From: Zootoca vivipara
Lineage: Eukaryota
Length of the DNA: 64,000 nt
Direction: 5' to 3'
Assembly (NCBI RefSeq): GCF_963506605.1
Contig: NC_083277.1
Location: 4,464,001 to 4,528,000 of the forward strand
This document shows, in pieces, positions 1 to 64,000 of this stretch (position 1 is its first letter; every line of letters starts with the position of its first letter). The notes under the pieces are model-generated. The model was not told where the DNA came from, ran no database searches, and worked only from the letters and a program-made list of their open reading frames with translations. A program made the position numbers and the translations under genes.

Positions 1-6
1 TATCAT
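1..6 (-). CDS. Vmn2r: First two codons (ATG ATA) of a fourth V2R gene (V2R-0) running off the left edge
   Basis: Reverse complement of 1-50 (ttactgatgtcacaaggaaggacattgtcactggcgtcgctaggATGATA) aligns with the leader and start of V2R-2 (gtcactgatgtcataagggacgacactagccactgacattgctaggATGATA). The shared upstream module is present inverted at about 300-580. Confidence 0.75.
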
Positions 7-299
7 CCTAGCGACGCCAGTGACAATGTCCTTCCTTGTGACATCAGTAACTACAATGGAACAGCCATGGAATCAGACCACTGGGCAGTGAGAGGAAACT
101 GCCCACCTGCACAGCCCCTTCCTATCCTCAATCGTAGACCAGGTTTTCCATGGCACATGACTTGTTGTTTTGAGAAGTATTGGAGAGGGGGTATTTATGG
201 CCCAGCTCTTCCTTCAAGCTTGTTACAAGAGGTTGCCTCATTTTCTCCTTTTTGAGTTATTGGTACAAGAAGTTGCCTTATTTTCTCCTTTTAAATTTT

Positions 300-580
300 T
301 TGCCTCTGGGGAAATCCCTGGCACTTTTGTGCGAGGAGAGGAATACATCACTATGATTTTGATAATTATAAAGGGGAAGAAAGATCCTCTCTGAAACCTC
401 CTGGACTCTGTGCAGCGGCTGACTGAGCAGGTGCAGAACTGGAGGGGAAAAACATGTCTGTGAGAAATGAACCACATAGCTTCATGGTCTGGATATGTCA
501 TTGCGGATTCTGGTGACTTTGCAAACTTTCTAATGATGAAATTGTTTCGTAATAATTAGAATCAAAATGCTCTTCCATTT
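300..580 (-). promoter_or_regulatory. Conserved V2R upstream module, copy for V2R-0
   Basis: Reverse complement of the blocks at 5230-5465, 28598-28838 and 49421-49655; TAATTA at 363-368, CAGGTG at 428-433. Confidence 0.6.
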
Positions 581-1301
581 AGGCTCTGTTTGAACGATCA
601 CACATATGCATACTGGCAGTGTGGGTGAGGGCAGTTGCATGCAGAAATTCCTCCATTGTGGTTAGCTCTATTTTCTTGTCCTACAAGGCTCTTAATAGTC
701 CATCTGGTACAATCCACACATTGGGGATTTGTAACTTTTGAATAATCTGCACATCTAAAATTGCTTTCTAGTAAATCATGGCTTTTTTCCCCAAAGGGAA
801 AACGTTCTGCAGAAGTTTGCAGGGGGCTCACATGGTCGTTATCTCTGCATCTTGTCATGGACACTGCAACTATTTCTACATTAGAGCACCCTTCAGATGG
901 AGTAGGTTGTATCCAATGCTAGCCCAATCAGAGTAGACTCATTGAAAATAATGGATACTGCAAAGTTAGGGCCATTAGTTTCAATGAGTCGACACTCAGT
1001 TGGACACATTCAAATGTTCTGCTTGTTTTAATGTGTAGTTTTGTACAGAATCACAAGGTAACAACAGGAGGACATTATCATGATATTCTATATGGTCCAA
1101 GCCATCTAGAGCTCTACGTGTAAAGATCAGAACTTCAAAGGAAACATGTAATTCTGCAGAAATAAAATGGACCTGCAGTATTATATATTGAGGTCATTTC
1201 CTCCTGGTCAATTATACAATGTTTTTGAAAACTTATAATAGAATCCTAGAATCGTAGAGTTGGAAGGGATCCCCAAGCCTCATCCAGTCCAAATCACTGT
1301 A

Positions 1302-1560
1302 CCATACCTGCCATGGTCAGGGAAATAAGGGACCGACCGGAAATAGCAGACCGGAAGTAGCGCTGCCGCCATTTTGGAACTGGGCGGAGCATGCTCAGAA
1401 GTGACTTTTGATGCTGCTTTGCCCAGTTCCAAAATGGCCGTCGTGCCAGAAGTTGCACTGCAGCCATTTTGGAACTGAGCAGAGCAGCATCAAAAGTCAC
1501 TTCTGAGCATGCTCCGCCCAGTTCCAAAATGGCCGTCGCGCCAGAATAAACCGGGGAAGG
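1302..1560. mobile_element. Truncated hAT-type MITE (catagctgcc/catacctgcc-ended family with internal gccattttggaactgggc palindromes)
   Basis: Reverse-complement match to the TSD-flanked copy at 27554-27880. Confidence 0.65.
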
Positions 1561-1620
1561 TTCAGCTTCTACCCTCCAGAGCAGGGGGAAACAATATTAC
1601 TCCATCTTCCATGTGACAGC

Positions 1621-1818
1621 CACTGGCGGAGGAACAGGGGCGTGGGGGGAGCGCACCGCCCCCGGCGGCACAATCCCGTTGGGGTGCCATTGTGGCTGCC
1701 CCCCCTCCACTGGGTGCCACACCCCTGGGACGCCCGCTATGCCACCGGGACACACGCCAGCCAAGCCCACGCCTACTCTCCGCCCCCTCCCCCACCGGAG
1801 CTTGAAGCTCCGCCCGTG
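1621..1818. mobile_element. GC-rich hAT-type MITE inserted in an old CR1 fragment
   Basis: TIR cactggcggag / ctccgcccgtg; perfect 8-bp TSD gtgacagc (1613-1620, 1819-1826). Confidence 0.75.
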
Positions 1819-3982
1819 GTGACAGCCCTTGAGATATTTGAAGATGGCTATTATATCTCCTCTCAGTCTCCTCTTTTACAGGCTAGACATACGCGACTCG
1901 GCTCCCTCAACCGTTACCCACAGGGAAAGCATTTGCAAAGCAGCATCCAGGTTGAGTTTTCGGTACACATAAAGTGAAGAGGAAAGTCTTAGAGGTGTAT
2001 CAATGATCCTAATGTGTTCTCCTGACCCCCCCCCTTAAAAGGTAAATACTGTTACTGCTGAAGTGTCTGGGTCATTTCAGTATCTTTAAGATGGCATTTA
2101 TAAAGGATGACACAATCTTCCATGGCTTTCAAAATGACAACTAGGAACATTTTTTTAAAAAACAATAATTGTTTATTTTACAGCAATATTCCTGATTCAA
2201 GTGAAGATGCCTACTTTGAATCAAGTTCTTTGCACGGTCAGGCGGAGTCCCCCAAAGCCCCCAGGCGGCCCCCGAGCGGAATGATGACACAAGGCCATGT
2301 TCTATGGGATTAAAATTGGCCACAACTTTATTAAGAATTCGGATGTAGGGAGACCTTGGCTCAGGCATTGGGCGTATATCCTTCCAAGCCGCCAGCCGGG
2401 GATCTGGGTAATTTCAGGATTATCCAGCATGTGGGGGGGTTGGGCTAGCTCTGGAGAACACATGTTCAAGCAGATTGCCCGCCCCCCTCGATCTCAGCCG
2501 CTGGAGAGGGAGGGCAATGACAGCCTATTGCGTATGGTCAATGCCTCCCCCTTAGCCCCATTTACAGGAACCCTGTTATCGCTGCCGCAATGGGGGTGGG
2601 GGGTTACCGCCCCACGCCCCCCTATTTAGGATCCTAAAGGATTCCGCCCAAGGCCTGCATCCGCCAAAGTTGTGACGAATTGCTACAGGAAAGGCGAAAC
2701 CTGCCAATGCAGGGAAAATTCCTTTCCGGCCCTTCAACAGCAGCCTTGTCGTAGCAGCGGCTGCGTGCGTGTACGCCTTTGGAAGAAATAACCTGTAATG
2801 CAATCATTAATTACTTTTTATTTTGGGGAGTGGAGGGTGGGAAAGCTTCTGGAGCCGTCGACTGCTTCCAAGGAATGACTCTGCTTCAGCCATGTTCAGG
2901 TAAGGTTACCTCCTCCTACGCCTCCCCAAGCTGGATTGGAAAGGTAACTGTGTGGGTGGAGATCACCAGTATCCAGCCCGGGAAGGCAGTACCAGCCTCC
3001 AAACTTCCAGGGCTGCCCCAGGGGTCCCAGGGGGCTGCGCACGACCGCGCAAAATGCGCCTCCCCTTTTATGTGGGGAACGGTCATTCCCGAACCTGAGC
3101 ATTAGTAACAAGGAGAGTTACCAAACCCAAAGAATTTTTACTCCTGAAATCTGTCCCCAGATAGTGGCCGGTATAATAGCACTTTCTAGGAAATGATTTG
3201 AGGGAGTAGGGGGTGTCTGGAAATTCATTGGCTAGTTAGCTTAGTGTCTGCTCCAGGAAAACTGGTGGAAAGCAATGTTAAACTTCGAATACAGAAGAAC
3301 AAGCAAAGTTTGGAGCAGAAACACCAGGATATGTCCTGTCTCACAAAACTTTTGAAGTTATTTGGGTGTGTTAGTAGACGTGTAGAGGTGATCGAGCTGG
3401 TAGATTCTCCCTTCGCTGGAGTGTCCTTTAAAGCAGAGTTTGGGTGGCTGTCTGTCAGGGATTCTTAAGCTGTGTGATTCCTGCACTGCAGAGGGTTGGA
3501 CTGGATGACCTTTGGGGATCCCTTCCAGTTCTACGATCCTATCAGACTGAGGTCCCATCCTGTCCCCCGTTCCCCACCCCCAAGAGATGGAATGCAAAGT
3601 GCCTCTGGAGGTCCCCTGGGGGAGAGGCGAGGGGACTTTGGAAAGTGAGAGGTGGGGTGGGGAAGAAAAACCCTTTCAAGATAAAGAAAGAACAGGGAGG
3701 GTGAGAGAGGGTTAAAAAGGAGGTTGAGGGGGGCATTTTGCATCTAGATTGCATGTATCACTTGCCACCACAAACTCCTGTGGTTCTCTCATAGCTCACA
3801 AGCAAACCTCTCCACCTTTTGGACTTCCTGTCCTCTCCAAGGCTCAGATTCCACCCCCGCCACCCCTTTTAGCTAAGGATTCATCTCCATTTAATTTAGC
3901 AGTTGGAGCACTGAAGGGCAGAAGAAGGAAAGTCGCCCCCGCTCCTTTCCTTGCAAAGTGTCCTCAATTAAACTGTCTACAT

Positions 3983-4230
3983 CAGGGGTCCCCAAATTAA
4001 GGCCCGGGGGCCGGATGCAGCCCAATCGCCTTCTAAATCCGGCCCACGGATGGTCCGGGAATAAGCATGTTTTTACATGAGTAGAATGTGTCCTTTTATT
4101 TAGAATGCATCTCTGGGTTATTTGTGGGGCATAGGAATTCATGCATATTTTTTCCAAATATAGTCTGGCCCCCCACAAGGTCTGAGGGACAGTGGACCGG
4201 CCCCCTGCTGACAAAGTTTGCTGACCCCTG
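3983..4230. mobile_element. hAT-Charlie non-autonomous element (OC1/OposCharlie-like)
   Basis: TIR caggggtc...gacccctg; perfect 8-bp TSD gtctacat; second copy at 61319-61641. Confidence 0.85.
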
Positions 4231-4653
4231 GTCTACATTTGCACCTCTGAAACTGCAGCGGCACTTCAGGTTCCCTTTCGAACCTGACTGCTTGCAAGGG
4301 AACCGGGGACAGGCCACCGTAGAGCTACGAAAACAGTAGAGCAATTCCTCCCTCTGGGTCCCATTGTTGTACAAATGGGAACCTGGCATAGGAGTCAACA
4401 CCTAGGGGCCAAGGTCCTTTCGGGGCCCCCAATAAAATATTTGAGGGGGCTGCCCCTCCAAAATTGGTGGGTGTTGCCATTCAAATGGTGTGCGTGCACT
4501 GCATCTTGTGATCGATTATGTGGGTGAAATATATTCGGAGTCCTGCAGTAATTTCATGCTCTTTATTGCAGCTTGTAAAACAGTGGTTGATTCCCCCCCC
4601 CAAAAAAAAAACAAAAAACCTCAGGCTTTTATACACATTATTTACACAATGAG

Positions 4654-4744
4654 CGTAGCTGTCAAGTTTTCCCTTTTCTCGCGAGGAAGCCTATTCAGCA
4701 TAAGGGAATTTCCCTTTAAAAAAAGGGAGAACTTGACAGCTATG
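4654..4744. mobile_element. 91-bp hAT-type MITE nested in the solo LTR
   Basis: TIR tagctgtcaagtt/aacttgacagcta; perfect 8-bp TSD acaatgag; sister copy at 41295-41384. Confidence 0.85.
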
Positions 4745-4854
4745 ACAATGAGTCCCATCTGATTGGCTGATTCTGCTTCCCTCCTGGAGCCTGATTGGTC
4801 TTCTCCTGCAGGCCAATCAGTTGTCTAGGATCCTACCTGTCTATTGTTCTAGGA

Positions 4855-4998
4855 CAGGCATCCCCAAACTGCGACCCTCCAGATGTTTTGGGCTACAACT
4901 CCCATGATCCCTAGCTCCCTAGCTAACAGGACCAGTGGTCGGGGAAGATGGGAATTGTAGTCCAAAACATCTGGAGGGCCGAAGTTTGGGGGTGCCTG
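4855..4998. mobile_element. Palindromic hAT-Charlie MITE nested in the solo LTR
   Basis: TIR caggcatccccaaact / agtttgggggtgcctg; TSD ttctagga (right copy interrupted by ccggta); sister copy at 14274-14409. Confidence 0.85.
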
Positions 4999-5229
4999 TT
5001 CTACCGGTAGGATCCAAGCTTAGTAAATAACAGTAGGGCAGGGCTTACCTCCCCCCCCAAAAAAATATTTTATTCAAGTTGGCATCTCTGGAACCAAGAA
5101 TGAAGTTGGCTTTGCGTACGTTCCTATATCTGTATTACATACAGCACCAAAGTTGGTTACTAAGAGTTCCCAGTGCAAAAGACTGAAAGGGAACAGCTTT
5201 ATGCCCCTGATCGCCAAAGTAAGCTTTCG

Positions 5230-5465
5230 AAAGTGTTTCTTCCATTGCAAAGTTTGCCACTTCCACTGGCCCATCTCGACCCTGAAACCCCGTTGGTGGT
5301 TTCTCGAAAACATGTTTTCTCTCCAGCTCTGCACCTGCCCAGGGAGCCAAGCAGAGAGTCCACGAGGTTGCAGACAGAAAACTTCTTCCCCCGTATAATT
5401 ATCAAAATCATAGTGGTGTATTCCTCTACTCACACCAAATCTTGTGGGATTCCCCCTGAGACCAA
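5230..5465 (+). promoter_or_regulatory. Conserved V2R upstream module, copy for V2R-1
   Basis: CACCTG 5332-5337, TAATTA 5396-5401 within tataattatcaaaatcatagtg, CCCCCTGAGA 5452-5461; homologous block upstream of every V2R in the window. Confidence 0.6.
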
Positions 5466-5695
5466 TAATCTAAACTTCAGAATCAAGGAGAAAATGAGTC
5501 AACATCTTGTAAGAAGAAGAATGATGCCACAAATGCTTCTCAAAATATTAAGCATCACTGAGAGACTGGCCTGAGGTTCAGGGCAGGCAGGGACTGTGGA
5601 GGTGGGAAGCTTTTTGTCGCTAGCTTTAGCTCTAAATCCGTGGCTAGAGCCCAGGTGTGCCACTGAAGTCACTGTTTGTCACAGTGACTGCTAGG

Positions 5696-8600
5696 ATGAT
5701 ATCACTTTTGCTGCTAGTGCTGCTGCTTTTGCCCGAGGCCGTCTGTGGGACTCAGGCGAGGAAATGCTCTGTGGATCTGATGCGGCTTCGAAATGAACCA
5801 GTGAATTATTACAGGGCGGGGGACCATCTCATTTGTGGGATCATCTCACCCAAAACTGCTTTATTTAAACCATACAACTTCTCTCAGCCCCCGTTAACCA
5901 TGATTACCGAGTAAGTAACTGCATACCACCTGATTGCTGGGGGGAAAAACATCAAATCAGTTAGCTGTTCATAACTTCCATGAGTTAGTGTCCCAGATGT
6001 GGCTCACCTTATGTATTGAGAGTGAGGAGACAGTGGTTCTCTCAGAGAGATTTATTTTTGTTTTTGTTTTTTTGTTAATGATATATGCAACCTTAGAGTC
6101 ATAGAATCATAGACTCATAGAGTTGGAAGAGACCACAAGGGCCATCCAGTCCAACCCCCTGCCAAGCAGGAAACACCATCAAAGCATTCTTGACATATGC
6201 CTGTCAAGCCTCTGCTTAAAGACCTCCAAAGAAGGAGACTCCCCCACACTCCTTGGTTGCAAATTCCACTGCCGAACAGCTCTTACTGTCAGGAAGTTCT
6301 TCCTAATGTTTAGGTGGAAGCTTCTTTCTTGTAGTTTGAATCCATTGCTCCGTGTCCACTTCTCTGGAGCAGCAGAAAACAACATTTCACCCTCCTCTAT
6401 ATGACATCCTTTTATATATTTGAACATGGCTATCATATCACCCCTTAACCTTCTCTTCTCCAGGCTAAACATACCCAGCTCCCTAAGCCGTTCCTCATAA
6501 GGCATCGTTTCCAGGCCTTTAACCATTTTGGTTGCCCTCCTCTGGACACGTTCCAGCTTGTCAGTATCCTTCATGAACTGTGGTGCCCAGAACTGGAAAC
6601 AGTACTCCAGGTGAGGTCTGACCAGAGCAGAATACAGTGGTACTATTACTTCCCTTGATCTAGATGCTATACTCCTATTGATGCAGCCCAGAATTGCATC
6701 TAGCAATCTATACCCTGCTAAGGAGAAGGCACTGCAGACTGAATATTTCTTCTCTAGTGCCAAGCATAAACCCACCACATCCTTAAGACACCCCCCTCAC
6801 TGCTGTGGCTGTCAGTGAATTTCACTGACAGAAGGGAGATGCAGGGAAATGGCTCAAGAAGTCTTTAAGGCCTTCTGGGGGTTTCCTTCACTAAGGACTC
6901 CATTGCCCATAACAAAGGGTGAAAGTTACATTACTCTTTGGTCAGCCACTTAGAAGTAAATCCCAATAAGCAAACTGGAGGTCACTCCCAGTTAAGTGGA
7001 ACCCGGGAAATCTATAACATCCTTTGATCAGCTTCCAAGCATATCGCAAACTTCTGAAATAAATTTGGTTCTGTTCTTTGAAAGCTGCGGACCTTCTATC
7101 CCAAACTATAAACTCTCCAATGTTTTTGGGAAGTGGCAAATTAATATCCAACTTGCAACCAGGGCCTTCTTTGGAGGTCTTTAAGCGGAGGCTTGACAGC
7201 CATATGTCAGGAATGCATTGATGGTGTTTCCTGCTTGGCAGGGGGTTGGACTGGATGGCCCTTGTGGTCTCTTTCAACTCTATGATTCTATGATTCTGTA
7301 TTTGTCCCCCAATAAAACATAGGAACAATTATTTGAGGATGCACTGCTTCGAGGCGCATTGTAAGGGGGAGGGCTTATAGGGAACAGCTCCCCCTCATCA
7401 GGTCGAGTTCCTCTCAGAGCAGCAAGTCCAGTAGCGGATCAGATTACAGGAATCAGGAAGTAGAGAGAGGGGGGGGAGAGGCTCTGACAGCATGAGAGAG
7501 CCTCAACACCGAGTAGGGAAGGAAGCAGCTGGGGAGGAAATGACGGGAGAGCAGTCATAAGGATGGCCCTTCCCCCCCCCCCGGACGCCTGAATTGAGGC
7601 GCACGGCACCCCATAGGGCGAGAGGGAGGTGCTTTGGGGTTCCCAAGCTGTTATGTTGGGCGCGAAACAGAAAGAACCCATTGCGAGGTTCTGACTCGGA
7701 CTAAGCAGACATGTTTTCCAGACTCTTTGCACTGTAAATAAGATGCACAATAAAAACACCTTCAAGACAAGCAAGTGTGGAGCGTCGTTACTCAAGAGTA
7801 GCCGCAAGCAGCCTGTCACAACTGCTGTATTTAATGCTTTGCAGTATCTCAGAACAGAAGTACTGGCACATCCTGTCTTTTTTGCTTGCTGTTCAGGAGA
7901 TTAATCTGGATCCTTCAATTCTACCCAACACCACTTTGGGCTACAACCTCTTTGAAACCTATTTCGATGGCAGAGTGGTTTCCAATGCAATGCTAGATGG
8001 ATATTGTGGTGGGGAAAGCAATATTCCAAACTACAACTGTGGAAGACGCAAGAACCTCTTGGCTGTTATTGAAGGGGCTGGATCGGACATTTCTACCCAT
8101 GTTTCTAGCATGTCGGGCATCTTCAAAATCCCACAGGTAGGTAGGGACTAGGATGGTCACCAATCAGGGAAGCTACAGTGGTGGATTTCCTGCATTGGAG
8201 GGACCTCTGAGCTCCCCTTCAACTCTAGGACTCTCCATTTTTGGATTCTCCTAAAATCTATATATATATATAAATGTAAAAGGTCCATGTTTGTGTTTTA
8301 TGGCCTTTCTCCGCAACCGCTTGACTGATTGCGTTCAAATTTGGACACAACGTCACATGCTACCGTAATATCCGATGGTTTGCGTACCATTTGTGTAGAC
8401 AGATGTCAAACCTATGGCAGGTAAAGCAGGTAAAACCCACTGTTTCCGAACACAAAACTCAGACAGCCGGGGATTCTGGGAGCACAGGAGATGTTGCACA
8501 ACAGCGGCCTCTAGTGGCGACTACACTGGTACTGCAGGTAGGAAATTTTCTCTCTCCACAACATCTCAGCTCGGCTTTGCAGACTAGGCAGAGTAGAGGT

Positions 8601-10644
8601 GGGGGCTCTCCTGGGTGGGAGATGAGGGGAGGAGGGGGCGGGAAAGGTCATGGCTTGGGACAGGGTGGGGCCAATCACAGGGATGAGCCACAGCAATGCG
8701 TGGCGGGCCAGCTAGTGATTTATAATAGCCTGATAGAAACACCCTGAAGCTGGTTTAGCCTATAAGTCCATCTAGTCTAGCATCCCATTTTCAGCCAAGC
8801 AGAAGCCACTTCTGGGAAGTCTGCAAGTGCGGTCTGAGTGAAAAAGCCACTTTTCCCACTTTTGATTCCCAACAACTGGCTTTCAAGACCATGGTGCCTT
8901 CAACAGTGGAGGGAGAACATGGCCCTTGCGGCTAGTAATCATGGATAGCCTTCTCCTCCTTGTCAAGTCAGTCCCTTTTTTTGCTTGTTATTAACATATA
9001 TCTGATATTCTTCCTTTCCTCGCTAGGTCAGTTATGGCTTTGCTCTTACTGATAAAACTCACTTCCCTTTTGCCTGCCAAATGGTTCCCAAAGAAGAAAT
9101 TCAATACTGGGGGATTGTCAAGTTGCTCCTGCATTTCAGATGGACATGGATTGGCCTTTTTGCTCCAGACAATGACAGTGGAGAAAGGTTCTTAAGTTCC
9201 TTAACACCTATGATGATCAGCAGTGGAATCTGTGTTGCCTTCTCAGAAAAAATACAGCAAAGGACTCTGTATCAAATTTCAATACTGAGTGAGCCACCTG
9301 TTACGTGGAGAAAAGTCAATGTATTTGTCTACTATGGGGACGCTTCCAATAGATTTGACCCAATCATCATGGTACAAAGGATACTTAAGAAGGTACAAGC
9401 TTGGGGGAAAGTCTGGATCACAACAGCTTTTCAGGACATCAACATGAACTTATCTTATGGTATTAATACCTTTATGTATATCCACGGTTCTTTGTCTTTC
9501 ATAATGAAGACTAGAAAATGGACAAAATATGACTACTATAAGCCACGGTCTGGCATAACACTACAGTTCTGGGATGAATCATTTAATTGTTTATGTTCGG
9601 AGGCTGTATTGCCCACGAAAGGTTGGATAAGATGCACAGAGAAAGAGAAACTGAAGGTTCTTCCCCAAGAGGAGGTTGAAAGGGCCCTGTCACAAGACAG
9701 CTACATTACTTACAGCAGCGTCAAAGCCGTGGCACTTGCCTTAAATTCTGCCTATTCTTCCAGATCCAAGCAGGTGTTGATGATGGGTAGAGGGGACAGG
9801 TTGGGACTTGAACGACTGCAGCCATGGCAGGTATTCCTCCCCACCCCTTGAATCCTGGTCCTGCACCCAGAATCCAATCCAATCCAATTGCCTCACCCGT
9901 GCCAGCATTTCCAAGGGATATCTAAATTGTATTTCTCCTATGCTATTTGGCTTGCCTTGGTGACATCGGAAGACATTCCATGGTTCAGTCATCATTCTCT
10001 AGTGATCAATTAAGAATGCAACTCAGCTTTCCCCCAATTCTCCACACACACCCCTACTTCCCTAAACTTCCTCTTCTGTTTTTTTTTTGGGGGGGGGTAT
10101 CTTGTTAATTTTGATGATCTGATATGTTGGAATATGATAAAAATGTAAAATCCAATAAAACTTTATATATATATAAAAAGAATGCAGCTCAGCTGTGACT
10201 GTCAAAAGCCAACAACATTATTCCCGTGAGTCCAGAAGTGCACTAGCCCTAATTTGGAGGAGACCAGAGTGAAAAGTGAAAAGAGATCAAGTATCCAATA
10301 GACTTCCATGTTTTCTCAGTTATGTTTTTTCTCATGTCAGTCCAGCTCCACCCTTTCTTAAGAAACATCCAGTTGTTTAACACCTCCAGGGGCGGATTGT
10401 ATTCGGATGAGAATGGAGAGCTGGCAGCTGACTACGATATTGTGAACTGGGTGCTGTTTCCCAATAAGTCTCAAGGCAGAGTGAAAGTCGGGAGCTTAGA
10501 GAGACAGGCAGCCTCACATTTAAAGCTCACCATTAACACAGAAGCCATTGTGTGGCCCTTGCAGTTTAAAGAGGTAAAGGAATTTTTTATGTGCTTCTTT
10601 CCCGCTGAGATTTATTAAACCCAAATTATTTACAGGGTTTATCT

Positions 10645-10676
<32 letters not shown>

Positions 10677-10677
10677 G

Positions 10678-10727
<50 letters not shown>

Positions 10728-13668
10728 TTATTTATACCCCGCCCATCTGGCTGGGTTTCCCCAGCCACTCTGGGCAGCTTACAACAGAAAAATGAAATAA
10801 AACAATTAAACATTAAAAGCCTCCCTAAACAGGACTGCCTTCAGATGTCTTCTAAAAATCTGGTAGCTGTTTTTCTCTTTGACATCTGATGGGAGGGCAT
10901 TCCACAGGGCAGGCGCCACCACCGAGAAGGCCCTCTATATGATGCTGTAAATTATTTTATTTTATTCATATGCAGACTATAATCTAGGCCTCACCTGCCC
11001 CACCCAAATTCGCACCATAAACTCTACAGTGTTGGGGAAATTGATTTGAACTGGAAAATTTGGTAATTTCCCACCAAGCTGGAGCTCAAACTGCATGCTG
11101 GAGTGGGGTTGGGTACACTGTCCCCAACCTTGTTTCCCCATGAGTCACTTTAAAGCCCTTTTTAAAAGCATTTTAAATTTGTGAAAATAAACAAGGGCAA
11201 ATAATGGGTTTTTTTGTGAGAGTGAATAGTATTACAGTGGTATCTCTGGTTAAGAACTTAATTCATTCCGGAGGTCCGTTCTTAATCTGAAACTGTTCTT
11301 AACCTGAGATACCGCTTTAGCTAATGGGGCCTCCTGCTGCCGCCACGCCGCTGCCACACGATTTCTGTTCTCATCCTGAAGCAAAGTCCTTAACCTGAGG
11401 TACTACTTCCGGGTTAGCAGAGTCTGTAAACTGAAGTGTCTGTAACCCGAAGTACTACTGTAACTCTGTATGATATAAATCTGCAAGATCCCAGTGGCAT
11501 CCTGATTTGATTGGTGATGAAAAATGCTGTAACAATCACCAATAACATGCATCCCTGACCATCCTTGTTTAACATTTTTAATGAAGTTTCCATGCTCCGA
11601 CATCCAGACATTTTTCTGCATAAAGTCATCAATCACCCTCTGGCTCAGTGCCCTCCACCCAGTGCCAATAAAAACTGCAGAGATTCCCTTTTCTTAACAC
11701 CTGTTTCCTGTCCTATCAGGCCTCTGATATTTCCTTCATCCTTTGCTCTGCCATTGTTGGAGCAGCAAAAGTTGTTTCTAAACTAGATACCGTACCGTAC
11801 CTATACCGTAGATACCGTACTTGTGCATCAGCAGTATTTACCTGGGGGGGGGGTTAGGGTCCCTCCACACCTCATGGCTCAATTCCACATCTCTAACCCT
11901 TTCCCCTTGATGCTCCTTCGCTTAATTGCCAGATTGTGCCTTGCGCCAGGTGTACTGAAAGCTGTCGCCCTGGATATGCCAAGGTAGTTCAAGAAGGACA
12001 ACCGGTTTGCTGCTATGCTTGTGCACTGTGTGCTGAAGGGACAATCTCCACTCAAGAAGGTGGGTAACGTAGAGGGGAAGGGCATTCCTTGGGAGAATAT
12101 GAATAGAGATTTACTCAGAGATCTAAGAGGCCAGCATGTTGAAAACCATCAGAAAATACAGGGAATAAAGAGAAGAGGGATTAGAGAGGGAATTTGCTAT
12201 ATAAACAAAATGTAAATGTAAAAAGGCACAAGGAGAATAATAGAATCAGAGTTCTGGTTACAGGTAGGTAGCCGTGTTGGTCTGGATCGAAGTAAAATAA
12301 AAAAATTCCTTCAGTAGCACCTTAAAGACCAACTAAGTTTTTAGCAAATCGTTTCCGGTCATCAACAGCTATCAGTCAGTCAATCACCCATTTCCACCAC
12401 CCTTCTGAGTGATCCCCCCTCCCCATCCCCACCCCTCCCCACCCCTTCTCTACATAAGTGCCTGGAAACTTCCATTTCACTGTATCTGAAGAAGTGTGCA
12501 TGCACACGAAGAATCAGAGTTAGAAGGGACCCCGAGTCCAAACCCCTGCAACTAAAGGAAGCTCAACTAAAGCATCCATGACAGATGGCCATCCAACCTC
12601 TGCTTGAAAACCTTTAAGGAAGAGGAGCCCACAAACTTCCAAGAGAGTTCGTTCCACAGTTGAACTGTACTTTCAAGCGTATATATTTTGGAATGTAGCA
12701 GAACACGTAATATTATGGTTCTAAGCTTCATGTTAGGACTACTGAACGCTCTCCTCTTCCTTTCAGATGCAGACTATTGCACCACATGTCCAGAAGATCA
12801 GCACCCAAACGAGCACCAAAATCAGTGTGTCCCCAAGGTTATCACCTTTCTTGCCTATGAAGAACCTTTGGGGATCACATTGGCTTCCTTTGCCCTATTC
12901 CTCTCCTTAACCATGGGCTTTGTTTTCGCCATCTTTGTTAGATACATGGAAACTCCCATAGTCAAAGCCAATAACCGAGACCTCTCCTATATCCTCCTCT
13001 TCTCCCTTCTGCTTTCCTTTTTGTCCTCCTTCCTCTTCATCGGCCGCCCAAGGAAAGCGACCTGCCTTCTCCGTCAAACAGCCTTCAGCATCATCTTCTC
13101 TGTTGCTGTTTCTTCTATGTTGGCAAAAACCATCACGGTGGTGCTGGCCTTCCTGGCTACAAAGCCAGGAAACAAGGTTAGAAGATGGCTTGGGAAAAGT
13201 CTGGCCAACTCCATTGTCATTGCCTGCTCTAGTGTCCAAGTTCTCATCTGCACCATCTGGCTGGGGACCTCTACCCCATTCCCAGTCTCTGACATGCACT
13301 CCCAGCCTACAGAGATTATCCTGCAATGTAATGAAGGGTCTGCTGCCATGTTTTATGGTTCCCTCAGCTATATGGGCTTCCTGGCTGCCATCTGCTTCAC
13401 AGTGGCTTTCCTAGCCAGGAAACTGCCTGGGTCCTTCAATGAAGCCAAGCTGATCACCTTCAGCATGCTGGTCTTCTGCAGTGTTTGGGTGTCTTTTGTT
13501 CCTACCTACCTGAGTACAAAGGGGAAATACATGGTAGCTGTGCAGGTCTTCTCCATCTTGGCCTCCAGTGCTGGGCTTCTGGGCTGCATCTTCATTCCCA
13601 AGTGCTACATTATTGTGCTGAGAGCTGATCTGAATACGAAGGAGCATGTCACAATGAAATCGAAGTGA
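5696..13668 (+). CDS. Vmn2r: Vomeronasal type-2 receptor V2R-1, 855 aa; join(5696-5910,7845-8136,9027-9830,10346-10573,11933-12059,12767-13668)
   Basis: Signal peptide [18 protein letters not shown]; Venus-flytrap motifs ([30 protein letters not shown]); cysteine-rich exon 5; 7TM exon with TPIVKANN and [11 protein letters not shown]. All introns GT-AG, phases compatible, total 2568 nt with no internal stop. Confidence 0.95.
6094..6699 (-). mobile_element. CR1 LINE, 5'-truncated, young family
   Basis: ORF2 C-terminus ([13 protein letters not shown]...LEKRRLRGD) plus 3' UTR and ATTCTATG-type tail; near-identical to 22805-23472 and 50273-50953. Confidence 0.95.
7165..7297 (+). mobile_element. 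CR1 3' tail fragment
   Basis: ggggttggactggatggcc...tatgattctatgattct; absent from the paralogous intron of V2R-2. Confidence 0.85.
7360..7807 (+). mobile_element. Probable solo-LTR fragment
   Basis: Begins TGTAAG, AATAAA near the 3' end, absent from the paralogous intron 1 of V2R-2; no TSD found. Confidence 0.5.
8257..8715 (+). mobile_element. Non-autonomous Helitron
   Basis: 5' TC(TA)n, 3' hairpin gccacagcaatgcgtggc followed by CTAG, inserted between A and T with no TSD; empty site visible in V2R-2 intron 2 (about 30560-30580). Confidence 0.8.
10647..10935 (-). mobile_element. L2 3' end with expanded (TAA)n tail
   Basis: ataccccgcccatctggctgggtttccccagccactctgggc block shared with the L2 copies at 38.6k, 40.5k, 47.9k and 63.6k. 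Confidence 0.85.
11235..11460. mobile_element. Tc1/mariner (pogo/Tigger-like) MITE
   Basis: TA-cagtggta...tactactg-TA. Confidence 0.75.
12254..12510. mobile_element. Penelope-like element remnant inserted in a CR1 tail
   Basis: gttacaggtaggtagccgtgttggtctg end and ctgaagaagtgtgcatgcacacgaa motif; 12-bp duplication agaatcagagtt on both sides. Confidence 0.7.
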
Positions 13669-14273
13669 GACATCTTATTTAAGATATCTTTATTGTCATT
13701 GTCCCCTTGCGGGAACAACGAAATTACTGTTCTTCTTTTTAAGATTGAAGAGATTATTTTTTGATGTTCGTGTTAGCTGCCCTTTTTAGCAAGCAGTTCT
13801 CTTAAGTTGAGATGCCACAAACTGGACCTGAGGCCTTTATTCACCATTAAATTATGATGTTAACTAAATGAAGCCTCTTATTCTCAAAATTTCCAGTTCT
13901 GCGGATAGATTTGACTTTAAAATATTTCTTTCTTAAACCCTGTTCAGCTGGTGGGCTGTCGATGAAATGTGTGGGGTCAGGCCACTGTCTAATTTACTCG
14001 TTACAAGCATGTCAGAAGATAGATGCTCCTTTTTCCCTTTTGGGGGAGGGAGAAACTGGACAGAAGTAGCTTGGCAGCGAATTTGAAAGGGAATCCCTTA
14101 ATCAGAGGAAGAGTGGAGAGATGAGGACTTACAGCCTTAAGTGATGATACTGAGCATTAAACAGCTCAGGATCACAATACTTCATGGACCACTCTCTCCT
14201 ATGAACCTATCTGGACCCAGAGATCATCATCTGAAGCCCTTCTTCGTGTGGCTCCTCCAGGAAAGGTCCAGAG

Positions 14274-14409
14274 CAGGCATCCCCAAACTTTGGCCCTTAA
14301 GATGTTTTGGACTACAATTCCCATCATCCCTGACCACTCGTCCTGTTAGCTAGGGATCATGGGAGTTGTAGGCAAAAACATCTGGAGGGCTGCAGTTTGG
14401 GGATGCCTG
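14274..14409. mobile_element. Palindromic hAT-Charlie MITE inside an old L2 fragment
   Basis: TIR caggcatccccaaact; perfect 8-bp TSD gtccagag. Confidence 0.85.
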
Positions 14410-14517
14410 GTCCAGAGGGTGGCAACAAGAGAACAGGCCTTTTCTGTGATGGCTCCTCATTTGTGGAATACCCTCCCCAGGGAGGTTCGGCTGGTGCCTT
14501 CATTATTTATAATTTAG

Positions 14518-15078
14518 GTGGGGCCTACAGGGGGGTCTGAAGGAGGACTTTGAAGGCCCATTTAGGGCCTACAGGGGAGTCAGAAGGGGGACTCTGAGGG
14601 CCCATTTCACAGACTAAGCCACAGGGGGCCTACAGGGGACTCTGAAGGGGGACTCTGGGGGGCCCATTTAAGAGACTAAGCCACAGTGGGGCCTACAGGG
14701 GAGTCTGAAGGGGGACTTTGAGGGCCCATTTAAGAGACTAAGCCACAGTGGGGCCTACAGGGGAGTCTGAAGGGGGACTCTGAGGGCCCATTTAAGAGAC
14801 TAAGCCACAGTGGGGCCTATAGGGGAGTCTGAAGGGGGACTCTGAGGGCCCATTTAAGAGACTAAGCCACAGTGGGGCCTACAGGGGACTCTGAAGGGGG
14901 ACTCTGAGGGACCATATAAGAGACTCAGCCAAAGTGGGGCCTATAGGGGTCTCTGAAGGGGGACTTTGAGGGCCCATTTAAGAGACTAAGCCACAGTGGG
15001 GCCTACAGGGGACTCTGAAGGGGGACTTTGAGGGCCCATTTCACAAACTAAGCCACAGTGGGGCTTACAGGGGAGTCT
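14518..15078. repeat. 62-bp minisatellite, about 9 copies
   Basis: Unit gtggggcctacaggggagtctgaagggggactctgagggcccatttaagagactaagccaca; unit starts at 14686, 14748, 14810, 14872, 14934, 14996 and 15058. Confidence 0.95.
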
Positions 15079-15279
15079 TGATTATTGCACCTTATACTGG
15101 ATTTTTAATACTTCGACCATGAGATGTTGTAAACATTTGTAAACATTTTTAATCTCGTTGTATATGTAAAGGTTGTTGGTGCATATACATTTAAATATTT
15201 GCTCTTCACAGTTGTTTACCTTTTCATTGTTTTGCATTTCAAAGATTAAGCCACAGCATCGCGTGGCAGGGCCAGCTAG
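15079..15279 (+). mobile_element. Helitron 3' end
   Basis: gccacagcatcgcgtggcagggccagCTAG|t, the same terminus as 8257-8715. Confidence 0.7.
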
Positions 15280-15404
15280 TATATCTATAAATCAAAAGAA
15301 TAGATGAGGGGTTCAAAATTACCTTGGGCATATAAGGAGGTGCTTTCAGTCTTTCTGTGTCTTCATGCAATTATAACAGTGGGAGTGATGCTGCTATTCC
15401 TATA

Positions 15405-15611
15405 CAGTGGTACCTCTACTTACGAATTTAATGCGTTCCGAACACACAAGTCGAAAAAATTTGCAAGTCGAATCCCATAGGAATGCATTGGGAGAAAAAA
15501 TTTGTAAGTAGAAGCAACCCTATCTAGAAAAAATCCTATCTAAACCGCATCCAAGATGGCGGACGGAGCTCCGTTCGTAAGTAGAAACATTCGTAAATAG
15601 AGGTACCACTG
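15405..15611. mobile_element. Tc1/mariner (pogo/Tigger-like) MITE
   Basis: TA-cagtggtacctctacttacgaa ... ttcgtaaatagaggtaccactg-TA. Confidence 0.85.
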
Positions 15612-16077
15612 TAGAAACATTTCCAACTCCCTCCCCCAAACACCAAAACCAGCTCACTCTCAGTCCGTCCTCATTCAGAAGCAACACTCCAGACTCACAC
15701 ACTCCCCCTCCCTATCGAACAGTACATTCAATATTATATTATGCTTACTATTGTGAAATGTTACCCTCATTACTTTAAAAACATGTCTAGACAATGTTAC
15801 ATACAAACAACAGAAGCTCACATACGCTGCATGCCTTTAAGATGGAATTCCTGTCACTTATGTGAAGGAAAGTGTCCATTCAGAGAGAAAGAGGTTCTAC
15901 ACTTTAAAAAGCGTTCCATAATAACCAAAGCAGAATCTGCAATCCTTCTATTTAAACCATTTCCCTTCTTTGAGTTAATTCATGGCTTGTAGAGTTTCCA
16001 CTCCTAGAGCTCTTACCCCTCAGAGTCTTTAGGGGATTTGTAAGACTTCCACTACAACTGAACCTCTATCCACTTCC

Positions 16078-17211
16078 CTAACACTTATATGGTTTCTCCC
16101 CAGTATGAATTTGTTGATGTTTTGTAAGACTTCCACTCTGACTGAAGTTCTTTCCACACTCCATACATTTATAAGGTTTCTCCCCTGTGTGTGTTCGATG
16201 ATGTGAATTCAGTTGCCCACCCATACAGAAGCTCTTTCCACACTGCATACAGTTAAATGGTTTCTCCCCAGTGTGAGTCCGTTGATGAATTCTTAGTTCT
16301 CCACTCTGACTGAACCTCTTTCCACACTCCATGCATTTAAATGGTTTATCCCCCGTGTGAGTTCGTTGATGAATTCTAAGATGTCCACTCCTACTGAAGC
16401 TCTTTCCACACTCCATACATTTAAATGGTTTCTCCCCAGTGTGAGTCCGTTGATGAATTCTTAGTGCTCCACTATAAGGGAAGTTCTTTCCACACTCCAT
16501 ACATTTAAATGGTTTCTCCCCAGTGTGAGTCCGTTGATGAATTCTTAGTGTTCCATTCTCCGTGAAGCTCTTTCCACACTCCATGCATTTAAATGGTTTA
16601 TCCCCCGTGTGAGTTCGTTGATGAATTCTAAGATGTCCACTCCTACTGAAGCTCTTTCCACACTCCATACATTTAAATGGTTTCTCCCCAGTGTGAGTCC
16701 GTTGATGAATTCTTAGTGTTCCACTCTGACTGAAGCTCGTTCCACACTCCATGCATTTAAATGGTTTATCCCCCGTGTGAGTCCGTTGATGAATTCTAAG
16801 TTTTCCACCCTCTGTGAAGCCCTTTCCACATTCCATGCATTTAAATGGTTTCTCTCCTGTGTGAGTCTGTTGATGAATTCTAAGATTTCCACTCTGACTG
16901 AAGCTCGTTCCACACTCCATGCATTTAAATGGTTTATCCCCCGTGTGAGTTCGTTGATGAATTCTAAGATGTCCACTCTGACTGAAGCTCTTTCCACACT
17001 CCATGCATTGAAATGGTTTCTCCCCCGTGTGAGTCCGTTGATGAATTCTAAGGTGTCCACTCTGACTGAAGCTCTTTCCGCACTCCATGCATTTAAATGG
17101 TTTTTTAACGGCTTCTTCATTATTTGCATTGAAATGCCCCCCCAGATTTCTGACGGCCTTCTCCATTGTCACCTTTGGAGGGTGAAGGGGGGAGGAAATC
17201 CTATTTGTTTT
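16078..17211 (-). CDS. Terminal exon of a tandem C2H2 zinc-finger gene, 12 fingers (possibly pseudogenised; upstream exons not identified)
   Basis: 12 repeats of CxxC-x12-HxxxH with TGEKP/TGDKP linkers; polypyrimidine-AG acceptors give exon starts at 17211 or 17172; no KRAB, SCAN or SET exon recognised. Confidence 0.8.
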
Positions 17212-17586
17212 CTAGGAAGAAAACAAAGGAATATTACACACATCAATCAACATCTGCTCTTATTATAACATCTAATACATTCTCTCCTGCCCTCCATATG
17301 TTCCAGATTTTTAAGAAAGGCAAATGAAATAATGTTAAATAATTGTAATGCATCATCAGCCTTTCATAACCCTTAATCAGCGTTAAGGAAGCAGCATTAT
17401 CTTAGAAGACGCTTGAACTGTGGAGTTTACTTTTTATTTAAAAAAGTGGTTTCTCATAGGAAAGGGGGCTGCTCTATGTCCATGAACCTGCCCACTATTC
17501 ATCAGGGTCCTAAGTTAAATTAATACAATTTTGTGCACTGGAAGCAACATTAGTGCTTCTAGAAGCAAGAGAAGTCTTGGAAGCTA

Positions 17587-17713
17587 CAGTAGTACCTCAG
17601 GTTATGAACTTAATTCGTTCTGGAGGTCCGTTCTTAACCTGAAATCATTCTTAATCTGAGGTACCACTTTAGCTAATGGAGCCTCCCGCTGCCGCCGCCA
17701 CACAATTTCTATT
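17587..17713. mobile_element. Truncated Tigger-like MITE, same family as 11235-11460
   Basis: TA-cagtagtacctcaggttatgaacttaattcgttc start; no right end. Confidence 0.65.
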
Positions 17714-17714
17714 C

Positions 17715-20415
17715 TGAAGAACCTTCTACCTGGGAGGAGATGCCAACTGCAGAAGCCTCTCTTTGGAGGAAGGCCACACAGAAGGAGATGTTGTACTTCA
17801 TCAGAAGAAGACCTGGACCCTTTCTGACCTACCTCCCGGTAAGAAGGCCATACGAAGGAAGTGGGTGTTTCAGATTAAGAAAGGGCAGAAGAGGAAGTGC
17901 AGCGCAAGGCTTTTCTCAACGCTATGGGGAAGATTATGATGAAGTCTTTGCGCCAGACTCCGCCCATGTGCTGGAGGGAATGGTGGACAATACCATCAGC
18001 TCCGCTTCAACGGTGTTTTTCGGTGGCTGCCTTGGGAGTAAGCAGCCTCCCTTACCCCTCCCGGGATGACGGGAGGGGCCGCTGGCCCGCAGATGCCCCT
18101 TAACCCACCCGGACCCTGCGGGGGTGGGGTGGGGTCTGGGCTGAGCACCCATTGGAGTCGGCACTCCTGGAAGCCACCCAACAGGAACATGGGTCCCATT
18201 ACTTGTAATTTTAATTAGAGGAAAGTTTTGGGCATGCCTCAGATGATGAGTGAAAATTTATTGCTTATGGACACAGCCCTGAGTAGCAGAGAAAACTATT
18301 TGAATTACGGCCACTGAGAGATAAGAGGGAACATCGCAGGAAAGGAATGAAGATGGATTATCTGGAGAATCCGAGACGCCTTACAGGGAAGTGCAACCTT
18401 TTTTGTTTTTTTCTTATATAATATATCAAATACCTTTCCTGGACGGAACATCGGACTTGATCTAGAGCAGCAGGAAAATAGAAAGGATAAACTGTGTGGA
18501 CATGGAAATATAAACAAATATGAAAATGGAGGAATTATATATATCTTGACAATTTTGCAAAAATCTCCCTTAAAATCCTGGTCCTGGTTGAGATGCTTCA
18601 AGATTTGAGACTTTAATGAGGATTTAAGATCTGTGTCGCAGTTCGTAATTAAGAGAAGATGGCTCTGGAATGGAATGCAGCTAAAGGCGGGGAAGAAGCC
18701 AATCGGTATTTCAAGAGGAGTGATAATATTTGACTGGCTGAATCTCCGCTGGAAAAGCTGCAATTCTATTTTTGGAGGAGCCATGGAGTGGAATTTGGAC
18801 ATAATCTGAAGTTTTTCTAATGAGTAATTTATTGCCTCATTAGAGCTTTGCCAAAACATTACAACAGTCCAAGCACGCTTCCTTATCTGTGCCACTCCTG
18901 GCAAAGAAATGCAGAATTTTCTCCTTCACAGCGGAAGGTATGTTGACCACAGAGGGCAACACACAAATAAATCACAGAGGACTATTCTTTCCTCTAAGCT
19001 AAAGTCTTTTATTTACACATTATAAATCCTGGCGAGCGGCGAGCAGATTGCAAAAACGAAACCTAATTACAGCACACAGAGAACAAAGAGAACAGATTCC
19101 CGTATGTAACATGTAACGTAATCCCCCCCTGCTCCCTCCTCCCAGTGGCCAGACGTCACACAGCAAGCTGCTTAACCCTTTAGCTGCTAGCTCTGATACT
19201 CCTCACACATAATTTATGATTTAAATGGTATTAGGGGCCAGCGAACAGAGGGAGTTTAAAGACAAAGTCCACACAGAGACAGAAAATATTTGGATAACAT
19301 CCGGCTTGCAACATAGACTCAGAGGCCAAAAAAAGGATTGTAGATTTGGAAAATACATGAAGTTTATATCAGAGGCTGTTTAATAAGGGACAAATTTTAA
19401 AAAGCAATTGGTATTAGTGATTAGCAGGGAGCTCTGGAAATCTGAGGCATGGGAGTCCGAAAAATTAAGTATAATTGGCTATAATTGGAATGTTTTCTTT
19501 AATTGGAATTGTATAATTAATTTGGATGTCTAATATAAAATGTAATTGGGAATCATTTCAATGTGATTTGATGTGTTTTAATTGGAAAATTTAATAAAAA
19601 TAATTTTGAAGTCTTTGCGCCAACTGTGAGGTACAGCAGCGTAAGAATGCTTTTGAGCATTGCAGCCGCCAAGCAAATGGAAATGAGGCACATTGACATT
19701 GCAAGTGCCTTTCTTCAGGGTGAAATTTCAGAGGTTTTATGAAACCACATGAGGGACATTTAGTGAGCAAACTGCAAAAGGGACTTCATGGACTTGATGC
19801 TAGAGCCTGGAATCAGAAATGGACCATTTATTTTTCATACATTTTAGCTTTTGCTGATGACTCGATTCTTGCCACAGCAAATGAAAGAGACTATGCACAG
19901 ATTGTGAAACACCTAAGTAAAGAAGTTGAGGTCAAGGAACTGGGAAAGATCCAGAACTACCTCGGAATCCAAGTTGAAAGAAAAGAAGATGGGTCATTTA
20001 TTCCAAATCAACGGCAGAAGATCCTTATCCAGAATTTGCAAATGCAAGATGCACTCCCAGTTGCAACGCCCATGGCTACTGACTTCTTAAAGAATCAGCA
20101 GGATTTGAAACCATTACCTGACAACATAGAATCCAGGTCAGCAATTGGTAGACTTTTGTATCTTGGTACCACTTGGAAACCTGACTTAGTTAATGCTGTG
20201 GGAATTATTAGCAGGAAGGTAAATGCCCCCCCCCTGAACAGGACTGTGTGGGTGTGAAAAGGGGGGTACGGTATTTGAAGGGCACAATGAATAGTAAATG
20301 GAGGTTGCCAGATGTTAGTAATCCTGAAAAGTTTGGGTATATTGATGCATATTGGGCCAGATGTACCACTGACTACAAATCCACAGGTGGATATGTATTT
20401 ATGTTTGAGGAGGGA
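17715..20415 (+). mobile_element. Degenerate Ty1/copia pol fragment (RT and start of RNase H), interrupted at 17956-19606
   Basis: Across frames: EEPSTWEE..WRKA, TWTLSDLPPGKKAI..KWVF, AQGFSQRYGEDYDEVFAP|TVRYSSVRMLL..DIASAFLQG, FADD, IGRLLYL, RYLKG, GYIDAYWA..DYKSTGGYVF. Confidence 0.9.
17956..19606 (+). mobile_element. Non-coding L1-like (non-LTR) insertion
   Basis: 16-bp TSD tgaagtctttgcgcca (17940-17955, 19607-19622); GC-rich 5' end, AT-rich 3' end with AATAAA; related to 26277-27350 and 53270-53590. Confidence 0.7.
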
Positions 20416-20903
20416 TTCAATAAATAAATAAAAATAGCAATTGTAGTAATAATTACACAGGTGGGGGGGGGACCATTAGCAATCTTTCCAATCCCTTAAA
20501 TCCCACAGGCATGAGAACTGATACAGAGGCAATAATGGAAACCTGGTAGAATGGAGAGAAGGAGTTGGGCACAGGTATCTCTGGGTAGGAACCCTTTAGA
20601 TGCTTCTCCCCAGAAACACGGGCATGTGGGTGAGACTGTAGTTGCCAAGACAGAAGCCTCAAAGGGCGGAAAGAATAAAGTGGGCTTCCTCCCTTTCCTC
20701 TCTCCCCCCCCCCCATGGTTAGATTCCCTATAAGAGCCCCCAGCGCCCCAAGCAGGAGCTGACCTGGGACTTCTGGCAGGGCAAGGACTGAGCTTCAAGG
20801 GAGGAGAGGGTGGGTGGATCAGGCCTCCTGTTCAGGGATCTCTCCGTGGTCTACTCAAAGGAGATTCCTGGGCAGGAGGGAGAAGTCAAGGCAGGCAGCC
20901 CCC

Positions 20904-20905
<2 letters not shown>

Positions 20906-20937
<32 letters not shown>
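20906..20937. repeat. (TC)n microsatellite
   Basis: Directly visible. Confidence 0.95.
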
Positions 20938-20942
<5 letters not shown>

Positions 20943-22508
20943 CAACTCCTGCCAATGCTGGCTTCGATTCCACCTCCATGGATGCTTCCCTCCCTCCCTC
21001 CCTCTGCCCCCCAACTTCCTCTGCCCTCCACCGACCCCCCAGTCTGCCCTTCGCCCAGAGGTTTCCCTGGCCGGCTCCCCCTTCGCCCTGCCCACCAATT
21101 CTCTCCCAATCTAGCCTACCTCTCCATGGACTCCCTCTCTCTAGACCAGGCATGTACAAAGTGCCTTTTGAGGCCCTAATCTCTCTGAGTTCTAAAAAAG
21201 GTCAGCAACTTTGGTCTGCCCTTATGCATCTTCACTTCATTAAATCTGGCTCTCTTTGACAAAAGTTTGCCCCCCCCACCCGCTCTAGACAAGAGGGACC
21301 CACCAAGCCTTGCCCCAGAGATGCCTGTCAGGGGGAACCCAGAACATGCAGAGGGATGCGGAATGGAGGCCTCGCTTCAAGTCCCAGCCCTGCTTGGGGA
21401 TGGGGGTCCTGGCGGGGGGGGGGAGCAGGGGAGCTGAGCACCTCTTGACAGCTGAGCATCTCCTTGCGCTGCAAAGGAGACCTTGCAATGCAAACCCTGC
21501 CGGTGCTCCCTCTGCAGAAAGGCCCCCCTGAACCCCCATAGTAAAAGGCAGGAAGGCTGATTTCTTTTGGGGGGAGGGGCTTGCAATGAGAACCCTGCGA
21601 ATGGAGGGTCCCCGATCTGCAGCAGGATTGCATGGATCGGGGCCTGTTCAGATAGCGCCCAGGAAGGGAGTTGTTCTTGGGGGGTGGGTCTCTGCCCCCT
21701 TTCCTCCCTCCCCCCCCCACAGCTCTATCTCTTTGTCCTCCCTGCTCCCCCCTCCCTTGCTCGCTCTTCTCTTCCCATTTCCTTTCCCTCTGGGGGAGGG
21801 ACTCCTTTATCCCAGCAGGGCCTGAATCAGCCCCTCCCCCGCTCGACTGATCCACAGAAAGAAGAGGGAGAGGGAGGGGGGAAATCCCTTACTTGCCTTT
21901 CATTCCCCCCCCCGCCCCAAATCCTGACCTCCCTTCCCAACAGTCCTGTTTGCAGATTCGGGGGGGGGAGGAAAAGCGCATCTTTATCTCTCTCCCGCCC
22001 CCCACAATATATATAGATATATATTTTGCACCTCTTTTTCCTCCTCCTTTGCAGACCTGCTCCTCTTCCGGGAATGTGGATGGAGGCCCCCTCCCCCTCG
22101 GCCCCCCTCCTATCCTTCCTGCCTCTCTAGGAAGCGGAGCTCACTGACCCTTGGGGAGGAATGAGTGACGCCCCCCTCCCTCCCAGAAGACACAAATTCT
22201 CCTCCTTTCAAACAAGCTCTGAATATCCTGTTTCTTTCCTGATAATCTCCCAGGTTCGATCCCTGGAGGCGGCAGGGAAAGAGACCCCCCCCCCCACCTC
22301 CCAAAAAGTCCTTAATCTCTTTTCATCCCTTCCCAGGAGGGGGATCCGGTCATTTCCCCACCCATTTCCCAACGTGGGGGAGGCAGGGCTGTGACGTATG
22401 GTGTCCCCGTTACAACAGCCCTGCAGAGTAGACCGGAGTTGGGATGCGGGTTTGGGGCTTGGAAAAGTGACTTACGACAACCCTAAATGGTGTTCTCCCT
22501 CGCCATTA

Positions 22509-22516
22509 TATCTATC

Positions 22517-22576
<60 letters not shown>
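22509..22576. repeat. (ATCT)n microsatellite
   Basis: Directly visible. Confidence 0.95.
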
Positions 22577-22804
22577 CTTCTATCCGCTTATTTTATGTGA
22601 GCTGCTTGGAAGACAGCTTTGGTTCAAAGGCAAGATTGAAATACAATGGTTTTCCCTGTTCGCAACAAAGAGATATTCCACCACCCTCCTCTCCTTGGGC
22701 TGGCGATCTCCAGATCCAGGGCTCTCCCCCTTCATTTCCCCTTCTCCCCACTGCCCCTTTGAAGAGCCATAGCATCACAGAATATGATAACTAGAAGGAG
22801 CTGA

Positions 22805-23472
22805 AGAGTCATAGGAACATAGAGTTGGAAGAGACCACAAGGGCCAACCAGTCCAACCCCCTGCCAAGCAGGAAACACCATCAAAGCATTCTTGACATAT
22901 GCCTGTCAAGCCTCTGCTTAAAGACCTCCAAAGGAGGAGACTCCACCACACTCCTTGGCAGCAAATTCCACTGTCGAACAACTCTTAATGTCAGGAAGTT
23001 CTTCCTAATGTTGAGGTGGAATCTTCTTTCTTGTAGTTTGAATCCATTGCTCCGTGTCCGCTTCTCTGGGGCAGCAGAAAACAACCTTTCACCCTCCTCT
23101 ATATGACATCCTTTTATATATTTGAACATGGCTATCACATCCCCCCTTAACCTTCTCTTCTCCAGGCTAAACATACCCAGCTCCCTAAGCCGTTCCTCAT
23201 AAGGCATCGTTTCCAGGCCTTTGACCATTTTGGTTGCCCTCTTCTGGACACGTTCCAGCTTGTCAGTATCTTTCTTGAACTGTGGTGCCCAGAACTGGAC
23301 ACAGTACTCCAGCTGAGGTCTGACCAGAGCAGAATACAGTGGTACTATTACTTTCCTTGATCTAGATGCTATACTCCTATTGATGCAGCCCAGAATTGCA
23401 TTGGCTTTTTTAGCTGCTGCATCACACTGTTGTCTCATGTCAAGTTTGTGGTCTACCAGGACTCCTAGATCC
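22805..23472 (-). mobile_element. CR1 LINE, 5'-truncated
   Basis: [10 protein letters not shown]...LYSALVRP...LEKRRLRGD and CR1 3' tail. Confidence 0.95.
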
Positions 23473-23562
23473 CCTCGGAACTGTTGTCTTTCAGGATCCC
23501 CCACGAATCTAAGCCACATTACTGTAATGTAAACATTTATCCCAAGAAAATAAGGATGTTTT

Positions 23563-23832
23563 AAAGGGTAGAGGTAAAGGGCCCCTGGCCATTAGGTCCA
23601 GTCGTGGACGACTCTGGGGTTGCAGCGCTCATCTCGCTTTACTGGCCGAGGGAGCTGGCGTACAGCTTCCAGGTCATGTGGCCAGCATGACTAAGCCACT
23701 TCTGGTGAACCAGAGCAAAGCAATGGATTCAAACCACTGACCTTCCGATTGGCAAGCCCTATGCTCAGTGGTTTAGACCACAGTGCAACCCACGTCCCAT
23801 TAAAGGGTAAAGGTAAAGGGCCCCCTGACCAT
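23563..23832 (-). mobile_element. Sauria SINE, internally deleted
   Basis: (ggtaaa)n tail and gtcatgtggccagcatgactaagcc core. Confidence 0.8.
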
Positions 23833-23989
23833 TTATCCCAATAAATATCCCAAAATAGGATGTCCTATTTCATTACTACTACTCCTCGGTGCGGGGCTGC
23901 CGAGGGGGGGAGAAGCGGAGCATTGGATGGCTTACTTTTCACCGGCTTACCATCACTGGCTTACCATCTCACCGCTTACTTTTTCCTGT

Positions 23990-24220
23990 AAATATCGTTT
24001 GCAGTCGTTTACAGTCAACAGCTATCATCAGTCAATCACCCATTTCCACCACCCTTCTGAGTGATACCCCCTGCCCACCCTTTATATATAAGCGTCTGGG
24101 GACTTCTATTCCAGTGTATCTGAAGAAGCTCATACCAAAATATAAAACCAGGTGCTGCTGGAAGGAAGTTTTTGATTTTGTTTCGCCTATGTCAGACCAA
24201 CACGGCTACCTACCTGTAGT
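23990..24220. mobile_element. Penelope-like remnant
   Basis: Shares blocks with 12254-12510; ends cagaccaacacggctacctacctgta. Confidence 0.65.
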
Positions 24221-24224
24221 TAAA

Positions 24225-25615
24225 ATACAGGTTAATACAATTTAAATTTTTAAAATGCAGCCTCATTTAAAAATGGCCCAAATCAAAACCATAAGAGAGG
24301 AAAACATAGGGGTCAGACTGAGTCCAGGCGGAACAGCTCCATCTTGCAGGTCCTGAAGAAAGATGTAAAATCCCGCAGGGCCCTGGTCTCCTGTGAGAGA
24401 GCGTTCCACCAAGTCGGGGCCAGGACTGAAAAGGCCCTGGTCCTAGTTGAGACCAATCTAAACACCTTATGGCTCGTGATCTCCAAAATGTTATTCTTTG
24501 TGGACCTTAAGATACACCGTGGGGCATACCAGGAGAGGCGGTCCTGTAGGTACGAGGGCTTTAAAGGTCAAAACCAGCACCTTAAATCTGATCCTGTACT
24601 CCACTGGAAGCCAGTGCAGCTGGTAAAACACTGGATGAATATGGTCCCGCAGCAGGGACCCCATAAGGAGCCTCGCTGCGTCATTCTGCACCCGCTGGAG
24701 TTTCTGGGGCAGCTTCAGGGGTAGCCCTGTGTAAAGTGAGTTACAATAATCAAGCCTGTAAGTGACCATCACATGGATCACTGTGGCCAGATCAGGGTGA
24801 GAGTGGTAAGGGACCAACTGTTTAATGTGGCGGAGATGGAAAAATGCCACCTTAGCTGTGGCTGCAACCTGTGCCTCCATGGAAAGGGAGGCATCGAAGG
24901 TTACACCCAAACTCTTGACAGAAGGCGCTGGCACTAATTGAGCCCCCGCAAGTGATGGGAGTTGGCCCCCCAACCCCATGTCGTCCCGACCCAGCCAGAG
25001 GACCTCTGTCTTCGAAGGACTTAACTTCAACCGGCTCCCACCTAGCCATCCAGCCACAGCTTCCAAACACCTGGTCAGTGTGTCCGGGGCCGAGGCAGGG
25101 CGGTCGTCCACCAGCAGATAAATCTGGGTGTCATCAGCATATTGATGACAACCCAGCCCAAAACTCTGGACAATCTGGGCAAGGGGATGCATAAAGATAT
25201 TTAAAAGCATTGGGGGAAGGACTGTGCCCTGCGGGACTCCACACACCAAGGAGTCCCGCGGCCACAACTCCTTCCCTAGCGCCACCCTCTGTCCCCGACC
25301 TGAGATAAAGGGGCGCAGCCATTGTCGGACTGTGCCCTGAAGCCCCACGTCGGCAAAGCGGTGGTCTAAAAGTTTGTGATCGACCATGTCGAAGGCTGCT
25401 GACAGAGCTAAAAGAATCAGCAGTCCCGACCCGCCTTGATCCAGCTGTCTACGGAGATAATATGTTAGGGCGACCAGAGCTGCCTCGGTCCCATAACCAG
25501 GGCGAAAGCCGGACTGAAATGGATCCAGAGCCGAAGTATCATCCAGACACCAACGCAGCTGATCGGCAACCGCTCTCTCAATTACCTTACCCAGGTAGGG
25601 AAGATTCAAAACCGG
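24225..25615 (-). mobile_element. L2 LINE fragment (RT domain to 3' UTR)
   Basis: LDPFQSGFRPGYGTE, LSAAFD, GVPQG, YADD and RLDYCNSL motifs. Confidence 0.92.
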
Positions 25616-25641
25616 GCAATAATTGGAAAGATCTAAATAAT

Positions 25642-26276
25642 AGGTGCTTTCAGTCTTTGTGTGTCTTCATGGTTCCATTATTGCAATCATAACAGTGGGA
25701 GTGATGCTGCTGCTCCTATAATATTAACTCTGCTTCCAAAGCAACACCTCCAGTCTCAGCTCCACTTTGGGCAACTCTCCATTCCCATATACAAACATTT
25801 CCAACTCCCTCCACCAAACACCAAAACCAGCTCACTCTCAGTCCGTCCTCATTCAGAAGCAACACTCCAGACTCACACACTCCCCCTCCCTATCTAAAAG
25901 TACACTAAATATTATATTACGCTTACTATTGTGAATTGTTACCTTGATTACTTTAAATACATGTCTAGACAATGTTGCATACAAACAACAAAAGCTCACA
26001 TACGCTGCATGCATTTAAGATTCATTTCCTGTCAACTAGGAGAGAAACAGGTTCTACACTCTAATAACCAAAGTATATTCCACATTCCTTCTATTTAAAC
26101 CATTTCTCTTCTTTTGATGGCCTGTAGAGTTTCCACTCTTAAAGCTCTTAACACTCCGAGTCTTTTGATGGTTTGAAGACATCCACTACAACGGAACCTC
26201 TATCTAATTCCCTAGCACTTCTATGGTTTCTCCCCTGTATGAGTTTGTTGATGTTTTGTAAGAAGTCCACTCTCTC
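25642..26276 (-). pseudogene. Relic of a second zinc-finger gene (last half-finger and 3' UTR)
   Basis: Colinear with 15338-16140; minus-strand translation [18 protein letters not shown]. Confidence 0.8.
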
Positions 26277-27350
26277 TTTAAATAAAAATAAAAAAATAAA
26301 AATTTCCCAACTACAAACCAATTATATCATATCAATTATTTCAGATTATACAAATACATATCAATTAAACCAAATATTATGTTAAATCATAATTATTTTT
26401 ATTTATTTATTTTTGGACTTCCCATGCTTCAAAGTCTGGGGATTCTGAGTAACGCTACTCCCTGCCATCCTAGTCCAAATTTCAAAATCTTATCATTATA
26501 ATCCATTATAGTCCAGATCTTTTCCCAGCAATTCTTCTAGTTGTTATCATCCTCTTTTGTCGCAGCTTTTGAGATAGACATCAAGCGAGATTTAACACAA
26601 AATCATTCTTCCTGTGTGGGTTTTTTGTCCAGTCCAGCCTCCCCATAAATCCTCCTTTTACAAACTGGAGTGCTTCTCCGGCCGCTCCGACATTCAAGCA
26701 CGAGCAGACGCCATCTTGAAGATCTCAGATATCGTATTCCAGCTTCTCCTCAAAAAGTCCACCGATTGCAGAAATGCAGCTTTTTCAGGTGGGGAACAGC
26801 CAAATAGAAATATTCACACTCTTCTTATAACAGATTTATGGCTCCCCCGCCCTTTAGCTGCTCTCTGCCTCCTGAATCTTCAATTAGGCAGCTCTTATCT
26901 TGTTCGAATTCAAAGTGCGTCACGGCTCATAAATCCACTTATAACTGTCCAGAAAGTATTTAAGCGAGATCCAGTGAAAATATAACCAGCTGGGGAGGTT
27001 TTGCTCTTGCATACTTAGCAGAACAGCTTCCAAAAATATACAGAATGTCAATCTTCTATTATAGAAACTCCAATAGCCAGACAGTTTATTTCCTAATTTC
27101 TTCTTTGTTCAAAATATTGAGGACCATCCATCCAGGGAAGGTGGTTAGTGCTTCTTAAGGTACAGAAAATAAAAAGTTTCACTTCTCTTTTCGTTCCGTC
27201 CAGATCATTCCCCCCCCCCTTGATGTGGTATTTCCTCGATTCTCTTATCACTCAGAAGCTGGAATTCCTGGCAGTATCTTCTCCCCCATCTTTTGAAGCA
27301 TGTCCATGAATTTTAATCCAATTATTTCTCTTAAATCATGGAACTCGCGC
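26277..27350 (-). mobile_element. Non-coding L1-like element, family of 17956-19606
   Basis: Shared blocks on -: gcagctaaagggcgggg...gaaaaagctgca and gcatgggaagtccaaaaat...tataattgg. Confidence 0.55.
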
Positions 27351-27553
27351 CTGGGCAGAGCACCCATGGGGGCCGGAACTCGGGGGATTATTGGTTTTTG
27401 TTCTTATTTCTATTATGTATTTTGTGGGTTTTTTATATTGTGATTTTATGTTGAGAACTGCCCTGGGATGAAGGACGTTATACTACTACTAAAACAAAAT
27501 AAAAAAAATCCTTCCAGTAGCACCTTAGAGACCAACTAAGTTTGTCATAGGTA

Positions 27554-27880
27554 CATAGCTGCCAAGTCTCCCGTATTCCCCAGGAAACCCCCGTTTTTCC
27601 AGCTGTTCCCAGCCGAAAAAACGGATTTTTTTTCCCCTGGTTTATTCTGGTGTGCCGGCCATTTTGGAACTGGGCGGAGCATGCTCAGAAGTGACTTTTG
27701 ATGCTGCTCTGCCCAGTTCCAAAATGGCTGCGGCGCAACTTCTGGTGCGGTGGACATTTTGGAACAGGGCAGAGCAGCATCAAAAGTCGCTTCTGAGCAT
27801 GCTCCACCCAGTTCCAAAATGGCGGCAGCGCTACTTCTGGTCCGATCCCTTATTTTTCAGGCAGGAACTTGGCAGGTATG
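27554..27880. mobile_element. hAT-type MITE
   Basis: TIR catagctgccaagt / acttggcaggtatg; perfect 8-bp TSD cataggta. Confidence 0.88.
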
Positions 27881-27885
27881 CATAG

Positions 27886-27923
27886 GTATGAGCTTTCGTG
27901 TGCATGCAGACTTCTTCAGATAC
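27886..27923 (-). ncRNA. Minimal type I hammerhead ribozyme motif of a Penelope-like element
   Basis: Minus strand GTAT-CTGAAGA-A-GTCTG CATG CACAC-GAAA-GCTC-ATAC: core CUGANGA/GAAA, stem I GTAT/ATAC, palindromic AGCT stem III; one stem II mismatch. Confidence 0.6.
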
Positions 27924-28597
27924 ACTGAAGCGTGCATGCACACGAAAGCTCATACATATGACAAACTTAGTTGGTCTCTAAGGTGCTACTGGAAGGAATT
28001 TTTTATTTTGTTTTGACAGTGTCAGACCAACACGGCTACCTACCTGTAACTAATACTACTACTAATAAATATAAAAATAAAAATAACATACATCCAGTTT
28101 TCATAATCATACTAAGCATGCCCTCCTCCTTAACACATAATAATACTCCTTCAGGAGATACATTTTCTTACTGTCAGCAGGCCCTTCTTTGTGTGCCTCC
28201 TCTAGGAGAGGTCTGAAGGATGGCAGCACAATAACAGGTGTGTGATTGACACCAGAATGATTATTAAAGTGGTCTGGTAGGTAAACGACCCCTGGGCATT
28301 TAAGTCTAGTCATTTGTCCACAGCCGACGTCTGTCTGCAGACCACTTTCCAGGTCATGTGGCCAGCATGCCTAAACTGCTTCCAGCTCACAGGACAATCT
28401 GTGACAGACGCCAAAGCACACAGAAACATTAGGAGACGGCTGCACATGAATAGTTCACTTTTTAAATAATAAGAAATACATGTCACCGGGGGGGGGGGGT
28501 GTCAGGATTTTAGAGATCCTTAGGTGGGGCATGGCCAAAAAAAGGTTGGGAACTACTGGTCTGAAACAAAGAGCATTTTCATCCAGCCTAATGTGAA

Positions 28598-28838
28598 AGT
28601 GTTTCATTACCACAAAGTTTGCCAAGTTCACCTGCTCCCTCACAGGTCCATGTCAGACAATGGAGCCCCATTGGTGATTTCTCAGAAACACATTTTCTCT
28701 CTAGCTCTGCACCTGCTCATTGCACCATGCAGAGAGCCCAAGAGGTTGCAAACAGGAAACCTCTTCCCCTTTATAATTATCAAAATCATAATGATTCCTC
28801 TCTTCACACCAAAGCTCTAGGAATTTCCCCTGAGACCT
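28598..28838 (+). promoter_or_regulatory. Conserved V2R upstream module, copy for V2R-2
   Basis: CACCTG 28710-28715, TAATTA 28774-28779, TCCCCTGAGA 28826-28835. Confidence 0.6.
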
Positions 28839-29118
28839 ATATTCTAAGCATCACAATCATGGGCAACGTGATGTAACTTCTTGCAACGAGCTTGGAAGAA
28901 TAACTGCGACATAAATACCTCCTAGCCTACGCTTCTCAAGATAATAAGTAAATATCTTGCAGCTGAGAGCCAGGTCTGGGATGGAGGGCGGGCAGGGATT
29001 GTGCACATGGGAAATTTCCTCTTCCTACCTTTAGGTCTGAATCCGTGTCTTGAGTCCAGTTGTGTCACTGAAGTCACTGATGTCATAAGGGACGACACTA
29101 GCCACTGACATTGCTAGG

Positions 29119-32100
29119 ATGATATCCCTCCTGCTTCTGCAGCTGCTGCTGCTAATGCCACAGGCTGCCTGTGGGACTCAGGCGGGGAAATGCTCTGTGA
29201 ATCTGATCTGGCTTCAGAATGAACCAGTGAATTATTACAGGGCAGGGGACCACCTCATTAGCGGAATCATCTCACCCAAAGCTGCTGTGTTTGAGGAACA
29301 CCTCTTCTCTCAACCTCCATTAATCAGGCCTCGTGAGTAAGTACCAGGATCCAACACTGCCCCACCTGTGTATAGACTGTTCCCAGGTACCAAGGACAGC
29401 CCTTAGTTTCTGATACCCCATGTCAGGTTCTCTCCCGATATTGAGTGTGATGGCTCCTCATTTCATATGAGTTGTTTATCCAGCATTCATTGTGGTTTGC
29501 TTGTACAAAGCTTAAACAACCCTTAAATTATATCTTAAATTAATTTAAGATACTATTTTAATATCTTATATTAAAATATTATCTTATTATATCTTAAATT
29601 ATATCTTAAATTAATTAAACAACACTTAAATTATCAAGCATTCTTTCTGATTTGTTAGGTCCTTTGGAGCGCTTCACAATCTCTTTTTGTGTTACTGACC
29701 CTGAAGAATCTACCATCATCAGCAAACTTGGCCACTTCACGGCTCAGTCCTAACTCTAGATTGTCCATGAACAAGTTAACAAGTGCCTGTTTCTCTTACC
29801 CAGTGTAAAAGGTTGAACATTCAATTTCAACATAGGAAGATGCATGAAGCCACAACTTTTTAACACACCCTTTGATCAGCTGCCAAGCATTTCACAAACC
29901 TCTTTAAAAAGTCGATTTTGTTCTTTAAAGACTCTCTGAACAATAACCTCTCTGCTGTTTTTCAAAAAGTGGCAAATAACTATCCAACTTGTAGCCATGA
30001 TCTGTATCTCCCCCCCAATAAAAACATAGAAACAATTACCCAGAGATACCCTGTTTTGAGGTGCTGGGAAGGCCTTTAGAAAGAATATGGCATTTTGTTT
30101 TCACTGAATGGATAATGGCAGCCTGTCACGAGTGTTTCATTTGATGCTTTGCAGTATCTCTGAAGAGAAGTATTGGCACATTCTGTCCTTCTTGTTTGCT
30201 GTTCAGGAGATTAATCAGGATCCTTTGATTTTACCCAACATCACCTTGGGCTACAACCTCTTTGAAACCTATTTTGATGGCAGAGTGGTTTCCAGAGCAG
30301 TGCTGGACGGGCATTCTGGTGGGGGAAAGAATGTTCCAAACTACAGCTGTGGAAGACGCAAGAACCTCTTGGCTGTTATTGAAGGGGCTGAATCGGACAT
30401 TTCTACCCATGTTTCTAGCATGTTGGGCATCTACAAAATCCCACAGGTAGGAACCAGGATAGTCACCAGTCAGGGAAACTACAGTGGTGGATCGATTGGA
30501 CTATGTGAACCCTGAGCTCCCTTCCTACTCTAAGGATTCTCCATTTTTTGAAGGATCCCCTTAAAACTATTTACAATAGGCTCAAACTTGCCTGAGGTGC
30601 CTTAGAGCCAGTGTGGTGTAGTGGTTAAGAGCTGTATACTTGTAATCAGGGGAACCGGGTTCGCGTCTCCGCTCCTCCACATGCAGCTGCTGGGTGACCT
30701 TGGGCTAGTCACACTTCTCTGAAGTCTCTCAGCCCCACTCACCTCACAGGGTGTTTGTTGTGGGGGAGGAAGGGAAAGGAGAATGTTAGCCGCTTTGGGA
30801 CTCCTTCGGGTACTGATAAAGCGGGATATCAAATCCAAACTCTTCTTCTTGTTGTTTATTTTCACATATTTAAAATGCTTTTTAAAAGGGCTTTATTTTT
30901 AAAAAGTGACTCATGGGGAAACTAAGTTGGGGACAGTGTATGGGACCCAAATCCAAACTCTCATTCTTCTTCTTCTTAAAAGCATAAGCATCTGGATCAG
31001 GTTATAGGTCCATCTATTCCAGCATCCTGCTTTCAGAATAGCCTACCAGAAGCCACTTTCAGGAAGCCTGCAAATGAACCCAAGCGCAACATCACTCTCC
31101 CCATTTTTGATTCCCAACAACTGGAATTGAGAGGCAGACTGCCCTCTGGCTAGGGATCATTTGTAGTCTTATCCTCCCTGAGTCTACCTACTCTTCTCTG
31201 AAGGCCATGAAATTTGTGGACATATTGACATCTTGTGGGGGCAAGTCCACAGTTTGACTATGCACTTTGAAGAAGCATTCTAAATCCTCCAAGATTCAGG
31301 TTTATTGGATGGCCTTAAGCCCTAGTTTTATGAGATACAGAGAAAATGGTCTTTTTATCCTTTCTCCACATCATGAATACTTTTACAACTCTATCATGTC
31401 TCCTCTGCTCTCTAAACTAAAAAGATCTGAAAAATTTTAACCTTTCCCCATAGGAGAGTTGCTCCAAACCGGGAATTCCCAAGCTTGGGTCTCCAACCTT
31501 TTTTGGACTACAATGCCCACCAATGCTAACTAGTGATGATAGACATTGTAGTCCAAAAACAGCTGTCTTTAACATGCTTTTGGTGGATTGTGGTGCATGG
31601 GGGGGGTAGCCTGCCCCTCACTGACATGGCCTGAACAGAGGTTGAGTTATTTTCACTTGTTATTAACATACATCTGATATTCTTCCTTTTCCTCACTAGG
31701 TGAGTTATGGCTTTGCTCTCCATGATAAAACTCAGTTCCCTTTTGCCTATCGGATGATCCCAAAGGAGAAAACCCAGAACCTGGGGATTGTCCAACTCCT
31801 CCTGCATTTTGGATGGACGTGGATTGGAATCTTTGCTCCAGACAATTATAATGGAGAAAGATTCATCAGTTCCATAACACCTCTGATGCTCATCAATGGA
31901 ATTTGTGTTGCCTTCTCAGAAAAAATAGTTTATCAGAATCTATACCAAATCGCCATGCTGAATGAACCACCTGTCATGTGGAGAAAAGTCAATGTATTTG
32001 TCTACAGTGGAGACTCTTCCAATACTTTTGGCATCATCATTAGGGTCCAAAGGATACTTGAAAAGATACAACCTGGGGGAAAAGTTTGGATCACAACAGC

Positions 32101-45900: not shown

Positions 45901-47022
45901 CAATTGTTGCTTTCGTCCTCGATATTGCACCCTGAAGGTCCCCACCCCCATTGTAGGGACCTTACGTTTCTGGAAGTCCCGGAGGGTGAATGGGGCCGGC
46001 CTTAGTTTGGGACCCCCATTAGGGCACAGTTCCCTTAATGTTCGGGCCGAGATTATGGATAGAGTTGAACCCGTGTCCAGCTCCATGCGGCATGGGGCTC
46101 CCTCTATCTGTACCTCTATATAAATTTTCTCTGTGCTGGGATGGGGCAACTGGAATACCTGGTAGTCCGTGATCTCCGTCGAGTTGCCTTGGTGCATGGT
46201 GCCGTGTGACCTGGGGCTCCTGGGTCGGTCATCTGATGCTTGTCGACGGGTGAGTCGAGCCCGACACACCCGGGCGATGTGTCCCAATTTTCTGCACTGC
46301 CTGCACTCTGCGTTGCGGAAACGACAGGTCCTCCTCTCGTGGTTCTCCCCGCAGCTTGCACAGTTCCCTCCTTCTCGTCGAGGCTGCTGTGGTGTGTGTG
46401 CTGCTTGAGTGCGCCGCTGTACTCGGTGTACTTCCTCCCTGTCAGATTCGGATTCGTCGGTGAGGTCTTTGTGGTAGACCCTCGGTTGGGATGGCGGGGC
46501 CGGTCGTGCCTCTTGCGTTGACCTCTCGGCGGCTTCGGTTGCCAGGGCTTCCTCCAGAGCAATCTGGAACGTGAGGTCTTTTTTGGCGTAGAGGCGTCGT
46601 TGCAACATCTCGTCCCTCAGGCCACCGACGAGGCGGTCACGAAGCATGTTCTCCAATTCTGAGAAGTTGCATAACCGGGCGGCTTGGCGGAGGGAGGTCA
46701 CAAACCCAGTTATGGTTTCCCCTGGGGCTTGCCGCTTTGCGTAGAAGGCATTTCGGCAAGCTACCACCGAGGGCTGTGGTGAAAAGTGCTCCTTCAGCCG
46801 TTCCATTATTGTTTTGTAAGAGACGGTAGCGACATCTCTAGGTGCAAGGAGAGCCCGGGCGATTTCAAACGTCTCCTCTCCACAGACGCTGAAGAATGTC
46901 GCCCTCTTCATGGCATCGTTGGTGACTTCTTTCGCTTGCAGGAGGAAGTTGAAACGGGCGGCGTACCCTTCCCAGTCTCCTGATGCTGGTTTGAATGGCA
47001 AGAAGCTGCTGTCGGTTGCCAT
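42952..47022 (-). CDS. Gag-Pol polyprotein, 1356 aa (Gag with zinc knuckles, protease, RT, RNase H, integrase)
   Basis: CASCGENHERRTC and CRQCRKLGHIARVC; LDTGS; LDLAQAY...FFDD; CDASPYGIGAVL...TDHKPL; HETH...CQTC, VDF/SDNG/AER integrase triad; RT-RH-IN order is that of gypsy. Confidence 0.97.
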   Translation of the reverse strand: MATDSSFLPFKPASGDWEGYAARFNFLLQAKEVTNDAMKRATFFSVCGEETFEIARALLAPRDVATVSYKTIMERLKEHFSPQPSVVACRNAFYAKRQAPGETITGFVTSLRQAARLCNFSELENMLRDRLVGGLRDEMLQRRLYAKKDLTFQIALEEALATEAAERSTQEARPAPPSQPRVYHKDLTDESESDREEVHRVQRRTQAAHTPQQPRREGGNCASCGENHERRTCRFRNAECRQCRKLGHIARVCRARLTRRQASDDRPRSPRSHGTMHQGNSTEITDYQVFQLPHPSTEKIYIEVQIEGAPCRMELDTGSTLSIISARTLRELCPNGGPKLRPAPFTLRDFQKRKVPTMGVGTFRVQYRGRKQQLDLLVVKGPYVSLLGLAWFGPLGLAVTGVNRTSLQVDVDAICKEFPGVFDGALGRYTGPPIALQLDPAVRPIRHKARRVPFALKPRIDEELDRLVEQGVLEPVPNAPWETPIVTPVKPNGSVRICADYKCTINKALTAHAYPVPVVSHVLATLAGSKIFGKLDLAQAYQQLPVDEATAEAQTIVTHRGAFRVKRLQFGVSVAPGIFQNLMDSLLKGIPGVTPFFDDVLIAGPTPEEFEDRLRSVLHRFQTAGLKVKREKCLLGVPQVDFLGFKVDAEGVHPTGDKVRAICEAPAPKSKPELQSFLGLLNFYHAFLPHKAAVAEPLHRLLDKRAPWVWGQRQRAAFQAVKDLLVSNSVLAHFDERLPVVLACDASPYGIGAVLGHQLPDGREVPVAYFSQTLAAAERNYSQIDKEGLAIVKGVKKFHDFLYGRPFTIVTDHKPLLGLFAPEKQTPQVLSPRVLRWSIFLAGYQYALIHRPGKAMGHADALSRLPLPETGPDPAPAQEVMTLELLPDRPIQAQEVAHHSTKDRVISRVLDWVWRGWPSSSPGPEFAGYTNRKHELSAHKGCLLWGSRVIVPQPLRKRVLTALHETHPGVVRMKALARSYVWWPGIDREIEAWVQHCQTCKESRPDPPRAPVQPWESARHPWSRLHVDFAGPFQGKTFFIVVDSYTKWLEVALVPSTSTAAAIRVLRKLFATHGLPDTLVSDNGTAFTSEEFQTFTAQNAIRHIRSAPFHPATNGQAERMVRTTKDSLRRITQGDWEYRLAAFLLAQHSTPSTTTGRSPAELLMGRRLATRLDRLHPDRAQDEVVVGKGRNPRTFVAQDPVYAKNFGAGPAWVPATVTKVTGPVSYEVLTEGGQCWRRHCDQLRRRFPGGTREESGTEGSQGDSRAVRPVEREGWAGEAEAVGTEGRPEAGRTPEPESQPSGSVAPDQTAPAQPAASEHEPEPEPLTKEHPRPQRTRRRPADLGDYECNFPGRTGT

Positions 47023-47131
47023 TCTGGGTTCCTTGGGTCCTGGAGCTGAAGCCTGGATGCACGGTGCGATGCAGCGGTGCAGCAGGTGGCGGTGCTGCGG
47101 TGCAGTGCGTGGTGGCGGTCAGCTCAGCAGG

Positions 47132-47149
47132 ATCCCACCTTCGTTGCCA
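47132..47149 (-). other. Primer-binding site, probably tRNA-Ser(GCU)
   Basis: TGGCAACGAAGGTGGGAT one base from the 5' LTR; matches my recollection of vertebrate tRNA-Ser(GCU) 3' ends (...AUCCCACCUUCGUCGCCA) at 17 of 18 positions. Confidence 0.75.
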
Positions 47150-47905
47150 GTGAAATATACTCGGAGTCGAGAGTGAATTTCATGCTCTTTATTCAGCTCA
47201 TAGTCATCAAGGAGAAGAAGAGAAGACGAATGGCTCTTTTCCCAAAACCATCTGCTTATATACATTATTTACACAATGGGCCTTGCGTGATTGGCTACTT
47301 CAGGGCTACACCTGTGGGCCAATTATATTGTGGATTGACTTCTGCCTGCAGCCTGATTGGCTGCTCCTACAGGCCAACCAGGTAGCAGATTCACTTCTGC
47401 CAGCCGCCTGATTGGCTGCTCCAGCAGGCCAATCAGGTTGCGGATTCACTTCCACCTGGAGTTGGATTGGGTAGCTCCCGCTGATTCTGAATCCTATTGT
47501 TCTAGGATTCAGCTCAGTACATAACAGGTGGAATCTTCTTTCTTGTAATTAATTGGCACCTATGACTAGCTCACAAGAAAGATGCATGCTTTTCCTTGAC
47601 AGAAGAGGGAGACACTGGACAGAAATAGTGGCGGAAGGGGTTTGAAAAGGAAACAGTTGAAGGAAATCATCTTCCACCTTCGTACATAATAATTTCCCCT
47701 TTTAGACACAGTTTGTGAGTTGGTACAAGCCTTGCCTTTGCTCCTCAGCTTTCTCTTTCTTGGGTTACTTAATTCTAGCTGTATGCTTCATTGGGGAACT
47801 TGATTGGAAGTGCTACAGAATTGGCCTCCACCGTCACTTACGGACACATGGAAGACAATCTTACTTGGCTATGAGTGGTTACCGAAGAAGAAGCTGCAAT
47901 AAACA

Positions 47906-49200
47906 CTAATAATAATAATAATTTATTATTTATACCCCACCCATCTGGCCGGGTCCCCCTGCCACTCTGGGCGGCTTCCAACACACATTAAAATACGTTA
48001 AAATATCACAGATTAAAAACTTCCCTAAACAGGGCTGCCTTTAGGTATTTTCTAAATGTCAGGTAGTTGTTTATCTCTCTGACCTCTGATGGCAGGGCGT
48101 TCCACAGGGCAGGTGCCACTACCGAGAAGGCCCTCTGCCTGGTTCCCTGTAGCTTTGCTCGCAGTGAGGGAACCGCCAGAAGGCCCTCGGCGCTGGATCT
48201 CAGTATCTGGGCTGAACAATGGGGGTGGAGACGCTCCTTTAGGTATACAGGACCGAGGCCGTTTAGGGCTTTAAAGGTCAGCACCAACACTTTGAATTGT
48301 GCTTGGAAACGTACTGGGAGCCAATGTAGATCTCTCAGGACAGGTTATGTAGTCTCGGCGGCCGCTCCCAGTGACCAGTCTAGCTGCCGCATTCTGGATT
48401 AATTGCAGTTTCCGGGTCACCTTCAAGGGTAGCCCCACGTAGAGCACATTGCAGTAGTCCAAGTGGGAGATAACTAGAGCATGCACTACTCTGGTGAGAC
48501 AGTCTGTGGGCAGGTAGGGTCTCAGCCTGCGTACCAGATGGAGCTGGTAGACAGCCTCCCTGGACACAGAATTAACCTGCACCTCCATGGACAGCTGTGA
48601 GTCCAAAATTACTCCCAGGCTGCGCACCTGGTCCCTCAGGGGCACACTTATCCCATTCAGGACCAGGGAGTCCCCCACACCCGCCCGCCTCCTGTCCCCC
48701 AGAAACAGTACTTCAGTCTTGTCAGGATTCAACCTCAATCTGTTAACCGCCATCCATCCTCCAACCGCCTCCAGGCACTCACACAGGACATTCACTGCCC
48801 TCACTGGGACTGATTTTAAAGAGAGGTAGAGCTGGGTGTCATCTACATACTGATGAACACCCAGCCCCAACCCCCTGATTATCTCTCCCAGCGGCTTCAT
48901 ATAGATATTAAAAAGCATGGGGGAGAGGACGGATCCCTGAGGCACCCCACAACTGAGAGCCCAGGGGTCTGAACACTCATCCCCCAACACCACTTTCTGG
49001 ACATGACCCTGGAGAAAGGAGCGGAACCACTGTATGACAGTTCCCCCAGCTCCCAGCTCCTCTAGACGGTGCAGAAGGATGTTATGGTCAATGGTGTCAA
49101 AGGCCGCTGAGAGATCCAGCAGAACTAGGAAACAGTTGTCACCTTTGTCCCTAGCCCGCTGGAGATCATCAACCAGTGCTACCAAGGCAGTTTCAGTCCC
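47906..49200 (-). mobile_element. L2 LINE fragment (RT to 3' tail)
   Basis: GTETAL, LLDLSAAFDTIDH, GVPQGSVLSP, YVDD. Confidence 0.93.
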
Positions 49201-49420
49201 ATGTAAGGCCTGCACTCAGTTGGCCAGACTTCCAACCAATACGGTCATCATCCCACAAGAAAAAACTGGTCTTATGCTGACGGGCAGGACAGTGGAATGG
49301 GGCTACCCAACAGACATGTTTCTGCATAGTCCTGGGCAGGGTAGCAGGAGAGGGATGAATCCCCCTTCCCAGTTCATATATAGCCTAAAAGTAAAACCAT
49401 TTCAATCCTGCCTCTTCTGC

Positions 49421-49655
49421 AAGTGTTTCTTCATTTCAAAGTTTGCAAAGTTCAGTCACACAACCCATCGCTGACCCATCTCAAACTCTGAAATCCCATC
49501 GGTGATTTCTTGCAAACATGTTTCCCCTCCAGTTCTGCACCTGCACAGACAGACCTGGCAGTTGCAGTGGTAAACTTTATTTCTCATATAATTATGAAAA
49601 TTATAGTGATTTATTCTTCTCCTGAAACCAAAACTCCAGGGATTTCTCCAGAGCT
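49421..49655 (+). promoter_or_regulatory. Conserved V2R upstream module, copy for V2R-3
   Basis: CACCTG 49538-49543, TAATTA 49589-49594, actccagggatttctccagag. Confidence 0.55.
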
Positions 49656-49871
49656 CAGTAAACATCCACCATCAAGGGTCGTATGAGTCAACTTATCCCA
49701 TGGATTGCAAAGTGACATAAACCCTTCTCAAAATTATAAATAAATATTGTTTATTAATAAGCCTGAGGTGAGATTTCGGGCAGGCTGGGTCTATGCCAGT
49801 TTATTCCACTGCCTTTAAATCTGAATCAATGGCTGGTCTGAATGGAGGTGACTGTCTCTGGTGCTGCTAGA

Positions 49872-52800
49872 ATGATATCCCTGCTCCTGCTGGTAATGTG
49901 CCAGGCAGTCTGGGGGATGCAGAAGGCAAAATGCTCGTTCAATCTCTCCTTGTATTCACAGGAACCAGTGAATTATTATAGGTTAGGAGACTACCTTGTG
50001 AGTGGAGTCGTCTCTCCAAAACTTGCTGTATTGGAACCCTATGTTTTCTCCCAGCCACCTTTCATTGGGTTTCTTGAGTAAGTAACTACATGCTGAAGGA
50101 GGTGATTGCGCCCCACCTGCATTCTGACTGACCCCAGCTAACAGGGGGTGAAAGACTATATTGGTGTGAGTTGGGGGGAAGGTGTTGGGCAGCCAGGCCA
50201 GTTTCTTGATAATAATGGGTGGGTCACCCTCCCACAACTGGCTGGTAGGTAGGTAGAAAGATGAAGACACCTGGAGACACCTGGCTTGAGAGCAGTACAT
50301 GTGAAAAGGATCTAGGAGTCTTGGTAGACCACAAACTGGACATGAGTCAACAGTGTGATGCAGCAGCTAAAAAAGCCAATGCAATTCTGGGCTGCATCAA
50401 TAGGAGTATAGCATCTAGATCAAGGGAAGTAATAGTACCACTGTATTCTGCTCTGGTCAGACCTCACCTGGAGTACTGTGTCCAGCTCTGGGCACCACAG
50501 TTCAAGAAGGATACTGACAAGCTGGAACGTGTCCAGAAGAGGGCAACCAAAATGGTCAAAGGCCTGGAAACGATGCCTTATGAGGAACGGCTTAGGGAGC
50601 TGGGTATGTTTAGCCTGGAGAAGAGAAGGTTAAGGGGTCATACGATAGCCATATTCAAATATATTAAAAGGATGTCATATAGAGGAGGGAGAAAGGTTGT
50701 TTTCTGCTGCTCCAGAGAAGCGGACATGGAGCAATGGATTCAAACTACAAGAAAGAAGATTCCACCTCAACATTAGGAAGAACTTCCTGACAGTAAGAGC
50801 TGTTCGACAGTGGAATTTGCTGCCAAGGAGTGTGGTGGAGTCTCCTTCTGTGGAGGTCTTTAGGCATATGTCAAGAATGCTTTGATGGTGTTTCCTGCTT
50901 GGCAGGGGGTTGGACTGGATGGCCCTTGTGGTCTCTTCCAACTCTATGATTCTTAAATAAACCATATATCAAAAGCGCCTGGAACCCCTTGAATCTTGCG
51001 CCGCTCAGAGGTTTAGGTAAATTCAACAGCATTATCTGTTTCCCTGGTCAACCACTCTTCTTACTTTCGCCCTGAGTTTAGTGCAATGCTATTTTTCTAA
51101 TGAAAGAGGTGTAATGGCCCCCACCTACCTACCAACAATGGCGATGGCACCCACCTGAGAGGTTCTGGAACTGAGTTCCAGTGAGCTCTGGCTGGTGGGG
51201 GGAAAAGCCCTGGTTTAGTGCATACGACGGCCGCACAGGAGCACAGTGCGTCATCAGGCAAATAATTTCTGATTCAAATCTTTCAGAAAACATGTGGGGT
51301 TTTTTATTTTTGATTTTCCCTTCCCTCTCTGAAGGACCCAACCCCTACCCTATAGCTACTGGTAGAGTTAGTGCCCCAGTTGTGACACTGTGAAACTGAA
51401 TGGCAAATACTAGGGTTGCCATATTTCAATAAGTGAAAGTTATTGAGAGTTCTTGCTCTTTTGGGGGCAAAGTTGTTCAGCCTTTTGGCTAAATCTTTCA
51501 AAAAAAATGTACAAAAAATGTACAAAAACAAGATATTATACAAACATATGAAGTCATAGAGGGAGTGGTCCGTAATGTCTCATATCCAGGAACTCATATT
51601 CAAGTTATTCTAACAGGTCTCTCCTCAATGAGACATGGATGCCTGGAACAGGTGATATATTCAAAAGATCTTGAGCCCATTGAAGAAGTCTTACCAATTA
51701 CCTGCAACGACACCCTCCTTATTATCATGTCTTAATTCTTGTACTTGCTTTCTTCGCTTATCTAATAAAGCAAAACAGTACATATTCCATTATACTTCCA
51801 TTATACTCTTCATTTATTAAAGAAAGAATGTGGCATCTTGTTTCCACTGAGAGAAAAATGGGAGGTTGTCATAACTGTTTGTTTGTTTGTTTTGCTTGCT
51901 TGTAGAACTTCTCCTACAAGATACTGGCATGTCCTGTCTTTCTTATTTGCCATTCATGAAATCAATCAGGACCCCAATCTCTTACTCAACATCACCCTCG
52001 GATACAACCTCTTTGACACCTATTTTGATGGCAGGCTGGTTTCCGCTGCCATGATAAACCTGCGTTCTACTGGAGAAAAGAGTGTTCCAAACTATTTCTG
52101 TGGAACAAGGAAGAATGCATTGACTGTTATTGAAAGGGCTGAATCTGACATCTCCATCCAGATTTCAAGCATGGCAGGCATTTATAAAATCCCACAGGTA
52201 TGGACTTGGAGATTCCATAATAGTGGATGGTTTCTTTCGATGCCTCCCACTTTTCTTTCTCCCATCCGGACGTCGGTACAGGACTCCATATACTAAAAGG
52301 TCTAGGCACAGGAATACCAGTAGCATTTTTCCTTGTGCCATCAAATTGTTGAATCTGTAGTTGTGGGTTGAAGGGAGGTCAGTTGGTGGTATGGGGTCTT
52401 TTCAATGTGCTGTTGTATTGTGAGGTTGTATGAATAGTGGTTGTATGAGGTACTTTCTTATTTTCTTTACATTGCAATGTAGTTGAAGGAAAATTCCAAG
52501 TATGGTTGATACTTGGCCAATAAATTATTCTATTCTATTCTATTCTATTATTCCTGATGGAATTGTCTGTATTTGTGCCTTCGATATTTCAGCTGTAAGA
52601 AACTTCCACCCATCTTGGACTCCCTTCTCTGGGCTCTCACCCAGTAGTTCCTTAAGCTTTTTGAAATCAGCCTTCCTCGTGCAGAGTGCATATCCCTTTC
52701 CTCTGTATAATGAAACCCAGGAACATGACGATTGCCACCCCCCTCAAGCTTCCCAATACTTGCCAATTCATGGCGCAGTTCCTCCCTGCTAGTGAGAGCC

Positions 52801-55800
52801 AAGTCCAAGATAGATGATGATCCCCTTGTTGTTTCTTCCACCTCCTTGGAAAGGAAATTGTGAGTGGGGCAATGGAAGCATTGGTTGGACCTTACATTCT
52901 TGGCAGGGTTTGAGTTCCAACAGATATTGGGATGGTTGAAGTCTCCCATTACTATTGTATCTCTCCTTTTTGAATGCATTGATGATAATCTGCTCTAGGA
53001 AGGCATCATCCAAGTCTTCAGTCCGGCTTGGAGGTCTATAATTCTGTTCATAAGAAGAACAAATATTTTACAGCACAAGAGAGATTTAATCAATGCTCTT
53101 AATGTTTCTCATATGTTTATACATTGTTATACGTTGTTTGGTTTTGTAAAAAAAAGTTATTTCACACACACACAAAAATAAGAATATTAATAAATAAAAA
53201 ATAGAATGATCATCCAAAGAGATGTTTAAATCTTGTCCACCCTGCATAAACATATGTAGAACTAATTATTATTATTTTTCAAATCAATTTTTATTAAATT
53301 TCTCACTTACAACCAATTATATCATACCAATTATTCCAAATTATACAAATGCATATCCATTAATCCCAATATTATGCCAAATTATAAAAATTTCTTGACC
53401 TCCCACGCTTCAAATTCTGAGGAATTTTGAGGGTTCTGATCATCGATAATTACTGCCTTTCTAGTCAATGAAATCCAAATCTTTTCCAATCATTGTAGTC
53501 CAAAAATAATCCAGATCTTTTTCAACAGTTCTATTGCAATCCTTCGATCTTCTCACAGCCTCTGAGGTGTTCTCAAGCGAGATTAAATATATGTGGAACT
53601 AATTAAGAGGGTGAGGACAGCAGACGAAGAGAGAAGCCCAGAGAGAAGGCACAACCAGGAATTTACTCAACACAAAAAGTATATATAGACAGACCAGGAG
53701 GGTCTGAGAGAATTCGGAGTTGAAACAAAGCTTATATAAATAAAGTTGCATGTTTTATAATGCTCCTACTTGATTCTGAACGATAATCAACACCACTTGA
53801 AATGCAGGCACAAAGTCTCTGTCCATCCACAAGCCTATGCCTTAGTTTAGCAGATTTTTGAATGATATTCAATACCATCTCATGAAAGTGATGTTTCTCC
53901 TAAGTATTCAAGACACTCCCCCCCCTTCTCTCTGGACACACACACAGAAGCTAGTGTGCTGAAGAAGAACAATATATAGCCTTAAAACCACCATTTACAG
54001 TGGGCTCAGTGAAGGTAAGGAGGAGGTTCAGCCCTCATCATAGCTGCCAAGTCTCTCGTTTTTCACGGGAAACCCCAGGATTTTAATCCATTTCCCGCTG
54101 TTATCCCGAATAGAAAAAAATCCCAGAAAACCCCCAGATTTCCTACCTGCCAGGGAGGCTCCATTTCAGGTGCCGCTCTGCCCATGTCTGGGCACTAGAA
54201 ATCAGGCAGCGCCGGCACCGGAAGTTGCTTCTATGCATGTCCAGAAGCAACTTCTGGTGCCGCACCGCTGCTGATCCCGCATTTTTCAACAGGAGACTTG
54301 GCAGCTATGGCCCTCATAGTGGTGTCCTCAAAGATACTTCTTTTTTATCTGTTAGTGAAATGAAAGGTTATCCATTACTCATCCTCCGCTGACAAGTTGA
54401 ACTCTTTCAGGTTTTTGTTTCTTATGAACAGATGTTGTTGTTTAGTCGTTTAGTCATGTCCATGACCCCATGGACCACTGCACGCCAGGCACTCCTGTCT
54501 TCCACTGCCTCCCACAGTTTGGTCAAACTCATATTGGTGGCTTCGAGAACACTGTCCAACCCTCTCATCCTCTGTCGTCCCCTTCTCATTTTGTCCTCCA
54601 TCTTACCCAACATCAGGGTCTTTTCCAAGGATTCTTCTCTTCTCATGAGGTGGCCAAAGTATTGGAGCCTCAGCTTCAGGATCTGTCCTTCCAGTAAGCA
54701 CTCAGGGCTGATTTCATTCAGAATGGATAGGTTTGATCTTCTTGCAGTTCATGGGACTCAAGAGTCTCCTCCAGCACCATAATTCAAAAGCATCAATTCT
54801 TCGATGATCAGCCTTCTTTATGGTCCAGCTCTCACATCCATACATCACTACTGGGAAAACCATAGCTGAAAGGGTATGATCATATACCTGGTATTCTTTC
54901 TTTCCTCACTAGGTCAGTTATGGTTTTGCTCTTGATGATAAAATTTGCTTCCCTTTTGTCTACCGGATGATCCCAAAGGAAGAAATCCAGTACAAGGGGA
55001 TTATCCAACTTCTCCTGCAGTTTGGATGGACGTGGATTGGCCTATTTGCTCCAGACAATGACAATGGAGAAAGGTTCTTGAATGCCTTGACACCGTTGAT
55101 GACTAGCAGTGGAATTTGTTTTGCCTTCTCGGAAAGAATACAACACCAGACAGTGTACCAAATGAATCAACTACCTGCCAGGTGGAGACAAGTCAATGTA
55201 TATGTTTATTATGGGGACTCATATTATGATTTTATGCCAATATTCCACATACAGGAAATATTTGAAAATTTACAAACTGGGGGTAAAGTCTGGATCACAA
55301 CAGCTTTTCCAGACATCAACATGAATTTGAGTTATGATATTGATTTCTTCATCTACACCCATGGTTCTTTGTCCTTCACAATGAAGACTAGAAAATGGAC
55401 AAAATGTGACCACTATGAGCCATTCTCTGACAAAATACAACAATTTTGGGAGGAATCATTTCACTGTTCATGTCCAGAGAATGTGTTGCCCACGAAAGGC
55501 TGGACAAGATGCACAGAGAAAGAGAAACTGAAGGTTCTTCCCCAAGAGGAGATTGAAAGGGTCCTGTCTCAAGACAGCTACGTTACTTACAGCAGTGTCA
55601 AAGCCATGGCACTTGCCTTAAATTCTGCCTATTCTTCCAGATCCAAGCAGGTGTTGATGATGAGTAGAGGAGAAAGTTGGGGACATGGAAGACTACAGCC
55701 ATGGCAGGTATTCCCTTTTGTTAATTGCAACCCACTGTCTAATTCTGGAATCATTGTCCTTCACTTACACGGCGCCCCAAATCTGTTGCTTCAAGTGGCT

Positions 55801-55905
55801 GGCTTCACCCTACCTGATATTAGAATACGACCTTAGGGTTCACACTGAGTTTTTATATGTGATGAAGCTGGCTCAGCTGATCTCCAAAATATTGAAGGAG
55901 AAAGT

Positions 55906-55946
<41 letters not shown>

Positions 55947-58900
55947 CAATTTAAGAATGAATCTCAGATTTGACTGTGGAAAGCCAACAGCAGTCAACCA
56001 CTATGAGTCCAAATGTGACACTGGTCCCAATCCATAGGAGATTAGAGTGCAATATACAACCGGCTTCAGTGCTTTCTTAATGCTGGTGTTTTCTCTGTCA
56101 TCCCAGCTCCACCATTTCTTAAGGAAAGTCCAGTTGTTTAACACCTCCAGGGGTGGATTGTATTCGGATGAGAATGGAGAGCTGGCAGCTGACTATGATA
56201 TTGTGAACTGGGTGCTGTTTCCCAATGAATCTCGTGGCAGAGTGAAAGTTGGGAGTGTAGAGAGACAGGCAGCCTCACATTTAAAGCTCACTGTTAACCC
56301 AGAAGCCATTGTCTGGCCTTCACATTTCAACAAGGTAGGCAGAATGAATTGATTGCCTGTCCCTTGGTGGTATACAGGTGAAACTTGGAAAATTAGAATA
56401 TCGTCGAAAAGTGCATTTATTTCAGTAAATGCAACTTAAAAGGTGAAACCAATATATGAGATAGACGCATGACATGCAAAGCAAGATATGTCAAGCCTTT
56501 ATTTGTTGTAATTGTAATTATTTGTCGTTAGGCAGGTCAATTATAAATGGGATGTAATTAATGAAATGTAATAGCGATGTTTATTTTTGTTTATTTTTGT
56601 ATTGTTGTAACTATTTGTTTTATTACTGTGGAATCTCCAAAAGAAAGCATTTGTAAAAATTTAAAGAAAAATAAAAAAATAAAAAATTGCATTACTAAAA
56701 TTAATGCACTTTTCAACGATATTCTAATTTTTCGTTTCACCTGTATATTAAGCTCAAATAATTTACAGGGTTTATTCTTTATGATTCAGAAAATGAACTT
56801 ATTCCTATCCGATTGATTTTTGCATGACTCTAGGGCTGATCTCAGGGATTATAGAATGAGCAGAGAGCCTTTTCAAGTTTATGTAGCTGAGTTATCTACT
56901 TGAGCATGTGTTTTGCTGTCTTTCCATTCCATTGTGGACTGACCGGAGGAATACATTTGAAACAGGGATTTCCATCCGGTGATCTCAATGTCCCACTTGG
57001 ATTTCACATGACTGGATCACTGCCGCTATGGTTTGAATGATTATGAGCAATGCAACAACACTCCCGGTAATGTGGGCAGTTTTTTCCAGTCTGTGGATTA
57101 TCCTTCAGCAACACATACACTTGTAGACATTCTTTTCTCTTTATTGAATGAAGGAACGTTTGGATGGAACTTGGTTTTGAGACATCCCATATTGCACTTG
57201 AACCTGATTTTGGTATTGAGTACATTATGTAAAAGCTATATTTAATGAAATGGAAACTTATTTTTACATTTTGTCTTTGGAAATTTCTATATAATTGCAT
57301 ACAGAGTTGTGTGAGCTGTGTTTCTTTAATGTAATATGTGCATGATCTGAGTGGCAACTGGACACTGGATTCCAAAAGTCACCAGTCACCCTCTGACTCG
57401 GTGCCCTCCTTCCAGTGCCAATAAAACTGTCAGATATTCCCTTTTCTTAACAACTATTTCCTCTCCTAGCTTAGTATCCAACACATGATCTTTCCTTGGC
57501 CCTCTGCTCTGCCATAATTGGAGCAGCAAAATTATGTATGCCAAAGTACTTTCTAAGCCACAGGTCAGCAAGGTTTACCTTGCCTGGGCCGGATCAGTCC
57601 CGCGGAGATCCCTCCGTGGGCCGGATAGCATGCCCAAATGAGTGCAAGCGCCTGCGGTTTCTGGAGTCTGTGCATGCACACCCACGATTTTCGGGGTCTG
57701 CGTCTGCACAGATGTGATTTCTGGTGCCGCAGAAGCGAGTCGCCATGCCGCACTGCGCCGGTTTAGCGCAGCGTGCCAGGACTCGCTGAGCGGGCAGCTC
57801 GGTTCTGGGGCAGCTCGTGGGCCGATTAAATGGCCTCCGTGGGCCGCTTCCAGCCTATAGGCCGCACGTTGCCGACCACTGTAAGCCATGCACTAGTCAA
57901 GTGCATCAACAATATTTACCTAAAAGGGAGGGGGGTAGGGGAATCCATTAGGGTCACTCCAAACCCTATGACTGACTTCCATACCCTAACAGTTTCCCTT
58001 CAATGCTCCTTCACTTTATGGTTAGACAATGCCTCACGCCAGGTGTACCAAAAGCTGTCAACCTGGATATGCCAAGGTGGTTCAAGAAGGACAACCGGTT
58101 TGCTGCTACGCTTGTGCTTCGTGTACGGAAGGGACAATCTCCACCCAGGAAGGTGGGTGACTCCAGGGGGGGAGGGAATTCCTTGGGAGAACAGAAATAG
58201 GGCAGAGACCACATAACACCGGTCCTAAGAGACCTACATTGGCTCCCAGTACGTTTCTGAGCACAATTCAAAGTGTTGGTGCTGACCTTTAAAGCCCTAA
58301 ACGGCCTCGGCCCAGTATCCCTGAAGGAGCGTCTCCACCCCCATTGTTCAGCCCGGACACTGAGGTCCAGCGCCGAGGGCCTTCTGGCGGTTCCCTCACT
58401 GCGAGAAGCCAAGTTACAGGGAACCAGGCAGAGGGCCTTCTCGGTAGTGGCACCCACCCTGTGGAACACCCTCCCATCAGATGTCAAGGAGATAAACAAC
58501 TACCTGACAGGTAGGTAGCCGTGTTGGTCTGAGTCGAAGCAAAATTAAAAAATTCCTTCAGTAGCACCTTAAAGACCAACTAAGTTTATATTTTGGTATG
58601 AGCTTTCGTAGAAGTGTGCATGCACACGAAAGCTCATACCAAAATATAAACTTAGTTGGTCTTTAAGGTGCTACTGAAGGAATTTTTTTATTTAACTACC
58701 TGACATTTAGAAAACAGCTAAAGGCAGCCCTGTTTAGGGAAGTTTTTAATCTGTGATATTTTAATGTATTTTGGTATTTGTTGGAAGCCGCCCAGAGTGG
58801 CCGGGGAAACCCAGCCAGATGGGCGGGGTATAAATAATAAATAAATAAATAATGATAATCCAATAAAAGGCTGACAATGAAAACAGTAAGAGAAAAAAAG

Positions 58901-60512
58901 AGAAAGGTGGAGAGGGAAGCTGTGCCCATCAAAGATGCACGGAGGAGAGGTGGATAAAAATGGGCACTTGGGGGAGGTAGCAGAGCACAAATAGAATCGT
59001 AGAGACATGGAGTTGGAAGGGACCCCAAGGGTCATCTAGTCTAAAGCCCTGCAATGCACACTGAGTGTGAAAGGAGAAAGGCAGAAGAAAATGGTAGGAT
59101 ATTAATAAAAATGGCAAGAGGCATGTAGAGGAGAGAAGGGGAGGGGAATGCTTCTCTGTTTAGAGTTATTAGATCAAGGTATCCTGCACAAAAGGGAAAG
59201 GTTGAGTCACAATGCCTAGGGAACCAGTGCTTATGCTCAGTTTGAGAAAAGTTGGACTATGGAACTCATTGCAACGTGGAAAGAATGTCATAGTTTGCAT
59301 CTAAATTATGACTGTTGTCCTTAGTAGTTTCTAGCCATTTTAAATCGGCCCTAGGGAGATAAGGTGTGAGAATCTCTGCCACAATGAATTACATGGTGTT
59401 AGGTTTTTTTCTTTTTAATTGCCTCGGAATGCACACTGATGGAGAGACCGTTTGGAGGGGGCTGCCCAAAGCAGGTATACCCTTTTGTGATTTTAATCCC
59501 TCTCTGCTTTAAATGTGATTTGGAGAGGCTAATCTCTAAAGATATAGGCCTGGTTCTCTTATTTATGTTACGGCTACTAAATCCTCTCCTCTTCCTTTCA
59601 GATGCAGGCTATTGCACCAAATGTCCAGATGATCAGCATCCAAACAAGGGCCAAGATCAATGTGTCCCCAAAATTACCACTTTCCTTGCCTACACAGAAC
59701 CTTTGGGCCTCATCCTAGCTTCCTTTGCCCTATCTTTGTCCATAACCACAGTGTTTGTTCTAGGAATCTTCATTAAAAAGAAGGAAACTCCGATAGTCAA
59801 AGCCAACAACCAGGACCTCTCCTACATCCTCCTTGTCTCCCTTCTGCTTTCCTTTTTGTCCTCCTTCCTCTTCATCGGCCAGCCAAGGAAAGTGGCCTGC
59901 CTTCTCAGGCAAACAGCCTTCAGCATCATCTTCTCAGTTGCTGTTTCTTCTGTGTTGGCAAAAACCATCACGGTGGTGCTTGCCTTCCTGGCCACAAAGC
60001 CAGGGAACAGGGTGAGGAGATGGCTGGGGAAGACCTTTGCCAATGCCATTGTCCTTTCCTGTTCCAGTGTCCAAGTTGTCATCTGCACCATCTGGCTAGG
60101 GATCTCTCCTCCTTTCCCTGATTCTGACAAGCACTCCCAGGCTGGGGAGATCATCCTGCAATGTAACGAAGGATCTGTTGCGATGTTTTACACTGCCCTC
60201 GGCTACATGGGCTTCCTGGCTGCCATCTGCTTCACAGTGGCTTTCCTGGCCAGGAAGCTTCCAGGATCCTTCAATGAAGCCAAGCTGATCACCTTCAGCA
60301 TGCTGGTCTTCTGCAGTGTTTGGGTGTCCTTTGTGCCCACCTACCTGAGCACCAAGGGGAAGTACATGGTAGCCGTGCAAATCTTTTCTATCTTGACTTC
60401 CAGTGCTGGGCTTCTGGGCTGCATCTTCATCCCCAAGTGTTACATTATTATACTAAGGCCTGATCTGAATACAAAAGAGCACCTTTCAACAAAAACAAAA
60501 GATCGCATTTGA
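49872..60512 (+). CDS. Vmn2r: Vomeronasal type-2 receptor V2R-3, 852 aa; join(49872-50077,51906-52197,54913-55707,56107-56334,58026-58152,59602-60512)
   Basis: Exons of 206/292/795/228/127/911 nt, GT-AG introns, open frame of 2559 nt; start chosen by homology (MISLLL), with an in-frame ATG also at 49842. Confidence 0.94.
50273..50953 (+). mobile_element. CR1 LINE, 5'-truncated
   Basis: [12 protein letters not shown]...; one frameshift; CR1 tail. Confidence 0.95.
52551..53040 (-). mobile_element. Old CR1 ORF2 endonuclease fragment
   Basis: [12 protein letters not shown]...ILDLALT motifs. Confidence 0.8.
53270..53590 (-). mobile_element. 3' end of the non-coding L1-like family
   Basis: Matches 26290-26600 (accaattatatcat..aattat...tcaagcgagatt). 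Confidence 0.6.
54039..54309. mobile_element. hAT-type MITE
   Basis: TIR catagctgccaagtctc / gagacttggcagctatg; perfect 8-bp TSD gccctcat. Confidence 0.88.
54433..54867 (-). mobile_element. RTE-BovB 3' fragment
   Basis: Reverse complement of about 33005-33451 ([10 protein letters not shown]...RGRQRMR). Confidence 0.92.
55907..55945. repeat. (TG)n microsatellite
   Basis: Directly visible. Confidence 0.95.
56375..56743. mobile_element. Tc1-like non-autonomous element
   Basis: TA-caggtgaaac..aaaattagaatatcgtcgaaaagtgcatt / aatgcacttttcaacgatattctaattttt..gtttcacctg-TA. Confidence 0.88.
57559..57881. mobile_element. hAT-Charlie-like MITE
   Basis: Ends ggtcagcaa / ttgccgaccactg; absent from paralogous introns; TSD imperfect. 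Confidence 0.6.
58201..58858 (+). mobile_element. L2 3' fragment interrupted by a palindromic Penelope-like remnant (58510-58693)
   Basis: L2 LHWLPV region; insert flanked by the 12-bp duplication aactacctgaca. Confidence 0.85.
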
Positions 60513-61318
60513 TACTTAGTTCTAAAGAAAGGGACCATGTTCTAAGGAAAGAAAAGGGGCCAGAATCCTGGCTTCCTTTGGAGGCAAACAAAATTCTCAA
60601 AAAAAAAATATAGAACCTCCTGCTTCCTAAAATATTTCCCAGTTCTCTGTTCTTTTTCCATACCATATGCCTGCTCAGTAGTGGCACCCATCCTGCAGAA
60701 CGCCCCCCCCATCAGATGTCAAGTAGAGAAAAAACTATACAACTTTTAGAAGACATCTGAAGGCAGGCCTGTTGAAAGGCTCATGCATGAAGTAATCATG
60801 TAAAAAAATGCTATGAAAGTGCCTTGAAAGGTGTGCTTTTTGCTCACTCTTTGGAGAGTGGGCCAATTTGTGCTGCAGCTTGAATAAACCTGTGCTTTTT
60901 CCACACACTGATGTCTTTGTTGGCTCTAAGAACCGGCGTAGCCTAGACCCTCTCTGGTAGGGTAAAACCCTGAGCCTATTTCAATGTTCTCAGGCCTACT
61001 AAAATATCAATAGATTCATTGCAATATATGCTGATCTACTGATTGTCGAGAGGGGGGGATACATTCAGATGAGGCAGATCTACTAATATTTGGTCGTACA
61101 TTAATTTTTCGTAAATTCACAACAAATCAGCAATTAACTCTGCATCTGTTGCTCCTTCAGTCAGGCAACGTCTGTTCATAGAAGCTGTGCATTCTATGGC
61201 TTTGAGGGACAAGTTCAATTTCTTTTCCTATTAGGGTAAAGAATACTGGGCGAGTTGGAGCAATTCAGTAGGAGGCAACCTCAGACCTGCAAAATATTCA
61301 GGATAATATCCTTCAGAA

Positions 61319-61641
61319 CAGGGGTAGGCAACCTAAGGCCCATGGACAGGATGCGGCCCAATTGCCTTCTCAATCCGGCCCACGGATGGTCCGGGAAGCA
61401 GCGTGTTTTTACATTAGTAGAATGTGTCCTTTTATTTAAAATGCATCTCTGGGTTATTTGTGGGGCCTGCCTGGTGTTTTTACATGAGTAGAATGTGTGC
61501 TTTTATTTAAAATGCATTTCTGGGTTATTTGTGGGGCATAGGAATTCATTCATTTCCCCCCCCCAATAAAATAGTCTGGCCCACCACATGGTCTGAGGGA
61601 CAGTGGACCAGCCCACGGCTGAAAAAGGTTGCTGACCCCTG
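61319..61641. mobile_element. hAT-Charlie non-autonomous element (family of 3983-4230) with an internal ~72-bp duplication
   Basis: TIR cagggg / cccctg; TSD cttcagaa/cttcagag. Confidence 0.85.
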
Positions 61642-62068
61642 CTTCAGAGCATCCATGGTTTGTGATTGATTCGAGAGAATCAACAAAAATGGTGGATTTA
61701 CTCTGACCGATAGGATAGTAAAATCTCCCCCATGCTCAGAAGAAGGGAGGCATTACTGCTTGCTTGAGGAGGGAAGAGGAATGAATAGGCACACTGCACA
61801 ATGCCGGTATGTGGTAGTTGAAATGGAGCCTAAAAAAATGAGCCGAGTTGTAGCTAGGAGGGGTGGGGGCACTGTGTCTCTCCTGGGAATTACGTGGTGG
61901 CTCTGTTAGGATTTTAGCTATTCTTAGCTGCTACAGCAAGGACTGTTAGGTTTGGTGTACATCACATGAGTGTCTCAGAGAGTGTGAGAATGGAAGTCTG
62001 TCTTATCTCTTCCGCCTAAGTGTTGTTATTGTATGTTACTTTCACTTCTGTCGTGTCACAGTTCTGTA

Positions 62069-62919
62069 CAGTCATACCTCGGTTTAAGTACGCTTCGGTT
62101 TGAGTACTTTCAGTTTAAGTACTCCGCGAACCCGTCTGGAACAGATTAATCCACTTTCCATTACTTTCAATGTGAAAGTTCGCTTCAGTTTATGAACGCT
62201 TCAAGTTAAGTACTCCGCGGACCATCTGGAACGGATTAATCCACTTTCCATTACTTTCAATGGGAAATTTCGCTTCAGGTTAAGTACGCTTCAGGTTAAG
62301 TATGGACTTCCAGAACCAATTACACTCATACCTCGGGTTAAGTACGCTTCAGGTTGAGTACTCCGTGGACCCGTCTGGAATGGATTAATCCACTTTCCAT
62401 TACTTTCAATGGGAAAGTTCACTTCAGGTTAAGTACGCTTCAGCTTAAGTACGGACTTCCAGAACCAATTACACTCATACTTTGGGTTAAGTACGCTTCA
62501 GGTTGAGTACTCCGCGGACCTGTCTGGAACGGATTAATCCACTTTCCATTACTTTCAATGGGAAAGTTCACTTCAGGTTAAGTACGCTGGCTTCAGTTTA
62601 AGTACTCCGCGGACCATCTGGAACGGATTAATCCACTTTCCATTACTTTCAATGGGAAAGTTTGCTTCAGGTTAAGTACGCTTCAGGTTAAGTACGGACT
62701 TCCAGAGCCAATTACACTCATACTTCGGGTTAAGTACGCTTCAGGTTGAGTACTCCGCGGACCCATCTGGAACGGATTCAATGGGAAAGTTCGCTTCAGG
62801 TTAAGTACGCTTCAGTTTAAGTACAGACTTAAACTGTACAGAACCAATTGTGTAAGTACAGAACCAATTGTGTACTTAAAGTACAGAACCAATTGTGTAC
62901 TTAAACCGAGGTACCACTG
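62069..62919. mobile_element. pogo/Tigger-like MITE filled with tandem repeats
   Basis: TA-cagtcatacctcggtttaagtac ... gtacttaaaccgaggtaccactg-TA; internal ~90-bp and ~58-bp units. Confidence 0.88.
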
Positions 62920-63100
62920 TACTCTTGTTCAGAGAACACCGACGTGCTTATGAAGGCTCTGTATATAGCTTGTAAAATAAACATAGCTTAGAACTACGGA
63001 TGTTTCTCTCTTCTTGGCTGCATGATGCTAGAAGACCTGTGTGCTCTTCTCAAGTGAGGAGGGTCACAGATAGGCACTCTGGAGTGAAGGGACATGCCAT

Positions 63101-63697
63101 TCCTGCCCGTGGACTGTCTTGCCAGAGTGGTGCATGCTCTAGTTATCTCCCGCTTGGACTACTGCAATGCGCTCTATGTGGGGCTACCTTTGAAGGTGAC
63201 CCGGAAACTGCAACTAATCCAGAATGCGGCAGCTAGACTGGTGACTGGGAGCAGCCGCCGAGACCACATAACACTGGTCTTGAAAGATCTACATTGGCTC
63301 CCAGTACGTTTCCGAGCACAATTCAAAGTCTTGGTGCTGACCTTTAAAGCCCTAAATGGCCTCGGTCCAGTATACCTGAAGGAGCGTCTCCACCCCCATT
63401 GTTCAGCCCGGACACTGAGGTCCAGCACCGAGGGCCTTCTGGCGGTTCCCTCATTGCGAGAAACCAAGTTGCAGGGAACTAGGCAGAGGGCCTTCTCGGT
63501 GGTGCCCTGTGGAACGCCCTCCCAACAGATGTCAAAGAGGAAAACAACTACCAGACTTTTAGAAGACATCTGAAGGCAGCCCTGTTCAGGGAGGCTTTTA
63601 ATGTTTAATAGATTACTGTGTTTTATTTTTCTGTTGGAAGCCGCCCAGAGTGGCTGGGGAGACCCAGCCAGATGGGCGGGGTATAAATAATAATATA

Positions 63698-63748
<51 letters not shown>
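63101..63748 (+). mobile_element. L2 3' fragment with (TTA)n tail
   Basis: VHALVISRLDYCNALY...LHWLPV. Confidence 0.92.
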
Positions 63749-63750
<2 letters not shown>

Positions 63751-64000
63751 CAGAGGAGCCTTGGAGTCCAGCGTCTCCAAGAGAGCGTCATCCCAACAGG
63801 CTCGGGCACCTGCAGGCTATGCAATGCCCAAAAGGGCAGTGTGGGGGCATGCATCTGCCCACTGCCACCCCCTGAGCCACTCTGCAGTTGAGGGGGAGTC
63901 AGCAGGCAGTCTCCCTACAGGCTCTGCACAGCTCGAAAAAGCAACACAGGCCTGCAGGGTGCCATAGTGGAACGGGGCTAAGGCACTGAGATTCTGGCAT

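Follow-up and report, generated by a model that had tools for sequence, protein, structure and literature searches.

A non-coding block recurs upstream of the V2R genes in the window examined here, that is, in the whole stretch of 64,000 nucleotides that was analysed (G000:C2:4464001-4528000). The window lies inside a very large V2R array, and the locus raises the question of whether the block is a control element shared by these receptor genes or a likeness of the kind that paralogues retain. Recurrence of the block alone is expected of paralogues; any excess over paralogy has to be drawn from column identity, window alignments and the exclusion of repeats. For the same reason the surprise is limited, since conserved promoters among paralogous chemoreceptor genes are expected. 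V2R choice, unlike V1R choice, has been proposed to depend on combinations of transcription factors including Pou2f1, Pbx2, Tcf4 and Atf5 (PMC11630819; here and below, citations refer to the available parts of the texts). For this question the block offers a short, position-fixed target at the level of single bases, in a lineage where V2Rs dominate chemical sensing. If it is a shared promoter, it provides a testable handle on the switching-on of V2R genes, and it could help to flag V2R genes that have lost their promoters.

The V2R genes of the window and their upstream modules

A first look at the array gave 737 candidates for the 7TM exon, 129 of which were scored. Within the window, genes B (5696-13668), C (29119-38422) and D (49872-60512) lie on the forward strand and have open frames of six coding exons and about 852-856 residues (855 plus stop in gene B); the length of exon 5 is assumed in C and D, where the donor was unmatched. 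Among the exons tested, exon 3 of gene B matched PF01094 (ANF_receptor), and the last exon matched PF00003 (7tm_3) in all three genes. The window genes thus have the layout of class C GPCRs, with six coding exons, a signal peptide, ANF_receptor and 7tm_3. Within class C we take them to be V2Rs, judging by exon layout and cluster size. Gene A (L004) is located on the reverse strand head-to-head with gene B, and each of the two has one copy of the module. Only the start of gene A falls into the window (1-6, ATG at 6), and its exon 1 runs on to the left. A fifth module, belonging to a further V2R exon 1 (L003), was seen at G000:C2:4528149-4528345, about 150 bp past the right end of the window.

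The module of gene B spans positions 5230-5465 (+), of which approximately 5300-5465 is constrained. Its elements are, in order, the 10-bp palindrome AAACATGTTT (5308-5317), which marks the 5' edge of a repeat-free zone; an E-box CACCTG (5332-5337); the family-wide core (5394-5417), a TAATTA homeodomain-type (HD) site followed by an AATCA-3N-TGATT inverted pair, whose second half is imperfect in this gene; and two imperfect O/E-like sites in tandem (5440-5461). A TATA-like position with the sequence CACAAAT follows at 5528-5534. The order is the same in gene C (28686-28916, +), with a palindrome variant at 28686-28695, the E-box at 28710-28715, the HD core at 28772-28795, the O/E-like sequence at 28813-28835 and CATAAAT at 28910-28916. 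In gene D (49514-49722, +) the corresponding positions are 49514-49523, 49538-49543, 49587-49610, 49633-49654 and, for CATAAAC, 49716-49722. The reverse-strand copy of gene A (193-459, -) contains a palindrome variant at 459-450, the E-box at 433-428, the HD core at 370-347, the O/E-like sequence at 325-303 and CATAAAT at 199-193.

A preceding sequence-only reading had reported these four copies, each in sense with its gene, and both position and orientation were confirmed; self-BLAST of the block-spanning regions yielded E-values from 4e-119 to 3e-13. The string CTGCACCTGC is present in all four copies, which also match the HD and O/E consensus strings that had been proposed (the O/E string is the second of the two tandem sites of gene B). 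The distances from TAATTA to the ATG are likewise as reported: 362 bp (A), 300 bp (B), 345 bp (C) and 283 bp (D). No copy is broken by a repeat, the nearest detected one lying 303-779 bp upstream of the palindrome; a short repeat at 5035-5091, seen in the comparison with contigs of other organisms, escaped this test. The palindrome AAACATGTTT, the inverted pair and the TATA-like box are additions to the earlier list of elements.

Distribution of the module among V2R genes

A broader survey took in 119 of the 150 exon 2 matches that had been scored (551 candidates), with 9 kb analysed at each locus; this sample is skewed toward relatives of gene B. Exon 1 could be located in 115 of the 119 loci, the exceptions being L037, L059, L101 and L127, which are without an exon 1 in 7 kb. 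Four further loci had no module match within 1.2 kb and were excluded from the 111-gene sets. The sampled genes comprise 83 members of the clade to which the window genes belong (near clade) and 32 distant genes on C13 and C17 (far clade).

In the near clade, 80 of the 83 genes have the module in sense ahead of exon 1, mostly 250-550 bp before the ATG, as found by means of a profile that had been seeded on 24 BLAST matches; these seeds are included in the set. All 32 far-clade genes are preceded by an alignable version of their own, as detected with a far-clade profile. Such own-clade profiles are circular. When the profiles were exchanged, at a threshold of at least 10 bits, the far profile detected the module in 46 of 83 near genes and the near profile in 10 of 32 far genes; downstream, reversed and five-fold shuffled controls gave 0 matches. 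From other subclusters 20 extra loci were taken, 10 of which were dropped for want of an exon 1. Among the remaining 10 genes the profile reached at least 8 bits in five, the PWM exceeded its shuffles in five, and one or the other test was positive in seven. In L144, L151 and L156 the module was detected by neither profile nor PWM. L144 (G000:C6 27.216-27.220 Mb) is an isolated V2R-like gene with exon 1, the cysteine-rich exon and the 7TM exon within about 4 kb and with no match to exon 2 or 3; it may be an internally deleted copy. Among distant genes, scattered upstream similarity matches were also noted, with small piles at -3500 and -5750.

The same searches bear on whether the block might be a fragment of a dispersed transposon. 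The ATCATAG stretch of the HD core resembles what is presumably a CR1-type tail repeat, and a retroelement tail at L157 scored 10.2 bits. Nevertheless, each of the 24 genomic BLAST matches of 5230-5470 has a V2R exon 1 downstream in sense, and all 29 matches of the far-clade module fall in one V2R cluster. A 16-base pattern of the core occurred 64 times and its reversed control 27 times; the excess is located in the V2R clusters (C2, C12, C13). Contig depth is about 2 on the block and up to 4e5 on the flanking repeats. The absence of the block away from V2Rs is deduced from two BLAST searches and one pattern, in which common words were skipped, so that the counts are lower bounds. A transposon fragment is therefore extremely improbable, in agreement with the earlier reading: the BLAST matches are V2R-linked, the depth is like that of single-copy DNA, and the block is free of repeats. 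Separately, an origin of the core from a CR1 tail was considered and rejected, because the far-clade form is unlike that tail.

Three near-clade genes, L065, L076 and L109, lack the module. The coding sequence of L076 is broken; in L109 a retroelement lies just before the TATA-like box, and no start codon is found at the usual place (2.5 kb upstream examined). In L065 the module region is deleted relative to L060, and exons 1 and 2 are without a visible lesion. With coding lesions in two of the three (L076 and L109), these natural losses agree loosely with a function of the module. Second module-like matches on the same strand, 1.2-4.9 kb upstream of the ATG, were observed for L077, L080, L088, L098, L100 and L106; these may stem from partial duplication or be the modules of undetected neighbouring genes. 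In L072 (G000:C2 7.25 Mb) exon 1 is present twice, at a distance of about 3 kb, and the module precedes the upstream copy.

Conservation beyond paralogy

Equal 140-bp windows were compared in all pairs of 110 genes, a score of at least 50 counting as a pass; the pairs are not independent. At CDS distances of 0.3-0.45 the module passed in 85% of pairs, compared to 11-13% for intron windows. At distances of 0.6-0.8 (2249 pairs) the values were 57% for the module, 0% for three intron windows, 1% for the upstream flank and 92% for exon 1, and at 0.8-1.1 the module (58%) was level with exon 1 (55%). Beyond 1.1, that is between the clades, just 2% of pairs passed, and homology at this depth is therefore visible only with profiles.

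Column identities within the near clade follow a similar trend: 0.84 for the palindrome, 0.75 for the E-box and 0.73 for the HD core, compared to 0.60 for 4-fold sites and 0.53 for the spacer. Across clades, the palindrome (0.62) ranks first and the HD core (0.58) is on a par with codon positions 1+2 (0.57), followed by the E-box (0.45), the 5'UTR-like region (0.39) and 4-fold sites (0.385). The O/E columns put forward by the sequence-only reading are indistinguishable from neutral positions, with identities of 0.59 within the clade and 0.41 across clades. When changes were counted on the CDS tree, the cores showed 0.08 changes per taxon versus 0.12 for 4-fold sites in the near clade, a modest margin, and 0.14-0.15 versus 0.17 in the far clade; only 21 and 27 such columns entered these counts.

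Repeats provide a further measure. Repeat cover, which is about 0.2 further upstream, amounts to 0.00-0.02 between the palindrome and the donor of exon 1, and several insertions end at the palindrome or no more than about 60 bp from it. Two of 111 modules are touched by a repeat, compared to 16 of 111 upstream windows and 13 of 110 intron windows.

These data bear on two alternatives. One of them regards the block as leftover similarity of recently duplicated genes that is devoid of function. This would suit the four window genes, which form one subfamily in the tree and whose flanks and 5'UTRs can still be aligned, and it would suit the neutral behaviour of the O/E columns. However, the module outlasts the windows taken from introns, the flank and the pre-ATG sequence in each of the distance bins, survives the deepest split sampled and excludes repeats, which makes this explanation highly improbable. 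The earlier reading had made its case dependent on cores that are better kept than paralogous introns, and on this point it was upheld. According to the other alternative, the upstream blocks are held alike by gene conversion between neighbours rather than by selection, as raised by Stewart and Lane for some V1R promoters (PMC1955453). In only 30 of 79 genes is the nearest neighbour the same by module and by CDS (among the top three in 55 of 79), the rank correlation is weak (-0.31), and the pair L061/L046 looks like an exchange. Yet among distant pairs, module similarity is flat with respect to proximity (median 57 at less than 200 kb, 53 at more than 2 Mb and 71 on other contigs), the longest identical runs in 150 sampled pairs measure 6-24 bp, and conservation is punctate, with 0.73-0.84 in the cores versus 0.53 in the spacer. 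Conversion as the main cause is very unlikely.

Contigs of four other organisms cover the block of gene B, from 5200 to 5715-5832, with about 92% identity. Because this value is far above that of the closest paralogue (73%), the contigs are likely orthologues. All four organisms have a T at 5530, which completes CATAAAT, and a T at 5452, which completes a full O/E site TCCC-NN-GAGA. Differences shared by at least three of the four fall on 2 of 146 core positions and on 31 of 476 other positions (Fisher p=0.011, counted by hand in 40 of 142 rows), a hint that they avoid the core; this also speaks, weakly, against conversion.

Taken for what is observed, the block is a conserved non-coding element that has been copied along with each V2R gene and has been kept better than the introns.

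Sequence elements of the module

Positions were counted in separate alignments of the near and far clades, as a joint alignment of the 111 genes misplaces the far-clade TATA region. The family-wide core is the AT-rich homeodomain-type site YAATTA with the inverted pair AATCA-3N-TGATT. YAATTA occupies the homologous place in 56 of 80 near and 20 of 32 far genes. An exact inverted AATYA-3N-TRATT after YAATTA occurs in 31 of 83 and 6 of 32 genes, compared to at most 0.3 in shuffles, and an AAAGCTC(A/C)AG-like tract follows the inverted pair by 20-30 bp in both clades.

The remaining elements are less general. The palindrome AAACATGTTT is the best-kept element of the near clade, typically 60-90 bp before the core, and is exact in 38 of 80 near genes versus 2 of 32 far genes. 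CACCTG follows the palindrome, at the position seen in gene B, in 35 of the 80 near genes; in the far clade, 12 of the 32 genes have it after the HD core. Due to this different position relative to the HD core, the E-box is not positionally homologous between the clades, though enriched in both, and the E-box of the earlier reading keeps its place in those near-clade genes only. The exact O/E sequence TCYC-NN-GRGA was found in 14 of 83 near genes (5.1 in shuffles) and in 1 of 32 far genes (1.2 in shuffles); with one mismatch allowed there was no enrichment. At the homologous place, 6 of the 80 near genes and none of the 32 far genes have the exact form, a relaxed form is present in 34 of 80 and 2 of 32, and the specific string of the sequence-only reading occurs in 5 of 83 near and 0 of 32 far genes. 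Of the proximal control grammar that it had proposed, the constrained, V2R-linked module with a homeodomain-type core is thus retained, and neither the O/E site nor the E-box is supported as a family element.

A TATA-like box follows the core in about a third of the genes and is missing in approximately 60%. Its distance is characteristic of each clade: 25 counts among 71 near genes fall at +140-179 and 11 counts among 28 far genes at +80-119 (two adjacent bins in either case). The near clade has a second peak of 10 at -220.

Several assignments of factors were considered. The palindrome fits patterns that we take to be those of FOX, Iroquois or p53-family half-sites. A p53-family response element consists of two adjacent RRRCWWGYYY decamers. 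A single decamer of this type was counted in 48 of the 80 near genes and in 3 of the 32 far ones, and the consensus, as judged by eye, is without a second adjacent decamer. Mutants of p73 have vomeronasal defects (PMC3062774). With one half-site evident and its rarity in the far clade, p73 is a weak lead only. A GATA reading of TTATCA was discarded, as its frequency is not above that of shuffles (68 versus 58.9 of 83).

The module as a putative V2R promoter

The TATA-like box at a fixed offset and the precedents of V1R and OR genes suggest that the block is probably the proximal promoter of V2R genes, family-wide and under purifying selection. In mouse, V1R genes have upstream islands ("peaks") that are better kept than the surrounding non-coding DNA, and 5'RACE has placed V1R start sites inside these islands (PMC1955453, PMC3247230). 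They are the closest precedent for taking such an island to be a promoter; the V2R block has likewise outlasted other non-coding DNA. The V1R peaks are 0.5-1 kb long, lie kilobases upstream of the coding exon and can be aligned mostly within subfamilies, whereas the V2R block comprises about 150 bp, is located 250-500 bp before the ATG and is detectable across deep clades and contigs.

Proximal promoters of mouse OR genes contain HD and O/E sites; TATA is present in about 39%, and O/E is dominant with an enrichment of about 7-fold (PMC3247239, PMC12547500). The V2R module resembles them in its short AT-rich proximal region, its homeodomain site with a TAAT core and a similar fraction of TATA boxes, and it also belongs to a large family of which one gene per neuron is expressed. 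It differs in the scarcity of exact O/E sites (6 near genes and no far gene, as given above), by which it departs from the OR type, and in the fixed order of its sites, which form an alignable block directly before coding exon 1. Neither the palindrome nor the inverted AATCA/TGATT pair is listed for ORs in the available parts of these two papers. In a third case, mouse Fpr-rs1 has co-opted V2R regulatory sequence, and sequence at a V2R first exon suffices for basal vomeronasal expression (PMC7873101). The part of this text that was covered defines no motifs.

A different way to read the position of the block is that it opens a non-coding 5' exon or UTR, with TTTTCTCCAG serving as splice acceptor and the true promoter further upstream, as in V1R and OR genes. 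A pyrimidine tract with YAG is indeed present in all four window copies, and 39 of the 80 near-clade genes show the pattern at the corresponding place; furthermore, 5'UTR exons occur in 37 of 39 mouse V1R genes (PMC3247230). On the other hand, 41 of the 80 near genes lack the AG (e.g. CTCTCA, CTCCAA, CTCCGG), and just 3 of 32 far genes show the acceptor pattern. The implied exon would be rich in upstream ATGs (1.5 per 100 bp), the upstream flank falls to background similarity, no Rfam match was obtained for 5000-6100 at E-values up to 1, and the TATA-like box keeps its offset downstream of the block. The acceptor is therefore unlikely, and the promoter reading is preferred.

A promoter of this kind might work as follows. 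A homeodomain factor, of the Lhx2, Emx2 or Dlx type to judge by consensus strings, would bind the TAATTA core, and a second factor would occupy the adjacent inverted TGAT/TAAT half-sites. Accessory sites specific to each clade (palindrome, E-box, weak O/E half-sites) may tune activity. The TATA-like box 80-180 bp downstream would set the start site within coding exon 1, about 100-300 bp ahead of its ATG; for gene B, the start is predicted near 5555-5560. Upstream ATGs in the predicted 5'UTRs show only a slight depletion, with 180 versus 208 expected in the near clade and 86 versus 104 in the far clade. The start tags of mouse V2Rs lie near the annotated 5' ends (PMC3927265). In three RNA runs (unspecified tissue, about 6% of each scanned), no coverage fell on the block or on most of gene B, which is uninformative either way.

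In the literature searched, which included few subscription journals, no motif analysis of V2R promoters, or of any such promoters in squamates, was found. Only one review used the phrase "V2R promoter"; the promoter studies otherwise dealt with OR and V1R genes. The available parts of PMC12400810, PMC9525060, PMC12294341, PMC4154679 and PMC12506533 yielded no V2R promoter motif analysis either. Promoters of V2R genes, those of mouse for example, may nevertheless have been described before.

A possible role in receptor choice

The shared core would let hundreds of genes use the same vomeronasal activators. In snake, non-C V2Rs are expressed in a mutually exclusive manner, and family C is broadly co-expressed (PMC3590772). 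A candidate for a family-C gene was found in a CaSR-like paralogue, whose exon 3 is 44% identical to that of a CaSR-type gene and about 25% identical to those of genes B-D; judged by this similarity, it is a likely family-C V2R. Near its first exon there was no profile match at 7 bits, and the best PWM score was 6.4; CaSR and two T1R-type genes reached PWM scores of at most 4.4. Exclusive expression of non-C genes in snake and the absence of the module at this candidate make a role in singular choice plausible. Deep divergence alone could explain that absence. That the block mediates the choice of one receptor per neuron is accordingly a tentative proposal, with the odds somewhat against it.

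A more specific version is more speculative still. The HD site and the inverted TGAT/TAAT pair may be an ancient cis-element in the promoters of hundreds of singularly expressed squamate non-C V2Rs, absent from the broadly expressed family-C gene, and non-C genes might compete through it for one limiting activator complex. The clade-specific palindrome and the mobile E-box might then represent the combinatorial code that has been proposed for V2R choice in mouse, where Pou2f1, Pbx2 and Tcf4 are tied to V2R subsets (PMC11630819). These three factors would fit the AT-rich, TGAT and E-box sites, which is a match of names.

Neighbouring sequence

Between genes C and D, a young LTR retrotransposon (42565-47526) has two 377-bp LTRs that are 99.7% identical and an open frame of 1388 codons with RT, RNase H and integrase domains. 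Between genes B and C, an exon encoding a C2H2 zinc-finger array (16081-17211, -) consists of 12.7 copies of an 84-bp unit, and a tandem array of 8.3 copies of a 62-bp unit (14518-15078) is located between gene B and this exon. The last exons of genes B and C (12680-13687 and 37434-38443) are 92.7% identical, compared to 83-84% in the exon 2/3 regions; stronger constraint or local conversion may be the cause.

Elsewhere, two adjacent class C GPCR genes, L166 and L167 (G000:C6 80.98-81.00 Mb), are T1R-like; together with L171 and L173 we take them, judging by similarity, to be four T1R-like genes on C6. A V2R subfamily at G000:C2 5.09-5.19 Mb (L070, L082, L083, L086, L098) has lost the usual start codon before the signal peptide in all five members, which have an in-frame Met about 40 codons upstream. 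The module of this subfamily carries a short deletion, and a retroelement tail reaches up to the palindrome or close to it.
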